Below, one piece after another: positions 1 to 64,000 of a stretch of DNA of 64,000 bases. This DNA comes from an uncultured Chloroflexia bacterium (GTDB lineage Bacteria; Chloroflexota; Limnocylindria; Limnocylindrales; CSP1-4). Position 1 is the stretch's first letter, and each line of letters starts with the position of its first letter. The DNA is taken from NCBI GenBank assembly GCA_963817095.1, contig CAWFND010000008.1, positions 229,911-293,910 on the forward strand, in the 5' to 3' direction. The position numbers were made by a program, and so were the translations under genes. The notes beneath the pieces are model-generated. The model ran no database searches, was not told the origin of the DNA, and worked only from the letters and a program-made list of their open reading frames with translations.

Positions 1-1108
1 CGCCGACGGCGATCGCCGCGTTGGCGGGCGTCCGGAACGACGAGTTCACTGATCCCCAGAGCGAGCCGAGCGGCATCCGTCGATCGCGGCCCATCGAGAA
101 CATCAGGCGCGCCGTCGCGCCCTGGATCGCGGTGGTACACACGAAGACGGCGATGAGGATCACATAGAGGTAGATCGACCCGAATGTCTCGCCGAGCCCG
201 GCCCGGATCGCCGTGGCGATCGGTGCCGGATCCTTGAAGGCCGCTTGCATGTCGGGCGTCGCGAGGAGGATCGCGAGGAGGAATACGGCACCGATCGCGC
301 CGGACACCCAGATCGCCGTCAGGATCCCGCGGGGGGCCTGCCGGCTGGCGTCGATGGTCTCCTCTCCGAAGGTTCCCGCCGTGTCGAAGCCGTAGACGAC
401 GAACAGGCTCATGAACATCGCGATCGCGAAGACTGGCAAGTAGCCGCCGGTCTCCGGTGTCTCGACGCCCGCGGTCGTCGTCAGGATCGACACGGGCTGG
501 ACCCGCCCAACGATCAACAGGATGATGGCGAAGACGACCATCCCGAGGATCTCGGCCGCGACGCCGATGTTGTTGACGATCGACAGGAGCCGAATGCCGA
601 ACGCGTTGATCAGGGTGCTCACGATCAGCGACAGCAGGCCCCAGAAGACGAGGTTGTTCATCGCCGGGATGGGGCTCGGATCCGTAAGACTGAACCCGAA
701 GATCGACGAGAGGACGAGCGGCACCGTCGCCGCGACGGCGGTGACCGTCAGCACGCCGGCCCAGAAATAGAACCAGCCGGTGAACCAGCCGAGCGTGCGG
801 TTCGAGAGGCGCTTCGACCATTGATAGATCGACCCGGCGACCGGAAAGTGGCTGGCCAGCTCGGCGAAGTTCAGCGCGACGAAGGTCTGGCCCAGGACCA
901 CGAGTGGCCACGACCAGAAGAAGGCTGGCCCACCCATGCTGAGGCCGAGGGCGATCAGCGTGTACGTCCCGGTGGAGACGCTGATGTAGCTGAAGGCGAC
1001 CGCGAAGTTCGAGAGGAAGCCCAGCGACCGTTTCAGTTCCGGCTTGATCCCGAGCGACTGGAGGTGCGCGTCGTCTCGCGCAACCTGATCCTGGACCGGT
1101 TCCGTCAC
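1..1108 (-). CDS. APC-superfamily amino-acid permease, N-terminal ~369 aa (3' end beyond window start)
   Basis: Manual minus-strand translation from GTG at 1108..1106 reads VTEPVQDQVARDDAHLQSLGIKPELKRSLGFLSNFAVAFSYISVSTGTYTLIALGL...SIYQWSKRLSNRTLGWFTGWFYFWAGVL, with 12 TM-like hydrophobic segments. An in-frame TAG lies just upstream of the GTG. The plus-strand ORF 245..1228 is R/E-rich antisense noise. Confidence 0.75.
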   Translation of the reverse strand, partial: MTEPVQDQVARDDAHLQSLGIKPELKRSLGFLSNFAVAFSYISVSTGTYTLIALGLSMGGPAFFWSWPLVVLGQTFVALNFAELASHFPVAGSIYQWSKRLSNRTLGWFTGWFYFWAGVLTVTAVAATVPLVLSSIFGFSLTDPSPIPAMNNLVFWGLLSLIVSTLINAFGIRLLSIVNNIGVAAEILGMVVFAIILLIVGRVQPVSILTTTAGVETPETGGYLPVFAIAMFMSLFVVYGFDTAGTFGEETIDASRQAPRGILTAIWVSGAIGAVFLLAILLATPDMQAAFKDPAPIATAIRAGLGETFGSIYLYVILIAVFVCTTAIQGATARLMFSMGRDRRMPLGSLWGSVNSSFRTPANAAIAVG

Positions 1109-1111
1109 GAT

Positions 1112-1121
1112 CTCCTCCTCC
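1112..1121 (-). promoter_or_regulatory. Shine-Dalgarno GGAGGAGGAG, 3 nt upstream of the permease GTG
   Basis: Minus-strand sequence reads ggaggaggagatcGTG. Confidence 0.4.
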
Positions 1122-1496
1122 TACCACCGCGCCCGATAGGCGCGAGCCTGACCTCTGGAGTGGGACGCGAGGACGCTGGGACGCGCGGGCCGCTCCCTCC
1201 GCGGCATCGCGATTTCGGCCGAGAATAGGCATCGCCGCGGGGGGCGTCAACGGAGTTCCGGAACGCGGGGCCTGAACGGGTGGCCACCCCGGGGACCAAA
1301 CGACCGGCGGGCAGCGCCCAAACGGCTAGCCCGTTATCGGATTCGTCAGTTTGGGCCGTGCGGCGAACCGTCGGACCGCCCGCCGGCGCCTCTGGTGGCC
1401 CCAAGAGCTTCGAACCAGTACCGGCCGGTCGTTTGGTCCGCGGAAAGGCCACGCGACCTGGCAGCGAGCCCGGCGGCGAGGGCCGCGAGGAGTCGG

Positions 1497-2909
1497 TCAG
1501 CCCGCCGCCGGCGCGGTTGCCGTGCGCAGGGCGTCGGGCATCGCGCGACGCTGCTCCACCGGATGGACGTACCGATCGACCATCTCACGCGACCCGTTCA
1601 CGCCGAGCTCGGTGAACAGGAACGTGATCTTCCGACGCTGCGCCGCGAGGATCTCGTCCTTCGTCGCGAGGTCCCAGAGCTGGCGCTTGAACGGCCCGAT
1701 CGCCTTCTTCCGGGTCGTGTAGACGAACTGCTGGTCCGTCTGGTCCGGCTTGCGCTCGTCCAGCGCGTCCGCGTAGCACCATGCCTCGATCTCGCGGTGG
1801 AGCTCGGCGGGAAACGCCGGATGCTCGTAGAGCGCGTTCTGGAACCCCGTCGCGAGGTGGATCTCGGCGGTCTCGACCGCCGGGAAATGGTGGAACAGCT
1901 CGTCGGGCAATGTCGACGCCCCGTGCTGGACCGCGCCGGCCAGGCCGTACGCGCGGGCGACCTCGCCGAGCCGCTTGAGGACGTCGAAGTCGAGCTTGAC
2001 CGCGGCGATCGAGCCGTCCGCCATCGGCACGCCACCATGCGAGGTCCCCGTCTGGACGCTGACCTTGCTGATCCCGATCGCGCCGGGCGCTCGACGTTCC
2101 AGCTCCGCGCGATAGCCGTCGAGGTAGGCGACGAGCTCCTCCTCGTTCGAGTTCTCCTTGCCGACCTCGCCGATCTCGCCGCCGACGCTGACCGTCACGC
2201 CGTCGGTCTCGAGCGAGCGGATCAGGGCCGTCAGCTCGGCCGCGCGGAGGTAGTTCTCGCGTTGCTGCTCCTCGCGGGTCGCCTTCGAGAGGTCGACCAG
2301 GGTCGAGCTGTCGATATCGATGTTCCGGTAGCCGGCATCGATCGCGAGGCGGCAGGCCCGGCGGATCTCCTCGGTCATCGCCTCGGGGTCGGTCGCGTAC
2401 TTCTTCGCGTTGAACTGGTAGTGGTCGCCCTGGATGAAGACCGCGCCCGTCCAGCCGGCCGCGATCGCGCCGGCCAGGACGGCGGTCGAGTAGTCGATCG
2501 GCCGCTGGAACGTGTAGGTCTGCTCGCTCCGGGCGAGCTCGAGGATCACCGCGCCGACGCCGGCCGACGTCGCGGCCTCGTAGACGGTCCGGGCCATGTC
2601 GAAGGTCTGCGCCCGGAGGTTGATCGCCGGGACGGTGAAGCCGGACACCTCGCCGCGGGCCCGCGCCTCGTACAGCTCGTGGATGCTCGCGCTGTGCGCC
2701 CCGAGCGCCCGGGCGGCGTCGTGGATGAGCCATTGCGCGGCCGCCACCGTCGCCTCGTCCGTCGCGAACGCGGCGGTCCAGGCAAGGTCGCGGATCGTCG
2801 TGCTGCGGAACGTCGCCTCGTCGTCGACGACGAGCCGGTCGCCATCGAGATGGGCGGCGCCGCCCAGGCGATCGATCAGGTCGGGAACGCGTTCGGCGAC
2901 GTGCGGCAT
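1497..2909 (-). CDS. class II (metal-dependent) fructose/tagatose-bisphosphate aldolase family protein, long form
   Basis: A 470-aa ORF with QGDHY, VSVGGEIGEVGKENS, SVQTGTSHGG and VQHGASTLP blocks that resemble the class II FBA catalytic core. Overlapping plus-strand and alternative-frame ORFs are Arg-rich. Confidence 0.7.
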   Translation of the reverse strand: MPHVAERVPDLIDRLGGAAHLDGDRLVVDDEATFRSTTIRDLAWTAAFATDEATVAAAQWLIHDAARALGAHSASIHELYEARARGEVSGFTVPAINLRAQTFDMARTVYEAATSAGVGAVILELARSEQTYTFQRPIDYSTAVLAGAIAAGWTGAVFIQGDHYQFNAKKYATDPEAMTEEIRRACRLAIDAGYRNIDIDSSTLVDLSKATREEQQRENYLRAAELTALIRSLETDGVTVSVGGEIGEVGKENSNEEELVAYLDGYRAELERRAPGAIGISKVSVQTGTSHGGVPMADGSIAAVKLDFDVLKRLGEVARAYGLAGAVQHGASTLPDELFHHFPAVETAEIHLATGFQNALYEHPAFPAELHREIEAWCYADALDERKPDQTDQQFVYTTRKKAIGPFKRQLWDLATKDEILAAQRRKITFLFTELGVNGSREMVDRYVHPVEQRRAMPDALRTATAPAAG

Positions 2910-3042
2910 CGGTCGAGGCTCTCCAGCAGCGGGTGACGTCGGTCACCCGCATGGTAGCCCGACGGCCGACGAGGCCCCGGTTGCCGCGCGGGTTGCGACA
3001 GTCGGCAAGCCTGGATCGGCTGCACCGCCGCTCACCGGGCGA

Positions 3043-3531
3043 TCAGAAGACGGGCTTCGTCACCATCACGAGAACGATCAGGACGATGAGGACCGTGAGG
3101 AGCATCCCGCCCTGCTGGAGCTTCTTGCCCGTCGCGGCGATCTCGGCGGCGACATCGGGCGGCGGCGGGCCGGGCGGCAGGTCCTTGGTGAGGTGGACCA
3201 TCTTCTCGGCATTCTTCGCCTGGACGAAGACCGCGAACACGATCGCGACCAGGTACAGCGAGATCCCGATCAGGAGCCAGTGCCACGCGGTATCGGTGAG
3301 GGGGTTCACGCCGAGGATGAGGATCAAGGCGAGCCCCGTGATGCCCTGGACGATCGCGCCGGGGATCACGATCCGGCGTTCGATCAGTTCACTCAGCGCG
3401 GCGGCGAACGCACCGTTCTGGGGACTCTTCTGGGCCTGGCTCGCGATGATCGGGAAGACGAACGTCGGGCCGAACACGACGATCGCGCCCAGGACGTGAA
3501 GGAACAGGAACAGCGCGAGCAACGGGGACAT
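3043..3531 (-). CDS. DUF2269-like integral membrane protein
   Basis: 162 aa with four hydrophobic helices. The MSPLLALFLFLHVLGAIVVFGPTF start is typical of the family. Confidence 0.55.
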   Translation of the reverse strand: MSPLLALFLFLHVLGAIVVFGPTFVFPIIASQAQKSPQNGAFAAALSELIERRIVIPGAIVQGITGLALILILGVNPLTDTAWHWLLIGISLYLVAIVFAVFVQAKNAEKMVHLTKDLPPGPPPPDVAAEIAATGKKLQQGGMLLTVLIVLIVLVMVTKPVF

Positions 3532-3653
3532 TCGACCTCCATCGGGGGAACCGGTCAGCGCCGGTCATGACGGACCCCCGGCGAGGCCCAGCGTACGCGA
3601 TCGGACTTCCGGCTGTTGCCCCGATTTCGAGCGTGATGAACCTCGGGTCGCGG

Positions 3654-5777
3654 CTAGCCGACCCCGCGGGTCCGGTTCGCCACGAAGTCGACCAGGACGT
3701 ACTCGCCGAGGCGCTCCGGGGTCGCGTAGAACGCCCGGCCGCGGTTCATCCGCGTGACGAGCGCCACGAACTCCGCAAGCGCCCGCGATCGCTCGAGCAT
3801 GAACGTGTTGATCGTGATCCCGTCCCGGGTGCAGCGCTGGACCTCGCGGAGCGTCTCCTGGATCGTCCGGCGGGTTGGCGGGTAGCTGAACTCGACCTGG
3901 CCGTTCTCGAAGTGGGCGGTCGGCTCGCCGTCGGTGATCACGACGATCTGGCGGTCGCCGCCGCGCTGCCGGGCGAGGATCCGGCGCGCCAGCATCAGCC
4001 CGTGCTGGAGATTCGTGCCGTACTCGTAGCCGTGCCAGGTGAGCTCGGCGAGCGCCTCAGGCCGCAGCTCGCGGGCGTAGTAGGCGAAGCCGATGACCGA
4101 GAGATCGTCGTGCGGGAACTGGGTCCGGATCAAGGTATCCAGGGCGACGGCGACCTTCTTCGCGGCGACGAAGCAGCCGCGCAGGAGCATGGAGCGGCTC
4201 ATGTCGACGAGGAGGACCGTCGAGGTCCGGGTCATCTGCTCGGTCCGGAAGACCTCGAAGTCGGCGGGTGAGAGCTGAACGCCGGCCTCGCCGCGAGCCT
4301 GTCGGTCGTTCGGGGCGTTCTCCGGCCGGCGGAGGGCGTTCTCGATCGTGCCCCGGATGTCGAGATGGAACGGGTCCCCGAACTCGTACGGCTTCGTCGT
4401 CTCCTCTCGCTCCCCTCCCCGGCCGGCGCGGTCGATCCGATGCCCACCGAACGCATCCCGCGACAGCCGGGCGAAGAGATCGTCGAGGACCTTCTGGCCG
4501 ATCCGCCGGCTGCCGCGCGGCGTCAGCTCGAGGCGGTCGCCCTTGCGCGAGAGATAGCCGGCCTGCTCGAGCCGCCGAGCGAGCTCATCGAGCGCCTCGA
4601 GGTCGCGGGCGCTGTCCGGTCCGAGCAGCTCGCGGACCTCGTCGTGGTCGAGGCCCCCGAGGTCGGCCGGCTCCTCGATCGCATTCAGCTGGTCCTCGAG
4701 CCGGTCGAGCGACTGGAGCTGGCCGATCCGTTCCAGCGCCGGCTCCAGGCCGAGCGGCTGGTCGCCGCTGAACTCGTAGCCCTCGCCGAGCCCGTCCGGC
4801 ATCAGCTGGTCCATGTTGGACGCAAGCCGGGCCAGGTCCCAGCGCAGCCGATCGTCACGGAGCAGCGCGTCCATCATCGACTGGAGCTCGGCCCGCTGCT
4901 GGGGCGTCATGGACCGGAGGAGCGACGCCATCGCGGCCATCCGCTGGGTCAGCTGTTCGACGATGTCGTCCAGCGTCGTGGCGCCCGGAAAGAACCGCCC
5001 GTGCTGCGCGAGGAAGTCGTCGACCTGGTCCTGGCTCGGCTCGCGGCCGTCGAGCCGCTCCTCGAGCAGGCTGTTGAGGTCGCGGACCATGTCGCGGTTC
5101 GCGGCGAGCTCCTCGGGCGTCGTGCCCTGGATCGCCTCGGACAGCCCGTCGACGAATCGATCAAGCGTCTGCTTCCGGAGCCGCTCGGTCAGGGCATTGA
5201 ACCGGTCCCGTGCCTCCGGCTCCATGAAGTCGTACTCCTCGAGCCGGCGGATCCGTCCGCCAACGTCGCGAGGCAACGCGTCGAGCTGGTCGATCCGGCG
5301 GGCGGCGGCGTCGCGGAGCATCGCCCGGAGGGCCGGGTCCGCCGGCGAGCCGTCGGGCGGCGTGGCTGCCTCGTCCAGGCGTCGCTCGATCCCGGCCCGC
5401 TCCTGGGCGACGATGTCGTCGAGCTCCTGGCGGACGTCGGCGAGGACGTCGCGAAGCTGGTAGCGCTCCTGGAGCTCCTCGCGGCGACGGCGGAGTCGCT
5501 CTCGCAGCTCGTTCAGCCCGGCGAGGTCGCGACGAGTGGGATCGCTGGTCCGCCAGCCCCGCTCCATCAGCCGACGGAGCGCCTCCGACAGGTCGCCCTC
5601 GGCCATGACGTCGTCGGCCATCGCGTCCAGGATCTCGTCGGCGTCGAGCGCCGGGATCGTCTGGGTGCCGTCCCAGCGCGCGTACCGGGCCGCCCGGGCG
5701 AGCAGTGGATCGCGGGCGGCGGCGGCGGCGCCCGGCGCCTCGAGGTCGCGCGGATCCGGTGAGTACGACGCGGTCAC
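3654..5777 (-). CDS. vWA-domain protein (ChlD/BchD-like or CobT-like partner of the upstream AAA+ ATPase)
   Basis: A C-terminal vWA domain with the MIDAS motif VLLVDMSRSM. Start taken at GTG 5777, 17 nt after the stop of the upstream ATPase. The longer ORF extending to 5954 overlaps that ATPase and is low-complexity. Confidence 0.65.
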   Translation of the reverse strand: MTASYSPDPRDLEAPGAAAAARDPLLARAARYARWDGTQTIPALDADEILDAMADDVMAEGDLSEALRRLMERGWRTSDPTRRDLAGLNELRERLRRRREELQERYQLRDVLADVRQELDDIVAQERAGIERRLDEAATPPDGSPADPALRAMLRDAAARRIDQLDALPRDVGGRIRRLEEYDFMEPEARDRFNALTERLRKQTLDRFVDGLSEAIQGTTPEELAANRDMVRDLNSLLEERLDGREPSQDQVDDFLAQHGRFFPGATTLDDIVEQLTQRMAAMASLLRSMTPQQRAELQSMMDALLRDDRLRWDLARLASNMDQLMPDGLGEGYEFSGDQPLGLEPALERIGQLQSLDRLEDQLNAIEEPADLGGLDHDEVRELLGPDSARDLEALDELARRLEQAGYLSRKGDRLELTPRGSRRIGQKVLDDLFARLSRDAFGGHRIDRAGRGGEREETTKPYEFGDPFHLDIRGTIENALRRPENAPNDRQARGEAGVQLSPADFEVFRTEQMTRTSTVLLVDMSRSMLLRGCFVAAKKVAVALDTLIRTQFPHDDLSVIGFAYYARELRPEALAELTWHGYEYGTNLQHGLMLARRILARQRGGDRQIVVITDGEPTAHFENGQVEFSYPPTRRTIQETLREVQRCTRDGITINTFMLERSRALAEFVALVTRMNRGRAFYATPERLGEYVLVDFVANRTRGVG

Positions 5778-5793
5778 GAGCCGTCGCCGCCGC

Positions 5794-7242
5794 TCATCGC
5801 CGGTAGACGACGGCTCCGGAGCCCGAGCGGTCCTTGTTGATCCGCCGGGCGAGGTGGAGGCCCTCGAGGAGGAACTCGACTGCGGACGCCACGACCGCCG
5901 GCTCCTCCGCCCCGTCCGTGACGTCGAACGTGCCGAGCCGACGGACCGCGTCATGGAGCCCCGGGACCTCGCCCATCCAGTGGACGTACTCGCGGGACGG
6001 CACGCGATCGCCGGTCTCGACGACGAGCCCGTCCTCGAACGAGAGGACGACGTCGTCGAGGTCGTCGACGTCGACCCGCCGGCCGAACGTCGCGAACAGC
6101 GCCTTGGTGATCAGCCGCTCGACGATCCGCTCCTCGGGCGCGTCGTCGCCGACGGACTCCAGCTCGATCTTGCCGACGGTCGAGGCGATGACCGATCCGA
6201 GATCGGAGACGCGCGGCGCGGCCACGGTCTCGCCGAGTCGAACGGCCCGCCGCAGCGCGGCCGCCTCCAGCACTTCGGTGTTCGCGACGGTCACCCGGAC
6301 GCTGACGCCGGAGCGCTGGCTGATCTCGGGCGAGCGACGGGCGAGGTGGGTCAGCTCGGCCAGCAGCTCCTCCATGAAGCCCGGCACGGCGATCGCCGGC
6401 TCGTCGTCGCCGCCGACGAACCGATGCTTCTCCTGGCGGACGATCGCGAGCTCGTGGTCCAGGGTCCGCGGGTAGTGCGTCCGGATCTGCGACCCGAGCC
6501 GGTCCTTCAGCGGGGTGATGATCCGGCCGCGGCTCGTGTAGTCCTCCGGGTTCGCGCTCGCGACGACGAACAGGTCGAGCGGAAGCCGGACCTGGAAGCC
6601 GCGGATCTGGACGTCGCGCTCCTCGAGGATGTTCAGGAGTCCCACCTGGATCCGCTCGGCGAGGTCCGGCAGCTCGTTGATCGCGAAGATCCCGCGGTTC
6701 GAACGCGGGATCAGGCCGTAGTGGAGCGTCTGCTCGTCGCTCAGGTAGCGGCCCTCGGCGACGCGGATCGGGTCGACCTCGCCGATCAGGTCGGCGATCG
6801 TGATGTCCGGCGTCGCGAGCTTCTCGGCGTAGCGGCGGTCGCGTGGCAGCCAGTCGATCGGCGTGTCGTCACCGTGCTCGGCGACGATCGCCACGGCGCT
6901 CGGCGAGATCGGCGCGAGCGGATCGTCGTTCAGCTCACCGCCGCGAACGACGGGAATCGCCTCGTCCAGCAGCCCGACCAGCAGCCGCGCCAGCCGGGTC
7001 TTCGCCTGACCGCGCTCGCCGAGGAACACGAGATCCTGTCCCGCGATGATCGCGTTCTCGATCGCCGGCAGGACCGACTCGTCGTACCCGACGATGCCCG
7101 AGACGATCGGCTTCCCGGCTGCCAGACGGGCGAGCAGGTTCGCCCGAAGCTCCTCCTTGACCGAGCGTCCGGACCAGCCCGCGGCGCGCAGCTCCCCGAG
7201 GGTCTGCGGTCGGCGGGCGGGATCGACGGTCGTCGGTGGCAC
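5794..7242 (-). CDS. ChlI/BchI-like AAA+ ATPase (Mg-chelatase subunit I family)
   Basis: Contains IVGYDESVLPAIENAIIAGQDLVFLGERGQAKTRLARLL, which matches the ChlI signature IVGQ...GGVLI.GE.GTAKS. Sensor and arginine-finger region: NPEDYTSRGRIITPLKDRLG. Confidence 0.7.
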   Translation of the reverse strand: MPPTTVDPARRPQTLGELRAAGWSGRSVKEELRANLLARLAAGKPIVSGIVGYDESVLPAIENAIIAGQDLVFLGERGQAKTRLARLLVGLLDEAIPVVRGGELNDDPLAPISPSAVAIVAEHGDDTPIDWLPRDRRYAEKLATPDITIADLIGEVDPIRVAEGRYLSDEQTLHYGLIPRSNRGIFAINELPDLAERIQVGLLNILEERDVQIRGFQVRLPLDLFVVASANPEDYTSRGRIITPLKDRLGSQIRTHYPRTLDHELAIVRQEKHRFVGGDDEPAIAVPGFMEELLAELTHLARRSPEISQRSGVSVRVTVANTEVLEAAALRRAVRLGETVAAPRVSDLGSVIASTVGKIELESVGDDAPEERIVERLITKALFATFGRRVDVDDLDDVVLSFEDGLVVETGDRVPSREYVHWMGEVPGLHDAVRRLGTFDVTDGAEEPAVVASAVEFLLEGLHLARRINKDRSGSGAVVYRR

Positions 7243-7275
7243 GGGCGGCGAGCGTACGACCGGCTCCGCGAGGCG

Positions 7276-9942
7276 TCAAACGAGGGCGCCGGTGGGCACC
7301 GGTGCGGCCAGGACCTCCTCGATCACCTCGTCGATGGGGACCGCGGCGCCGGCCCGGAGCAGCACCTCTGCCCGATGCTCGCCGAGCCGCTCGACGGCCA
7401 GCTCGGCCGGGTCCGGCAGGTGGAGGATCTTGATCGGAGCCAGCATCAGGCCCCGCTCGCGCGCGAGCTCATGAACGGCGCCCGCGACCCGCGTGCCCAG
7501 CTCGGCGTCGCCATGGACGACCTGGAGCATCGCGGCCATCACCAGGTCGCGGGCGATCCCCGACCAGAACTCGCTCGCGGCGAAGATCCGCAGGCCGTCG
7601 ATCATGCGGGCCCAGGCCAGAGCCGGCTCGCCGAGCCGGAAGAGGATGCCTGCGAGGAGCGTTGACGCGTCGGCGATCTCGTTCCGCGAGGCCTGTCGTC
7701 GGTAGGCAGCGAGGTTCTCCTCCTGGAGCGCCCTGGCCCGGGCAACGTCGCCGGCCAGGAAGACTCCGAGCACGAGGGCCTGGCGCGCCCGGACCGCATC
7801 GTCCTCGCGATCCGCCGCGAGGTACAGGTCCAGGGCCTCCTGCTCGTGGCGGCGAAGGCTCTCTCCGTCGCGTTCCACCATCGACAGGAAGCCGCGGTCG
7901 TAGTGGGCGTCCGCGATCAGCAGCGGATCGCCCGTGCCCGAGGCGAGCTCCAGGCGTTCGTCGTAGGCGGTCCGGGACAGCCCCAGGTCGTCCATCCAGT
8001 AGGCCAGGCCACCCTGGGCGGCGAGCCCGCCGATCCGGTCGCGAACATCGCCGGCCGGCCGTGCGAGAAGCTCGGCGAGGATCGAGAGACCCTCGCGCAG
8101 CCGGCCGCGCTGCTGGAACCAGCGCCAGGTCGTTGCCATCAGTCGAAGGCCGACATCGGGCCGGTCGTTCGCCAACGCCCAGTCGATCGCCGCGCGCAGG
8201 TTGTACGACTCGTGGTCCAGCTGGTGGATCCGGGCCTCGCCCTCGGCACCGAGAATGCCCGAGCCGAGCCGCTCCGCAACCACGGTCATGAGATCCGCGT
8301 GCCGGAGCTGCGTCGCCACGAGCTCACCGCTCTCCTCGAGACGCTCGGCGGCGTACTCGCGAAGGAGCGGATGGAGCCCGAAGCGGGTCTCGTCGCCCCC
8401 GACCCCGGCGTCGTCGTCGGGCTCGACCCGCACCAGGCTCTTGTCGGCGAGGGATTCCAGCCCGTCCACGAGGTCGACCCCGAGGTCGCCGTCCGCGTTC
8501 GTGACGGCTTCGGCACCGTCGATCGTCCAGCCGCCGGCGAACACGGCCAACCGCCGGAACAGGCGGCGCTCCGCGTCGGACAGCAGATCGTGGCTCCAGG
8601 TGATCGCGCCCCGCAGCGTGCGCTGGCGCTCCGGCAGGTCGCGGCTGCCACCCGCCAGGTCCAGGCTGTGACCGAGTCGCTCGAGGATCTGGGCCGGACT
8701 CAAGGTTCGGACACGGGCTGCCGCGAGCTCGATCGCGAGGGGCAGGCCGCCGAGTCGGTCACAGATCGCGCGGATCGCGGCGCGACCCTCGTCGGTCAGG
8801 ACGAGGTCGGGTCGATGGCCGCGGGCCCGATCCTCGAACAGCTCGGCGCCCGCCGAACCGTCCAGCGGTGGAACCGGGAACCCGCGCTCGCCCGCGATCC
8901 GGAGCAGCTCGCGACTGGTCACGAGGATCCGGATCCCGGGCGCGGCCCGGACGAGCCCCGCGACGATGTCCGCGGCATCCGGAAGCAGCTGCTCGAGATT
9001 GTCGAGGACGAACAGCGCGGTCTGGTCCCGCAGGCTGGAGCGGAGCGCCTCTGCAACGGTCTGGTCCGTCGTCTCACGGACTCCGATCGTCACCGCGATC
9101 GCCGCCTCGAGCCGGGCGGGCTCACGCAGCGCGGCGAGGTCGACGAACCACGAGCCGTGCGGGAACCGGTCGACCGTGGTGCGGGCGACGCCCAGCGCGA
9201 GCCGGGTCTTGCCGCTCCCGCCGGGCCCGGTCAGGGTCACGATCCGGCTGGCCCCGAGTGCCTCGCGGATGAGGTCGATCTCCGCCTTGCGTCCCACCAG
9301 GGCCGTCACGTCGCCCGGCAGGTTCGACGGCGCATCGATCGTCCGGAGGCGCCGCGTGTCGTCGGCGGCCCCGGGGATCACGAGCCGGTGGAGCCGGGCG
9401 GGGTCGTCGAAGTCCTTGACGGCGCGCAGCCCCTCGTCTGCGAGCTCGACATCCTGGAGCGTCGACTCGCCCGCGAGTTCATCGCGAACCACATTCGCCA
9501 GCGCGTCGGACACGACGACCTGGCCACCGTTTCCGGCGGCCGAGATCCTGGCCGCGTAGTTCACGTCGATCCCGACGTAGTCCTCGGGATCGCCGTCCTG
9601 CCGACCGTGCCGGAGCCGGCCCTCGCCGATGTGCACGCCCATCCGGACACGGAGCGTCACGTCGCCGGGCCACGTCTCGGCGGCGAGGGCGTGCTGCGCG
9701 GCGGTCGCGGCCGTCACGGCGTCGATGGGTCGCTCGAATGCCGCGAAGAACGCGTCGCCCTCGGTCTTGACGACAGCGCCGCCGTTGGTCTCGATCGCGG
9801 TCCGCAGCAGGGCGTCGTGGCGCGCGACGATCCCCGCCCATGCCTCCGACCCGACGGCGCGCTCGAGGCGCGTGGATCCCTCGATGTCGGTGAACAGGAA
9901 CGTCACGGCCGGCCCGGTCGGGAGTCCCATCGCTCGCGTCAT
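7276..9942 (-). CDS. class III adenylate/guanylate cyclase domain, NB-ARC (STAND) ATPase and TPR multidomain protein
   Basis: N-terminal cyclase domain: FLFTDIEGSTRL...KTEGDAFFAAF...GVHIGE. Walker A: LTGPGGSGKTRLAL. C-terminal TPR-like helical repeats. No LuxR HTH is visible. Its ATG overlaps the VOC gene stop in an ATGA arrangement. Confidence 0.8.
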   Translation of the reverse strand: MTRAMGLPTGPAVTFLFTDIEGSTRLERAVGSEAWAGIVARHDALLRTAIETNGGAVVKTEGDAFFAAFERPIDAVTAATAAQHALAAETWPGDVTLRVRMGVHIGEGRLRHGRQDGDPEDYVGIDVNYAARISAAGNGGQVVVSDALANVVRDELAGESTLQDVELADEGLRAVKDFDDPARLHRLVIPGAADDTRRLRTIDAPSNLPGDVTALVGRKAEIDLIREALGASRIVTLTGPGGSGKTRLALGVARTTVDRFPHGSWFVDLAALREPARLEAAIAVTIGVRETTDQTVAEALRSSLRDQTALFVLDNLEQLLPDAADIVAGLVRAAPGIRILVTSRELLRIAGERGFPVPPLDGSAGAELFEDRARGHRPDLVLTDEGRAAIRAICDRLGGLPLAIELAAARVRTLSPAQILERLGHSLDLAGGSRDLPERQRTLRGAITWSHDLLSDAERRLFRRLAVFAGGWTIDGAEAVTNADGDLGVDLVDGLESLADKSLVRVEPDDDAGVGGDETRFGLHPLLREYAAERLEESGELVATQLRHADLMTVVAERLGSGILGAEGEARIHQLDHESYNLRAAIDWALANDRPDVGLRLMATTWRWFQQRGRLREGLSILAELLARPAGDVRDRIGGLAAQGGLAYWMDDLGLSRTAYDERLELASGTGDPLLIADAHYDRGFLSMVERDGESLRRHEQEALDLYLAADREDDAVRARQALVLGVFLAGDVARARALQEENLAAYRRQASRNEIADASTLLAGILFRLGEPALAWARMIDGLRIFAASEFWSGIARDLVMAAMLQVVHGDAELGTRVAGAVHELARERGLMLAPIKILHLPDPAELAVERLGEHRAEVLLRAGAAVPIDEVIEEVLAAPVPTGALV

Positions 9943-10712
9943 CCTCGCACCCCTGAACGGACGACGACGGTCGCCCCCGGCAGGTCGACGGCGCGATCCG
10001 GGACGACCCGATCGACCTCGAGCACGACAGTCGCGGCGGGGGATGAGCCAGTGCCGGCGCCCGGCACACGGAACCGGACCGTTTGCTCACCGATGGCGAG
10101 CGTCGGACTGCCGTTGCCGTCGGCGGCCACGGCGATGTCGAGAGCCCTCGCGAACGACCGCGTGGCCGGCTCGAGGCCGGCAGCGACCTCCAGCGTCACA
10201 AGGCGGACGCGGCCACCGATCGGGTGGACGAATCGGCCGCGTTCTGCCCGTTCCTCCGGCGTCCATTCCGCACCGGCTCCGTCGTGTTCGATGAGGAACG
10301 GCGAGGCCGGACCGAGGACGGCCGGATGCGCGAGTCGCCATCGAACCACACGCGCGTCCGGGCGACGGCGTTCCCCGTCGATCAGCCGGGACCAGGCGGC
10401 GTCACCGGTCGGCATTCGCTCGGTGTCCCCGGCGAGGTCGTCCGTCGCGCAGGCCCACGTCGCAAGCCCTCCGCCGGCGGCCAGGGCCGCCAACGTCGGC
10501 CGCCCGATCCAGGTCGTCGCCGCCAGCGCCGGATCGAACACGCCGATCAGCTCGAGATAGGTGTCGCCCAGCCAGACCAGGCGGTTGAACGTCCCGAGCC
10601 GCTCGTGGCGGCCGCCGCCGCCGGCCGCCAGCCCAGCCTCCCGTTTCAGCCGGTCGACGGCCGCATCCGGGTCGGTCGTCGCAAGGACCAGGTGGTCGAT
10701 GCCGGTCAGCAT
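9939..10712 (-). CDS. VOC (glyoxalase/bleomycin-resistance/dioxygenase) family protein
   Basis: Starts MLTGIDHLVLATTDPDAAVDRLK, with a second beta-alpha-beta-beta-beta module (FLIEHDGAG). Start chosen at ATG 10712, which overlaps the upstream stop as TGATG. The N-terminal extension in the ORF table is Arg-rich. Confidence 0.6.
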   Translation of the reverse strand: MLTGIDHLVLATTDPDAAVDRLKREAGLAAGGGGRHERLGTFNRLVWLGDTYLELIGVFDPALAATTWIGRPTLAALAAGGGLATWACATDDLAGDTERMPTGDAAWSRLIDGERRRPDARVVRWRLAHPAVLGPASPFLIEHDGAGAEWTPEERAERGRFVHPIGGRVRLVTLEVAAGLEPATRSFARALDIAVAADGNGSPTLAIGEQTVRFRVPGAGTGSSPAATVVLEVDRVVPDRAVDLPGATVVVRSGVRG

Positions 10713-11620
10713 CAGTACAGTGGCGACCGGTCCCGGCCGGACCGGGTCGCGCCGAACCCGTCGATGGCCCCCCGGACCGACTCGACGTCGACGACGCCGT
10801 CCACCGCCAGCCGACGCAGCAGCCCGGCTCGGTCGGCCTGGTCCTGCTCGAGATCGCCGGACCTCCGCTCGAGCCGGATCGCGAGCTCCGGCATGATGCC
10901 CCATGAGAAGTGCTCCAGGACATCCGCCCCCTCGTCCCGAACCGCGATGACGGCGGGCGGCAGACGCTGGACGTGGCCGTGCTCGTCGCGCCCGACCGGG
11001 CGGGCGTAGTGAGCCGCGACGACCCGTCGCCGGACGTGGCCGTCCGGTCCGCGCTCGGGGCGGACGACGAGGATCAGCCCGAGGTAGGACAGCTCGTCGT
11101 CGGTCAGGCCCACGGACGGGGACTTGAGGACGTCGTGGATGTCCTCAAGCCGGTCCGCATGGATCGTCGCCCCGATCCCGTAGCCGATCGAGGCCGCCCG
11201 GATCAGCGTTCTCGCGGCGGGGCCCCAGGTGTAGAGCGGGAGGTGGGCCGAGAGCTCGGCCGCGACGAGGTACGCGGAGGCGGGCGTGACCGGCTGGGCG
11301 GGCGCCACTTCGGCGGATGTGCCCTCCGACCGCCACCCCAGCGCCGTCGCCTCCGGCAGCCACGCGAAGTCCTCCTCGACGCCGGCGAGGTCCACTCGTC
11401 TCGTCGTCGGCGGCAGGAAGTCGAGCAGCGCGTCGAACAACGTCGTCTTGCCGGCACCCTGGGCCAGACCCCCGACGACCAGCGGTAGCCGCGCCTCGAC
11501 GAGCAGCCAGGCGAGACCGGCGAGCTCCGCGTCGAGGACCCCGCCGACGATCAGCTCGACGATCGACCGGCGCGGCGGCGCGATCGCGGCGCGGAGCCAG
11601 GTGAGGCGCTCATCGTCCAT
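10712..11620 (-). CDS. P-loop NTPase, divergent CpaF/VirB11-like secretion-ATPase fold
   Basis: Walker A VVGGLAQGAGKTTLFDALLDF and a GYGIGATIHADRLEDI block that resembles the CpaF GHDGsmsTiHAns motif. The antisense ORFs are R-rich. Confidence 0.45.
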   Translation of the reverse strand: MDDERLTWLRAAIAPPRRSIVELIVGGVLDAELAGLAWLLVEARLPLVVGGLAQGAGKTTLFDALLDFLPPTTRRVDLAGVEEDFAWLPEATALGWRSEGTSAEVAPAQPVTPASAYLVAAELSAHLPLYTWGPAARTLIRAASIGYGIGATIHADRLEDIHDVLKSPSVGLTDDELSYLGLILVVRPERGPDGHVRRRVVAAHYARPVGRDEHGHVQRLPPAVIAVRDEGADVLEHFSWGIMPELAIRLERRSGDLEQDQADRAGLLRRLAVDGVVDVESVRGAIDGFGATRSGRDRSPLY

Positions 11621-11669
11621 CGGCCCGATGATGACAGGCCCTGGCGGATCGTCGGACTACGATGCCGGC

Positions 11670-12263
11670 ATGGACGAGGCGCTCGAGATCGTCCCGCTGA
11701 CGCCGGACCGCTGGGACGACGTCGCCGCGCTCTTCGGCGAAGGGGGCGACCCGAAGACCTGCTGGTGCATGTACTGGCGGCTGCGATCGAAGGACTGGTC
11801 GTTCGCGAACGCCGCCGCGACCCGCGATGGCCTCCACGCCCTCGTCGACGAGGGGCGCGACCCGGCGCCCGGGCTGCTCGCGTATCGGGGCGGCCGGGCG
11901 GTGGGCTGGGTCAGCGTCGCGCCGCGCGAGGACTACGAGCGACTCACGAATTCCCGCGTCCGGCCGAAGATCGATGACACGCCGGTCTGGTCGGTCGTCT
12001 GCTTCGTCGTCTCGAAGACGGCCCGGCGGGAGGGCCTGACGACGCCGCTCCTCGCGGCGGCGACGGCCTACGCCGCCGACCACGGCGCGCCCGCCCTCGA
12101 GGCCTATCCGGTCGATCCCGGAGACGGGCGAGTCCCGGCCGCACTCGGCTATACCGGGATCCTCTCGACGTTCGAGACCGCCGGTTTCGAGGTTGTCCAA
12201 CGCATCGATTCGCCACAATCGACCGTCCGCCGGGTCATCGTTCGACGGACGATCGATCCGTGA
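11670..12263 (+). CDS. GNAT family N-acetyltransferase
   Basis: MDEALEIVPLTPDRWDD ... acetyl-CoA-binding region RREGLTTPLLAAATAYAADHGA. Divergent from the P-loop gene with a 49-nt spacer. Confidence 0.7.
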   Translation: MDEALEIVPLTPDRWDDVAALFGEGGDPKTCWCMYWRLRSKDWSFANAAATRDGLHALVDEGRDPAPGLLAYRGGRAVGWVSVAPREDYERLTNSRVRPKIDDTPVWSVVCFVVSKTARREGLTTPLLAAATAYAADHGAPALEAYPVDPGDGRVPAALGYTGILSTFETAGFEVVQRIDSPQSTVRRVIVRRTIDP

Positions 12264-12532
12264 GCAGGTCGGGCATCTACGTCATCTGTCGCGCCGGCAC
12301 TCCCGTCATTCCGCCCGGTTGACGGGCCGTCCGCGACGCGCGTAGACTGCCCGCCGGCGTGCAGATCGCCCGCCCTCATCCAGCTCGCGGAGGCGTACTC
12401 CGAATGAAGATGAACCACCTGCTCTTCCGGCCCTCGATCGCGCCTACCGGCGCCATCGTGCGCGGGAGATCTGTGCCCATCTCGAGCTAGCCTGAGGCGG
12501 CGAGTCCGCCTTCCAGACGAACCACGAGCCGT

Positions 12533-12557
12533 GGGCCAGACGGGCCCCGGCTTTTTT
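12533..12557 (+). terminator. intrinsic-terminator-like GC hairpin (GGGCC-agacg-GGCCC) followed by cggcTTTTTT
   Basis: Stem at 12533-12537 / 12543-12547, T6 at 12552-12557. A second hairpin (GGCGG...CCGCC) sits at 12496-12510 and a CTCTCC-tca-GGAGAG palindrome at 12563-12577. T6 is rare in this GC background. Confidence 0.35.
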
Positions 12558-12715
12558 GATGCCTCTCCTCAGGAGAGCCGTCCCTCGAGCCGCGAGCCCA
12601 TCCCGATGCGCCGGAGCATCGACGCGGGTCCGCGGCTCGATCGATTCCCGGTCACCGGAACAGCAGCCAGGACAGCCCACCTCCGCAACCGCGAAACCAC
12701 CAGGAGCCCACCCCA

Positions 12716-13606
12716 GTGACTGCCACCGTCCTCGGACAACAGAAGATCGCCCGCTCCGGCGGCGCCACGGGCGCTGCGCGCGCGGTCGACGCGGCCGTCC
12801 CGGCGCTCCTCGTGGAGGGCGTCACCAAGCGGTTCGTCGTCGGTCGCAAGCGCAAGCCCGTCGTCGCGATCGAAGACGTGTCCCTCCGCCTCGAGCGGGG
12901 CGGCATCGTCGGGATCCTCGGCGCCAACGGCTCGGGCAAGTCCACCCTCATCCGCCTCGTCTCAGGCCTGCTGACCCTCGACGAGGGCAAGGTCTCGGTC
13001 TTCGGCTTCGACATCGAGCGCGACGAGATGGAGGTCAAGCGGCTGATCAACCGGGTCAGCGTCGACGCAGCCTTCTTCAAGAAGCTCAGCCCGATGGAGA
13101 ACCTCCTTTTCGCCGCCCGGCTCTACGGCCTGGGGGCAGCGGAGGCGAAGCGGGACGCGATCGAGATCCTCGGCCGGCTCGGGATCGGCGAGAAGCGGGT
13201 CGGTCGGCCCATCGAGCAGATGAGCCGGGGCATGCAGCAGAAGGTCGCGATCGCGCGAGCCCTGTTGACGAGCCCCTCGCTCCTCCTCCTCGACGAGCCG
13301 ACGACCGGTCTCGATCCGCGTTCGAAGCTCGACGTCCAGGCGTTCATCGAGGAGCTCCAGGAGACGCATGACGCGTCGATCGTGCTCACGACCCACGACC
13401 TGGACGAGGCCGAGCGGCTGTGCGACTCGATCACGGTCCTGGCCGGCGGCCGGGTCATCGTCGAGGACACGCCGGCGGGGCTGATCGCGACCGAAGCAGA
13501 CCGAACGGGTCGAGCCGCGACCCTCCACGACGTCTTCATGACCCACACCGGCCGCTCGCTCGACGACGACGTCGAGGACGAGTCGACCGATGACGACACC
13601 AACTGA
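12716..13606 (+). CDS. ABC transporter ATP-binding protein (ABC-2/DrrA-type)
   Basis: Walker A GANGSGKST, Q-loop, signature MSRGMQQKVAIARAL, Walker B LLLLDEPTTGLD and H-loop TTHDLDEA. GTG start preceded by AGGAG. Confidence 0.85.
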   Translation: MTATVLGQQKIARSGGATGAARAVDAAVPALLVEGVTKRFVVGRKRKPVVAIEDVSLRLERGGIVGILGANGSGKSTLIRLVSGLLTLDEGKVSVFGFDIERDEMEVKRLINRVSVDAAFFKKLSPMENLLFAARLYGLGAAEAKRDAIEILGRLGIGEKRVGRPIEQMSRGMQQKVAIARALLTSPSLLLLDEPTTGLDPRSKLDVQAFIEELQETHDASIVLTTHDLDEAERLCDSITVLAGGRVIVEDTPAGLIATEADRTGRAATLHDVFMTHTGRSLDDDVEDESTDDDTN

Positions 13607-13623
13607 AGGGAGGTGACGACGAG

Positions 13624-13818
13624 ATGCAGCACAGCAACCCGAACGATCAGGTCTGGCTGATCAACCAGCTGCGCCGGCAGGCCTTCGAGCGAGCGGCGAT
13701 CGTCCGCCAGCTCGAGACCCCGGCGCCGTCGATCCGTCGTGCCATCGGCACGTGGTTGGTCCGGTTCGGCACCCGCCTGGCGGGCGAGCCGACCTACTCG
13801 CTGGCTCGGTCGCGATGA
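13624..13818 (+). CDS. small 64-aa ORF between the ABC ATPase and permease genes
   Basis: Strong SD GAAGGGAGGTGA 7 nt upstream of ATG. GC3 of about 90% is consistent with coding. No family recognised. Confidence 0.35.
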   Translation: MQHSNPNDQVWLINQLRRQAFERAAIVRQLETPAPSIRRAIGTWLVRFGTRLAGEPTYSLARSR

Positions 13819-13853
13819 GCGGCCGAGCCGGCGTCGCCACCCGGAGAAATCCA

Positions 13854-14657
13854 ATGACCACAATCGCCCACGAGATGAAGGCCTCGTACGCCTTCATGGA
13901 GCGCAACTTCTTCCTCACCCGGCGCTACTGGGGCTGGGAGATCGCCTTCCTGGTCTACTCCGTGGCGGGTGCGCTGAGCATCTCGCTCATCGGGGCGGAT
14001 CAGGGCGACGCCCACCTGACGCTGATGCTGATGATCGGCGCGATCTTCTGGAACTACCTGTCGGTCGTGTTCAGCTGGATCGCGGAGACGATCACGGTGG
14101 AGCGCTGGGAGGGCACCCTCGAGTACACGATGATGGCGCCGATCCGGCGTTGGTCGCAGCTGCTCGGCTCGGTCCTGTACGCCATGGTGTACGGGCTGAT
14201 CCACACGGCGGCGATCCTTGTCGTCCTCATCCTGTTCTTCCCCGACCTCGGCGTGGCGAGCGCCAACCCGGTGACCGTCTTGACGTTCGTCATCCTCGGG
14301 TCGTTCAGCATCGTCGGGATCGGCATGATCGCGGCCATCCTCCCGCTCCTCTACGTGGAGCGCGGGGCGCAGATGACGTTCGTCCTGCAGTCGTGCCTGC
14401 TGCTCGTCAGCGGCGTGTACTACTCGGTCACGATCCTGCCGGGCTGGATGCAGGTGCTCTCGAAGTTCTCGCCGGCGACCTACGTCCTGGACGGCGTCCG
14501 CAAGGGCGTCGTCGACGGGACGCCGGTCTCGGAGCTCATGCATGACGTCTGGCCGCTGATCGTGATGGGGGCATTCCTCATCCCGTTCGGGCTGTGGGCG
14601 TTCAGCCGCGCCGAGCGCTACGCCAAGCGGACCGGGAAGCTGAAGCGCGTCGGATGA
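13854..14657 (+). CDS. ABC-2 type transporter permease
   Basis: Six TM helices and an ABC-2 fold (MTTIAHEMKASYAFMERNFFLTRRYWGWEI...). SD GGAGA. Its stop overlaps the rsgA start. Confidence 0.75.
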   Translation: MTTIAHEMKASYAFMERNFFLTRRYWGWEIAFLVYSVAGALSISLIGADQGDAHLTLMLMIGAIFWNYLSVVFSWIAETITVERWEGTLEYTMMAPIRRWSQLLGSVLYAMVYGLIHTAAILVVLILFFPDLGVASANPVTVLTFVILGSFSIVGIGMIAAILPLLYVERGAQMTFVLQSCLLLVSGVYYSVTILPGWMQVLSKFSPATYVLDGVRKGVVDGTPVSELMHDVWPLIVMGAFLIPFGLWAFSRAERYAKRTGKLKRVG

Positions 14658-15766
14658 GTTGGGCATCTCCAGCCTCGCCGACCCTCGAGGCGCTCGGCTG
14701 GACCGGGACGCTGGCCGAGGCCCATGCGGCTCACGCGGCACTGGGCCGGGAGCCGGCACGGGTCGTGGCCGAGGACCGCGGCTCGTACCAGCTCGCCGGC
14801 GCCGCCGGGGAGCAGCGGGCCGCGGTCAGCGGCCGGTTCCGCTTCGACGCCGACGACGATCCGGCCGCGTTCCCCGCGGTCGGCGACTGGGTCGCGGTCG
14901 AGGGCGGGATGGCCGGCGAGACGGTCATCCATGCCCTGCTCCCGCGTCGGTCCGCGCTGGTTCGCCAGGCGGCCGGGCGGCGCACCGAGGCCCAGGTCGT
15001 CGGGGCGAACCTCGACATCGTCTTCGTGGTCGCGTCGTTGAACGCCGACCTCAACCTCCGCCGGCTCGAGCGCTATCTCGCCGCAGCCTGGGACAGCGGC
15101 GCCGAGCCGATCGTGATCCTCTCCAAGGCCGATCTCGACGACGAGGACGAGATCGCGGCGGCCCTCGCGGACGTCGAGCGGATCGCGGCCGGAGCCACGG
15201 TCATCGTCGTGAGCGCGATCGACGGTCGCGGCGTCGAGGACGTTCGCGCCCGGATCGGGTCCGGACGGACGGTCGCGTTCGTGGGCTCGTCCGGCGTGGG
15301 CAAGTCGACGCTGCTGAACCGGCTGGCCGGGGCGGAGATCGCGGCGACGAGCGATGTCCGCGAGGACGACGCCCGCGGCCGCCACACGACCACGCGCCGC
15401 CAGCTCCACCTCCTGCCGGGCGGTGGCCTCGTGCTCGACACGCCGGGGATGCGCGAGATCTCGCTCTGGGACGACGGGGGCCTCGAGCGTTCCTTCGGCG
15501 ACCTCGACGAGCTGGCGGCGAGCTGCCGGTTCAGCGACTGTTCCCACGCCGGCGAGCCGGGCTGCGCGGTCGCGATGGCGCTCACCGACGGGCGTCTCGC
15601 CGCCGATCGATACGAGAGCTGGCGGAAGCTCCAGCGCGAGGCGGCTCACCATGAGCGGCGAGTGGATGCCCTCGCTCGGGCCGAGGAGCGGCGGAAGTGG
15701 AAGCAGATCGGCAGGTCGGTCAGCCGCCACATGGACGCGAAGTACGGAACGGAGCACCGCCGATGA
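14654..15766 (+). CDS. rsgA: ribosome small-subunit-dependent GTPase A (RsgA/YjeQ)
   Basis: Circularly permuted GTPase with ILSKADL, GSSGVGKSTLLNRL and DTPG motifs, plus the C-terminal Zn-finger CRFSDCSHAGEPGCAV. Overlaps the neighbouring genes as ATGA on both sides. Confidence 0.85.
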   Translation: MSWASPASPTLEALGWTGTLAEAHAAHAALGREPARVVAEDRGSYQLAGAAGEQRAAVSGRFRFDADDDPAAFPAVGDWVAVEGGMAGETVIHALLPRRSALVRQAAGRRTEAQVVGANLDIVFVVASLNADLNLRRLERYLAAAWDSGAEPIVILSKADLDDEDEIAAALADVERIAAGATVIVVSAIDGRGVEDVRARIGSGRTVAFVGSSGVGKSTLLNRLAGAEIAATSDVREDDARGRHTTTRRQLHLLPGGGLVLDTPGMREISLWDDGGLERSFGDLDELAASCRFSDCSHAGEPGCAVAMALTDGRLAADRYESWRKLQREAAHHERRVDALARAEERRKWKQIGRSVSRHMDAKYGTEHRR

Positions 15767-16851
15767 CGACGCGGGTCAAGGGCACCGATGCCGCGCCTCG
15801 GGCCGCCCGGCTCGCCCGTGCCGAAGAGATCCGGATCGAGCCGTCGTCCGATCTCGACGCCGAGCTGCCCGGCATGTATGCCGCGGCCGATCGGGCCCGG
15901 CACGCCGACGGCGAGATCGAGCGGAACACGCTGCCGGCGATGTCGGCCTACTACCGGAACCTCGAGCACTTCGTGCCGGCGACCGACCTCGTCGTCGCCC
16001 GGCGCGGCGACGCGATCGTCGGCTATGCCCGCGTCGAGTGGTCGGACTCGACCAACGGCGAGCGCTGGTACGAGTCGGCCTGCTTCGTCGATCCGGACGT
16101 GCGGCGACGCGGGGTCGGCCGTCGGCTGCTCGCCTGGTCCGAGACGCGCCGGCTCGAGATGGTCGAGGCCGAGCGGGCCGCGTCCGTCGCCGTCGACCGA
16201 CCCCGCTGGCTGACCACCTTCAACCGTGACGGTGACGCCGGTGGCGAGCGATTGCTGCGTGGCGCAGGGTACGAGCCGTTCCGCCGATTCCATTCGATGC
16301 GCCGGCCGGACTTCTCCGCGATCGCGGACGCGCCCATGCCCGAGGGCCTCGAGGTCCGGCCGGTCGCGAACGAGCCCGACCAGATCCGCGCCGTCATCGC
16401 CGCCGACAGCGAGGCCTTCCTCGACCATTTCGGCTCGGTCGAGGACGTGGACAGCGTCTATCGCCAGATCGTCGGCGATCCGGACACGGACACATCGCTC
16501 TGGCTCGTCGCGTTCGACGGTGAGGAGATCGCCGGCGCGGTCCTCGGTGGGATCCACGCCGACCAGGACGACATCCCGGTCGGCTGGCTCGACTCGATCT
16601 TCACGCGGCGCCCGTGGCGCCAGCGAGGGCTGGCCCGGGCCCTGATCACGCGGACGCTGGTCCGGCTTCGCGATCGCGGGGTGACGAGCGCGGCGCTCGC
16701 CGTGGACTCGGCCAACCCGAATCGGGCGCTCCGGCTGTACGAGACATCGGGCTTTCAGGTCGCGTCGAGCACGACGATCTTCCGGAAGCCGCTGACGGCC
16801 GGTGACGATCGGCCGACGAGCGATGAGGACACCGACGACCGAGCCGGGTGA
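15763..16851 (+). CDS. tandem-GNAT acetyltransferase (MshD-like two-domain architecture)
   Basis: Two acetyl-CoA binding blocks (RRRGVGRRLLAW and RQRGLARALITRTL). About 362 aa. ATGA overlap with rsgA. Confidence 0.65.
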   Translation: MTTRVKGTDAAPRAARLARAEEIRIEPSSDLDAELPGMYAAADRARHADGEIERNTLPAMSAYYRNLEHFVPATDLVVARRGDAIVGYARVEWSDSTNGERWYESACFVDPDVRRRGVGRRLLAWSETRRLEMVEAERAASVAVDRPRWLTTFNRDGDAGGERLLRGAGYEPFRRFHSMRRPDFSAIADAPMPEGLEVRPVANEPDQIRAVIAADSEAFLDHFGSVEDVDSVYRQIVGDPDTDTSLWLVAFDGEEIAGAVLGGIHADQDDIPVGWLDSIFTRRPWRQRGLARALITRTLVRLRDRGVTSAALAVDSANPNRALRLYETSGFQVASSTTIFRKPLTAGDDRPTSDEDTDDRAG

Positions 16852-16932
16852 TCCCATCGGGCGGTGTCGGGTGGCACCGTTCGGGACCATCGGATCAACG
16901 CTGATCCGGCGATACCGTTCCACGATGCCTCC

Positions 16933-17874
16933 ATGGCATCCCGTCGGTCCCTCGGCCTCGCGTTCGCCGTTGCGCTCGTCGCCGCATCGGTCGGCGGCAG
17001 CTCGGCATCGGCGACACCCAACGGCTCCCGCTTCAAGGCCCGGACGCCCTGCGCCCTGCCGTTCCCGGCGACGAACGTCTGGAACAAGCGCGTCGACACG
17101 CTTCCCGTCCGGAGCGACTCGGCGACGCTCATCGCGACGATGGGGGTCGGGAACCATCTCCACCCCGACTTCGGGACGTTCGCGGGATATGGCATCCCGG
17201 TGAACCCGGTCAGCGCGCTGACCGCGACCTCCTCGGTGACATTCCAGTGGCCGGACGAGTCGGACCTCGTCCCCTATCCGATCCCCGCCTCGCCGAAGAT
17301 CGAGGGTGCCGGCGCCGGCGGCGATCGCCACCTCCTGATGGTCGACATGAAGGCGTGCCGGCTGTGGGAGCTGTACGCCGCGGCGTCCTCGGGCGGGCAC
17401 TGGACCGCCGGTTCGGGCGCGACGTGGGACCTGACCTCGAATGCCCTGCGGCCCGACGGCTGGACCTCCGCCGACGCGGCCGGGCTGCCGATCTACCCCG
17501 GCCTCGCCCGGTACGACGAGGTCGCGGCCGGGCTCATCGCCCACGCGCTCCGCTTCACCGTGCCGACGACGAAATCGGCCCACATCTACCCAGCCCGCCA
17601 CGACGCGGGCGACGGATCCGGAGCGGCGCTGCCGCCGATGGGCCTGCGCGTCCGCCTGAAGGCGAGCGTCAACATCAGCACGTTCGGACCGGAGAGCCGG
17701 GTGATCCTCACGGCGCTGAAGACGTACGGGATGATCCTCGCCGACAACGGCTCGGCGTACTACGTCTCCGGCGCGCCGGACCCGCGCTGGAACGACGATG
17801 ACCTGCACGGTCTCCAGGGCATCACCGGCTCGATGCTCGAGGTGGTCGACACGACGGGGTTCGTGAACGGCTGA
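16933..17874 (+). CDS. secreted hypothetical protein
   Basis: Signal peptide MASRRSLGLAFAVALVAASVGGSSASA. No family recognised. Confidence 0.5.
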   Translation: MASRRSLGLAFAVALVAASVGGSSASATPNGSRFKARTPCALPFPATNVWNKRVDTLPVRSDSATLIATMGVGNHLHPDFGTFAGYGIPVNPVSALTATSSVTFQWPDESDLVPYPIPASPKIEGAGAGGDRHLLMVDMKACRLWELYAAASSGGHWTAGSGATWDLTSNALRPDGWTSADAAGLPIYPGLARYDEVAAGLIAHALRFTVPTTKSAHIYPARHDAGDGSGAALPPMGLRVRLKASVNISTFGPESRVILTALKTYGMILADNGSAYYVSGAPDPRWNDDDLHGLQGITGSMLEVVDTTGFVNG

Positions 17875-18055
17875 TCGCCCGGGCCGCGCCTGCCGCTGAT
17901 GTGCGTCGTCCATCGTGGAACGTCACCGGACGGTGCCCGACCACCCGAACGCCTTCGACACCGTTTGAGCATGTGCCGACGCCATCCCGGAAAGGAGGGC
18001 CGACGTTCCGCCTTCGAGCATGTCGGTGGCCCATGGCCGCGACTGAAGCGTCCGA

Positions 18056-18694
18056 TCAGGCCGGGAGCCGACCGGATGCTCGCACCAGCTCCAGCCAGGG
18101 CCGCTCCCGGCCGATCGTCGTCGACGGGCCGTGGCCGGGCAGGACCGCGAGCGGCGCCTCCAGCTCCGACAGGCGGACGAGCGACTCGACGATCGCCTCC
18201 TCGGAGCCGCCCGGCAGGTCGGTCCGGCCCCACCCACCGGCGAAGAGGGTGTCGCCGCTGAGGAGCAGCCCGTCGTCGTTCGACAGCAGGCACACCGAGC
18301 CCGGCGTGTGGCCCGGCGTGTGCAGCACGCGCAGGTGGATCTCCCCGAACCGGATCTCGCCGCCCTCGGCGAGATCGACGGCCGGCACGGACGGAGGGAT
18401 CTCGAACGGGGCCCAGAGCGGCGTCGGGTGGAGGAGCGCGTCCCGATCGAGCGCGTGAACCGCGATCTCGGCGCCCGTCGCCTCGGAGACCGCCGCGTTG
18501 TCGCCGATGTGATCCCAGTGGCCGTGGGTCGAGACGATCAGCTTCAACGTCCAGTCGCGGGCCGCCAGCTCGTCGGCGATCCAGGCCAGCGACGGGATCG
18601 CGGTGTCGATCGCGATCGCCTCGCGGGTCCGCCGATCGGCGAGGACGTGGACATTGGTCGCGACCGGGCCGACGACGCGGCTGATGCGCTCCAC
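18056..18694 (-). CDS. MBL-fold metallo-hydrolase
   Basis: Metal-binding motifs STHGHWDHIGDN, HTPGHTPGS and PGHGP. Confidence 0.8.
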   Translation of the reverse strand: MERISRVVGPVATNVHVLADRRTREAIAIDTAIPSLAWIADELAARDWTLKLIVSTHGHWDHIGDNAAVSEATGAEIAVHALDRDALLHPTPLWAPFEIPPSVPAVDLAEGGEIRFGEIHLRVLHTPGHTPGSVCLLSNDDGLLLSGDTLFAGGWGRTDLPGGSEEAIVESLVRLSELEAPLAVLPGHGPSTTIGRERPWLELVRASGRLPA

Positions 18695-18718
18695 GGGCTG
18701 GGGCCTCCGACCGGCGAC

Positions 18719-19159
18719 TCAGCCCTCGAGCTTCTCCTTCATGCACTCGAAGGTCTGGCCGATCATCTTGTTGGCCGTCCCCTCGATCAGCCGCGCCCCG
18801 AGCGAGGCGAGGCTGCCGGAGATCATCACGTCGGCGTTCCAGTCCATCCGGGTCCCGCCGGACTCGCCGTCGCTGAGCGTCATCTGGGCGGTCGCGTCGA
18901 CGGCGCTCCCGGGTGCCTGGCCGTGGGCCTTGATCACCGCGCGGTCCGGCGGCTGCTGCTCCGCCATCTCCATGTTGACGACGAAGCGCGCGCTGATGAA
19001 GCCGATCCCGACCTTGGCCGTCGCCTTGAAGTGGGAGTCGTCGATGACCTCGATCGACTCGACGCCGGGGCCGCACTGGCCGACCTGGTTCGGATCGATG
19101 ACGAAGGCCCAGACCTTGTCGCGCGGTGCGGCGATGTCGACGGTTCCCTCGAACTTCAT
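18719..19159 (-). CDS. coxG: CoxG (SRPBCC-fold carbon-monoxide dehydrogenase subunit G)
   Basis: MKFEGTVDIAAPRDKVWAFVIDPNQVGQC... is typical of CoxG. Overlaps the upstream XdhC gene stop as ATGA. Confidence 0.8.
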   Translation of the reverse strand: MKFEGTVDIAAPRDKVWAFVIDPNQVGQCGPGVESIEVIDDSHFKATAKVGIGFISARFVVNMEMAEQQPPDRAVIKAHGQAPGSAVDATAQMTLSDGESGGTRMDWNADVMISGSLASLGARLIEGTANKMIGQTFECMKEKLEG

Positions 19160-20202
19160 GAGGCCTCCATGGAGTGCGTGCCGGGTGCCGAAAGATACTC
19201 CGACGGCTCCTTGATGAACCGCGTCCGACAGCCGATCGAGCAGAACGCGTAGACCGTCCCGTCATGCTCGGCGAGGTGGCGCGCCGTGGCCCGGTCGACG
19301 GTCATCCCGCAGACCGGATCGACGAGGACGATGTCGTCGACGACGGGCAGGATCGGCTGGACGGCCAACGCCGCGTCACCGCTCAGCGTCGCCGGGCCGG
19401 GTGCCGCGACGAACGGCGCGCGGCCGCGCCGGACCTGGACGAGCTCCGCGAGGATCGACAGCGCGATCTCCTCGGGCGTCTCCGCGCCGAGGTCCATGCC
19501 GGCCGGCGCGCGGAGCGCGGCGAGCCGCTCCTCGGCGAGGCCGGTCTCATCGCGGAGCCACTGGCGGACGACGTTGGCCCGCGTCGGCGAGGCCACGAGC
19601 CCGACGTACGACGCATTCCGACGGAGCCCGGCCGCGAGGGCCTCCTCGTCCCATTGGCCCTGGGTCGCGACGACGATGTAGGGGCTCACGTCGGGGTCGA
19701 CGCGGCCGAGTGCCACTTCCGGGCTCACTCTCTCCGCCGCCGGGAAGTCCTCGGCGACGGCGAACGGATCGAAGACCGTAACGCGCCAGCCAGCCGCGGC
19801 GCCGAGCGTCGCGAGGGCACCGGCGATCGGGGTCGTCCCGGCGACCCACAGGAGCGGCGCGGGGAGATGCGGTTCCACGTAGATCTCCAGGGTGCCACCG
19901 GAGTGGCAGGTCATGACGAGCTCGACGACACCGTCGGCCCGTCGTCCTTCGGCCGGCCCGTCCTTCGACAGGCGAAGGAGACGCGGCTGGCCGTCGGCCA
20001 TCGCATGGAGCGCCTCGCGGACGACCACGGGCTGGGCGCAGCTGCCGCCGACCCAGCCCTCGATCGTGCCGTCGGGGTGGACGATCCCGCTCGCGCCGGG
20101 TCGCGCCGACGTCGGCCGGGCCACGGCGACGACGGTCGCGACGACGAACGGGCGGCCGGCTGCTTCCAGCTCGGCCGCCCGGACGAAGACGCTGCGGGTC
20201 AT
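19156..20202 (-). CDS. XdhC/CoxI-family molybdenum-cofactor insertion chaperone with C-terminal YHS/TRASH metal-binding domain
   Basis: XdhC N-terminal and Rossmann domains, then a C-terminal VDPVCGMTVD...AFCSIGCRTRF (YHS). Start taken at MTRSVFVRAAELEAAG. The upstream 42 codons are R/S-rich. Confidence 0.75.
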   Translation of the reverse strand: MTRSVFVRAAELEAAGRPFVVATVVAVARPTSARPGASGIVHPDGTIEGWVGGSCAQPVVVREALHAMADGQPRLLRLSKDGPAEGRRADGVVELVMTCHSGGTLEIYVEPHLPAPLLWVAGTTPIAGALATLGAAAGWRVTVFDPFAVAEDFPAAERVSPEVALGRVDPDVSPYIVVATQGQWDEEALAAGLRRNASYVGLVASPTRANVVRQWLRDETGLAEERLAALRAPAGMDLGAETPEEIALSILAELVQVRRGRAPFVAAPGPATLSGDAALAVQPILPVVDDIVLVDPVCGMTVDRATARHLAEHDGTVYAFCSIGCRTRFIKEPSEYLSAPGTHSMEAS

Positions 20203-20236
20203 GGACGCGGGTGCGGGACGATCGCCGGGCGGAGCC

Positions 20237-22606
20237 CTACGAGACGCCCTTCTCGTGGAGGATCGCCCAGACCTTCTGCGGGGTGATCGGGATGTCGATG
20301 TTGCGGACGCCGAGATGCCAGAGGGCATCGACGACGGCGTTCGCGATCGCCGGCGGGGCGCCGACGGTGGCCGACTCCCCGACGCCCTTGGCCCCGATCG
20401 GGTGGTGGGGTGACGGCGTGACCGTCTTTGCGGTCTCCCAGGCGGGCGTCTCGACGGCAGTCGGGAGCAGATAGTCCATGAACGTGCCGGCGAGGTTGTT
20501 GCCGTTCTCGTCGTAGGTGATCTCCTCGTACAGAGCCGGCGCGAGCCCCATCGTGAGCCCGCCGTGGATCTGGCCGTCGACGATCATCGGGTTGATGATG
20601 TTGCCGCAGTCGTCGACGGCGACAAAGCGGCGGACGTGGACCTCACCAGTGCCCTTGTCGATGTCGACGACGCAGATGTACGAGCCGAACGGGAAGGTCA
20701 GGTTCGGCGGGTCGTAGTAGTCGACCGCCTCGAGGCCCATCTCCATCCCCTGCGGGTAGTTCGTGTAGGCCGCGAAGGCGATCTCCTGGATCGTCTTCGC
20801 CCGCTCGGGCGAGCCCTTGACGAAGAACTTGCCGTTGGTCCACTCGAGATCGTCCTCGGACGCCTCGAGGAGGTGGGCCGCCAGCTTGCGGGCCTTGTCC
20901 TTGATCTTCCGCGACGCCATCGCAGTCGCTGCCCCGGACGTCGGCGTCGACCGCGAGCCGTACGTCCCAACGCCGTACGGCGCTGTGTCGGTGTCGCCGT
21001 ATTCGATCTTGATGTCCTGAACGGGGAAGCCGAGCTCCTCGGCGATGATCTGGGCATAGGTCGTCTCGTGGCCCTGGCCCTGCGTCTGCGCTGCGATCCT
21101 CGCGAGGACCTTGCCCGTCGGGTGGACGCGGATCTCGCACCCGTCGTTCATCTTCAGGCCGATGATGTCGAAGTCGTGCGACGGGCCCGCCCCGACGATC
21201 TCGGTGAATGAGCAGATGCCGATGCCCATCAGCTCGCCGCGAGCCTGCTTCTCGGCCTGCTCCCGGCGCAGGCCGGCGTAGTCGATCAGGTCCATCGCCT
21301 TCTGGAGCGCAACCGGGTAGTTGCCCGAGTCGTACGACCAGCCGGTCGGGCTCTTGTACGGGAACTGCTCCGGCTGGATGAAGTTCTCCATCCGGAGCTG
21401 GGCAGGATCCTTGCCGAGGTCATGGGCCAGGATGTCGACCATCCGCTCGATGGCGTGAACGGCCTCCGTCACCCGGAACGAGCAGCGGTAGGCAACGCCG
21501 CCCGGCGGCTTGTTCGTGTAGACGCCATCGACCTCGACGAACGCGTCCGGGAAGTCGTACGAGCCGGTGATGACGTTGAACAGGCCGGCCGGGAACTTCG
21601 ACGGGTCGGCGGCCGCGTCCGAGTAGCCGTGATCCGCGATCGTCCGGACCTTGAGGCTGGTGATCTTGCCGGCCTTGGTCGCACCGAGCTCGGCGTGGAT
21701 GTGGTAGTCGCGGGCGAACGAGTCCGCCTGGAGGTTCTCGGAGCGGTCCTCGATCCACTTCACCGGCTTGCCGGTCGTGAGCGAGGCAACGACTGCGAGG
21801 ACGTAGCCCGGGTAGACCGGGACCTTGCCGCCGAACCCGCCACCGATGTCGTGGGTCTTGACCCGGATGTTCTGCTCGGGAAGGCCGGCGACGAGGGCGA
21901 GGACGGTCCGGATGACGTGCGGTGCCTGCGAGGTCATGTGCAGGGTGAGCTGGCCGCGGACGGCGTCCCAGTCGGCGACGCAGCCGCAGGTCTCGATCGA
22001 GGCAACATGGATCCGGGGGATGTAGATGTCCTCTTCGATCCGGACGTCGGCCGCGGCGAGCGCAGCGTCGGTCTTCGCCTTGTCGCCCGATTCCCAGTGC
22101 CAGATGTGGTTGTTCTGCTTGTCGGGGCCGCGGTCCGGGCGGAGGACGAATGCGTCCGGCTCGAGCGCCTTGTGCGGGTCGACGATGACCGGCAGCGGCT
22201 CGTAGTCGACCAGGACGGCGGCCACGCCGTCGGCGGCGGCATAGCGGGAGGTGGCGACGACGGCCGCGACCTCCTGGGCCTGGTACATGACCGTGGTCGT
22301 CGGCAGGACCATCTGCTTGTCGCCGGCGAGGGTCGGCATCCAGTGGAGACCGGCCTTCTCGAGGTCGGCGCCGGTGATCACCGCGGCCACGCCCGGGACC
22401 TTCAACGCCTCGCTGGCGTCGATGCCCTTGATCGTCGCGTGGGCGTACGGGCTGCGGACGATGTCGAGCCAGAGCTGGCCCGGCAGGTTGAAGTCGTCGA
22501 TGTACTCGCCCTTGCCGCGGATGAACCGCGGGTCTTCCTTGCGCTTGACGGAATGGCCCATGCCCCCGACCTCGGGGGTCGTCTGAAGGGGTGCCTCTGT
22601 CGTCAT
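20237..22606 (-). CDS. coxL: form I carbon-monoxide dehydrogenase large subunit CoxL (Mo-Cu)
   Basis: Active-site loop [10 protein letters not shown], the form-I signature. A 787-aa MoCo-binding XDH-family protein. Start at ATG 22606 with GGAGG 7 nt upstream. Confidence 0.9.
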
Positions 22607-22607
22607 C

Positions 22608-23130
22608 TCACGCCTCCGCCGCGACCGCTTCGCCAGCCCCGGCCGGCGCCGCGGCACTCGCGCTGAGCTCGCCGGCGGCCTGCTGGATCGCCTTCACGAT
22701 GTTCACGTAGCCGGTGCAGCGACAGAGGTTGCCGCTGATCCCCTGCCGGATCTCGGCTTCCGATGGGCTCGGGTTCTCGTCGAGCAGCCAGGCGGCCTGC
22801 ATGATCATGCCCGGGGGTGCAGAACCCGCACTGGAGACCGTGCTGGTCCCAGAACGCCTGCTGGAGCGGGTGGAGGGTGGCCCCGTCGACCATGCCCTCG
22901 ATCGTCTTGATCTCGGCCCCGTCGGCCTGGACCGCGAGCATCGTGCAGGACTTCGCGCTCCGGCCATTCACGTGGACCGTGCACGCGCCGCAGTTGCTCG
23001 TGTCGCAGCCGATGTGCGTTCCGGTCAGCCCGAAGACGTCTCGGAGCAGGTGGACGAGCAGGAGCCGTGGCTCGACGTCGGCCTCGTGGGCCTCGCCGTT
23101 GACCGTGACGGTGATGTGCTGTGTCGTCAT
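22608..23130 (-). CDS. coxS: CoxS (2Fe-2S) small subunit, interrupted by a 1-nt insertion at about 22810-22817
   Basis: N-terminal [13 protein letters not shown]...LQCGFCTPG in one frame and MIMQAAWLL...[16 protein letters not shown] in the +1 frame. The junction lies in a CCCGGGGG run. Confidence 0.8.
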
Positions 23131-23140
23131 CGTCGTTCCC

Positions 23141-24014
23141 TCACGCGTTCGCCAGCGCCCGCTCGACCGCCTTGCGGAGCGATCGAAGGGTGAGCTCGGC
23201 GACCATCGCCCGCTTGTAGTCGGCGGGGCCCCGGACGTCGGCGGTGGGTTCGCTCGTCGCGGCCGCCGCCAGGCCGGCGGCCCGGAACGCCTCGTCGGAC
23301 GGTTGCTTGCCCGCGAGGCCGGCTTCCGCGTCGGTCGCGGCGAACGGCGAGCCGGAGACGCCGGTCACGCCGATCCCGGCCCAGCGGATCGCGCCGTCAT
23401 CGCCGATGCCGACGACCGAGGCGACTCCGGCTGTCGCGAAGTCGCCGACGCGCCGCTCGAGCTTCACGTAGGCGCCGCCCTGGCCGCGGGGTCGGCGGCC
23501 GAACCGGATCTCCGTGAGGATCTCCGTCGGCTCGATCGCGGTCGTGAACGTGTCGAGGAAGAAGTGGCGCGCCTCGATCACGCGCTCGCCATTCCGTCCC
23601 CGGCAGACGATCCTGGCGTTCACCGCGAGGAGCGCCGCGGGCCAGTCCGAGGCGGGATCCGCGTGGGCGACGGAGCCGCCGATCGTGCCCCAGTTGCGGA
23701 CCTGCGGGTCGCCGATGCCGCCCGACACGTCGTGCAGAAGCGGATAGCGCGCGATCGTGGCGTCCTCGTGGATCTGGCGGTGGGTGGCCCGCGCGCCGAC
23801 CCTGAGCTCATCATCGGTCTCGACGATCGCGTCGAGGCCGGCGACGTCCTGGATGTCGACGAGGAGGCCGGGCTGCGCGAGGCGCAGCTTCAGCAGGGGC
23901 AGCAGGCTGTAGCCGCCCGACAGGATCTTGGCCTCACCCTCGTGATCGGCAAGGAGCCTGAGGGCGCCGTCCAGATCCGGCGGACGAGCGTAATCGAAGG
24001 GTGCCGGGAATCAT
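23141..24014 (-). CDS. coxM: CoxM (FAD-binding) medium subunit, frameshifted at codon 5-6 (extra G in the GGG run at 23999-24001)
   Basis: ATG-ATT-CCC-GGC-ACC (MIPGT) followed one base later by the [40 protein letters not shown] frame. That frame is open and continuous to 23141 (...[12 protein letters not shown]...). Confidence 0.75.
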
Positions 24015-24361
24015 GCGCGACCGTCCTCCTCACCCCACCATGGGGGCGCTCACCGGCCCGTCTCGCTCCCCTCGCGACGAGCTGCCTGATGTCGACGATC
24101 GGGCCGGCGGAAGGTGTCGCTTGCGGCGTCCGTAGGTGCGCGCGATCCGTCCGGGGTCCGCTGCCCGGAGTGTAACGCCGTTGAACACTGATGGGGTGAT
24201 CAGGTTCGCGGGTGGAATCCCTCGCGACTCCGGACTTCGTCGGCGAACACGGATCGGTTCTCCGGGCGATTCGCCTGTCAATTCCGTCCGTGGCCGTTCG
24301 TCGTGCAGATGAAGGGGCGGACCCGACGGGCCGCCGAACAACGAATCGAGGAGGTTGTGCC

Positions 24362-24700
24362 ATGGGAGCCCAGATCGTGCACGTCGAGGTCCGCGGCAAG
24401 GACGGAGCCGCACTCCAGTCCTTCTATGAGGACATCTTCGGCTGGGACCTCGACAAGAACAATCCCGGCGGGTACGGGATGGTCCGTCAGGACAGCGGCG
24501 TCAGCGGCGGGATCGGCGCGTCGCAGGACGGGACGATCGGCCACGTCACGTTCTACGTCCGCACCGAGAACGCGCAGGGCGTCCTCGACAAGGTGGCGGC
24601 CAAGGGTGGGCGGGTGCTCATGCCCCTGACCGAGGTAGCGCCCGAGACGACGATCGCGCTCTTCGCCGATCCGGAGGGTCACGTCGTCGGGCTGATGTAG
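24362..24700 (+). CDS. VOC/glyoxalase-family protein (about 113 aa)
   Basis: MGAQIVHVEVRGKD...GHVTFYVRTEN...ALFADPEGHVVGLM. SD GAGGAGG. Confidence 0.65.
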   Translation: MGAQIVHVEVRGKDGAALQSFYEDIFGWDLDKNNPGGYGMVRQDSGVSGGIGASQDGTIGHVTFYVRTENAQGVLDKVAAKGGRVLMPLTEVAPETTIALFADPEGHVVGLM

Positions 24701-25223
24701 GCGCTCGTCTTCAACGCTCGAGGGCCGGGCCCGCTGGTGCGGGACCCGGCCTTCGTCTGTCCGTCCCAGCTTCGCGGAACGCGGGGCATACCACCGGTCG
24801 GTCGTCATCGCACCCCGGCGACATCCGGAACGTCGTGCGGTTCCGATCGTCGGTCGTCGGGCACCACGAGGGTCCTGACGAGCGCTCCGTTCGACCGTTG
24901 GAACAGCGGACGAGCCAGGAGACGGATCAGCCGGCCGTCGCGGCCTCCGGCTCGGGAGCCGCGCCCATCGCCGCCCCCGTCTCGACCCAGGTCTTCAGGC
25001 CGGACACGATGTAGACGAGGCCCGACGGGAACTCGCCGTGGACGACGCCGCCGTCCCGCATGCCCGACACGACGACGGTCAGCTTCGTGCTCGGAGCGGC
25101 TCCCGGATGGGTTGACTGCGCCACCGGTGTTGGAGACCGCCGCTCCGTGGACAACGGACGCGCCGACGCACACCCTTGGCGCATGTTCCCTGGCATCCTC
25201 GACCGTCCTCGTCGGGTCAGGAC

Positions 25224-26072
25224 ATGGCTCGCGACGCGAGCGCTGGCGTGAGCCTGACCACGGACGACCGCATCGCGGACGAGCAGGTCCGGCACTGGCT
25301 CGGCGAGAAAGCGGTGCGATCGCCCCTCGTCGCGATGAACTCGTCCGCCTGGCTGGTCTCGTCAGGCGCCGAGCGCTACGTGCTCAAGATCGCCGACGTT
25401 TCGGACGAGCCCGGCCTGCGCGTCGCAGCGTGGCTGGAGGAGCACGGACTGCGGACCGGCGCACCGGTGCACATGACCGTTCGCGGCGATCGACTGGTGG
25501 CGCTGCTGCCGTTCGTGGACGGACGAGGACTTGACTCTTCCGGCGCGGACATCGACCTGCTCGGCGAGACGCTGGGGCGCGCCCATTCGCTCCTCGCGGG
25601 AGCGCCGGTACCCGATGGCCTCGACCGCTGGCCCTGGGCCTGGCTCGATGCGACGGCCATCGACGAACCGGCGCTCCGAGGGGCCGCTCGCGGCGCGATC
25701 GATCGGGCCGAGCGACTGGCGCCGGCCCTGACCCACGGGATCCTCCACGCGGATCCGGCTCCCGAGGCCTTTCTGGCCAGCGAGGAGGGCGTAGCCCTGA
25801 TCGATTGGGGCTCCGCCTACCATGGACCGCTCCTCTACGACGCGGCATCGGCGTGGATGTACACGGACGAGCGCGTTCTTGCGGCATACGCCCGAACGGC
25901 CCCGATCGGATCGGACGAGATCGCCGGCGCGGCAACGTTCCTCGCCTTCCGGTGGGCGGTCCAGGCCTGCTACTTCTCAAATCGGATCCGCCGCCGCGAC
26001 TTGACCGGTCTCGACGGAGACTCCGGCAACGACAAGGGTCTCGCGGATGCGCGACGGGCGCTCCTCGGCTAG
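25224..26072 (+). CDS. phosphotransferase-enzyme-family (APH/choline-kinase-like) protein
   Basis: Brenner motif GILHADPAPEAF and the downstream LIDWGSAYHGPLLYD block. Confidence 0.7.
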   Translation: MARDASAGVSLTTDDRIADEQVRHWLGEKAVRSPLVAMNSSAWLVSSGAERYVLKIADVSDEPGLRVAAWLEEHGLRTGAPVHMTVRGDRLVALLPFVDGRGLDSSGADIDLLGETLGRAHSLLAGAPVPDGLDRWPWAWLDATAIDEPALRGAARGAIDRAERLAPALTHGILHADPAPEAFLASEEGVALIDWGSAYHGPLLYDAASAWMYTDERVLAAYARTAPIGSDEIAGAATFLAFRWAVQACYFSNRIRRRDLTGLDGDSGNDKGLADARRALLG

Positions 26073-26224
26073 AGCCGCACCGGTGTTGGTCTCCGCGGCG
26101 CTTGTCATCGGTTGACCGCCGCGCGGCCGTCGACCACGATCGGCCGATGGGAAACGACGACGCGATCCGGGCGCTTGACGCCGGTCGGCGCCGGGAGGCC
26201 GTGCGCGGCGTTCGCGGCGTGCCG

Positions 26225-27722
26225 ATGATCGAGCATGCCGTGGTGATCGCCGGAGGCGGTCCGACGGGGCTGATGCTGGCGGGTGAGCTGGCCCTGGCCG
26301 GCGTCGACGTCGCCATCGTCGAGCGGCGCCCCAATCAGGACCTCCCGGGCTCGCGCGCAGGCGGTCTGCAGTCACGAACCATCGAGGTCCTCGATCAGCG
26401 CGGCATCGCCGATCGGTTCCTCGCGGAGGGGCAGGTGGCCCAGGTCGCCGGGTTCGCCATGATCCGCCTGGACATCAGCGACTTTCCCACCCGGCATCCC
26501 TACGGGCTTGGGCTGTGGCAGAAACACATCGAGCGCATCCTCGCCGGCTGGGTCGCCGAACTGAACGTCCCGATCCACTACGGCACCGAGGTGACCGGAT
26601 TCGCGCAGGACGACGCCGGCGTGGACGTCGTCCTGTCCGACGGCCCACGCGTGCGGGCGCAGTATCTCGTCGGGTGCGACGGAGGACGCAGCCTGGTCCG
26701 CAAGGAAGCCGGGATCGAGTTCCCCGGCTGGGACGCGACGACGAGCGCCCTGCTCGCCGAGGTCGAGATGACCGAGGAGCCGGAACTGGGCGTTCGCCGC
26801 ACGCCCTCGGGCACGCATGCCCTGGGCAAGGTCGAGTACGAGGTCAAGGACGGCAAGGTCGTCTACCAGCCTGGGGGGACGGTCGGGGTCATGCTGACCG
26901 AGCCGCAGGTCGGCACCAGCGAGCCCACCCTTGGCGATCTTCGCGAGGGCCTCGTCGCCGTGTACGGGACCGACTACGGGATCCACGATCTCACGTGGAT
27001 CACCAGGTTCACCGACACGACCCGGCAGGCTGCTGCCTACCGCAAGGGACGGGTGCTGCTGGCCGGCGACGCCGCGCACGTGCATTCCCCGGTCGGTGGA
27101 CAGGGCCTCAATATCGGCGTGCAGGATGCGGTCAACCTGGGCTGGAAGCTGGCGCAGGTGGTCAAGGGGATGTCGCCAGACAGCTTGCTCGATACCTACC
27201 ACGGCGAACGGCATCCGGTCGGTGCCCGCGTGCTCCGTACCACGATGGCGCAGGTGGCGCTCACGCGCGTCGACGATCGCACCGAGGCATTGCGCGACAG
27301 CGTGTCCGAGCTGCTGAGCATGGACGAGCCTCGCCGACGATTCGCCGCGATGATGTCCGGCCTGGACATTCACTACGATCTCGGCGAGGGCCATCCGCTG
27401 CTGGGACGCCGCATGCCCGATCTCGACCTGTTGACCGCCAACGGTCCGCTGCGGGTCTTCACCCTGCTGCACGATGCCCGGCCGGTGCTGCTCTACGTCG
27501 GTGAGCCCGCCGGGTTCGACATCACGCCGTGGGCGGATCGGGTCCGGCTGGTCGAGGCCAGCTACGACGGTCCGTGGGAGCTTCCGGCGACTCGGGACGG
27601 TCGCCGCTCCCTCCGCCGTGCTGATCCGGCCCGACGGATATGTGGCGTGGGTGGGAGACGAGGCGAACGTGGGCCTCGCCGACGCGCTGACCACCTGGTT
27701 CGGACCGCCGACTTCGGCGTAG
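26225..27722 (+). CDS. FAD-dependent aromatic-ring monooxygenase, with a 1-nt indel near 27585-27600
   Basis: GGGPTGLMLAGELALAGV, GCDGGRSLVR and LAGDAAHVHSPVGGQGLNIGVQDAVNLGWKL. C-terminus ...VAAPSAVLIRPDGYVAWVGDE lies in the +1 frame. Confidence 0.75.
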
Positions 27723-27853
27723 CGCACCGGTCGATGACCGGACGGGCGCCTTTCGTTGTCGGCGAGCAAGGGGTTGCCTCAGTGCGACCATGCCTGCAAC
27801 GCATCGGAGACGGTTGGGTTGCGGCCGCCCGATCCGCGGCGCACGCTGAATCG

Positions 27854-28363
27854 ATGCGGTGGGTTCGGGATGTCGCGTGGAAGCTGGCCGTGGGCGGGAT
27901 GGCCGCCGCGGGCCTCGGCGTCGTCGTCCTGGTCGTCCAGGCAGCTCGCGAGGTCATGACCGATCCGAGCCTCAGCCTGATCGACGGCTACTGGGTCGGC
28001 CGCCTGCCGTGGACGGCGATCGGGGTCGACCTCGTCGTCGCCGGCAGCACCGCCGCGGCAATCGCCGGACTCGTCGGATCGTGGCTGAACGGCGGCTGGA
28101 TCGCGCGCGTGCTCGCGACCGTCGCGGCGCTCGTCGCCGCGTTCTGGTGGGCGATCGCGCTGATGCCCCAGCCGGGCGGCGCGCCATGCACAGAGTGCGG
28201 GCCGCACGTCGCCGACCCGATCACCTACGCCTACAGCCTGCCCGAGACCGCCGTGCTGCTGCTGGTCGTGCCGGCGCTCGTCGTCACGGCGATCGCGGCC
28301 CTCGCGCGGCCGCGCACCGAGGCCTCGAATCAGACCACGGTCGCGCCGCCGGCCTCGACCTGA
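27854..28363 (+). CDS. hypothetical membrane protein (about 169 aa)
   Basis: Continuation of the long ORF after the monooxygenase. Three or four hydrophobic helices. No family recognised. Its 3' end overlaps the convergent DsbA gene. Confidence 0.4.
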   Translation: MRWVRDVAWKLAVGGMAAAGLGVVVLVVQAAREVMTDPSLSLIDGYWVGRLPWTAIGVDLVVAGSTAAAIAGLVGSWLNGGWIARVLATVAALVAAFWWAIALMPQPGGAPCTECGPHVADPITYAYSLPETAVLLLVVPALVVTAIAALARPRTEASNQTTVAPPAST

Positions 28364-28983
28364 GCCACGCGCAGCGTCTCGAGGAAGACCTCGGCCGGCT
28401 GCGCGCCCGATACGCCGAATCGTCGGTCGAACACGAAGAACGGCACGCCGTTGATGCCCAGCGCCCGCGCCTCGGCGAGATCGTGGCGGACCTCGTCGGC
28501 GTAGGCGTCGGTCGCAAGAACGTGCCGGACGTCGGCCGGATCGAGACCGATCTCGCCGCCCAGCCGGACGAGCGTGTCGGCGTCGTCGAGGACCTCGCCC
28601 TCGACCAGCTGCGCCCGCAGCAGTCGCTCCTGGGCCTGGTCGTCGAGGCCGTTCGCCCGGGCCAGGTGCGCGACGCGGTGGGTATCGAACGTATTGATCA
28701 CCTTGTACGTCTCGAAGTGGTAGTCGAGGCCCTCGTCGGCGGCGAGCGCGACGACGCGCTCGTTGAGCTTGTGGACCTGCTCGACGCTGGCGCCCATCTT
28801 CGCGGCGAGGTACTCGTCGTGGGTGGTGCGGATGCCGCGCGGCTGGTCCGGATTGAGCTGGAAGCTTCGCCAGTGGACCTCGACGTCGCCGGCCCCGTCG
28901 TACCCGGACAGGGCCCGTTCGAACCGTCGCTTGCCGATGTAGCACCAGGGGCAGACGACGTCCGACCAGATCTCGACCTTCAT
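28330..28983 (-). CDS. DsbA-family thiol:disulfide oxidoreductase (FrnE-like)
   Basis: MKVEIWSDVVCPWCYIGKRRFE active site and a DSBA-like thioredoxin fold (GINGVPFFVFD). Confidence 0.85.
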   Translation of the reverse strand: MKVEIWSDVVCPWCYIGKRRFERALSGYDGAGDVEVHWRSFQLNPDQPRGIRTTHDEYLAAKMGASVEQVHKLNERVVALAADEGLDYHFETYKVINTFDTHRVAHLARANGLDDQAQERLLRAQLVEGEVLDDADTLVRLGGEIGLDPADVRHVLATDAYADEVRHDLAEARALGINGVPFFVFDRRFGVSGAQPAEVFLETLRVAQVEAGGATVV

Positions 28984-29242
28984 CGGATGGGCTCGACCGG
29001 AGCGCAGATCTCGTCGACGCAGATCAGATCGTCGTCCTGCGCGAGCCCGAGCAGGGTCAGCGGCGGGGTCGGCGGCTCATCCTTCGCGGGCTCGATCGGC
29101 GTCGCGGCTGCATCGCTGTCCGAAGAGGCCGCCGAAGACTCGTTGAGCATGCAACCAGTCTACTCGGCGGCGCGCCAACACGATGACCTCAGTCAGCCGG
29201 GTCGGGCTGGGCGCGAGCTTCAGCCATCCGCCCTGTGACCCG

Positions 29243-29757
29243 CTAGGGTGTGAATGCCGTGAGCGGCAGGCGGAGGATCTGGTTGTTGGCCCAATCGGTC
29301 GCCCATACGGAGCCATCCGCCACGACAAGGTCTGCGCCCATGAACCCGTCGCCGAGGGAGACGACGCGGTCGATCGTGTTCGTCGCCGGGTCGATCGACA
29401 CGAGTCGCGCAGGCCCGCCACCGGGTGCTCCCACCGCCAGCCACGGGACCCCATTGACCGTGATGGGACCGCCGCCGTACCCGCCAAGGTCGATCGTCGC
29501 GACGACCTTGTTCGTTGCCGGATCGATGCGGGTCAGGGTCGTGGCGTCCGAACAGCTTGGCGTCCAGACCGCCTGCCCGCTGAACGCGAAACCGCTGCAA
29601 GGGCTGGCGCCCGTCGGGACCTCGATGGTCGCGACGACCTTGTTCGTCGCCGGATCGATCCGATCGATGCTGGACGTGTTCGGAACTCCGACCCAGACGC
29701 TCCGGAGTCCCAGGCCGACCTGGTGCGGGCCACTCGTGCCGACCTCGCCGACCTTGA
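29243..29757 (-). pseudogene. YVTN-family beta-propeller repeat protein remnant (no start codon, about 170 codons)
   Basis: Open frame reading ...RIDPATNKVVATIEV...RIDPATNKVVATIDL...SIDPATNTIDRVVSL... The nearest in-frame upstream signal is a TAG. No ATG/GTG occurs before residue ~110. Confidence 0.45.
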
Positions 29758-29907
29758 TGGTTGCGACGACGATACGCGCAGCGTGCCCCTACGATGATGT
29801 CCGTTCGTCGGTCGCCGTGTACCGGCGCGCGACCCCACCGCAGGAGGTCGCTCGATGGCTCGCCGATCGACAACCGTTCCTACGGGGCCGTATCAGAGGA
29901 GGATGCG

Positions 29908-30087
29908 ATGCCAGAAGAAGTCGACCCGCTCATCCAGCGGCTCCGGTTCCTGATCGCCGAGTGGAACAGGCAGGAGGACGGGCACGACTCTGACCACGCC
30001 ACCGGTGGCTGTAAGTGCCCGTGCGCGTACCGAGCAGACGACCTCGAGGAGGCCATCGCGCACTTCGCGGGCGATCGCGTCGAGTAG
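29908..30087 (+). CDS. small 59-aa Cys-containing ORF (GGCKCPCAY)
   Basis: SD AGAGGAGGA 5 nt upstream of ATG. High GC3. Sequence MPEEVDPLIQRLRFLIAEWNRQEDGHDSDHATGGCKCPCAYRADDLEEAIAHFAGDRVE. Confidence 0.4.
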   Translation: MPEEVDPLIQRLRFLIAEWNRQEDGHDSDHATGGCKCPCAYRADDLEEAIAHFAGDRVE

Positions 30088-30483
30088 AGTGCAGACCGCG
30101 CGATCCCTGCCGGACCCTTGACGCCGGCTCCGCAACGCTCAGTCCAGAGCCGAGGTCAGGTGGGCCACGGCGGGTCAAGCTCGCCGTGAGGCCACGCGGC
30201 AGCGCCTCTTGGGCGAGGGCGAGCCGCCAGATCAGGGCGAGCGCCTGCTCGAGTGGGCGCTCCAAGCGACGTGCGGTACTACCTGGCCTGCTGGGCGTGG
30301 ATGCTCGGCCAAACGGGGCTAGCGGACTGCGGCCCGCCTACGCCGTCGGTCTAGCGTCGCGGACGTGGCCGACGCGCGGAGCGGCGGGCCATGTGACCCT
30401 ATCCGGTGGCGCCTATCACGGCGCTCAACCGGGAGGGCCTCGAATGGCTATCGAAGCCGGATCGGCGGATCGGCTCGAACGGC

Positions 30484-30924
30484 TCAGGCCGAGACAGACG
30501 CCCCGCCCGGGGCGGGCACAACGCCGAACTGGATGAGCATGCCGAGCGAGTCCACGAGGGCCCAGCTCTCGGCCACAAGGCCACCGGCCAGCCGAACGAT
30601 GTGCACTTCCTGCCAGGTTGCGCTCTGCCCCGTCGGCGGGATGCCCATGAACGGTCCGGTCATGGTCCCGTGGCCCGTGATGAAGTGCACGAGCTTGTCG
30701 CCCTCGACGATCTCGTCCTCGATCGTGTAGTGGAGATCGGGCAGCGCTGCTCGGAACCGAGTGATCGATCCCTTCATCCCTTCGGCCGTGGGGGCCGCGC
30801 CAGTCCAGGGCGAGTGATCCACGAAGGTTGGGGCGAGGAACTGGTCGAGCGTCTCGACGTTGCCCTGGTTCATGACGGTTTCAAGAAACTGGGCGCCAGC
30901 CGCCTTGATTTCAGCGGGGGTCAT
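30484..30924 (-). CDS. SnoaL-like / NTF2-fold ester-cyclase family protein
   Basis: MTPAEIKAAGAQFLETVMNQGNVETLDQFLAPTFVDHSP... SD GAGGTG. Confidence 0.75.
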   Translation of the reverse strand: MTPAEIKAAGAQFLETVMNQGNVETLDQFLAPTFVDHSPWTGAAPTAEGMKGSITRFRAALPDLHYTIEDEIVEGDKLVHFITGHGTMTGPFMGIPPTGQSATWQEVHIVRLAGGLVAESWALVDSLGMLIQFGVVPAPGGASVSA

Positions 30925-31277
30925 GACCACACCTCATCGGGGACTCCGATCGCACCGAGGCCATCCCAGTCGCGGTCTGCTAGGGCATGGCACTTGTAAC
31001 GCCGGTTCCTTTGGTCTGTCGAGATAGTTATCCACATTCGCGACGACGTTCTCCGCCGTCAAATTCAGCCGGGCCGCAATGCAATGCGATCTCTTCCGTT
31101 CATGGCGTTGCATCAGATACCGCAGTTGACGACCTTCACCGTCGTCAGCAACGAGTTCCTCGGCGGCGGCAAGGAGAAGTCGGAATACGTGGTGCAAGCG
31201 AAGGGTCTTCAATGCCTCAAGAAACCATCGGCCCCTTCGGTCGATCCGAAGGGGCCGATGTCTAGGCCGTCAGACGG

Positions 31278-32156
31278 CTATTTCGAATGGTGCGATTGCG
31301 ATCCGTGATGTTGGCCCGATCGGTTCTTGGTCTTGTCCTTTGCGCCCGATTGCACACTCGCATGCCGGACCGTGGCCTGATGGTGTGCCTTGGTCGAGTG
31401 CTTGACCGGCGATGTCGCTCCGTCGCTCCCGGTCGTGGGGTTGACGTTCGCGGTGACGACTGGCGGTAGCGCGCCCGGGTTCTTGCCTCCGGTCGCGAAG
31501 TAACTGACGCAGTCGCCCTGGTTCTTGAAGTGGTTGCCGGCGTTGTCGATCATCGCCTGCCAGCCGCCATCCTTGCAGTCGGATTTCGTGGGGACGGTTT
31601 CGGTGATGACGACATTGTCGATGGCTGGGCCGAACGGGCCCACTGTCGTGCTGACGAAGCTGAGCTTCGTGCTCGCGCTTGTCGCCAGGAACGTGTAGGT
31701 CTCCGGCGTCCAGTTCATGTTGGTGAGATCGTTCCCGGTCACGTCATAGGTGTAACTGGCTGTGGCTCCGCCCGTCGCGCTGGCGTCGAGCGTCTTGACC
31801 GTCGGAGGCCCGTCCGGGTTTCCTGAGAGAAAGAACGAGACGGTGTAGGTGTTGCCGATCGTCGTCGCGAGCGTCTGGCTGATCGTCCCGGCGTCGGCGC
31901 CGCTCATGTCGATGCTCATCGAGCCGTCCTGAGCCGTCCAGTGGGTGCCAACCCAGTCGACGCTTCCTGCGTCCACGGTCCAGCCGGTGATGCTGGTGTC
32001 GCCGGTGTTCAACTGTTCGAAGCCGGATCCACCGTCGACGTACGTGCCAGTCTCGAAACTCCCGTTGGTCGGCCCGGTGAAGGCCAGAGTGGCTCCTGCG
32101 AGCGCGATGGCAGCCAGGCCTCCGAAGGCAATGCCTAGGCCGGATCGTCTTGTCAC
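31278..32156 (-). CDS. secreted DUF642 / choice-of-anchor-C domain protein with basic His-rich C-terminal tail
   Basis: GTG start with GGAGGA at -6. Signal peptide RRSGLGIAFGGLAAIALAGATLA. GSFETG...WTV...SIDMSG...NTYTVSFFLSGNP blocks. Confidence 0.65.
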   Translation of the reverse strand: MTRRSGLGIAFGGLAAIALAGATLAFTGPTNGSFETGTYVDGGSGFEQLNTGDTSITGWTVDAGSVDWVGTHWTAQDGSMSIDMSGADAGTISQTLATTIGNTYTVSFFLSGNPDGPPTVKTLDASATGGATASYTYDVTGNDLTNMNWTPETYTFLATSASTKLSFVSTTVGPFGPAIDNVVITETVPTKSDCKDGGWQAMIDNAGNHFKNQGDCVSYFATGGKNPGALPPVVTANVNPTTGSDGATSPVKHSTKAHHQATVRHASVQSGAKDKTKNRSGQHHGSQSHHSK

Positions 32157-32470
32157 GGGGCATCCTCCTGCCGACAGCAGTGGCGGGACGAGCCTGGTCG
32201 TCTTAGGCCGTCCTCGGTGCCGCAACCGCGATATCGCGGCATTCGCCCGGCGTGACTACCGTAGACGCGAAAGAGGCCACGTAAAGCGGGCAAATGGTCC
32301 CGGGCGAGGTGGACATGAGTTCAGCCTCTTCGGACAGAGTTGCCCCGAAACCGCGGGCGATCGCCGCCCCGTGTGACCTCAGGGCGACTTGCAGGCCTCC
32401 CCTTGCAGGCCTCCCACAGCCAGCGTCCATGACCTTCGTCGGTCCGATCGGGCGCGCGAAGGCCGTGCAG

Positions 32471-32491
32471 CAATGCAAGGGAAAGGTCTAG
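32471..32491 (+). repeat. copy 1 of recurring motif CAATGCAAGGGAAAGGTCTAG
   Basis: Identical 21-mer to copy 2. About 140 nt upstream of the cyclase gene. Confidence 0.5.
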
Positions 32492-32633
32492 CGCCGGAAT
32501 GATCGATCGTTGATCTCGGACTTGAACCCGAAGAGCGACGCCTTCGGCCGCGTAACGAGGGCCTAGAGAGGACCAAGAGCGTACAGCGGTCGGCGATCAA
32601 GGCGCGAACTCGAGTCGCGTAACCTTCGGCGGC

Positions 32634-33856
32634 ATGAGCAGCGGTGCCATCACGGCGGGGCTAACTAGACTGGTATCGATCGCCGACCTTTCGGGGGACG
32701 ACGACGACACCCGACTGCGCAAGCGAATTGGCGTGGCAGCCGGACTGATCACGATCGTTGCGCCATGGACATTGCCGCTCCTGTCGCCCACGCCTCTCGG
32801 GATTGGCCTCGCGATCGGGCTATCGACCTACAGCGCGATCAACCTCACGGTCCTCGCGAGGACACGGCGCTTCGAGCGCTATGTGGTCGTCCTCATTGCA
32901 GCGGGACCCGTATTCGTTTTCGCGACAAACGCCCTGGCCGGCGGGGTAACGACCAGCGGCGCAGCATGGGTCTGGGCCTTCCTCACCCCGGCCTACGCGA
33001 TCCTTGCTCTCGGGCTACGGCGAGCTACGCCGTGGCATGTCTTCTTCCTGGCAGCCCTTCTGCTCACGGTGGCGCTTGATCCGGTTGTTCGGATCTGGCT
33101 CGCGCCCCCGCCGTATGCGATCCAACTCGTCTTCTACGCCCAGAACATCGCTGCCCCGCTAACGGTGACGTTCCTGCTCCTTCGCTTCAGTGATCTTCGG
33201 AGGCGGGCGGCGGAAGCCCGTTCCGACGAGCTATTGATGAACGCGATCCCCGCGTCAATCGCCACCGGCTCAAGCACGGCGAGAGCCATATTGCTGAGGC
33301 CTACCCCGAAACGACGGTCATGTTCGCCGACATCGCGGGGTTCACTCCGTGGGCGCATCGGACCGAGCCCGCCCGCGTCGTCGCCCTGCTCGACGATCTT
33401 TTCAGCCGCTGGGACGGCCTTGCCTTTGATCATGGGATCGAAAAGATCAAGACCGTCGGCGACGCGTTCATGGCCGTCGCCGGCGCCCCCGAACCCAGCG
33501 GCGACCACGCCCTGCGGGCCCTCGCCTTCGCCCGATCGATCCTAGTGGCGACTGCCGACTGGCGAGCGGCGAACGACATCGACCTCGAGATACGCGTGGG
33601 CCTCGCGAGTGGTCCGGTCGTGGGCGGGGTCATCGGGCGGCGTCGGCTGCTCTTTGATCTTTGGGGCGGCACTGTCAACACAGCGGCCCGCATGGAGTCG
33701 ACAGGAATCCCCGGCCGGATTCATCTCGCCGCTTCCACACGCGCCCTGCTTGGCAACGTTGGCGTCGAGCCGCGCGAGATCGACGTCAAGGGTCTCGGCC
33801 CGATGACGACCTACCTTGTCGCGAACGAGGGCCTCGAGCGGTCCGTGAGCGGATGA
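32634..33856 (+). CDS. membrane-anchored class III adenylate/guanylate cyclase (6 TM helices plus CHD), with a 1-nt deletion near 33262-33270
   Basis: TM domain, then LLMNAIPASIA | (frame -1) LKHGESHIAEAYPETTVMFADIAGFTPWA...KIKTVGDAFMAV...GTVNTAARMES. Confidence 0.7.
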
Positions 33857-33881
33857 ATTGGGGACGCCGGAGGCCGAGTGC

Positions 33882-33902
33882 CAATGCAAGGGAAAGGTCT
33901 AG
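33882..33902 (+). repeat. copy 2 of motif CAATGCAAGGGAAAGGTCTAG
   Basis: Identical to copy 1. Its terminal CTA is the stop codon of the minus-strand gene 33899.. Confidence 0.5.
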
Positions 33903-34592
33903 CCCCCTGTCGAGCTAGTCGCCCAAGATGGGATTGCCGGGCTTAGCCCCGACCACAGCGGGGTCGCCGGGGGCTCTGCCGGCACCACCTCGGGCGACGC
34001 GATGATGACGGTGCGGAGCGACTGCTCGGTCCGAAGGCTCTCCCGGGTGCTGTCGACGCTGCGATCCAGCAATGCAGTGAGGAGTGCCACGTTGTAGGGG
34101 ACGCGCCTGCCTGCCCGACGATCAATTGCGTCCATCGCAGCGGCGAGCCACTCGAAGTTCTCATAGACGGCTGGGTCCTCGAACCGTGCCCGCATCGCGA
34201 TGCAATAGAGGCCGAGGTATCCCCACCAGGCCTGGCAGGAGTTGCCGTGGTTGTCCCAGAGCAACCTCCGGTCGAGGTGCCCGGCCCGGGTCAGTGTCCC
34301 GAGCCCCTCCCAGTAGTTGGCGAGCGTCCCGGCTGCTGCGCCAGGGACATCCGCCGGGTCCACCCCGCCCTGGAGAGCGACGAGGACGTTCAACCTATAC
34401 GACAGGAGCCGCTCAGAGTTCCACTCGCGGAGGAACGCGTTGATCTGCTCGATGGCCCCTGGCTCCGCTGGAGCCGTAGCTGGCGGTAGATGGCGATGAA
34501 CGTGACGGCGAGGACGACCCCGCTGAGCGCCGTCCAGAACCACTCCGAGCCCGGCCCGTGAACGCCATCCCGTCGGTGTTGATGAACTTCAC
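33899..34592 (-). CDS. hypothetical protein with N-terminal TM helix (two homopolymer frameshifts)
   Basis: Stitched reading VKFINTDGMAFTG|PGSEWFWTALSGVVLAVTFIAIYRQLRLQRSQG|AIEQINAFLREWNSERLLSYRLNVLVALQGG... Junctions lie in a GGGCCGGGC run (~34550) and a GGGG run (~34458). Confidence 0.4.
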
Positions 34593-34689
34593 GTCCGCTC
34601 CCTATGCCCTGCTACCCCCGTGGGCGGACGATACGCGGGAGGCGAGAGTCCGTTCCTGGTTTCGCGCGGGATGGAAGGCTGTGATCGGT

Positions 34690-34706
34690 ACAAGGGAAAG
34701 GTTTAG
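34690..34706 (+). repeat. copy 3 (degenerate) of the motif: ACAAGGGAAAGGTTTAG
   Basis: About 290 nt upstream of the LLM oxidoreductase gene. Confidence 0.4.
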
Positions 34707-34995
34707 CACAACGCCGCGCACGAAGAGCCCCGGCCTCTACTTCAGGGCGGTCCGTCCAAGCTCGACGCGCTCCCTCGTCGACGCACGAACGCCTGGAGAG
34801 CGAAGAACGCGCGAGGCCCGTACCCGAGCATCAACGGAGACGTCCGGAGCGCGCAGGGACATCGTCGTCCTCGGACGTGGACGAGTCACCTCTCGGGTCT
34901 CATGCGTGCCCGGACGGTCTTCGTCGCGACCAGCGCTTCGCGACACTACTGTTGGCTCGACCGTTGCCGCCTAGTCCGCGAACCGGAGAACGCAG

Positions 34996-35946
34996 ATGGC
35001 ATTGCCCGAGATCGGCGTCGCCCTCAACTCGTTTCGTTCGGCCAACGACCCACGGACGCTCGGCTGGACGGAGCTCCGCCGCCTTGCCGTCCAGAGCGAG
35101 GCCCTCGGCTTCGACACGATCTGGATCCCCGACACGCTGATCGGTCGGTTCGAGCCTGGCGGGCCGGTCCACGGCTGGTGGGATGCGATCGCCCTCCTCG
35201 CCGCGGTCGCAACCTCGACCTCCCGGATCAAGCTCGGCTCGTGGGTACTGGCAAGCCTCTACCGCGATCCCGGGATAACGGCGAAGCAGGCGGCCACCAT
35301 CGATGAGATCAGCGCCGGCAGGTTCGTCCTTGGCATCGGGGCGGGCGCCGCCGGGACTGCGTCGCGGGCATTCGGCTTCCCCGATGACCACGTGTACGAG
35401 CGGTTCGAGGAATCGCTCGAGGTTCTCGTCCCGCTCCTTCGAACCGGCCGCGCCGACTTCGAGGGAACCTACCGGCGGGCTCGCGAGCTGCCGCAGCTTC
35501 CGACTGGGCCGCGGCCGGGCGCGATCCCGCTCCTGCTGGCAGCCCACGGGCCCAAGGGGTACCGCCACGCGGCGCGAGTCGCCGACATCTGGAGCTGCTA
35601 CCAGCTCGAGCGCGGCGACGCGGCTGAGCTCGGACCGCGCGTCCGTGCGCTCGAGACGGCCTGCGGCGAGGTCGGGCGCGACCCGGCGAGTATCGGTCGG
35701 TCGGCCGGCATCGTCGTCGCCCCGCTGGCGCCCGAAGGCGCGACCGTGACGACGCCGTACGGGACCGCTCTGTCGGGCCCGGCGGAGCAAATCGCCGAGT
35801 CGATCCGCTCGCTGGTCGAGGTCGGATTCACCCAGGTCGAGCTCTGGCCGGAACCGATGACGGTCGAGGCCCTCGACGCCATGGCTCCGCTCCTGACTCT
35901 GCTCGACGCGAGCCATCGCCCGGAAGGCGTGTCTCCGAAATCCTGA
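34996..35946 (+). CDS. LLM-class (luciferase-like) flavin/F420-dependent oxidoreductase
   Basis: MALPEIGVALNSF...GFDTIWIPD...GRFVLGIGAG... SD GGAGA. Confidence 0.85.
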   Translation: MALPEIGVALNSFRSANDPRTLGWTELRRLAVQSEALGFDTIWIPDTLIGRFEPGGPVHGWWDAIALLAAVATSTSRIKLGSWVLASLYRDPGITAKQAATIDEISAGRFVLGIGAGAAGTASRAFGFPDDHVYERFEESLEVLVPLLRTGRADFEGTYRRARELPQLPTGPRPGAIPLLLAAHGPKGYRHAARVADIWSCYQLERGDAAELGPRVRALETACGEVGRDPASIGRSAGIVVAPLAPEGATVTTPYGTALSGPAEQIAESIRSLVEVGFTQVELWPEPMTVEALDAMAPLLTLLDASHRPEGVSPKS

Positions 35947-36167
35947 GCGACCCGGCCCTCGGCACTTGGCACGCGAGCAGGGCACGAGATCTAGTGTCGA
36001 GTCAGTCTCAGACGAGCCGGCGCGGATTCCGGCGCGTGTTCGCCAGTTCTGCGGGACTCGAGATGAGCTTCACACCCGTGCCCTCCATCCTGCTGCCCGA
36101 CGTGCGGACGATATCCGCGGGATGCGACGGCGTTCGTCCTCGTGGGACACCTGCGAACACTGAGTAG

Positions 36168-36189
36168 CAGTGCAAGGGAAGGGTTTATC
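36168..36189 (+). repeat. copy 4 (degenerate) of the motif: GCAGTGCAAGGGAAGGGTTTATC
   Basis: About 160 nt upstream of the ECF sigma gene. Confidence 0.4.
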
Positions 36190-36345
36190 TGCTGCGCGGC
36201 AGAAAGGGACCTCGACTCCAGTTCATCTCCAGTCGTTCCGTCTTCGGCACTGGGATCTCGACTTTTCGAAGATGGAACATCTCCCCAGCAACCCGACTCA
36301 TGATGGGTAAGCGCGGCCACCGAACCGCCACGAGCCGGATGTCCG

Positions 36346-36903
36346 ATGCAGCGAGACCTCGTCCTTCGTGCCACGAGCGGGGAACACGACGCCTTCACTG
36401 AGCTCGCCGCGGGTGCCTTCGACCACCTGCACCGGACCGCGCGGCTGATCCTGCGCAGTGACGATCTCGCGGCCGATGCCGTCCAGGAGGCCCTCATGGC
36501 GGCCTGGCTGCACATCCGCGCCGTGCGCGATCCCGACCGCTTCGATGCCTGGCTCCATCGGCTCCTCGTCCACGCCTGCTACCGCGAGGCGCGCAAGATC
36601 CGTCAGCGCGCGGTGGTCGAGATCCATGTCAGCGCGCCTGAGGCGCGCGGCGATGGCGATGCCCAGGACCGGACCGCCCTCCACGACCAGCTCGAGCGAG
36701 GCTTCCGACGCCTGACCGCCGAGCAACGGGCCGTCCTGGTCGTCCACTACTACCTCGGGCTGCGTGATGCCGAGGCGGCGATCGTCCTCGACATCGCGGT
36801 CGGCACCTTCAAGTCCCGGCTGCACCGCGCTTCATCCGCATTGCGCGCGGCAATCGACGCCGACGAGCGGACGCCGACCGTCGGCGAGGAGTCCATCGCA
36901 TGA
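36346..36903 (+). CDS. ECF (sigma-70 family) RNA polymerase sigma factor
   Basis: Region 2 FDAWLHRLLVHACYRE and region 4 HTH VLVVHYYLGLRDAEAAIVLDIAVGTFKSRLHRA. Confidence 0.85.
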   Translation: MQRDLVLRATSGEHDAFTELAAGAFDHLHRTARLILRSDDLAADAVQEALMAAWLHIRAVRDPDRFDAWLHRLLVHACYREARKIRQRAVVEIHVSAPEARGDGDAQDRTALHDQLERGFRRLTAEQRAVLVVHYYLGLRDAEAAIVLDIAVGTFKSRLHRASSALRAAIDADERTPTVGEESIA

Positions 36904-38225
36904 TCGGCCACGACGACTTCGATCGAACGCTCGCCGGCTGGTTCGAGGCCGAGCGCGGCATCGCCGGCGCCCACCGCCGGTCTCGAGCGGGTCGTCGACG
37001 CGACCCGCCGCCGGCGGCCCCGGCCGGGGTGGCTCGCCGGGCCCGGCAGCCACTGGGTCGGGGAGGCACCATCAGATGCCGGCTCGAGCACCGGGAGCCG
37101 GTCCCTCCCGCGCCTGGATGCGCGCTGGTGGACCGCCCTGATCCTGCTGTTGCTCGTCGCCGCCATCGTCGGCGGGGCGCTCCTCGTCGGTGCCCGGCTG
37201 GTCCATCCCTCGCCGCTTCCGCGCCTCGGCCATCTTGCCTATGGCCTCGACGGCGATATCTACCTTGCCGACTGGGATGGAGGGAACCCGATCAGGATCG
37301 CCGACGGCGTACCCGCCAACAGCCGGGACTCGTGCGGCAACTTCGGTGGAGAGCCAACATTCGGGGCAGAGGGAACAATGTGGTCGCCCGACGGACGGCA
37401 TCTCGCCTATCGATCCTGCGGGACGGTCTTCATCAGTGACCCAACAGGCCACGCCGTCGTTTCAATGCCCGGCAATGGATGGCTGGTCTCGTGGGCGCCG
37501 GACTCCGCTCGCGTTGCTACGTGGGTAGGCGGCGGGGCGAAGACGATCGGCATCTACGGGCTCGACGGAATCCTTCAGGCATCGCTCACGTTGCCGTCCG
37601 GACTTGCGCCAACAGGCGACTACGACCCGATCTGGTCGCCCGATGGCAGATCGGTCCTGATCCGGCTGGGGCCGCCTTCCCCGTCGGTGGTCTGGGAAGT
37701 CCCAGTCGACGGAGCGCCGCCACAGCCCGTCCCGGTAGACGACCCGCGATCGCACCTGGCCACGTACTCGCCCGACGGACATCACGTCGCCTACAGCACC
37801 GCCGACTCCACCACCGAGTCGCTCATCGTTGCCGCGGCCGACGGTTCCCAGGTTCGGGTGATGAGCAGCGAAGTCATCCCCGGCTGGGTTGATTCTCCGC
37901 GCTGGTCCCCGACGGGTGACCAGATCGCCTTCATCTGGAGGAGCGACATCTGGCAGGATCAGGCGGGCAATCCGATGCCGGGCACTCCGAGCTCCGCCTC
38001 GTCGACATGTCGAACGGAGCAGTGGCGTCACTGGCCACTGCCCCCGCGCCCGACTCGCTTGGCGTCATCGGGTTCTCACCTGATGGTGACCGGATCCTGT
38101 TCTCAAGGTTGGACGGCAACAACGCGACGTCCCTCTGGAGCGTTCAGACGGACGGCTCCGAGGATCGGCCCCTCGTCTCCGGCACCGACTGGGGCGAGTG
38201 GCAGCCACTGCCGGCCGGTCCGTGA
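36900..38225 (+). CDS. anti-sigma factor with single TM helix and periplasmic TolB-like beta-propeller domain (two frame changes, ~36955 and ~37988)
   Basis: MIGHDDFDRTLAGWFEAE | APTAGLERVVDATRRRRPRPGWLA...RWWTALILLLLVAAIVGG (TM) ...SPDGRHLAY/SPDGRSVLI/SPDGHHVAY/SPTGDQIAF blades | ...MSNGAVASLAT...GFSPDGDRILFS...WQPLPAGP*. ATGA overlap with the sigma gene. Confidence 0.6.
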
Positions 38226-38417
38226 TCGGATCCACTCCGCTCGTCTTCCTGGGCGCGTAGACGGCTCGCATGCCGGTCTGGCCGAATCGTGCCAGAGACA
38301 GGCCGTCTGAGGTGAAGGATCGCGGAGGCCTACTTCAGCGAATACCGAGCGCGGGCTGCGATGACGTTGGTCCGATCGCGCCAGGGATGCGCGAAGGCCG
38401 CGTACCAGTTCTCGGCC

Positions 38418-38810
38418 TTATCTGACGGGCTCAGTCGTCTTCGGCGGCTTGAGATGGCGTCTGATCTGGGCCTCGAGCTGCGGCTTTGGCAGCGCGCCGA
38501 CGAGGCGATCCACGACCGAGCCGTCGCGGAGCACGACCATGGTCGGGATGCTCGATGCGTCGAAGCGACGGGCGAGGCCCTGGTTCTCGTCGACGTTGAC
38601 CTTGACGACCTTCAGGCGCCCTGCGTACTGATGGGCAAGCTCGTCGAGGATCGGCGACACGAACCGGCACGGCCCGCACCATGGTGCCCAGAGATCGATC
38701 ACGACGGTCGGCTGGGCCCGCGTCTCGGCTTCGAACGTCGACTCGTCGGCGTCCACCACCCACGCCAGCGCGCTTGCCGCAGTTCCCGCAATGCGGCGAA
38801 CCCCGATCAC
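38418..38810 (-). CDS. thioredoxin
   Basis: WAPWCGPCR active site and IPTMVVLRDG. Start possibly internal to the listed ORF. Confidence 0.8.
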   Translation of the reverse strand: MIGVRRIAGTAASALAWVVDADESTFEAETRAQPTVVIDLWAPWCGPCRFVSPILDELAHQYAGRLKVVKVNVDENQGLARRFDASSIPTMVVLRDGSVVDRLVGALPKPQLEAQIRRHLKPPKTTEPVR

Positions 38811-38901
38811 TCGGCCCGATCCGGTTCCGTTTCCCGCAAGAGGCGCACGTCAGTGTCGTCACGTCAGATCGGCCCGCCGTTGCGTCCGCAGACGACCTCG
38901 C

Positions 38902-39747
38902 CTAGCCCCGGGGCGCCCAGGTGATGATCCCGATCGAGCCGACCGGCGGCGACGCGAGGGTCCAGCCGTCGTCGTCGCGCTCACGGGCCATCACGGACAG
39001 CGCCTCGCGGAACCGCTGCTCCTTCTCGCCGTCGTCGGCGATCCAGAGCTGGCGCCGGATGAACGTCGCCAGGCCGTCGAACGAGTCGAACGTGCGCGGC
39101 GACCGCTCGACCCGCTGGATCTCCGTCTTCCGGCCGCGCGCACGGAGCAGCTCGGCCAGCTCCGGCAGCGCCGGCAGCGGCACGCGCTCGACGCCGTGGA
39201 CGATCGGCCAGAACGGGTCGGCGACCGACGCCGGGCTCTGGTCGGTCAGCATCGCGACGCAGAGACGTCCGGCGGCTGTCTCCATGGCATCGAGGAAGGG
39301 CCCGATCGCCTCGATGTCGTATCCGACATGGGTGACCGAGGCGACGTCGGCGACGGGCGGGTCGCCGAGATCCGCGAGCGCGGCCGGCCAGACACCGGCC
39401 ACGATCTTCAGGTTCGCGAGACCGTGCTCGGACTTGCCCGTCCGGAGCGCGTTCCGCATCGAGGCGGACGGCTCGACCGCGATCACCTCGGCAACGTGGA
39501 TCGCGAGCGGCAGCGCATAGCGCCCGGCGCCGGCCCCGATGTCGAGCCAGCGATCCTCGGGCTCGGCCAGGGCCAGCAGAGCGTCCAGTGCATCCTCGGT
39601 CCGGCGCGGGTCGGCGACGAACAGTGACGAGACGGGGGCGTAGAAGTCGTGGTCGGGGACCTCGCGGACCTGGTCGACCTGCTCGCGGTTGGCGCGGACG
39701 CGCTCGGCCCAGGCCTCCTCGAGCGCGGTGGCGGTTGCGGTCGTCAT
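38902..39747 (-). CDS. class I SAM-dependent methyltransferase
   Basis: Motif I WLDIGAGAGRYALPLA. Start taken at MTTATATALEEAWAERV. Confidence 0.75.
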   Translation of the reverse strand: MTTATATALEEAWAERVRANREQVDQVREVPDHDFYAPVSSLFVADPRRTEDALDALLALAEPEDRWLDIGAGAGRYALPLAIHVAEVIAVEPSASMRNALRTGKSEHGLANLKIVAGVWPAALADLGDPPVADVASVTHVGYDIEAIGPFLDAMETAAGRLCVAMLTDQSPASVADPFWPIVHGVERVPLPALPELAELLRARGRKTEIQRVERSPRTFDSFDGLATFIRRQLWIADDGEKEQRFREALSVMARERDDDGWTLASPPVGSIGIITWAPRG

Positions 39748-39751
39748 GGCG

Positions 39752-40360
39752 TCACGATACGTCGGACGGCGGCTTCCCGGCGCCGACCAGGCGGTCGAGG
39801 TCGGCGGGCGTGTCGACATCCGGGTTGGAGCCGTCCACGGGCACGACCCGGACCAGCTCGGGATGGGCGGTGAGGACGGGGCCGAAACCCCGGTCCCCGG
39901 CGAGCTCGTCGGCGAGACGCCAGATCGCGCGTCGAGCGACGATCGGGTTCGGGGCGGCGTCGTCGGCGTAGCGTGGGACGACGAAGGGCGTCACCGGATC
40001 GGCGGCGAGCGCCGCGACGAGCCGGCGGATCACCTCGGCCCGAACGAGCGGCTGGTCGCCGGGCAGGATCACGGCCGCCTCGACGGCCTCGTCGAGCTCC
40101 AGCGCGCGGAGCCCCAGCCGTACCGAGCCCGAGAGGCCTTCGGCCGGCTTCGGGTTGATGACGCGAAGCACGGCGCCCAGCTCGAGATCGTCCAGCTCGC
40201 CCGCCGGCGGCACGACGACGACGATCGGATCGAGCGACGCCGCGCGGGCGGCGTCGACGACGTGAGCGACGATCGGGCGGCCGTGGAGCAAGGCTCGGAG
40301 CTTGCCCCCGCCGAACCGGGAGCCGCTTCCGGCCGCCAGGACGACGGCCGCGATCGTCAT
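39752..40360 (-). CDS. MobA/MocA-like molybdenum-cofactor nucleotidyltransferase family protein
   Basis: MTIAAVVLAAGSGSRFGGGKLRALLHGRPIV... ILPGDQPLV. Confidence 0.75.
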   Translation of the reverse strand: MTIAAVVLAAGSGSRFGGGKLRALLHGRPIVAHVVDAARAASLDPIVVVVPPAGELDDLELGAVLRVINPKPAEGLSGSVRLGLRALELDEAVEAAVILPGDQPLVRAEVIRRLVAALAADPVTPFVVPRYADDAAPNPIVARRAIWRLADELAGDRGFGPVLTAHPELVRVVPVDGSNPDVDTPADLDRLVGAGKPPSDVS

Positions 40361-41469
40361 CCGACGGCGGCCGTCTCCGCGGCCCGGGCGCGTTCGACAA
40401 GCGGCGTCCCGCTGCCGCCGTATCGCTCGGCGACGACCTCGGCGATGATCGCGAGGGCCGTCTCGGACGGGTTGCGCCCGCCCAGATCCAGGCCGACGGG
40501 GCCGCGCAGCCGCGCCAGCTCCTCGTCCGTCACGCCAGCCTCGCGCAGCCGTTCGCGACGATCGCCCTGCGTCTTCTTCGAGCCGACGGCGCCCACGTAC
40601 CGGCAGCCGCGGCGGAGCGCCTCGACGATCGCGGGCTCGTCGAACTTCACGTCGTGGGTCAGGACCGCGACGGCATCGTCCGGCCCCAGGCCGATCTCGT
40701 CGGCGACCTCATCCGGCCAGCCAACAACGAGCCGGTCGACCCGGTTGGACGGGAAGCGCTCCGGCGTCGCGAACGACGCCCGGCCGTCAACGACGACCAC
40801 TTCGTAGCCGAGCTCCTTGGCGAAGACCGCGAGCGAGCGGGCGACCTCGACCGCGCCCACGATCACGAGGCGCGGCCGGACCGGGAACGCCTCGACGAAG
40901 ACCTGGCGGTCGCCGATCGTGACGGTCCGGGACGTCCCGCGCAGGAGCGCGTCCGCGGCGGCCGAGCGCAAGGCGGCATCGTCGTCGGGCGAGCCCAGCG
41001 AGCCGTCCAGGGAGCCGTCGGTCGAGATGACGATCGGCTGGACCGGGACGCTCCCCTCCCCCGGCTCGAAGCGGCCGAACGCGGACGGCGGTGCGTCGGC
41101 GGGCAGCACGGTGGCGACGGCTCGCCCCCGCTCGCGGGCGCCCGCGATCGCGACACCCGGCACCGCCGGCTCGATCAGCACGTCGATCGTCCCGCCGCAT
41201 GCCAGCCCGACGTCCCACGCTTCCTCGTCGCTGATCCCGTAGCGGATCACGCGGCTGTGGCCGTCGGCACGGGCCCGCTCGATCTCGCCGGCCGCGGCCC
41301 CCTCGACGCAACCGCCGCTCACGGAGCCCGCGATCCGCCCGTCGTCGGCGCGGATCAGGACCGCACCCTCCGGCCGCGGCGCGCTCCCGAACGTCCGGAC
41401 GACGACCGCGCGCCCGCTCGCAACGCCCTCGGCGGTCCAGCCATCCAGGGTTTCCAGCAGCTCCTTCAT
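40357..41469 (-). CDS. XdhC/CoxF-family accessory protein
   Basis: XdhC_CoxI N-domain (RAVVVRTFGSAPRPEGAVLIRADDGRIAGSVSGGCVE) and the C-terminal Rossmann-like domain. ATGA overlap with the MocA-like gene. Confidence 0.8.
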   Translation of the reverse strand: MKELLETLDGWTAEGVASGRAVVVRTFGSAPRPEGAVLIRADDGRIAGSVSGGCVEGAAAGEIERARADGHSRVIRYGISDEEAWDVGLACGGTIDVLIEPAVPGVAIAGARERGRAVATVLPADAPPSAFGRFEPGEGSVPVQPIVISTDGSLDGSLGSPDDDAALRSAAADALLRGTSRTVTIGDRQVFVEAFPVRPRLVIVGAVEVARSLAVFAKELGYEVVVVDGRASFATPERFPSNRVDRLVVGWPDEVADEIGLGPDDAVAVLTHDVKFDEPAIVEALRRGCRYVGAVGSKKTQGDRRERLREAGVTDEELARLRGPVGLDLGGRNPSETALAIIAEVVAERYGGSGTPLVERARAAETAAVG

Positions 41470-41527
41470 CGGGTCGATCCTCTCGGGGTCACGGGGCGGG
41501 TGATGGTGTGAGTGGTCACGGCGCGGG

Positions 41528-42940
41528 TCATGTCGCTCGCGTCAGGGGTTGGGCCGTCGCCGGGTCGCCACCCAGCTCGAGCGGCGCGGGCGGCGCCACG
41601 CTCCGGATCGCCTGGCTCGATGCGCGGTCGCCGGCGTCGGCGGATGCGGCCGCCTCGCCACCGCGCCGGACGTCGCTCGACCGCACGCCCGCCAGGATCT
41701 CGCCGAGCCGCTCGAGGCTGGCCACCGTGCCGGCGGGGACGAAATCGTCGATGTACGGCAAGGCGGCCCGCATCCCGCCCGCGAGCGGCTCGTAGCCGGG
41801 CGTCCCGGCCAGCGGGTTGAGCCAGACGAGGCGGTGGCAGTTCCGGCGGAGCCGGGCGGTCTCGGTCGCGACGAGAGCCGGATCGCCGCGATCCCAGCCG
41901 TCCGACACGACGATGACGACGCCGCTCGTCCGAAGCGTCCGGCGCGCCCAGTGCAGGTTGAAGTCCCGGAACGATTCCCCGATCCGCGTCCCGCCCGCCC
42001 AGTCGTTGACGCTGTCGGCGACCTTCGCGAGGGCTCGGTCGCGATCCCGGTCGCGAAGGAGCCGTGTCACGCGGGTGAGCCGCGTCCCGAAGACGAACAA
42101 TTCGGTCTTCACCGACGACGCCGCCGACAGCGCCTGGACGAACCGGAGGAGCAGCCGCGAGTGACGCTCCATCGAGCCGGAGATGTCGCACAGGACGACG
42201 ATCTGGCGGGGCCGTTTCGTCGGGCGCCGCCAGACCCACTCGGTGAACTGGCCGCCGGTCGAGATGTTCCGCCGCATCATCGTCCGCGGCGAGAGCAGCC
42301 GGCCGTGGTGGTGGAGCTCGTAGCGGCGGGTCCGGCGCAGCTCCAGCCGCGGCTCGAGCAGGTCGACGAGCCGCTCCGCGTCGCGCAGCTCCGCCGCCGT
42401 CATCCGGTCGAAGTCGCGATGGCGGAGCAGCTCGCTCGACGAGTAGGCCGTCGGCGCCGCGATCACCCCGTCGATCTCGCTGTCGTCGTCCTCGTCGGAC
42501 GAGATCGGCATCGGGATCCCGTCGATCCGGTTGGGGTCCTCGCCGATCGTGCCCTCGTCACCGGCCGGCGAGGCGACGCCGTCCTCGGCCTGGGCCGCGT
42601 CGGGATCGTCGGCGGCCACGCCCGGGCCGTCGGTGTTCGGGCGCTTCCGGCCACGCCGCCGCCACCAGCGGGCGAAGACCTTGTCGTAGACCTCGCGGTC
42701 GTCGCGGCGCCGGACGAAGACCGCCTGGCCGGCGGCCCGGACCGTGTCGCGATGGCCGATGTCGATGAGGCCGAGGGCACGGGCGAAGTCGACGGACGCC
42801 CCGAGGTCGGTCGCGAGCCCGGCGGCCCGCAGCGCCCGGCCGAAGCCGACCGACTCCGCGAGCAGGCGGCGACCGTCGACCTCCGGGCCCCACGGCGCGC
42901 GGACGATCGCCGGGTCGTTCGGGATCCCGCGGCGTCGTCA
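41528..42940 (-). CDS. coxE: CoxE-like vWA-domain protein, apparent frameshift ~30 codons in (~42860)
   Basis: vWA MIDAS IVVLCDISGSMERHSRLL. The N-terminal block GRRLLAESVGFGRALRAAGLATDLGASVDFARALGLIDIGHRD continues the same frame upstream of the listed ORF. The only ATG (42940) is in the adjacent frame. Confidence 0.7.
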
Positions 42941-42967
42941 TCGCCGGCTGCTCGGTCGGGCCGCCGA

Positions 42968-43908
42968 TCAGGCGGTCGCGCCGGCCTCCGCGAGGTAGGC
43001 CCGGGCGGTGTCGCCGCGGACCCGCCGGATGTCCTCCTCGTACTTGAGGACGACGCCGAGCGTCTCGTCGACGACCTCGCCGGTCAGCTCGCGCGAGCCG
43101 AGCGACAGGAGCGCCGCCGCCCAGTCGAGCGTCTCGGCGATCCCCGGCACCTTCGTCAGGTCGGCCTCGCGCAGGCGATGGACGAAGCCGACGACCTCGC
43201 GAGCGAGCCGCTCCGGCGCCTCGGGAACTCGCGCGAGCACGATCTCGAACTCCTTCTGGGCCGTCGGGTAGTCGATCCAGTGGTAGAGGCAGCGGCGCTT
43301 CAGCGCGTCGTGGACCTCGCGGGTCCGGTTCGAGGTGAGGATCACCCGCGGCGGGCGGGCCGCCTTGATCGTGCCGATCTCCGGGACCGTGACCTGGAAG
43401 TCCGACAGGATCTCGAGGAGGTACGCCTCGAACTCCTCGTCGGCCCGGTCGATCTCGTCGATCAGGAGGACCGGGCGGCTCGCCGTCCTCGTCGGCCTCG
43501 AGGGCCTGGAGGAGCGGCCGCCGGATCAGGAACTCCGGGCCGAAGATGTCGTGGGCGTTGGCCCGGTCGGCCTGGCCGCGGGCTTCGAGCAGCCGGATCT
43601 CGAGCATCTGGCGCGGGTAGTTCCACTCGTACACCGCGGCGTTGACGTCGAGGCCCTCGTAGCACTGGAGCCGGATCAGGCGGCTGCCGAGACTGGCGGC
43701 GAGGACCTTCGCGAGCTCGGTCTTGCCGACGCCCGGCCTCGCCTTCGAGGAGGAGCGGCCGGCCGAGCCGGAGCCCGAGGAACACGGCCGTCGCGAGCGA
43801 GCGATCGCAGACGTAATCGCGGGCGCGGAAGCTCGCCACGATCCCGTCGACCGAGTCGAGGGCGTCGCGTCCGGCCGTGCCGGAGGAGGGTTCGGTGACC
43901 TGGGACAT
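42968..43908 (-). CDS. coxD: CoxD / MoxR-like AAA+ ATPase, broken into three frames (~43730 and ~43487)
   Basis: MSQVTEPSSGTAGRDALDSVDGIVASFRARDYV...LLLEGEAG | RPGVGKTELAKVLAASLGSRLIRLQCYEGLD...ALEADEDGEP | PVLLIDEIDRADEEFEAYLLEILSDFQVTVPEIG...ILTSNRTREVHDALKRRCLYHWIDYP. The second junction is GG versus G. Confidence 0.7.
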
Positions 43909-43918
43909 GGCGGCGATC

Positions 43919-46329
43919 CTACACCGCGACCTTGCCGTCCGCGCGCGGTGGCGGGAGGGGTGCCCCGAGGGCGGACAGGGCGCGCGCGATCGCGTCGTCG
44001 ATCGAAAGGGCGTCGCCCTCGGCCCAGGCGGCCTGCCACGACGCCTCGTCGCCGGACTCGCGCGCCATCCGGATCTCGGCATCGACCCGCCGACGGTCGG
44101 CGATCAGCATCGAGTAGCGGGCGTCTCGCCGGATCGCGGCCGCGGCGCCCCACAGCGTCGCCGCGGCGCAGCGATCGACCCGGAGCGCGACGATCCCGGC
44201 CGCCCCGTCGATCGCCTGGGCGACGATCCCCTTGGCGCCGATCCGGGCGGCGATCGCCGAGCGCCTCCGCCTGGAGCACGGCCGCGCGGTCAACGTTGCC
44301 TGCGGTCGCCTCGACGAACCCGAGGTCCGACAGGGCATTCGAGGTCTCGAGCCGGTCGCCGAGGTCGCGCGCGGTGGACAGGGCCGCCTCGCAGCTCGAC
44401 CCGCGCGCCGTCGAGATCGCCCGCGTCGAACAGGACGAGGGCGAGGTTGTGCCGAACGACGGCGACGCGCTGCCGATCGCCGAGCCGGTCGCGGGTCGAG
44501 ATCGCCTCTCGGAGCATCTCGGCCGCCCCTTCGAGGTCGCGTTCGTCGCGGGCAACGAGCGCCAGGTTGCCGAGCGACACGGACGCGCCGGAGTCGTCGC
44601 CGAGGCGCGCGCCGGATCGCGAGGCTCTCCTCGAACAGCACCCGGGCCTCGTCCGGCCGGCCGCCGAAGTGGATGACCCCGCCGAGCGTGTTGAGCGACG
44701 CCGCGACCGCCGCCTCGTCGCCGAGCGAGCGGCGGATCTCGAGACCCTGGCGGCAGCGCGCCTCGGCCTCGTGCGAGATCGCCGGTGTCGAGCCCGATCA
44801 GGCCGAGCTGGTTCAGCGTCGACGCGGCCTCGGCCTGGAGCCCGAGCTCGAGCCGGATGTCGAGCGCCTCCTCGAGCATCGTCCGCGCCCGACCGAAGTC
44901 GCTCTGCCAGTTCGCGAGCATCCCCGCGCCGTGCAGGGCGCGTGCCCGATCCGCGGTCCGGTCGGGCGGACCGAGACGCAGGGCGGCGTCCAGCCAGATC
45001 CGGCCCTCGGCGAGTCGACCGCGGGATCGCCAGTACTCGGCGAGGGCGCCGGTCATCCGCAGGAGGAACCGGCCCTCTCCGGCGGCCCGGGCGCGGTCGA
45101 GGGACGCGACGAGATCGGCATGGACGAAGTCGAGCTGATCGAGCAGGTCCCGTCGCGATCGCCGATGCGAGCTCGGCGTCCGCCATCTCGCACAGCGCGA
45201 GCAGGTCGTTCGCGCGTGCCCACATCGCCGCGGTCGCCTCGCCGCTGGCCTCGAGGCGACGGATCGCGTCCTCGCGCACGAGGGCCGGGAGCTCGTACTC
45301 GCGGACGTCGCCGCCGCGCGGATCGTCGGGTCCGGTGGCGGCCTCGGCCTCCAGGTCGTCGGGGCCGGCGCGAAGGAGACCGGCGGCGGCCAGCCGTCGG
45401 AGGGCCGGACCGACGTCCGGCGGCAGCTCGGACAGCCCGTGCGCCTGCGCTCGCTCGCCGAACGTCCGGACGTGGCGCTCCCGGAACGGGACGCCGAACA
45501 CCGAGATCCGGCGGTACAGCAGTCGGTCGTCCGGGGTCAGCTGGTCGTGGCTCCACTGGATCGTCGCGACGACCGGATCGAGCCGCTCATGGACCTGCTC
45601 GACCAGGCGATGCGCGGGAAGCATCCGCAGCAGCGGACCCGCCAGCTCGATCGCGAGGGGCAGGCCGTCGAGGTGGGCGACGAGCCGGGCGATCGACGGC
45701 GCGGTTCGCTCGTTGATCTCGACGTCCGCGCCGGCCCGCGTGGCTCGATCGATCAGGAGCTCCACCGCCGGGCTCGCCGCCACCGTCGCGGCGTCGTCGG
45801 TCTCGCGGGGCACCCGGAGCGTATCGACGGGGACGGACCGCATCCCCGTTCGGTCGATCGCGATCCGCGACGTCGCGAGCACGCGAAGCGGCGGTGCCAG
45901 GCTGACGAGCTCGTCGAGCCGCGCAAGATCGCGGGGCGACACCTCCGCCCGGTCGAGGACGACGAGGGCCGGCTCGTCGCCGATCGTCTCGGCAACGGCA
46001 TCCGCGACGTGATCCGGCTCACCGCCCGCGAGCCCGAGGGCCACCGCGGTCGCGGCGACGAGGCCGCCGTCTCGCGACGCCTGGCCCAGCGTGACCCACG
46101 CGATCCGCCCGCCGAATGGGACGGCGACCCGGCGCGCGACCTCGATCGCGAGACGGGTCTTGCCGACGCCGCCCAGCCCGCTCAGGAGGATGATCCGCGG
46201 CTTGCCGCGGATCAGGGCATCGGCGACGTCGGCGACCAGCTCGGCCCGCCCGATCAGGGTCGTCTCGACCTCGGGTGGGGCAGCGTCCGGCCAGGCCGGC
46301 GGCGGGGTTGGTGTGACGGATCGCGGCAT
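43919..46329 (-). CDS. NB-ARC (STAND) ATPase plus TPR-repeat protein, multiply frameshifted
   Basis: N-terminal LLSGLGGVGKTRLAIEVARR...LVVLDRAEV...LRVLATSRI is paralogous to the ATPase domain of 7276..9942. TPR-like blocks follow in two other frames (LNQLGLIGLDTGDLARGRGAL..., ...ASWQAAWAEGDALSIDDAIARAL). Confidence 0.5.
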
Positions 46330-46390
46330 CGGCCGGTCGAGGATACGGGGAACGCCTCAAGCGCACCCGGCCGGCGGCCGTCCGGCCGTT

Positions 46391-47441
46391 CTAGCCGTCG
46401 GGCGCGTCGAGCTCGCGCGCGTAGGCCGGGAATCGGAACCGCATCTCCCGGGTGAGCACACCGCCGTGGCCCAGGTGCGACACGGTGCTCCGGGTCGGCG
46501 GCTCGCCCGTGAGCAGGCGTGGCAGGAGCAGGTCGGCCGCGGTCGCCTTCGAGTAGGCGCCGCAGGTCGGCAAACCGAGGATCGCCGTTCGGCCGATCCG
46601 TCCGAGCCAGAGCATCGAGCCGGGATGGGCCGGCACGCCGCGGCGGACGATCCGTCCATCGAGGGCGTCGATCGCGGTGAAGAACGGATCGGACGGATCC
46701 GTGGAGCGGCCGCCGGCCGTGAGGATCACGTCGACCCGCCCGGGGCCCGCGCGCGACTCGGGCAAGCGATTCGCGTACGGCGTCGTCCTCGTCGACGACA
46801 TAGTCGATCGAGGTGATCCGCGACCCGAGGCTCTCGACCTTGGCCCGGACGCTCGTCTCGAACCGGGGCCGGTCGGCGCTGCGCAGTGACTCCTTGACGA
46901 CGACGGCGACGTCCCGCGGCACGAAGGGCGCGACGCGGAACAGGGGCCGCCGGCCGCCGGCCGCAATCGCCGCGCCCGCCTCGACGACCGCCGCCTCGAC
47001 GACATGCGGCGCGACCTTGACGCTCGCGACGAGGTCCCCCTCCGCGACGATCGAGCCGTCCAGCCGCGTGAACACCTCGAGCGGATCGAGACGGTTGACC
47101 CGCTCGAGCTCGGCGATCCGGACGTGGACGACCCCGTCGTGCTCGGCGACCAGATCCACCCTGCTCTGGACCGGGCCGCGGATCCGGAGACCCGGCCCGG
47201 TGACGGCCTCCGCGAGACGAAGGGCAGCATCGTCCTCGTGGAGGTCGCCGGGGTCGAGCACGATGACCGTGACAGGGCCGACGCCGAACGATGGATCGTC
47301 CGCGAACGCGTCGAGGTCCGCGGCGGACAGGCGCCGGCCCTTCGACCAGCGCTGGCCACCGACGACGATGTCGCGCGCGAGGACCGCCCCGACGAGCGCG
47401 GCGGGCGGGCGCCGGCCCGGCGTCAGGCGCTCGAGTCGCAC
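46391..47441 (-). CDS. molybdopterin-binding (MoCF-biosynthesis/CinA-like domain) protein, frameshifted near 46730
   Basis: N-terminal domain in one frame. C-terminal VDVILTAGGRSTDPSDPFFTAIDAL...ILGLPTCGAYSKATAADLLLPRLL (MogA/MoeA/CinA-type Moco-binding fold) in the adjacent frame. Confidence 0.5.
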
Positions 47442-47475
47442 CCGTGGATCGCCGGCAGGTGCAGAGGCCTGCCGG

Positions 47476-48333
47476 TCAGCGGAGCCGGTCGAGCGCCGCG
47501 CCGATCGCCCGCTTCGTGTACACCGCCGCCATCGCCGTCCGGTAGGCGCTGTCGGCGTGGATGTCGCCGTTCACGGTCACGCCGTCGGTCGCGTGGGCAG
47601 CCGCCGCGGCGATCGCCTCGGCGCCGCCGTCGGTCCCGGCGAGGGCCGCCTCGACCGCACGCGCCCGGTACGGCGCCTCGCCGACCCCGGTGAGGGCAAC
47701 GGATGCCTTCGAGATCCGGCCGTCGCCGCCGACGATCGCGACCACCGCGACGCCCACGATCGAGTAGCCGGAAGCCTTCTGGCTCATCGCCACGTAGGCC
47801 GAGCCCGCGTCGTCACGCGGTCCGGGCAGGCGGACCTCCGTGACGATCTCGTCGTCGGCGAGCGCCGTCGAGAACGCCCCGGTGAAGAAGCCGTCCGCGG
47901 CGTAGACCTTCTCGCCGCGCGTCGAGCGCGCGACGATCTCCGCATCGAGGGCAAGCAGGACGGCCGGCAGGTCCGATGCTGGATCGCAATGGGCGACCGC
48001 GCCGCCGACCGTGCCTCGGTTCCGGACCTGGACGTCGCCGATGTCCGGCAGGGCATCCCCGAGCAACCCGTAATGACGCGCGTCGGACGCGAGCAGCTCG
48101 CTGTACGTCGTCAGCGCCCCGACGGCCATCCGGCCGTCCGCCATCCGGCGGACGCCCTTCAGCTCGGCGATCCGGCCGATGTCGACGAGCCGCTCCGGGC
48201 TCGCCAGGCGGAGCTTCATCAGAGGCAGGAGGCTCATCCCGCCGGCGATGACCTTTGTGCCGGGCGTCCCGACGAGGCGCAGCGCCTCGTCGAGCGAGGC
48301 GGCCCGGGTGTAGTCGAATGTGTTCGGGATCAT
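47476..48333 (-). CDS. coxM: form II CoxM-like FAD-binding medium subunit
   Basis: MIPNTFDYTRAASLDEALRLVGTPGTKVIAGGMSLLPLMKLRLA... The listed ORF has a 153-codon R-rich spurious extension. The true ATG overlaps the coxL stop as ATGA. Confidence 0.85.
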   Translation of the reverse strand: MIPNTFDYTRAASLDEALRLVGTPGTKVIAGGMSLLPLMKLRLASPERLVDIGRIAELKGVRRMADGRMAVGALTTYSELLASDARHYGLLGDALPDIGDVQVRNRGTVGGAVAHCDPASDLPAVLLALDAEIVARSTRGEKVYAADGFFTGAFSTALADDEIVTEVRLPGPRDDAGSAYVAMSQKASGYSIVGVAVVAIVGGDGRISKASVALTGVGEAPYRARAVEAALAGTDGGAEAIAAAAAHATDGVTVNGDIHADSAYRTAMAAVYTKRAIGAALDRLR

Positions 48334-50750
48334 GCCCGGGCTCCCTTCGCGGACTCCATCGCCCGCCACACGGTCTGGGCGGTGAACGGCATGTCGAGGT
48401 GGGTGATCCCGAGCGGCGCGAGCGCGTCGTTGACGGCGTTCGCGACCGCGGCGGTGCTGGCGATGCAACCCGCCTCGCCGACGCCCTTCACGCCGAGCGG
48501 GTTGACGGGCGACGGCGTGACCGTCTCGTCGAGCTCGAAGTTCGGCAGCCAGGCGGCCCGCGGGAGGGCGTAGTCCATCATCGAGCCGGACAGGAGCTGC
48601 CCGTCGTCGTTGTAGACGGCCTGTTCCCAGAGCGCCTGGCCGACGCCCTGGGCGATGCCGCCGTGGAGCTGGCCGTCGACGATCATCGGGTTGATCTTCT
48701 TGCCGACGTCGTCGACCGCGATGTAGCGCTTGAGCTCCGTCTCGCCGGTCTCCTCGTCGACCTCGACGATCGCGATGTGGGTCCCGAACGGCCACGTGCA
48801 GTTCGGCGTGTCGTAGTAGGCGGTCTCGTCGAGATACGGCTCCATGCCGTCGGGAAGGCTGAACCCGAGGTCGATCGCGAAGGCGATCTCCTGGATCGTC
48901 TTCTTCTTCTCGGGCGAGCCCTTGACCCGGTACTCGGCGCCGATGATCTCGATGTCCTCGGGCGAGGCCTCCAGCATGTGGGCGGCGTAGCGGCGGGCCT
49001 TCTCCTTGACCTTGTCGGCGGCCTTGATCGCGGCGGTGCTGCCGACCGACGACGTCCGGCTGCCGTACGAGCCGTAGCCGAACGGCGTGCCCTGCGTGTC
49101 GGAGTGCTGGATGACGATGTCTTCCATCGGCACGCCGAGCTCATGGGCGATGACCTGGCTGTAGGTCGTCTCGTGGCCCTGGCCCTGGGGCTGGGTGCCC
49201 ATCGTGACGATCACCTTGCCGGTGAGGTGAACCTTGATGTTCGCCGACTCCCACATCGCGGCGCCCCAGCCCTCGCCGACCGCGCCGATCCATTTCGACG
49301 GCGCGACGCCGCAGACCTCGATGTACGTGCTGAGGCCCATCCCGAGGAGCTTGCCGCGGCCCTTCGCCTCGGCCTTGGCCTTCGCCAGGTCGTCGTAGCC
49401 GGCGGCGAGCAGGGCCTTGTTGAGCGCCGGCTCGTAGTTGCCCGAGTCGATGTAGATCTTCGCGCCGCCCGACGCGGTCCCGAGCCCGGACGGGTTCTCG
49501 TAGGGGAACTGGTCCGACGGGATGAAGTTCTTGCGGCGGATCGCCGCCCGGTCCATCCCGATCTCGTTGGCGAAGAGGTCCATCGCCCGCTCGACGACAT
49601 AGGTCGCCTCGGGCCGGCCGGCACCGCGGTAGGCGTCGACGAACGTCGTGTTCGTGTAGACGCCGGTCACCTCGGCGAAGACGTTCGGGATCTTGTAGCA
49701 GCCGGACAGGACCCGGGCGTAGAGGGTGGTCGGGATGCCGGGTCCGATGGTCGACAGGCGGCCGCCGAGGTTGGCGTACGTCTTGACCCGCAGGCCGGTG
49801 ACCTCGCCGTCGCGCTTGCCGGCGATCTCGAGATACGTGATGTGGTCGCGGCCGTGGATCGTGCTCTGGTAGTTCTCCGTGCGGGTCTCGACCCACTTCA
49901 CGGGCCGGCCACCGATCGCCTTGCTCGCCCACATGACGAGCGCCATGTCGGCATAGCAGAAGATCTTCGAGCCGAAGGCCCCGCCCACGTCCGGGCTGAT
50001 GCAGCGGACCTTGTGCTCGGGGATCCCGGTCACGAAGGCCGCCAGCAGGAGCCGCTGGATGTGCGGGGTCTGGCTCGACATCCAGATCGTGTACTCGTCG
50101 GTCCCGGGGTTGTACCAGCCGATGTCGCCGCGAACCTCCATCGGGTTCGGGATCAGGCGGTGGTTCACGAGTCGCTGCTTGACGACGACCTCGGCGTTCG
50201 CGAACGCGGCCTCGGTTCCGTCCTTGTCGCCGACGGTCCAGGTGAAGACCTCGTTGTTCGGCGCGTTCTCGTGGAGCTGCGGCGCACCCGGCTTCGTGGC
50301 CTTCTCCGCGTCGACGACCGCCGGCAGCGGCTCCCAGTCGACGTGGATCGCCTCGAGCGCGTCGACCGCCTGGGCCTCCGTCTCGGCCACGACGGCCGCC
50401 ACGCCCTCGCCGGTCCATTTCACGTCGTCCGTGGCAAGGATCCGCGGAGTGTTGATGTTGTTCTGGATCCCGGCCGAGCCGCCGGCCGGCCAGGCCATCG
50501 GGAGCGGGTTCCACGGGATGTCGGCGCCGACGAACACGGCCAGGACGCCGGGCATCGTCTTCGCCGCGGACGTGTCGATCGAGCGGATGTTGGCGTGCGC
50601 GTACGGGCTGCGGAGGATCGCGAGATGGGTCGTCCCGGCGAGGTGGATGTCGTCGAGATAGCGGCCCTTGCCGGTGATGAATCGCGGGTCCTCGACCCGC
50701 TTGATCGGTGCGCCGAGGACGTCGGGGGCCTCGGGAGTGTCGATGGCCAT
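48330..50750 (-). CDS. coxL: form II CoxL-like molybdopterin dehydrogenase large subunit (AYRGAGR type)
   Basis: An 806-aa intact ORF. Active-site loop VDAYRGAGRPEATYVVERAM. Confidence 0.9.
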   Translation of the reverse strand: MAIDTPEAPDVLGAPIKRVEDPRFITGKGRYLDDIHLAGTTHLAILRSPYAHANIRSIDTSAAKTMPGVLAVFVGADIPWNPLPMAWPAGGSAGIQNNINTPRILATDDVKWTGEGVAAVVAETEAQAVDALEAIHVDWEPLPAVVDAEKATKPGAPQLHENAPNNEVFTWTVGDKDGTEAAFANAEVVVKQRLVNHRLIPNPMEVRGDIGWYNPGTDEYTIWMSSQTPHIQRLLLAAFVTGIPEHKVRCISPDVGGAFGSKIFCYADMALVMWASKAIGGRPVKWVETRTENYQSTIHGRDHITYLEIAGKRDGEVTGLRVKTYANLGGRLSTIGPGIPTTLYARVLSGCYKIPNVFAEVTGVYTNTTFVDAYRGAGRPEATYVVERAMDLFANEIGMDRAAIRRKNFIPSDQFPYENPSGLGTASGGAKIYIDSGNYEPALNKALLAAGYDDLAKAKAEAKGRGKLLGMGLSTYIEVCGVAPSKWIGAVGEGWGAAMWESANIKVHLTGKVIVTMGTQPQGQGHETTYSQVIAHELGVPMEDIVIQHSDTQGTPFGYGSYGSRTSSVGSTAAIKAADKVKEKARRYAAHMLEASPEDIEIIGAEYRVKGSPEKKKTIQEIAFAIDLGFSLPDGMEPYLDETAYYDTPNCTWPFGTHIAIVEVDEETGETELKRYIAVDDVGKKINPMIVDGQLHGGIAQGVGQALWEQAVYNDDGQLLSGSMMDYALPRAAWLPNFELDETVTPSPVNPLGVKGVGEAGCIASTAAVANAVNDALAPLGITHLDMPFTAQTVWRAMESAKGARA

Positions 50751-50774
50751 CGGGGTGCTCCCTCGGCTCTCGGC

Positions 50775-51278
<504 letters not shown>

Positions 51279-51687
51279 GACTGGAGCCTCCTTCCAGAAC
51301 CAGGCCGACGGTCAGGCCGGCGCGGTGCCACTGTCCAGCGTCAGATGCGTCCGGGAGTGGCCTGAATCCTGCGCCGTTCGCGACGGTCGTGCAACGTCGT
51401 TTCGCGCATCGCCGCGAGGTTCCGCGAGCGATCCCTGGTGGCCCATCGCCCGAATCGCGGGGCGCCCCAGCTGCGGGCGACCCGCGCCCTCTCGATCCCG
51501 CCCCGTCCGCCGCGATCCGCTTCTCGGATGAACCTGGTGCGGGACTGGAGCGAACGTTGGCTCATGCGCTGCGTGTCAGGAATGGAGTCCGTTGATCTGA
51601 TCCGAGTTTCGTATCGGGGGTGCGCTGGGGGCGGCGTGGAGATCGGCAATCAATCGGTGGTGCAGTGGCTCCTGCTATTCAACGTCA

Positions 51688-52491
51688 GTGCCACACGCAT
51701 CCGAAGACCGGGCCCTGGATCTCGCCCGAGCGATCGGCGCGACCATCAGGACCGCACGCCGGGAGAGTCGTTGGTCGCAGGATGAGGTCGCGCGACGGCT
51801 CGGCTCCAGCCAAGCCGCCGTGTCTCGGCTCGAGGCGGGGAGCACACGGGATGTCGATGCCCGCCTGGCGTCGAAGGCCCTCGACCTCCTCGGCATCCGC
51901 CTCCTGTTCGACGGTCGGACGCTCGGGCTCGCCGGCCGACGCGAGCAGAACGATCTCGTTCATGCGGCATGCGCCGGTTACGTAGCACGGCGGCTCGGTC
52001 GGGCCGGCTGGCACGTCCTCCTCGAGGTCGAGGTCGGAGACGGCCGAGGTCGAGGCTGGATCGACCTTCTCGCCTTCCGCGAGAGCGATCGAAGTCTGCT
52101 GATCGTCGAGGTCAAGACCGAGATCATCGACGTCGGCGGCATCATCCGAACGGTGGGTTGGTACGGGCGGGAGGCATGGACGGCGGCCCGTCAGCAATCC
52201 TGGCGTCCGCGAACGGTCACCGCGGCGGTGTTGCTACTGGCGTCGACCGAAAACGATGCGCGGTCGCGAGCCAACCGAGAGGCGCTGAAGGCGGCGTTTC
52301 CCGCGAACGGCGCCGAGTTGGCAAGCTGGATCCGAAAGCCCGCGGGCCGTGCGCCCCGTGCGGCGATCGCCATGGTGGATCCTCGGTGCCGGGCAGCCGA
52401 CTGGCTGCGCTCGACAACGTCCGACGGCCGGCGACGCGCCGCTCCGTACGCGGATTACGGAGAGGCGGCTCGATGCCTTCGTCGGCGGTGA
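51688..52491 (+). CDS. XRE-family HTH transcriptional regulator with C-terminal domain
   Basis: HTH SQDEVARRLGSSQAAVSRLEAG. Divergent from coxS(II) with a ~410-nt intergenic region. Confidence 0.7.
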   Translation: MPHASEDRALDLARAIGATIRTARRESRWSQDEVARRLGSSQAAVSRLEAGSTRDVDARLASKALDLLGIRLLFDGRTLGLAGRREQNDLVHAACAGYVARRLGRAGWHVLLEVEVGDGRGRGWIDLLAFRESDRSLLIVEVKTEIIDVGGIIRTVGWYGREAWTAARQQSWRPRTVTAAVLLLASTENDARSRANREALKAAFPANGAELASWIRKPAGRAPRAAIAMVDPRCRAADWLRSTTSDGRRRAAPYADYGEAARCLRRR

Positions 52492-52589
52492 CCATCCGCC
52501 TCTCGGATCAAGAGGAGCTGCGACGGTCGTCGCCGGGTGACCGATGGCCAGTGACCGATCCTTGCAGTGTCGAAGTTGATCCGCTCGGA

Positions 52590-53864
52590 TCAGCGGGCGA
52601 CGGGCTGACTCCGCGCCACGTCCGCGAGGGCCGCCGCGAGGCCGTCGACCATCGTGTCGATCTCGGCCTCCGTGATGATGAACGGGGGCGAGACCTGGAG
52701 CGCGTGGCCGCGCAGGACGCGAGTGGCGACTCCACGTTCCAGGGCCGCGACGACGGCCCGCTCCGGGAGTCCCGCGTCGGCGGCCAGCAGGTCCGCCGAG
52801 AACGCGACCGCGGCGGTGAGCCCCACCGTTCGCACCTCGCCGACTCCCGGCGCCGACTCGAGTCGGCGGATCGCCCGGTCCAGGACCGGCTCCAGCTCGG
52901 CGACGCGCGCCACGAGCTTCTCGCCCTCGAGGATGTCGAGGTTTGCCATCGCGGCGGCCGCCGCACCGGCGTGTCCGGAATAGGTGTACCCGTGGCGGAA
53001 CACCGCGCCGGGCACGTCGTCATCCCAGAACGGCGCCCGGACCCGCTCGCCGACGAGCACGCCCCCGAGCGGCACGTAGCCGGACGTGACGCCCTTCGCG
53101 AAGGTGATCAGGTCGGGCTCGATCCCGTATCGCTGGGAGCCCCACAGGTGGCCTGTGCGGCCAAAACCGGTGATCACCTCGTCGGCGACGAGCAGAATGT
53201 CGTGCTCCCGGCAGAGGCGCGTCACCTCCGGCCAGTAGTGCGGCTCGGGCGGAATCACGCCACCCGCCCCGACGACCGGCTCCCCGATGAACGCGGCGAT
53301 CTCGCCGGACCGCTCCGCGAACAGGGCGCCCAGCGATTCCACATCCATCGTCCCGACGTTGACGACCTCGTCGATGAAGTTGCCACCGTAGCCGGTCTTC
53401 ATCGGCCCGATTCCGACGAGCGACGTTCCCCAGCCGTGCATTCCGTGGTAGCCGAACTCGCGCGACACGATGACCCGCTTCTCCGGGTGTCCGACGACGT
53501 CCCAGTAGCGGCGGACGAGCTTCGCGGCGGTGTCGACGGCGTCCGAGCCGCCGGAGCCGAGGAAGACGACGGCGTTCGGAAACGGCGCCAGCGCAACCAG
53601 CCGCTCGGCGAGCTCGATCGTCGGCTCCGACGTATACGCCCCGAACGACGAGTAGGCCGGCAGCCGGACCAGCTGCTCGCCGACCGCTGCCGCGATCTCG
53701 CCCCGGCCATAGCCGACGTTGCAGTACCAGAGGGCCGCGGTCGCATCGAGGTAGCGGCGGCCCGCGACGTCCTCGAGCCAGACGCCGTCCGCGGACCGGA
53801 TCACGACCTCGTGGTCGGCGACCGTATGCATGTCGGCGAAGCCGTGCCAGAACCTGGTCGTCAC
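52590..53864 (-). CDS. class III (omega) aminotransferase, PLP-dependent
   Basis: TTRFWHGFADMHTV...YLDATAALWYCNVGYGR...FIGEPVVGAGGVI...LLVADEVITGFGRTG...TFAKGVTSGY. Start taken at GTG (VTT). The listed ORF has a low-complexity N-terminal extension. Confidence 0.8.
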   Translation of the reverse strand: MTTRFWHGFADMHTVADHEVVIRSADGVWLEDVAGRRYLDATAALWYCNVGYGRGEIAAAVGEQLVRLPAYSSFGAYTSEPTIELAERLVALAPFPNAVVFLGSGGSDAVDTAAKLVRRYWDVVGHPEKRVIVSREFGYHGMHGWGTSLVGIGPMKTGYGGNFIDEVVNVGTMDVESLGALFAERSGEIAAFIGEPVVGAGGVIPPEPHYWPEVTRLCREHDILLVADEVITGFGRTGHLWGSQRYGIEPDLITFAKGVTSGYVPLGGVLVGERVRAPFWDDDVPGAVFRHGYTYSGHAGAAAAAMANLDILEGEKLVARVAELEPVLDRAIRRLESAPGVGEVRTVGLTAAVAFSADLLAADAGLPERAVVAALERGVATRVLRGHALQVSPPFIITEAEIDTMVDGLAAALADVARSQPVAR

Positions 53865-53925
53865 CTTGAGGACACCCCCGCGAGCTGCGAACCGTGGAGC
53901 CAGTAGCCTACCGTCGCCGATCGGC

Positions 53926-56706
53926 TCAGCGCAGCGCCTCGACCGCCTCGCGCTCGATGGCCAGCCCGTTGCGGTGGCGCTCGTAGTACTCGGCGAATCC
54001 CTGCACATCGCTCGGGTCGGGCGTGATGGGCTTGCCGATGATTCCGGCGATCCGCTCGTCGAGGAAGTCGGGCAGAGATGGCTTGGGGTCCGCATGCAGC
54101 AGGTAGGCGGCCAGCACGGCCATGCCCCAGGCCCCGCCCTCGCCGGCCGTGGCGGGGATGCTGACCGGGACGTCGAGGGCCGCGGCCATCACGCGCTGGC
54201 CGATGTCGCCGCCCTTGAAGAAGCCGCCATGCCCCCGGATCTCGTCGATGACGACCGCCTCCTGCACCGTGAGGATGTCGATGCCGGTCCGCAAGGCGCA
54301 CAGCTGGGCGAAGGTCAGCGCTCGCATGAAGTTCGCGAGGGTGAACACGCTGTCCTGGTTCCGTGCGAACAGTGGCCGGCCCTCGGTGAAACCGGTGATG
54401 TGCTCCCCCGAGACGTAGTTGATCGAGAGGAGCCCGCCGGCGTCCGGATCCCCGTGCAGGGCGAGGGGCAGGAGCTTGCCGTAGAGGTCGTCGACGCCCG
54501 TCTCGGCCCCCAGCGCCTCGGCGACCTGCCCGAAGAGCGCCATCCAGGCGTCGAGGTCGGAGGATCCATTGTTGGCGTGGGCCATGGCCACGGGCTTGCC
54601 ATCTGGCGTGACGACGATGTCGATCTCCTCGTGGAGGCGAGCCAGTCTCCTCTCCAGCACGATCATCGCGAAGATCGATGTTCCGGCAGACACGTTTCCC
54701 GAGCGCGGGCGCACGGCGTTCGTGGCGACCATGCCCGTGCCTGCGTCGCCCTCGGGAGGACACAGGGGAATGCCGGCAGGCAGCCTGCCGGCAGGGTCGA
54801 TCCGCCGCGCGCCCTCGCGGGTGAGCGTCCCGGCCGGTCGGCCGGCGGGCAGCACCTGGGGGAGGATGTCCCGGAGCGTCCAGCCCAGCTCGCGCGGTGC
54901 GATCAGGGCGTCGAACGTCGTCAACCGCGCCGCGTCCCAGTCACAGGTGTCGGGGTCGATCGGGAACATGCCCGAGGCCTCGTCCAGGCCGACCTTGTGC
55001 TCGCCCGTGAGCTTCCAGTGGACATAGCCGGCAAGCGTGGTGAGGTGGGCGATCCGCGGGACGTGCGGCTGCTCCTCCAGGATCGACTGGAACAGATGGG
55101 CGATGCTCCAGCGCTGTGGCACGGCGAAGTCCAGGAGCGGGGTCAGCTCGGCGCAGGCTCTCCCGGTGATGTTGTTCCGCCAGGTGCGGAACGGCACGAG
55201 CAGATCCCCCGTCGCGTCGAGGGCCACATAGCCGTGCATCATCGCGCTGAAGCCCATGGCGGAGACGGTCTCGAGCTCCAGCGAGAAGCGGTCGTCCACG
55301 TCCCTGGCCAGCGAGGCGTAGCACGCCGCCAGGCCCGACCAGACGTCCTCCATGTCGTAGGTCCAGACACCGTCCCTGAGCTGACTCTCCCACGCGTGCG
55401 AGCCCGATGCCAGGGGCGTCGTGTCGGGCGCGATGAGCGACGCCTTGATGCGGGTGGACCCGAACTCGATCCCCAGGATGGCTCCACCCGATCGGATCAG
55501 CGCCGCCGCGCTCTCCGGTCGGTCGTTCACGACGCCCGCTTCCGGTGGGGCTCGGAGCTCCGTGGAGGCCACCGCCTCGACCACGGGCGGCCTTGCCGTG
55601 GACTCTCGGATCACGAGGGATGGCGGAAAGACCCGCACCGTCGCCACGCCCCGACGCTGCGCCATCGCATCGGCATGCTCGTCCGCGCCCTTGTCGTCCG
55701 CGCCCACCGCGAGGGCGATCGCCTCTGCGGCCATGGCCGCGATCGGCATCCGGATGGTGGTCAGGCCGGGCACCGTCGACTTCGCCATCGGGATGTCGTC
55801 GAACCCGACGACCGACAGCTCGTCGGGGACGCGCACGCCACGGAGGAGGGCGCCGCGGAGGACCCCGATGGCAAGGACGTCCGTCGATGCAACGATCGCG
55901 GTCGGCCGCGGCGACAGACGCAGGAGCGCGTTGAGCGCGGCCTCCCCGCCCTCGGGCGTGTTGGCGACGTGCTGGAGGTACGCCTGGGGAATCTCGCCGA
56001 GGATCGCCGACACCGCCGCGCTGTAGGCGGCCTGCCGCTCGCGGATGTCGCCGAGGAGGCGGCCACCGATGAACGCGATCCGGCGATGACCCAGTCCGAT
56101 CAGGTGCTCCACCGCGAGTCTGGTGCCGAGGCGGTTGTCGACCTGGACGCCGGGAATGAGGTCGATCCTGGTGCCCTGCCACATCGCCACGACCGGTACG
56201 TGGGAGTCGCGCAGGTCGGCGACGAGGCGAGGCTGGTCCCCCATGTCGCCGAGCAGGAGGATCCCGTCGCATTGGCGCGCCTCGAGGATCGCCGCAAGCT
56301 CCAGGGCCTCGGTCGCCCGGGCGTGGGCGAGGCCGAGCACGATGTTGTAGCCGCGGGCTCGGGCCGCACTCGAGACGGCCTCGACGGCACCCGCGAAGAA
56401 CGGGTCGGTGATGTCTCGGACGATCGCCCCGAGGAGCATCATCGGCGCTCCACGGAGCGCTCGGGCCAGCGGGTTCGGTCGGTATCCGCGATCGCGGGCG
56501 GCAGCCAGAACGCGCTCCCGCGTCTCCTTGGCGATCGGCACCGACAGCGGAGCATCGTTGAGGATCCGCGACACCGTGCTCCGTGACACCCCGGTCGCGA
56601 TCGCGATGTCCTTCATGGTTGGTGGCCGCGCGCCACCGGCAGGCTTCCCGGGCCAGCCGTTGCTGCCGGCGCCGGCCGGGTCGGTCGGCGCCTTCGTTCG
56701 GCCCAT
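53926..56706 (-). CDS. single 926-aa ORF: LacI-family repressor (HTH plus periplasmic-binding fold) fused in-frame to an FGGY-family carbohydrate kinase
   Basis: [21 protein letters not shown]...[18 protein letters not shown] (typical LacI C-terminus), then [16 protein letters not shown]... and an FGGY kinase body of about 560 aa. No stop separates them. The ATG overlaps the permease stop (ATGA). Confidence 0.7.
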
Positions 56707-57704
56707 CAGTACTCGAAGCGTCGACGGAGGAGCGCGTGGATGGAGACGGAGATCAGGATGACGGCGCCGTACACGACGCTGGGGTAGTAGTCGCTGAGCC
56801 CGATGGCGACGAGACCGGCCTGGATCCCGCCGATCATGAACGCGCCCAGAGCCGTCCCCCAGACGCTGCCGCGACCGCCGAACACCGACGTGCCGCCGAC
56901 GAAGATCGCGGCGAGCGTCGGGAGGAGATAGCCGTCACCCATCGACGGGTAGTAGTTGACGACCTGGAGGCTGTTGAGGACGCCCGCGAACGCCGCGGCG
57001 ACCCCGACGAGGACGAACAGCACGATCCGCGTCCGACCGATGGGGATGCCCATGAGCGTGGCGGCCTGCGCGTTGTCGCCGATGACGTAGGCGTTCTGGC
57101 CCAGCCGGTGACGGTTGAGCAGGATCCAGGTGGCGACGGCGATGAGGACGAGCCAGTAGAACTCCATCGGGATGCCGAACAGCCTGCCGACGAGGATCTC
57201 GTACAAGGGGGACGTCTGCGTGGTCACCAGCGGGTACTGCTTGCCGCCGACCAGGACCAGCGCCAGACCGCGGAAGAGGAACTGCGTCCCGATCGTCACG
57301 ACCAGTGACGGGATGCCGATGAACACCACGAAGAACCCGTTCAAGAGACCGCACAGGACGCCAACGCCGAGGGCCGCCGCGACGCCGAGCGCGACGCTGC
57401 CGGTGGCCTGCCACGCGCTGACGAAACCGACCATGCCGAGGGACATCGTCGCCGGGAACGAGAGGTCGATGTCGCCGGAGACGATCACCATCGTGAGGGG
57501 CATCGCGATGATCGCGAAGAACGGCGTCGTCTGGGCGAACGACTGGTAGATCGGCGCCCTCAGGAACGTGTTCGGCGCGAGGATCACGAAGGCGATCCAC
57601 AGGATGAGGAACGCCACGGTGATGCCGATCTGCGACGCCCAGGCGGCGAGGAAGGAGCTGCGACCGCTCCGCTGGGTTGCGACCGCCACGGGCGGCGCGC
57701 TCAC
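56706..57704 (-). CDS. sugar ABC transporter permease (RbsC/AraH type)
   Basis: Ten TM helices, 332 aa, a fold typical of monosaccharide ABC permeases. Confidence 0.85.
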
Positions 57705-58587
57705 GCGGGCCCTCCCGCAGGTTCGGAGGCCGGCTGACTCGGCGTCCGGTAGCGCTCGGCCTCGATATACGACCCGCTCGACGCGACCTCACGCATGATG
57801 TTCATGAGCTCCTCGAGCGAGTAGCGCGACGTCGGGAACTCACCCGCGACTCTGCCCCGATCGAGCATCACGATCCGGTCGGCGACCGAGTACACGTGGA
57901 AGATGTTGTGGTCGATGAAGATCGCCGACTTGCCCGCGGCCCGGATGCCCTCGACGAAGTCCGAGGAGCTTCTCGGTCTCCTTCAGCGACAGGCCCATCG
58001 TCGGCTCGTCGAGCACGATGATGTCGGCCTCGAAGTGGAGGGCCCTGACGATCGCCAGGCCCTGGCGCTCGCCACCCGACAGGCCCAGGACGCTCGTGTT
58101 CGGGTGTCAGGGCGGCCGAGGTGAAGCCCATCGACTCGCCCATGAGGTCGCGGGTGATGCGGCGCATCTCGCCGACCCGCAGGAAGCCGAGCCGATAGGT
58201 CAGTGGCCGACCCATGAAGATGTTGCGCCAGAGCGGCTGCTGGTCCGCCAGCGCTCGCTCCTGGTAGACGGTCTCGACGCCCAGGTCACGCGCCTTCTCG
58301 ACGGTGAGCCCCTGGACCGGCTCGCCGCCGAAGAGGATCTCGCCATGGTCCGGCTGATGGACGCCGGTGATGATCTTGATCAGGGTGGACTTGCCGGCGC
58401 CATTGTCGCCGAGCAGGCCGACCACTTCGCTCGCGCCGAGTCGGAAGTCGATGTCCTCGAGGACGTGAACTCCACCGAATGACTTGGAGACACCGCGAAG
58501 CTCGAGGCGTGGCGGAGCGGCGGGAGCAGATTGGCGGGCGCTCTCGCGCCCGCCAATCTGGCGGTCATCCGCCGGAGAGACCGCCAT
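57701..58587 (-). CDS. sugar ABC transporter ATP-binding protein, split across three frames (~58100, ~57960)
   Basis: Walker A GDNGAGKSTL...FTSAAL | NTSVLGLSGGERQGLAIVRALHFEADIIVLDEPTMGLS | VEGIRAAGKSAIFIDHNIFHVYSVADRIVMLDRGRV. Confidence 0.7.
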
Positions 58588-59642
58588 CTACCGGATCTGC
58601 TGTTGCACCAGGGGAGCGATCGCGTCGACGTTGGACTTGTCGACGAAGCCGCCGCCGGTGTTGACGAACAGGCCGCTGAAGCCGTACTTCTTGGTGAGGC
58701 ACAGCTGCTGGACGGCCATGAAGCCCTGGAGATACTGCTGCTGGTCGATGACCAGGCTGATGTAGCCGTCCTTGATGCCCTGCACCGTCGAGGCAGAGGC
58801 GTCGAAGCCGGCCATGTAGACGCTGCCGGCGGCGAGGTTGGCGGCCTTCATGTAGGTCGGGATCGTCGACGTCAGGTTGCCGTGGTCGATGAACATGGCC
58901 TTGACGTCGGAATGCGAAGAGACGTAGCCCGTGAAGGTCGGCGTCCCGTTGGCCGGATCCTTGTTGGTCGCGTCGTCGATCTCCTGGTAGTCGACGGTCA
59001 GGCCTGCCTTCGTCGAGCGCGTCGATGATCCCCTGGGTCCGCTCGCCGCGCCCGGCCTGGGCCTTGAGGCCCCAGACGAAGGCACGTTCGCCGGACTTGA
59101 GCCCGCCACGCGCGATGGCCTCGTTGGCGAGCGCGGCGCCCGCGTCGTGAAGGACCGCGCCGACGTAGCCGAGGCCCTTGGTCGCGTAGGCTCGCCTGGG
59201 CGTTGCCGAGCTCGGTGTTCATGACGGTGACGAGGATGCCCTGGTCCTCGGCCTGCTTGATCAGCGGGTCGAAGGCGGCATCACCGGGGTGACCCATGAC
59301 GGCGATGCCGTCGGGCTTCGTCGCCATCGCCTGCGAGAACTGGGTGATCATCTTGTTCGGGTCCCAATCGGACCACTGGTAGGTGACGTTGGGCCCGAAT
59401 GCCGCCTGGGCGGCCTTCGCACCGTTGTAGACGACCGTCTCGAAACCGCCGCCCGCCGTGCCGCCCGGGAAGAACACGAGGTTCACCCCGGAGCAGAACT
59501 GGGCGTTGGCGGCGGTGCCGGAGCCGCCCCCGCTCGCAGCGGGTGCCGCGGACGACGAAGTGGCCGAATTGCACGCACTCAACACGACGAGCGAGCTGAT
59601 CCCGAGGATCGCCAGCAACCGTCGAATGCCTTGTCTCGCCAT
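58588..59642 (-). CDS. sugar ABC transporter substrate-binding lipoprotein, split across three frames (~59185, ~59015)
   Basis: Lipobox LVVLSACNS. Periplasmic-binding-protein fold segments fall in three successive frames. Confidence 0.65.
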
Positions 59643-60125
59643 CTAGTGTTCCTCCAAGCCGATCACGCTGCCGGTCATCACCGGTCTGCCGTCCCCTCCT
59701 AGCTGCCGAACCTCCCTTCTACGTTGAGCTTGCGTCGCGGACGACCCTCGCCCGGATCCACATCCAGGGCCGGGGCGAACGTCTGTCGTGAAGAACGCGG
59801 GCAACGTCGGTCGCATGGTCGGCCGCGGGTCGGCGTGGGTCATCGCCGGAGAGCCCCTGGCCGCCGGTAGCGGACCAGGTCCCTCGACCCGCCAGGGCCT
59901 TCATTCAGACCTCCCTCGCCCCCGACATTCCGCGCGCCGGCCGGTGCCCGGTCATCGCGACCGATTAACGAGCCGACGTCTCAGCGGACCCATCGCCTCC
60001 CCCGTGCCCTTGCCGTGCCTCCTGGCACGTAGCGGCGGTGTGCAATCGAGTGTATGCACTCGTGTGCACGTGTCAAGCGGCAATCGTGCGACGGTCGCGT
60101 GCTCTGCCGGGCTGGCCTCCGGGCC

Positions 60126-60596
60126 TCAGGCCTGGGCGATCGGATCCAGACGGTGGTAGACGCCGGCCGCCGCCACGTGGCGGCGTGCCGCGCGGTACAG
60201 GAGGTTCGCCGGGAACGGCTGCTGCGTCCACGTCGCACGGATGACGGCATCACGCTCGGGCCCGGCGGCAAGCGTCACCACCGCGTAGCGGGGACCCGAG
60301 GGCCCCGACGGATCGACGTCGACCCACCCGGCGGCCTCGACGTTGAGCGTCCATGGGGCATGGCCGTTCGGATGCCCGACGTAGCCGCGACCACCGACCG
60401 TGATCAGGGTCACGAGGATCCGCCTCGGCGTTCCGGTCCGGCGGCCCACCGTCCGCAACTCGACGACGCCGCCGAGGCCCGGCAGGCCGTTGGCCCGCCA
60501 CGATTCGAGCAGGGGCGCGAACAGCCGGATCAGGCGATACGACACCCGGAACACCGCCGACCACATCGCCGACCGTCGCACCGGCAGCGCGCTCAC
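60126..60596 (-). CDS. deazaflavin (F420)-dependent nitroreductase family protein (DDN-like)
   Basis: LRTVGRRTGTPRRILVTLITVGGRGYVGHPNG...W.LN. ATGA overlap with the upstream gene. Confidence 0.75.
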   Translation of the reverse strand: MSALPVRRSAMWSAVFRVSYRLIRLFAPLLESWRANGLPGLGGVVELRTVGRRTGTPRRILVTLITVGGRGYVGHPNGHAPWTLNVEAAGWVDVDPSGPSGPRYAVVTLAAGPERDAVIRATWTQQPFPANLLYRAARRHVAAAGVYHRLDPIAQA

Positions 60597-61411
60597 GGCG
60601 GTGAGGATCCCCGACGGCGCCCGAACGAGCCGGGCCCGAGTGCGGCGGCGGCCTCAGCCGGTGAAGCGAGCGCAAGGCGCGCCGCCTCGGCGACCCGGGC
60701 GAGCTTCCGTAGCACCGTGTCCCGCGGGAGCGCCGCGAGCGACGGCGCATTGGCAAGACCCACCCGATCGATGCCCCGCCCCCCTGTCGAAGCGGCGTAC
60801 TGGGCGGCCCAGATGAGCACCTCGAGCGCCTCGTCGGCGTTCGGGCCAGGGCCCAGGGCGCCGCAGACGATGCCCCGATCCTGCGGCGCCAGCGCGATCA
60901 GTCGCCAGTCGTCCGGGCCGGCGATGAGGTCGAAGGCGTAGCTCGCATACGGCAGGTCGAAGAACGTCGACGCACCGGCTGCGTCATGGTTGCCGCGACT
61001 CAGCGCCAGCGACAGATGGGCATCGGCCACGCCGGCCGTCAGGCGGCGATGGGCGTCCACGAACCGTCGCCGCTCCCCGTCGACGACCGCGATCGCGAGC
61101 GCGTCCGGCTCGTCGATCTCGATGAACGGGCAGCCGGCGGTCGTGAGGGCGTCGATCGTCGCGGCGAGGGCGTCGGCGAGATCGGCGGGCCGGGTCCGGG
61201 GTCCGTCCCGGCCGGCCGAGTACGGCCCGGCGAGGACCTGCTTGACCGGTCGGCTGGTGGCCTCTGCGGCGGCTCGCCAGGCGTCGACGACGTCGCCCGG
61301 CGCCAGAGCCGCGCCGGCCGGAGCGGCGCCCGTCGCCAGCAGCTCGAGGCCGGTTCCCTCGATCTCTGCCAGGCCGATTGCCGGCAGCGGACCGAGCAGC
61401 GTCGAGAACAT
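60593..61411 (-). CDS. MetE/UROD-like superfamily protein (short cobalamin-independent methionine-synthase-like)
   Basis: A 272-aa C-terminal portion of the listed ORF. SD GGAGGT 4 nt before ATG 61411. The CPFIEIDEPDA block is MetE-like. The upstream half of the listed ORF is antisense to the kinase gene. Confidence 0.5.
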   Translation of the reverse strand: MFSTLLGPLPAIGLAEIEGTGLELLATGAAPAGAALAPGDVVDAWRAAAEATSRPVKQVLAGPYSAGRDGPRTRPADLADALAATIDALTTAGCPFIEIDEPDALAIAVVDGERRRFVDAHRRLTAGVADAHLSLALSRGNHDAAGASTFFDLPYASYAFDLIAGPDDWRLIALAPQDRGIVCGALGPGPNADEALEVLIWAAQYAASTGGRGIDRVGLANAPSLAALPRDTVLRKLARVAEAARLALASPAEAAAALGPGSFGRRRGSSPP

Positions 61412-61462
61412 GGGACCTCCGGACGGGGCGCCGATGCTACTCCATCGGGTAGCCTCGGCTGC

Positions 61463-63020
<1,558 letters not shown>

Positions 63021-63090
63021 CGGGGCGACGCTTCCGGGCAGATGGGCAGATGATGGCCGGAATGACCATTCGATCACCTCGAGGCCGCTG

Positions 63091-63648
63091 ATGCGTGTCG
63101 ATCCGACGGGACTCGCCGATCGCCTCCGACCGCTGCGCCGAACCCGCCAGGTCCGGGAGTTCGAGCCCGAGCCGCTGGATGGCGAGGTCCTCGATGCCCT
63201 TGCCGATGTCGCCCGCTGGACGGGGAGCAGCCGCAACACCCAGCCGTGGCGGTTCATCGTGATCGCGGACCGATCGACGCTCCGGGCCATCCACGCCGCG
63301 GGCCTCCCTCAGACCCGCGGGCTCGAGACCGCTCCCGCCGCGATCGCGATCGTCTTGCCGGCGGATCCCGCTCGCGCCGTTCACGATGCCTACGACGACG
63401 GGCGGGTCGCGGAACGACTCCTCGTCGCCGCTGCCATCCTCGACATCGGGGCCGGGATCAGCTGGATCCGGGCGGACGTCCGCCCGGAGATCAACGACCT
63501 CCTCGGCATCCCCGGCGGATGGATGGTCCGAACGGTGGTCCAGCTCGGGCACCCGACCGCGGCCGCCCGGGCCCCGAAAGCGGCCCCGGGCAAGGCGCGA
63601 CTGCCCCGGGGCGAGACCGTGTTCGAGGAACGCTGGCCCGCCGGCTGA
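63091..63648 (+). CDS. nitroreductase-family protein
   Basis: SSRNTQPWRFIVIAD... is typical of FMN nitroreductases. Confidence 0.8.
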   Translation: MRVDPTGLADRLRPLRRTRQVREFEPEPLDGEVLDALADVARWTGSSRNTQPWRFIVIADRSTLRAIHAAGLPQTRGLETAPAAIAIVLPADPARAVHDAYDDGRVAERLLVAAAILDIGAGISWIRADVRPEINDLLGIPGGWMVRTVVQLGHPTAAARAPKAAPGKARLPRGETVFEERWPAG

Positions 63649-63733
63649 ACGCGGCACCCACGCACCATTCGCCTTACCGTCCCCTTACACGACCCGGGAT
63701 CGGCGGTTCCCCCGCGGCGTATCCTCCGCCGCG

Positions 63734-64000
63734 ATGAAGACGATCCTCGTGGTCGATGACGAGCGCCACATCGTCGACCTCCTCCGGCTCTACCTGGAGA
63801 AGGAGGGCTTCGCCGTCGTCAGCGCGGCCGATGGCCAGGAGGCCCTCGACCGTCACGCCCGCCACGATCCCGACCTGGTCGTCCTTGACGTGATGCTGCC
63901 GAAGCTCGACGGCTTCGAGGTCTGCCGCGAGATCCGCCGTCGCGGCGACACGCCGGTCCTGATGCTCACCGCACGGGACGACGACATCGACGCGATCGTC
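63734..64000 (+). CDS. OmpR/PhoB-type response regulator, receiver domain (3' end beyond window)
   Basis: MKTILVVDDERHIVDLLRLYLEKEGFAVVSAADGQEALD...LVVLDVMLPKLDGFEVC. Confidence 0.8.
   Translation, partial: MKTILVVDDERHIVDLLRLYLEKEGFAVVSAADGQEALDRHARHDPDLVVLDVMLPKLDGFEVCREIRRRGDTPVLMLTARDDDIDAIV

Follow-up and report, generated by a model that had tools for sequence, protein, structure and literature searches.

A P-loop ATPase gene with AAA+ and VWA partners and accessory VOC and cyclase genes in a Limnocylindrales operon

Introduction

Three minus-strand genes at positions 7276-11620 of the window (the whole 64,000-nucleotide stretch of uncultured Chloroflexia DNA analyzed here) overlap at both of their junctions, and are predicted to encode a P-loop NTPase, a small VOC-fold protein, and a class III adenylyl cyclase fused to NB-ARC and TPR domains. 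This raises the question of whether the three genes constitute a dedicated functional unit, as the original prediction proposed, or are linked for other reasons. The locus is an operon of an ordinary kind that carries accessory cargo, and we propose, with a probability of about 0.6, that it contains five genes, of which the P-loop gene and two genes encoding an AAA+ ATPase and a VWA protein are the stable unit, with the VOC and cyclase genes as cargo. It is the uncharacterised P-loop/AAA+/VWA trio that makes the locus moderately interesting.

Organization of the operon

The first three genes are gene 1 (10712..11620, minus strand, 302 aa), encoding a FlaI/archaeal-GspE-type ATPase C-terminal domain only, gene 2 (9939..10712, minus strand, 257 aa), encoding a Glyoxalase_3 VOC-fold protein, and gene 3 (7276..9942, minus strand, 888 aa), encoding the cyclase/NB-ARC/TPR protein. 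All three have a strong coding signal, and the overlaps reported for them can be read directly from the sequence. At the first junction (10710..10714, minus strand) the gene 1 stop codon TGA (10714-10712) and the gene 2 start codon ATG (10712-10710) have one base in common to give TGATG, and at the second (9939..9942, minus strand) the gene 3 start codon ATG (9942-9940) and the gene 2 stop codon TGA (9941-9939) overlap by 4 nt to give ATGA. The chain extends past 7276: gene 4 (5794..7242, minus strand, 482 aa), encoding a ChlI/BchI-like (MoxR-clade) AAA+ ATPase similar to Rv0958, begins 33 nt past gene 3, and gene 5 (3654..5777, minus strand, 707 aa), encoding an Rv0959-like protein with helical and VWA segments, begins 16 nt past gene 4. 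There are thus five co-directional minus-strand genes between 11620 and 3654 with successive gaps of -1, -4, 33 and 16 nt, and the interval 7276-11620 is the 5' part of this series.

These gaps, and the lack of any terminator-like site from 11620 to 3654, support the earlier suggestion of co-transcription and translational coupling, and the three overlapping genes are probably co-transcribed. Upstream of the operon, non-coding DNA is confined to a divergent intergenic spacer of 49 bp (11621..11669) that separates gene 1 from a GNAT acetyltransferase gene (11670-12263, plus strand); the corresponding spacer in relatives is 6-50 bp, and no sigma-70-like promoter match was found in the 49 bp of the window. 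The stop/start overlaps at 10712 and 9940 are not above the genome background, as the same 4-nt or 1-nt arrangement is present at 6 of the 20 other same-strand junctions of the window (at 14654, 15763, 19156, 40357, 56706 and 57701). Compact operon packing is normal in this genome and accounts for the overlaps, which do not imply a dedicated three-protein machine.

The P-loop protein

Gene 1 is a genuine gene coding for a conserved protein, and the concern that it might be a spurious reading frame is dispelled by several observations. Its GC content at the three codon positions (0.78/0.50/0.92) is the pattern of a real gene in a window of ~70% GC, its product has 1,146 homologues falling into 373 clusters (50% identity, E ≤ 1e-10), and the AF2 model is of high confidence (pLDDT 94.3) with a FlaI/GspE fold. 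The protein had been described as CpaF-like, which places it in the right superfamily, but the predicted fold is clearly closer to FlaI and archaeal GspE: Foldseek matches the model to FlaI (4ihq/4ii7) and afGspE (2oap) with E ~1e-16 and TMq 0.68-0.69, compared with TMq 0.48-0.50 for CpaF, and phmmer searches against the PDB return 2oap (E = 3e-5) and FlaI (E = 1e-3). Profile matches to TadA, FlaI and VirB11 are weak and do not reach the Pfam and NCBIfam thresholds (TIGR03819, 24.9 bits with a cut-off of 373; the FlaI profile NF058587, 22 bits with a cut-off of 550), and there is no match to PF00437 (T2SSE) at E ≤ 0.1.

The original prediction also called the P-loop degenerate, which is correct insofar as the motif is divergent but is too strong a word for this lineage. 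The Walker A motif (51-GLAQGAGKTT-60, with GKT at 57-59) has one extra residue and lacks the first Gly, the Asp box has AG in place of ED, and Ala or Thr stands at the position of the Walker B Asp. Nonetheless, K58, T/S59, E83, E122 and H154, corresponding to the Walker A Lys/Thr, Asp-box Glu, Walker B Glu and His-box His, are near-invariant among 144 loci (83 from Limnocylindria and 61 from sister clades). In the wider family, several representatives of the 50%-identity clusters lack the Walker A Lys altogether.

In the fold of its RecA-like C-terminal ATPase domain, gene 1 protein matches FlaI and archaeal GspE and, at a greater distance, CpaF/TadA, PilB, PilT and VirB11, and it retains the Walker A GK[TS], Asp-box Glu, Walker B Glu and His-box His of the secretion superfamily. 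It differs from the FlaI/GspE-type secretion ATPases in being only ~300 aa long and lacking the entire N-terminal (PAS-like) domain; the AF2 model has just three short helices before the core, and alignments to afGspE and FlaI start at their residues ~229-236. It differs too in its genetic linkage, which is to the ChlI-like AAA+/VWA pair rather than to pilus or secretion partners, and no platform (FlaJ/TadBC/PilC-type), pilin or secretin/secretion genes were found in the neighbourhood in the window or at the loci of eight annotated relatives.

The AAA+/VWA pair

Gene 4 protein has Pfam matches to AAA_5, Mg_chelatase and Sigma54_activat, NCBIfam matches to BchD/ChlD and BchI/ChlI, and a PDB match to ChlI (6l8d, E = 2e-5). 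Gene 5 protein matches VWA_2 in Pfam and a cobaltochelatase-like C-terminus in NCBIfam, and its orthologues bear PF27532 (Mb0984_helical), PF27098 (Rv0959_3rd) and VWA_2. The combination of an AAA+ and a VWA protein resembles that in Mg-chelatase ChlI/ChlD-like and MoxR/VWA pairs of the Rv0958/Rv0959 type, but unlike the ChlI/ChlD chelatases there is no third subunit of the ChlH/CobN type, and no gene for such a large subunit was found in the inspected neighbourhoods of the window and its relatives. We rejected true Mg or Co chelatase subunits as an assignment for genes 4 and 5, given this absence and equivalog scores far under the cut-offs (32 bits against 467 for BchI, 37 against 500 for BchD, and 27-30 against 779 for Cob-chelatase).

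The Chloroflexota pair differs in being preceded by a FlaI-like gene. In mycobacteria (H37Rv annotation) the Rv0958/Rv0959 pair is not known to have a P-loop neighbour, which counts against a functional link between the pair and gene 1. The function of the Rv0958/Rv0959 pair is not the theme of the titles and abstract openings that name Rv0958 or Rv0959. In AAA+/VWA pairs generally, the VWA domain captures a target that the AAA+ ring remodels, a mechanism summarised in PMC7159879, in the text of which neither 'PilT' nor 'VirB11' occurs.

The VOC and cyclase proteins

The assignment of gene 2 to the VOC superfamily is secure, with a match to PF13468 (Glyoxalase_3) over residues 6-179 (E = 5.8e-31; 108.3 bits against a cut-off of 25.1). 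Translation starts at the ATG at 10712-10710, and homologues begin at the same MLxGIDH; the longest open reading frame (9939-10904) was rejected as an artefact of high GC. As in other Glyoxalase_3 proteins, the Pfam match is full-length, with conservation of the N-terminal MLxGIDH and of E/H residues further on, but the C-terminus of the window's copy has been remodelled: conservation extends over the N-terminal ~190 aa, whereas the C-terminal ~70 aa diverge and are cut short. Within the VOC set the window's protein stands apart: it shares only 48-57% identity with its counterparts at this locus in relatives, and those share 66-85% with one another. Sequence comparison points to no close relative that has been characterised, and in the PDB the protein matches only an uncharacterised entry (3p8a, E = 0.14).

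In the 888-residue product of gene 3, a class III adenylyl cyclase domain at aa ~10-190 is followed by an NB-ARC STAND NTPase at aa ~215-430, then by a winged helix and a TPR-like solenoid at aa ~541-830, and the chain ends in a short, acidic helical tail. The cyclase catalytic domain (9373..9915, minus strand) is identified by Pfam (Guanylate_cyc, PF00211; E = 2e-12, 47.5 bits, cut-off 21.9), by a sequence match to Ma1120 (E = 2e-20), by a fold search (TM 0.84-0.91 to Ma1120, normalised by target length) and by the presence of all six class III residues, namely the metal ligands D19 and D63, the K59/D121 pair, and the transition-state residues N128 and R132. The Lys-Asp pair indicates specificity for ATP, and ordinary cAMP synthesis is predicted. 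The STAND region matches NB-ARC (25.6 bits against 23.5), AAA_22 and AAA_16, with a Walker A motif GPGGSGKT at 239-246 and a Walker B motif LFVLDN at 310-315 in which D314 is present. The cyclase and NTPase motifs are conserved in 119 of 120 homologues. In the AF2 model (pLDDT 87.5) helices are paired across 541-830, and three short acidic helices make up the last 45 aa. The best fold matches are to the STAND-TPR protein 6mfv (whole chain, E = 4e-13) and then Apaf-1, besides that to Ma1120.

The cyclase/NB-ARC/TPR architecture, including the absence of a LuxR helix-turn-helix, is as originally described; Pfam finds no GerE/LuxR or other HTH domain in the protein at E ≤ 0.1. It resembles mycobacterial Rv0386, Rv1358 and Rv2488c in that a class III cyclase at the N-terminus precedes a STAND/AAA ATPase and helical repeats, and adenylyl cyclase activity is documented for Rv0386 (PMC3466318). 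Unlike the Rv0386-type regulators, gene 3 protein lacks the C-terminal LuxR/GerE HTH and has the canonical Lys-Asp substrate pair, and its output is presumably cAMP only. It is also related to NB-ARC/TPR STAND proteins such as archaeal 6mfv, Apaf-1 and the AfsR type, both by fold and by NCBIfam alignments to AfsR, FxSxx_TPR and HaaT over aa 195-772, but its effector is the cyclase domain, in place of the DNA-binding (SARP) or CARD domain of AfsR-type and Apaf-1 proteins.

Conservation of the locus

We compared 78 distinct Limnocylindria P-loop loci with sufficient downstream DNA. In 60 of these the P-loop gene is followed within 500 bp by the AAA+ gene, at 76-97% identity, and then by the Rv0959-like VWA gene, with neither a VOC nor a cyclase gene between the P-loop and AAA+ genes. 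The order P-VOC-AAA+ is present in 6/78, the cyclase gene without the VOC gene in another 6/78 (five P-cyclase-AAA+ and one truncated P-cyclase locus), and P-cyclase-VOC-AAA+ in 3/78, which is the reverse of the window's order; two further loci have other inserts and one lacks the AAA+ gene. The window's order, P-VOC-cyclase, is found in none of the 78. Among the window and these loci, both genes are present together only in the window, L013, L021 and L030, and the presence or absence of each is independent of the other. A three-gene unit is therefore not borne out by the comparison, and the conserved partners of gene 1 are the ChlI-like AAA+ and Rv0959-like VWA genes immediately outside the interval 7276-11620. 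Genes 2 and 3 are optional additions that have been reshuffled.

The alternative in which the P-loop ATPase, the VOC protein and the cyclase-STAND protein are a dedicated cAMP-signalling or NTP-sensing module, with stoichiometric co-translation being important, would explain why both junctions overlap and why VOC and/or cyclase genes recur at exactly the slot between genes 1 and 4 in about 15 genomes, with the VOC gene at two different positions of the same operon. We regard it as quite improbable, since the arrangement in the window is unique, its overlaps are of a kind common elsewhere in the window, and the neighbour-joining tree of the P-loop protein implies repeated independent losses. 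In that tree all of the outgroups are P-AAA+, P-cyclase-VOC-AAA+ is at the base of the ingroup, and the genomes around the window's branch have the order P-cyclase-AAA+. Cyclase homologues also occur in unrelated contexts: those with 63-66% identity to gene 3 protein adjoin genes of other kinds, and within 6 kb of them there is no P-loop, VOC, AAA+ or VWA gene; these homologues are as similar as the cyclases at this locus are among themselves (60-81%). Variable cargo (cyclase, VOC or an M29 peptidase) at one fixed position between conserved genes invites the further thought that this site is a minor hotspot of conflict or defence genes, in which the cyclase-STAND-TPR protein is an Avs/Pycsar-like sensor raising a cyclic-nucleotide alarm and the VOC and M29 genes are alternative cargo. 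A STAND NTPase joined to a TPR sensor is a typical design for an immune sensor, and PADLOC gives weak matches of the cyclase domain to Pycsar cyclases (PycC; best E = 2.8e-8), but the other four proteins have no PADLOC match, no complete anti-phage system (Pycsar, Avs or others) was found by PADLOC among the five operon proteins, and there is no recognisable effector. With the ordinary cAMP synthesis predicted from the Lys-Asp pair, no phage or mobile-element genes flanking the slot in the window and inspected relatives, and a very large gene 3 family (7,999 of 8,000 scored candidates matched) whose source-record name is "predicted ATPase/class 3 adenylate cyclase", a defence role seems highly improbable.

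Another possibility is that all five are functionally unlinked housekeeping or signalling genes, and that even the P-loop/AAA+/VWA order is inherited synteny in a slowly rearranging region. The whole ~15-kb neighbourhood is collinear across Limnocylindria, with an ABC transporter, RsgA and GNAT genes upstream and DUF2269 and aldolase-like genes downstream, so that P-loop/AAA+ adjacency there could reflect inherited gene order and not function. The AAA+/VWA pair has been lost beside the P-loop gene at L085 in Limnocylindria, the P-loop gene of L086 is also without it, and outside Limnocylindria it accompanies the P-loop gene at only about half of the loci. We nonetheless consider this explanation unlikely, because the trio persists where the flanks are wholly different: the three genes are directly in series at L087, they are retained at L088, where a Peptidase_M29 gene occupies the slot between the P-loop and AAA+ genes, and they are present in about 19-21 of ~43 metagenomic sister-clade loci. 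The gaps between the successive genes in these other Chloroflexota are 70-400 bp. Moreover, where foreign genes insert, they lie between genes 1 and 4 and leave the block on one strand.

Proposed functions and history of the cargo

Under the reading that we prefer, with genes 1, 4 and 5 as the stable unit, the mechanisms can be proposed by homology. Gene 1 protein retains the secretion-ATPase catalytic residues but has neither the N-terminal domain nor a pilus or secretion partner, and it most likely serves the AAA+/VWA pair as an ATP-dependent partner or client. The pair itself would act in the manner of chelatase/MoxR systems, with the VWA protein capturing a target and the AAA+ ring remodelling it. 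Gene 2 may encode a small metal-dependent enzyme. Gene 3 protein would be a STAND switch, in which binding of a ligand or protein to the TPR arm frees the NB-ARC domain to exchange ADP for ATP and oligomerise, uniting cyclase domains that are active only as dimers and leading to synthesis of cAMP; as the protein has no DNA-binding domain, cAMP would be its only output.

The spacer between genes 1 and 4 appears to have received genes 2 and 3 at the root of a single Limnocylindrales sub-clade, with the cyclase gene most likely placed ahead of the VOC gene, and both appear to have been lost many times subsequently, either singly or together. In the lineage of the window the VOC copy lies upstream of the cyclase gene and its C-terminus is remodelled. 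Against a purely accessory role, the two operon positions of the VOC gene and the persistence of cyclase and VOC genes in about 15 genomes could reflect selection for co-expression.

Organization of a probable operon

By the names of homologues and of matching genome records, the window belongs to the Chloroflexota class Limnocylindria. Filtering of open reading frames by codon-position GC (GC3 > 0.85) in this window of ~70% G+C reveals an unbroken chain of minus-strand genes. These encode, in order, a P-loop protein (gene 1; 10712-11620, 302 aa), a VOC protein (gene 2; 9939-10712, 257 aa), a cyclase/NB-ARC/TPR protein (gene 3; 7276-9942, 888 aa), a AAA+ ATPase (gene 4; 5794-7242, 482 aa), a VWA protein (gene 5; 3654-5777, 707 aa), a DUF2269 protein (3043-3531) and an aldolase-like protein (1497-2909). 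Genes 3 and 4 are separated by 33 nt and genes 4 and 5 by 16 nt, and a scan with promoter and terminator consensus sequences, which may not apply to Chloroflexota, found no terminator-like site between 11620 and 3654; the interval 7276-11620 therefore appears to split a five-gene operon mid-way.

The original prediction took genes 1-3 to be a tightly coupled unit, possibly for cAMP signalling or NTP sensing, with overlapping stop and start codons at both junctions, and direct reading of the sequence bears out the overlaps. At the junction of genes 1 and 2 the sequence TGATG (10714-10710) has one base common to stop and start, and at that of genes 2 and 3 the two reading frames overlap by 4 nt (ATGA, 9942-9939). 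The VOC start is placed at 10712, and the homologues begin with the same MLxGIDH; a longer 321-aa VOC reading frame was rejected as a high-GC artefact. The same 4-nt or 1-nt overlap occurs at six of the 20 other same-strand junctions within the window, and the overlaps at genes 1-3 are thus not special here. We regard this as a worked example that, in a high-GC genome, overlapping stop and start codons are no evidence of a functional unit.

Upstream, 49 bp (11621-11669) separate gene 1 from a divergent GNAT gene, and in relatives the spacer is as short as 6 bp (9994-10001 in locus L003), so that the promoters of both genes must sit largely within coding sequence. The 49-bp spacer contains no sigma-70-like match in a consensus scan, although the consensus may not suit this phylum. 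Neither Rfam models nor a tRNA scan gave a match anywhere in the window.

A family of truncated FlaI-type ATPases

The P-loop protein has no significant Pfam match, and NCBIfam gives weak, local matches around its Walker A motif to the TadA, FlaI and VirB11 models. Among PDB sequences, archaeal GspE (2oap) matches best, at E = 3e-5 over query residues 20-185, with FlaI next at E = 1e-3. The scored candidates include 1,146 homologues at E ≤ 1e-3; almost all are unnamed or 'hypothetical', and the closest 120 are 68-100% identical; an exhaustive search of 50%-identity representatives recovers 373 clusters at E ≤ 1e-10. The concern that gene 1 might be a spurious reading frame without homologues can thus be set aside. 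An AlphaFold2 model from an alignment of 56 sequences (mean pLDDT 94.3) fits the C-terminal ATPase domains of FlaI and afGspE in a Foldseek search (E ~1e-16, query-normalised TM 0.68-0.69), with clearly lower TM scores to CpaF/TadA (0.48-0.50), and lower still to PilT and VirB11. The alignment begins at FlaI residue ~229, the FlaI N-terminal domain being absent from the P-loop protein. From the homologues, the model and the fold match we conclude that the gene is real and encodes a member of the secretion-ATPase superfamily consisting of the catalytic half only. The earlier label of a 'degenerate CpaF-like' ATPase is therefore correct as to superfamily, with FlaI and afGspE as closer relatives than CpaF.

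The degeneracy is also partial. K58 and T59 (Walker A), E83 (Asp box), E122 (Walker B) and H154 (His box) are near-invariant across 83 Limnocylindria genes and 61 genes of a sister clade, but compared with FlaI the P-loop has one extra residue and no first glycine, and other residues stand in place of the 'ED' of the Asp box and the aspartate of Walker B. Judged by these residues, the protein of the Limnocylindria lineage looks catalytically competent. This is an unannotated and well-conserved family with a secretion-ATPase catalytic domain lacking its N-terminal half and without pilus or secretion partners. The GK[TS] of Walker A is missing from nine 50%-identity representatives of the family (P0131, P0134, P0137, P0143, P0145, P0151, P0175, P0178 and P0230), which keep the other conserved residues and may be pseudo-ATPase members.

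Variable gene content between genes 1 and 4

The original prediction proposed a gene-neighbourhood comparison as its check. Scanning one genome per GTDB species with the P-loop alignment yielded 207 relatives; the best 80 of these loci were fetched, all of which have the Limnocylindria-type synteny, and were searched by tblastn with every protein of the window. Downstream sequence of 1.2 kb or more was available for 78 distinct loci, and in 60 of these the P-loop gene is followed within 500 bp by the AAA+ gene and then the VWA gene. A VOC gene lies between P-loop and AAA+ genes in six loci, a cyclase gene in five (plus one truncated contig), and a cyclase gene followed by a VOC gene in three; two loci carry other insertions and one lacks the AAA+ gene. 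None of the 78 has the order P-loop, VOC, cyclase of the window. Gene packing is tight in all arrangements. When P-loop proteins are placed in a neighbour-joining tree, all outgroups have the AAA+ gene directly after the P-loop gene, and the P-loop, cyclase, VOC, AAA+ order lies at the base of the ingroup. The remaining states are dispersed over the tree, a pattern implying that the inserts were gained once, early, and then lost independently many times; the window itself is nested among genomes with the P-loop, cyclase, AAA+ order.

The cyclase is also found elsewhere. Of three homologues examined on long contigs, one (67% identical) is located in a P-loop locus, and two (63% and 66%) have unrelated neighbours, with no counterpart of genes 1, 2, 4 or 5 within 6 kb. 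Cyclases resident in the locus are 60-81% identical to each other, no closer than to the two homologues outside it. With no locus sharing the window's order, the states scattered on the tree and cyclases in unrelated contexts, genes 1-3 essentially do not co-occur in other genomes, the outcome that the original prediction had named as refuting it. Three contigs labelled Verrucomicrobiia or Saccharimonadales (L013, L021 and L065; P-loop identity 52-71%) also carry the Limnocylindria-type block, and are probably mis-binned in those MAGs.

The VOC and cyclase proteins

Gene 2 does encode a small VOC-fold protein, with a match to Glyoxalase_3 over its full length (108 bits, cut-off 25). We found no characterised close relative, and the protein is an ordinary member of a large family. 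It is 48-57% identical to the other VOC proteins of these loci, as against 66-85% among those. The N-terminal ~190 residues align well with eight other locus VOC proteins, and the last ~70 (9939-10150) do not, the window protein being ~10 aa shorter. This level of identity and the divergent, shorter C-terminus suggest either that the copy was relocated and remodelled or that a VOC gene was acquired a second time, and the C-terminal difference would fit a rearrangement from which the ATGA overlap of genes 2 and 3 arose.

The class III cyclase domain of gene 3 is nearest to Ma1120 and Rv1900c and has all the canonical residues: the metal ligands D19 and D63, the substrate pair K59 and D121, from which specificity for ATP is predicted, and N128 and R132. 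The NB-ARC module has Walker A at residues 239-246 and a Walker B aspartate at D314, and of the 120 best homologues 119 retain the motifs of both domains. An AlphaFold2 model (pLDDT 87.5) has the cyclase domain, the NB-ARC, a winged helix, ~15 paired helices (residues 541-830) and, last, a short helical tail of acidic character. Over the whole chain, the archaeal STAND-TPR protein 6mfv is the best fold match, followed by Apaf-1. The likeness to mycobacterial cyclase-STAND proteins is upheld by the 'cyclase + LuxR' proteins Rv0386, Rv1358 and Rv2488c (PMC3466318), from which gene 3 differs in lacking their DNA-binding end; as predicted there is no LuxR-type HTH, and no HTH of any kind was detected in the 888 residues. 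With matches in 7,999 of 8,000 scored candidates, many named 'predicted ATPase/class 3 adenylate cyclase', this is a very large family, and gene 3 is an ordinary member of it. By analogy with the families of its domains, the protein would most likely act as a STAND switch, in which ligand binding at the TPR arm leads to NB-ARC nucleotide exchange and oligomerisation; the cyclase domains would then meet and produce cAMP.

The AAA+/VWA pair and the proposed conserved core

Gene 4 resembles ChlI/BchI, but far below the equivalog level, and gene 5 has Pfam domains named after Mb0984 and Rv0959. The AAA+ protein is 76-97% identical across Limnocylindria (L001-L085), compared with 49-82% for the P-loop protein and 62-95% for the VWA protein, which points to unusually strong constraint for an uncharacterised protein. 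According to a review of vWA-MoxR systems, the common mechanism is capture by the VWA domain and subsequent remodelling by the AAA+ ring (PMC7159879); a search of its text gave no occurrence of 'PilT' or 'VirB11'. Literature searches on Rv0958/Rv0959, the mycobacterial counterparts of the pair, and on cyclase-STAND-TPR proteins yielded no study of how the pair, or the trio of P-loop, AAA+ and VWA proteins, functions, and none of the Rv0958/Rv0959 papers concerns the function of the pair as judged by title and abstract opening.

The linkage of the trio could reflect synteny alone, with no link in function. In Limnocylindria all of the region is collinear, so that adjacency there proves little, and we therefore examined the sister clade, whose P-loop proteins are 30-37% identical, have an N-terminal 'WWG' motif and are at times named 'type II secretion system protein E' by NCBI, in Thermomicrobiales, Sphaerobacter, Dehalococcoidia and Chloroflexia MAGs. 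In one such locus (L087) the order P-loop, ChlI-like AAA+, Rv0959-like VWA is retained with gaps of ~100 bp and 26 bp, and the flanks are unrelated (ECF sigma/anti-sigma genes upstream, an IS66 transposase downstream). Sufficient downstream DNA is present in ~43 metagenomic loci of the sister clade; the AAA+/VWA pair directly follows the P-loop gene in 19-21 of them and is absent from that position in ~22, the one figure speaking for a link and the other for synteny. In a Chloroflexota lineage other than the window's (L088) a Peptidase_M29 gene (9081-10184) lies between the P-loop and AAA+ genes, in the position used by VOC and cyclase genes in the window's clade. A candidate alternative partnership with PrkA, DUF444 (YeaH, VWA-like) and SpoVR, whose genes follow the P-loop gene in a Sphaerobacter MAG (L086, 8001-14141), was rejected, as it is confined to this locus, and three close relatives that share its upstream amidohydrolase gene (L115, L117 and L121) have the usual pair. 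A divergent XRE-HTH/NB-ARC/TPR STAND gene just upstream of a sister-clade P-loop/AAA+ operon (L143, 4956-7295, minus strand) is likewise a single case and was not taken as a second STAND association.

The best-supported interpretation is a five-gene operon in which the P-loop protein and the AAA+/VWA pair are the stable core and genes 2 and 3 are optional cargo; solely from linkage, we infer that the P-loop protein has a role together with the pair. A dedicated module of genes 1-3 would have been a new signalling system, and the annotations behind it were largely right, but the neighbourhood evidence speaks against a three-protein cAMP- or NTP-sensing device. That the spacer between genes 1 and 4 is a defence hotspot is unlikely: PADLOC identifies no defence system and gives no support beyond a generic similarity of the cyclase. 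Returning to the operon with a stable core, we tentatively propose, with a probability of about 0.3, that the truncated FlaI-type ATPase, the ChlI-like AAA+ and the Rv0959-like VWA protein constitute an undescribed three-component ATP-driven remodelling machine, apparently confined to Chloroflexota or greatly expanded there, and that the spacer after gene 1 is a preferred landing site recruiting cargo (cyclase-STAND, VOC at two positions, M29 peptidase) for co-expression, possibly feeding into the machine. If so, the machine would provide a way into what the Rv0958/Rv0959-type pair does. We consider the noteworthy feature to be this uncharacterised truncated ATPase family and its recurrent linkage to such a pair in Chloroflexota.

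Other genes in the window

A second NB-ARC/TPR STAND gene (42558-46329, minus strand) has no cyclase domain and shares 33% identity with the STAND portion of gene 3. Its tblastn alignment splits into two frames near 45127-45143, and overlapping reading frames at 44290-46329 and 42558-45056 each have TPR matches, which suggests a frameshift, due to either a pseudogene or an assembly error. Two minus-strand reading frames of equal length (806 aa; 20237-22657 and 48330-50750) share 45% protein identity and are therefore paralogues; both have an N-terminal KRxEDPRFxxGxGxYxDD, which we take to resemble the large subunit of the CoxL/xanthine dehydrogenase family.

Follow-up and report, generated by a model that had tools for sequence, protein, structure and literature searches.

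Why does one short motif of comparatively low GC content recur, always in the same orientation, between otherwise unrelated genes? The question is raised by a 64-kb stretch of DNA (hereafter, the window), for which a sequence-only reading had reported a repeat of about 20 nt at four sites. Exact copies of the core CAAGGGAARGGTYTA do lie at those sites (32476, 33887, 34691 and 36173, all on the plus strand), and the first two are, as reported, identical, over 22 nt (CAATGCAAGGGAAAGGTCTAGC). A search with the 15-mer core gave six matches in the window, four of them the exact copies, against a shuffle mean of 0.72, and a 19-mer pattern allowing up to three mismatches had no match in 100 dinucleotide-preserving shuffles (0 expected by chance). 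The repeat is real, but its conserved unit is longer than was described, at about 38-39 nt, and two degenerate members (c0 and the half copy c5, Table 1) had been missed. We also agree that the copies are intergenic, with the one exception already pointed out, copy 2, which shares sequence with the end of the minus-strand ORF 33899-34543 and whose TAG (CTA on the minus strand) supplies that ORF's stop codon. All copies are confined to one 7-kb stretch of the window, no copy was found on the window's minus strand, and the local GC content is indeed lower (0.65-0.68, versus 0.70-0.75 in the flanks).

The motif is composite. Its left ~15 nt (GAAGGCCGAGTACCA) correspond to codons 42-46 of an ssb gene and are matched in every copy; ssb coding sequence accounts for one third of the motif. 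The remaining ~22 nt on the right (GTGCAAGGGAAAGGTTTAGCC, the tail) do not belong to ssb; they are 80-100% conserved over 37 distinct copies, and the DNA beyond them is unrelated. In most internal copies the ssb match is limited to positions -13 to -18 through 0, a boundary that recurs, and longer ssb remnants of 55-285 nt are present at some copies. Reading the motif as a small ORF or peptide (..QCKGKV*) is untenable for the internal copies, where frames differ and in-frame stops occur, and holds for truncated ssb ORFs only.

Table 1. Features of the array, in window coordinates.
Feature	Position	Strand	Basis
ssbN, decayed ssb N-terminal fragment (..LTTFTVVSNEFLGGGKEKSEY), left anchor of array	31084..31188	+	tblastn, nucleotide alignment
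c0, degenerate junction copy: GAGAAGTCGGAATAC (ssb half), then GTGGTGCAAGCGAAGGGTCTTCAATGCC (tail-like)	31174..31216	+	two-mismatch core match at 31195, alignment
Cargo gene 1, DUF642 protein	31278..32225	-	Pfam PF04862, E=2.3e-19
c1, junction copy: ssb-derived half CGAAGGCCGTGCAGCAA + tail TGCAAGGGAAAGGTCTAGC	32457..32495	+	nhmmer E=4.9e-12
Cargo gene 2, membrane adenylate/guanylate cyclase, frameshift near 33262	32634..33856	+	Pfam PF00211
c2, junction copy 12-26 nt past cyclase stop	33868..33906	+	nhmmer E=2.8e-12
Cargo gene 3, DUF4760-family membrane protein, GTG start 34590-34592	33899..34592	-	Pfam PF15956, E=1.8e-10
DUF4760 gene 5' leader, conserved, probable promoter (..TATCGTCCGCCCAC..GGAGGG..GTG)	34593..34671	-	alignment of nine long-form copies
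c3, junction copy	34672..34710	+	nhmmer E=8e-7
Cargo gene 4, luciferase-like monooxygenase	34996..35946	+	Pfam PF00296, E=4e-49
DUF4760 leader remnant + first four codons (GTG AAG CTC ATC), then cut off	36062..36153	-	c3/c4 upstream homology, z=14.6
c4, junction copy	36154..36192	+	nhmmer E=5e-10
Cargo 5, ECF sigma factor (36346-36903) + downstream PD40/beta-propeller protein	36346..38310	+	Pfam
c5, tail-less half copy: DUF4760-leader remnant + ssb-derived half (GCGAAGGCCGCGTACCAGT), right-hand end of array	38360..38409	+	sequence, alignment

Five insert units lie in the span from c0, with its decayed ssb N-terminal fragment, to c5, the half site that lacks a tail. When the SSB N-termini of related loci were used in tblastn, the fragment was matched at 31126-31188 (E=5e-5 and 6e-6) and at 31084-31188 (E=0.004). 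Copy c0 stands directly 3' of this fragment, and the two together match the ssbN-plus-tail junction of the related locus L164 at 55 of 77 nt (score 30, null 10.6±1.6). At the other end, c5 matches only the left arm of the L136 copy (47/59 nt; score 31, null 9.2±1.6), the alignment ending exactly at ..CAGT, and a weak nhmmer match at 38387-38409 covers the left half of the model only. Copies c3 and c4 have a further ~82 nt upstream in common (z=14.6 against random window segments), and about 65 nt of DUF4760-leader-like sequence lie to the left of c1. Some of the cargo is frameshifted: the DUF4760 gene has two frameshifts at G/C runs, and the cyclase match (E=9e-45) falls on an ORF at 33320-33856 that overlaps the ORF at 32634-33545 in another frame. 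A look-up of the window's own luciferase-like monooxygenase led only to a 1.6-kb Logan contig. The PD40/beta-propeller protein of the last unit may be the anti-sigma partner of the ECF sigma factor, and modules of this kind also stand beside related arrays in L164 and L169.

Related arrays occur in metagenomes. A scan returned about 24 high-GC soil contigs with the extended consensus cGAAGGCCGAGtAsCAaTGCAAGGGAAAGGTTTAGCC. Adjacent copies lie on the same strand in 16 of 16 pairs from 10 multi-copy contigs, and in 9 more from L159, L165 and L169; they are spaced 524-2288 nt apart, with one or two unrelated ORFs, on either strand, between them. In related soil metagenome and MAG loci a truncated ssb of ~51 aa is followed by the junction, and this ssbN-plus-tail arrangement occurs in L159, L164, L165, L166, L168 and L169. 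The order in L164, L165 and L169 is ssbN, cassettes and then full-length ssb. Cargo changes freely between syntenic loci, and its commonest member is DUF4760, seven homologues of which stand beside motif copies in six metagenome contigs. These DUF4760 cassettes have gene, leader and motif in common and unrelated DNA downstream (upstream scores 58-157, downstream 6-11, the near-identical L136/L143 pair being the exception). PADLOC gave no defence-system match for DUF4760. The name of one homologue hints at Chloroflexota/Limnocylindria as the host group. A scan of genome contigs with TRCAAGGGAARGGTYTA gave, among the matches listed, single chance matches in unrelated taxa, and L001-L119 are noise because that pattern is too degenerate. 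The element in L172 (P0253), which carries a tyrosine integrase, is unrelated and does not lie at ssb.

L159 and L170 show a different order: ssbN, array, and then an inverted tail with the ssb 3' half. In L170 and L171, which are one contig recovered from two samples, the inverted tail is fused directly to that half (..GATAAACCCTTCCC|AAGTATCACAAC..), whose product is 91% identical to residues 44-109 of the L165 SSB. A 394-aa Resolvase-domain gene begins ~30 nt from this attR-type junction, and a PDB sequence search with its product matched no solved structure. Some 4 kb into the element there is also a gene for an Xer-like tyrosine integrase. No homologues of the L159 mobile-element proteins were found in the window or the other loci, and the precomputed Pfam results list no domain for the unknown proteins p364 and p396.

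We think it probable that the motif is an attL-type attachment-site junction, produced by site-specific insertions stacked in tandem at ssb. Each copy would join the last ~15 nt of the target to a ~22-nt conserved insert end. Inserts of ~0.5-2.3 kb, carrying unrelated genes (one or two apiece, on either strand), would have been added successively at the ssb site, giving a head-to-tail series of units in which one and the same junction, always oriented the same way, forms the boundary; if every insertion at this one spot left such a junction, the region would be a chain of captured single-gene cassettes. We infer both insertion and excision: a site-specific recombinase acting in trans would make the junctions and could reverse them. 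The prime candidate is the 394-aa protein, a serine recombinase; the alternative is the Xer-like tyrosine integrase that the same element encodes. The ~15-nt ssb half would be kept because it is the recombinase's B half-site. From the inverted tail that closes one insertion on its other side, next to the serine-recombinase gene, a putative attP can be reconstructed, with two 12-nt inverted arms and a 14-nt spacer that shares AGTAYCA with ssb. In favour of insertion are the composite motif, the co-oriented arrays with their gene-sized spacing and mixed gene orientation, and, in related genomes, the truncated-ssb anchor with full-length or split ssb at the other end; we also count the lower GC of the array, relative to its flanks, in its favour.

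Several other explanations were weighed. The sequence-only reading had proposed an operator or promoter for a shared regulon, perhaps that of the adjacent ECF sigma factor, and there is some reason for this, in that the copies are intergenic, three sit 140-290 nt upstream of plus-strand genes and ECF sigma modules recur near related arrays. However, in the window and in ~15 related arrays the genes next to the copies occur on either strand and show no constant distance or polarity, and one copy abuts two gene ends. There is no sigma-70-like promoter match, GGAA and GTCTA are 2-3 nt apart rather than the 16-18 nt of an ECF -35/-10 pair, and the ssb-coding third of the motif, which ends truncated ssb ORFs in many genomes, does not suit a regulatory site either. 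We consider a promoter very unlikely. The other suggestion of that reading, a miniature repeat, came closer in that the repeat was apparently left by DNA insertion, but what was left is best described as an attachment-site junction, a target fragment with a conserved insert end, and not as a self-contained palindromic or dispersed mini-element. A REP/MITE-type repeat, a terminator or a structured non-coding RNA can be given almost no credence: copy 1 folds better than its shuffles (z=-2.5), but the other three copies have z between -0.1 and +0.8, Rfam gave no match, there is no consensus structure, and the copies are clustered on a single strand in 7 kb of the 64-kb window. If the arrays were integron cassette arrays of the classical kind that have lost their integrase (CALIN), the motif would be the attC site, and co-oriented sites about 0.5-1.5 kb apart with single ORFs between them would speak for this. 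What is conserved here is sequence and not structure, however, and RNAalifold found 0 pairs in 22 copies and no consensus hairpin. GTT is not kept throughout (c1 and c2 read GTC), no R''/L'' partner lies upstream (best inverted match 8.02/14, versus 8.00 in the downstream control), and the only nearby tyrosine recombinase, in L159, scores 38 bits against the 265-bit cut-off of the integron-integrase model TIGR02249. A hairpin or attC idea drawn from CCCCTTGCAGG upstream of copy 1 does not hold for the other copies. The CALIN explanation is thus largely refuted, and we give it very little weight.

More is to be said for two explanations that accept ssb as the focus. A target-specific DDE transposon of Tn7 type would make the tail a TG-initiated terminal repeat and AGTAYCA a 7-8-bp target-site duplication, the arrays arising from repeated insertion at ssb. 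The L170 insertion is indeed bounded by inverted GGGAArGGTTTA ends starting with TG and flanked by AGTACCA and AGTATCA, but no DDE transposase or Tns-like gene is listed for the element in the precomputed Pfam results, and the internal copies are left-end only, the search for an inverted partner being that just given for attC. We regard a Tn7-type origin as distinctly unlikely. Alternatively, the arrays may be fossils of local duplication, in which unequal or illegitimate recombination copied the ssb 5' end and the junction again and again in situ and genes were gained between the copies; there would be no dedicated recombinase, and the motif would therefore be conserved by descent only. In keeping with this, L164 and L165 carry, flanking the last insert, a ~285-nt duplication of ssb with a sharp end at GAGTACCA, which is 97-100% identical within a genome and whose left boundary differs between the two loci; in-situ duplication or gene conversion fits it as well as an element-borne ssb 5' end does. 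L159 has 57-nt tandem ssb fragments, and array breakpoints fall 63-72 nt left of the junction. Against duplication, the tail is conserved beside wholly unrelated cargo in dozens of contigs, the left boundary at about -15 recurs, the cargo of syntenic loci varies freely, and the inverted tail abuts the other ssb half beside a recombinase gene. Duplication alone seems to us unlikely.

Several observations count against site-specific insertion itself. The inverted-tail attR with its adjacent recombinase comes from that one contig only, and no recombinase was found beside the L164, L165 and L169 arrays. Every internal site belongs to the attL type (B half + P'), and recombination between such a site and attB is not the normal reaction of large serine integrases. 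The homology breakpoints between related arrays, mentioned above, do not lie at the junction. Scans of viral contigs, whether with the motif, with the attR junction or with the reconstructed attP, yielded chance matches only and no free attP. In the window, neither full-length ssb nor its 3' (C-terminal) half is present, and no recombinase or integrase gene was seen among the Pfam-screened ORFs outside 43.3-48.3 kb. The window array, with no recombinase, no full-length ssb and frameshifted cargo, is therefore probably an inactive orphan.

If the motif is an attachment-site junction, the closest described analogue would appear to be the ssrA islands of Dehalococcoides. These are tandem arrays in which a 20-bp repeat of the target is accompanied by a 15-bp motif of the element, and the enzymes are CcrB-like serine recombinases; about half of the islands have no integrase and are presumed to be fixed or mobilised in cis (PMC3146451). 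In both systems, islands with strain-specific cargo lie in tandem at a single-copy housekeeping gene (PMC3146451), a short direct repeat taken from the target (~15 nt here) marks the limits of each unit, a non-target motif that is conserved (~22 nt here) adjoins the repeat, and the integrase, a candidate here, is a serine recombinase. However, the target here is the 5' third of the protein-coding ssb and not the 3' end of tmRNA, so that insertion would either split the gene (L170) or be attended by a second ssb promoter with the first 46 codons, in a copy of ~285 nt (L164, L165). The units are also smaller, at 0.5-2.3 kb and mostly single genes, compared with several kb to tens of kb, and there is no six-gene integration module. 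SCC/SCCmec elements at rlmH, which use the CcrAB serine recombinases, are similarly inserted at one site in a conserved gene and form tandem composites with direct repeats between units, some of which lack ccr genes (established knowledge and PMC3146451), but they are inserted at the gene's 3' end, are much larger and occur in a different host phylum. Prochlorococcus tycheposons and partial-tRNA repeats offer a parallel in that each new integration at the one site displaces older elements inward, and partial repeats of the target are left behind together with degenerate remnants (bioRxiv 10.1101/2020.12.28.424599). Unlike the arrays described here, in which most units are bare cargo, tycheposons have tyrosine recombinases, replication modules and tRNA or tmRNA targets. 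Integron cassette arrays and CALINs resemble the present arrays in their co-oriented recombination sites, in single ORFs with or without promoters, in cassettes of ~0.5-1.5 kb and in arrays with no integrase nearby, but differ in that here there is no attC hairpin, IntI or attI, and the site is linear, conserved and partly derived from the target gene.

A broader and more tentative proposal, which we hold as possible but would not bet on, is that the arrays represent an undescribed, integron-like platform for gene capture. Bare single-gene cassettes with a linear site of ~38 nt (ssb half plus tail) would be captured, stacked and perhaps reshuffled inside ssb. Larger elements that also use this site would supply the enzyme, a serine (or Xer-like tyrosine) recombinase, in trans, and the system would be widespread in uncultured high-GC soil bacteria. 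We found no prior description in the literature of ssb as an integration target or cassette platform. If the insertions at ssb are as we read them, this gene of replication and repair offers newly acquired genes a landing pad in abundant uncultured soil bacteria; the cargo in the arrays comprises regulators (ECF sigma modules, cyclases) and redox enzymes, with defence genes in L166. Units of integron-cassette size with a linear, target-derived site would then constitute a second, independent route to the cassette-style stockpiling of genes, and would provide a compact pair of recombinase and site. The 22-nt tail together with a truncated SSB of ~51 aa would make flexible-genome islands easy to recognise in metagenomes, and would explain why gene calls include hundreds of puzzling "mini-SSBs". 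Truncated SSB proteins number 273 in the protein database; the 120 listed are 46-90 aa long, and many end in ..AEYQCKGKV.

On the best-supported reading, the motif copies of the window arose as DNA was inserted site-specifically at one fixed point in ssb, the units accumulating in tandem. The core CAAGGGAARGGTYTA of the four clear copies (c1 to c4) lies at 32476, 33887, 34691 and 36173, always on the plus strand, and the 19-mer pattern found no match in 100 dinucleotide-preserving shuffles. The sequence-only reading had described four copies in one orientation, the first two of them identical, in DNA of lower GC content, and each of these points was borne out: copies 1 and 2 share an identical stretch of 22 nt, and GC is 0.65-0.68 across the motif region against 0.70-0.75 in the window. 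The repeat extends to a unit of ~39 nt (CGAAGGCCGTGCAGCAATGCAAGGGAAAGGTCTAGCGCC), and homology between copies 3 and 4 continues for a further ~82 nt on the left side (z=14.6, with random segments of the window as the comparison). At the left edge, a degenerate copy (c0) directly follows a decayed ssb N-terminal fragment and matches the junction of the related contig L164 at 55 of 77 nt (alignment score 30, null 10.6±1.6). At the right edge, a half copy (c5) matches the copy in contig L136 at 47 of 59 nt (31 against 9.2±1.6). With these two edges, the array spans ~31.1-38.4 kb and comprises five units.

The motif itself is composite. Its left third (GAG AAG GCC GAG TAC CA) corresponds to ssb codons ~42-46 (G-K-E-K-A-E-Y), and the other ~22 nt, called the tail, do not come from ssb. 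Contig L159 has a 49-aa ORF, with an SSB match in Pfam, that terminates in a diverged motif copy; another copy there comes after partial ssb fragments. The part derived from ssb mostly measures 13-18 nt over all copies, a recurrent boundary, with a few of 55-62 nt and with 218-287 nt in the copies that retain the truncated N-terminal part of ssb (ssbN). Searching proteins with ssbN joined to the peptide that the tail encodes returned 273 truncated SSB proteins, many ending in ..AE[YF]QCKGKV; among the best 120 of the 273, lengths were 46-90 aa and none exceeded 120 aa. A truncated mini-SSB ORF is a systematic by-product of these insertions.

Features of the window array and of related metagenome contigs (L handles)
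Locus	Feature	Position	Strand	Remarks
Window	Decayed ssb N-terminal fragment	31084-31188		tblastn E=5e-5 and 6e-6
Window	DUF642	31278-32225	minus	Pfam; followed by c1
Window	Adenylate/guanylate cyclase	32634-33856	plus	Pfam; frameshifted; followed by c2
Window	DUF4760	33899-34592	minus	Pfam; frameshifted; followed by c3
Window	Luciferase-like monooxygenase	34996-35946	plus	Pfam; followed by c4
Window	ECF sigma factor and PD40 protein	36346-38310	plus	Pfam
Window	c5	38360-38409		DUF4760-leader remnant and ssb-derived half up to ..GTACCAGT; without tail
Window	DUF4760 leader	34593-34671, 36062-36153		Also in L127, L134, L136, L143, L149, L159
L163	Second ssb hotspot	10001-10520
L164	Gene order			ssbN (51 aa) and tail, DUF4760 (minus strand), full-length ssb
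L164	ssb 5'-end duplicates	9850-10156, 11023-11309
L164	ECF sigma and partner	6647-9645
L165	Motif copies	5574, 6611, 8152, 10141		10141 is ssbN; then two genes, full-length ssb
L165	ssb 5'-end duplicates	9855-10168, 12142-12424
L166	Defence genes	11950-15978
L169	Gene order			ssbN, further cargo including ECF sigma gene, full-length ssb
L169	ECF sigma and partner	4128-5447
L170	394-aa gene, N-terminal Resolvase catalytic domain	8454-9638		Starts ~30 nt from inverted-tail junction
L170	Xer-like tyrosine integrase, 320 aa	12685-13647

The matches listed by a scan of genome contigs with an over-degenerate pattern were chance ones. The metagenome scan with TGCAAGGGAARGGTYTAGC returned 31 loci, of which ~24 were high-GC soil or rhizosphere contigs with the common consensus cGAAGGCCGAGtAsCAaTGCAAGGGAAAGGTTTAGCC. 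Further copies were recovered with an nhmmer profile; in the 10 contigs with more than one copy, each of the 16 adjacent pairs was co-stranded, and copies were spaced 524-2288 nt apart with one or two ORFs, in either orientation, between them. The cargo is mixed across arrays, with a recurrent DUF4760-family gene (8 homologues) and with ECF sigma modules recurring within or beside arrays. The sigma partner is PD40/Tricorn-like in the window and in L164, and in L169 it is a 237-aa protein that lacks annotation. The hotspot gathers defence genes too, since the island after the truncated ssb of L166 (NCBI assembly GCA_021789435.1) has ApeA-like HEPN and MmeI-family restriction-modification genes. 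The name of one homologue of an element gene suggests Candidatus Limnocylindrales, Chloroflexota, which is no more than a hint as to the host lineage.

Contigs with a truncated SSB share a common synteny: a pur operon and a GGDEF gene come before the array, and genes for a Na/Ca exchanger and NAD synthase come after it. A direct duplication of ~285 nt lies on both sides of the last insert in L164 and L165, made up of ~150 nt upstream of ssb and the first 137 nt of the gene, with a sharp end at GAGTACCA. The truncated SSB of ~51 aa, which matches the 5' end of the resident ssb at 97-100% identity, retains the whole promoter region of ssb, and the mini-SSB is therefore probably expressed in these two contigs. 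Gene conversion between the ssb 5'-end copies is likewise likely. There is also a second insertion hotspot 18 nt further downstream in ssb (..HNIVTW|), used in L163 by a different element whose serine-recombinase gene begins ~40 nt past the junction; many database truncated SSBs (proteins P0121-P0240) terminate at this point.

The opposite junction was found in L170, an extension of L159. This contig carries the 3' half of the L159 ssb (KYHNIVTWDRLAQ... to the stop codon), 91% identical to residues 44-109 of the L165 SSB and preceded by ..CACTATGATAAACCCTTCCC|AAGTATCACAAC.., an inverted tail that abuts ssb at the same codon as the other junction. The order is the 394-aa Resolvase gene, AAA_25, unknown genes, the Xer-like tyrosine integrase, the motif array and ssbN. 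Both ssb halves have the TAT wobble at Tyr46, and they therefore represent one ssb gene, split by ~14 kb. From the two kinds of junction, attL would be ssb5'..AGTAYCA|GTGCAAGGGAArGGTTTAG and attR, based on one contig found in two samples, ..TAAACCyTTCCC-A|AGTAYCA..ssb3'. The reconstructed attP (TAAACCCTTCCCAAGTATCAGTGCAAGGGAAAGGTTTA) consists of two 12-nt inverted arms separated by a 14-nt spacer, with AGTAYCA common to spacer and target; sites for site-specific recombination classically have this layout. The window copies are of the attL type.

We suggest that crossover would fall in AGTAYCA, and that a circle released by site-specific excision would have the junction ..GAAGGCCGAGTACCA|GTGCAAGGG... 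Newer inserts would push older units away from the target, the ssb-derived arms of the older units being trimmed to a half site of ~15 nt. Some inserts would bring or acquire the ssb promoter and first 46 codons and so leave a functional ssb (L164, L165, L169), and others would split the gene (L170). We infer that the serine recombinase adjoining attR is the prime candidate for the enzyme. The usual rules for large serine integrases leave the growth of arrays of attL-type sites unexplained. Likewise unexplained are the 97-100% identical ssb 5' duplicates within a genome and the array breakpoints: near-identical array pairs (98.5% identity; L137 1200 with L149 532, and L125 186 with L133) diverge 63-72 nt left of the junction, which suggests either a ~70-nt arm that moves together with the site or some other way of replacing cargo.

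Other readings of the motif fared less well. A Tn7-like transposon with the motif as its ends would suit the ends in L170, which are TG-initiated and inverted with a 7-8-bp duplication, but we rejected it because the internal copies, having left ends only, are left unaccounted for and no transposase was seen. Integron attC sites were rejected as well, with 0 consensus pairs from RNAalifold over 22 copies, no upstream inverted partner (8.02/14 against 8.00 in the control) and no IntI. The operator or promoter element proposed in the sequence-only reading is not supported, as the motif has no polarity relative to genes, which lie on either strand, is partly of coding origin and shows no sigma-70-like promoter signal. 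A repeat of the REP/MITE kind or a structured RNA was also rejected: the copies are confined to one strand and one cluster, fold z-scores are ordinary at all copies except copy 1, and no Rfam family matches the motif.

The closest described system is the ssrA-specific genomic islands of Dehalococcoides, which are tandem, bounded by a 20-bp target repeat with an adjacent 15-bp element motif, and carry CcrB-like serine recombinases, half of the islands being without integration genes (PMC3146451). SCC composite islands and tycheposon-driven islands follow the same logic. Here, by contrast, the target is the 5' third of the protein-coding ssb, the units are integron-cassette-sized and mostly bare cargo, and the mini-SSB ORF is left behind systematically. 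Full-text literature searches found no description of ssb as an insertion or cassette platform.

In the window, the Pfam gene order shows successive copies separated by a single gene or module, which may lie on either strand. The DUF4760 units read, in sense order, motif, variable ~30-45 nt, conserved leader and start codon. The leader (CGCGTATCGTCCGCCCACCGGGGCAGCAGGACGGAGGG), which includes a TATCGT box and a ribosome-binding site (GGAGG), is unusually conserved, as are the first nine codons at the nucleotide level (GTG AAG TTC ATC AAC ACC GAC GGG ATG). Homology between units covers gene, leader and motif and ends at the motif's outer end, with scores of 58-157 upstream versus 6-11 downstream, except in the near-identical L136/L143 pair. 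In the window, c3 is the long form with the leader, and leader remnants become ever shorter in c4, c1 and c2. A transmembrane helix lies at the N-terminus of the DUF4760 protein, for which PADLOC gave no match.

Pfam screening of ORFs, which covered the 64-kb window except for 43.3-48.3 kb, revealed no integrase or transposase, and full-length or 3' ssb is absent from the array; with two frameshifted cargo genes as well, the array is probably an orphan and inactive. A frameshift of 1 nt affects the cyclase near 33262, and the DUF4760 gene has two, both at homopolymer runs of G/C. Further ORFs, at 25176-28363 and 53926-56706, have the look of fusions or overlaps, and all of these are either long-read indel errors or genuine pseudogenes.

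Beside copy 1, a 14-nt tandem duplication (CTTGCAGGCCTCCC x2, 32386-32413) is complementary to the tail and forms a long hairpin (fold z=-2.5); the other copies have no equivalent partner. A strong, terminator-like hairpin with a 15-bp stem and T-rich tail lies on the minus strand at 31226-31260, between c0 and the DUF642 stop codon. The perfect dyad AAGGCCG-N12-CGGCCTT at 38391-38420, within the tail-less c5, could have arisen by chance in DNA this rich in GC, or could be a pseudo-attachment site. The array lies in a ~16-kb stretch of lower GC, which may as a whole be a larger island and is bordered on both sides by CO-dehydrogenase/xanthine-dehydrogenase-type clusters (CoxG, XdhC, MoCoBD, CoxE, Fer2_2; 19156-23728 and 40357-51278).
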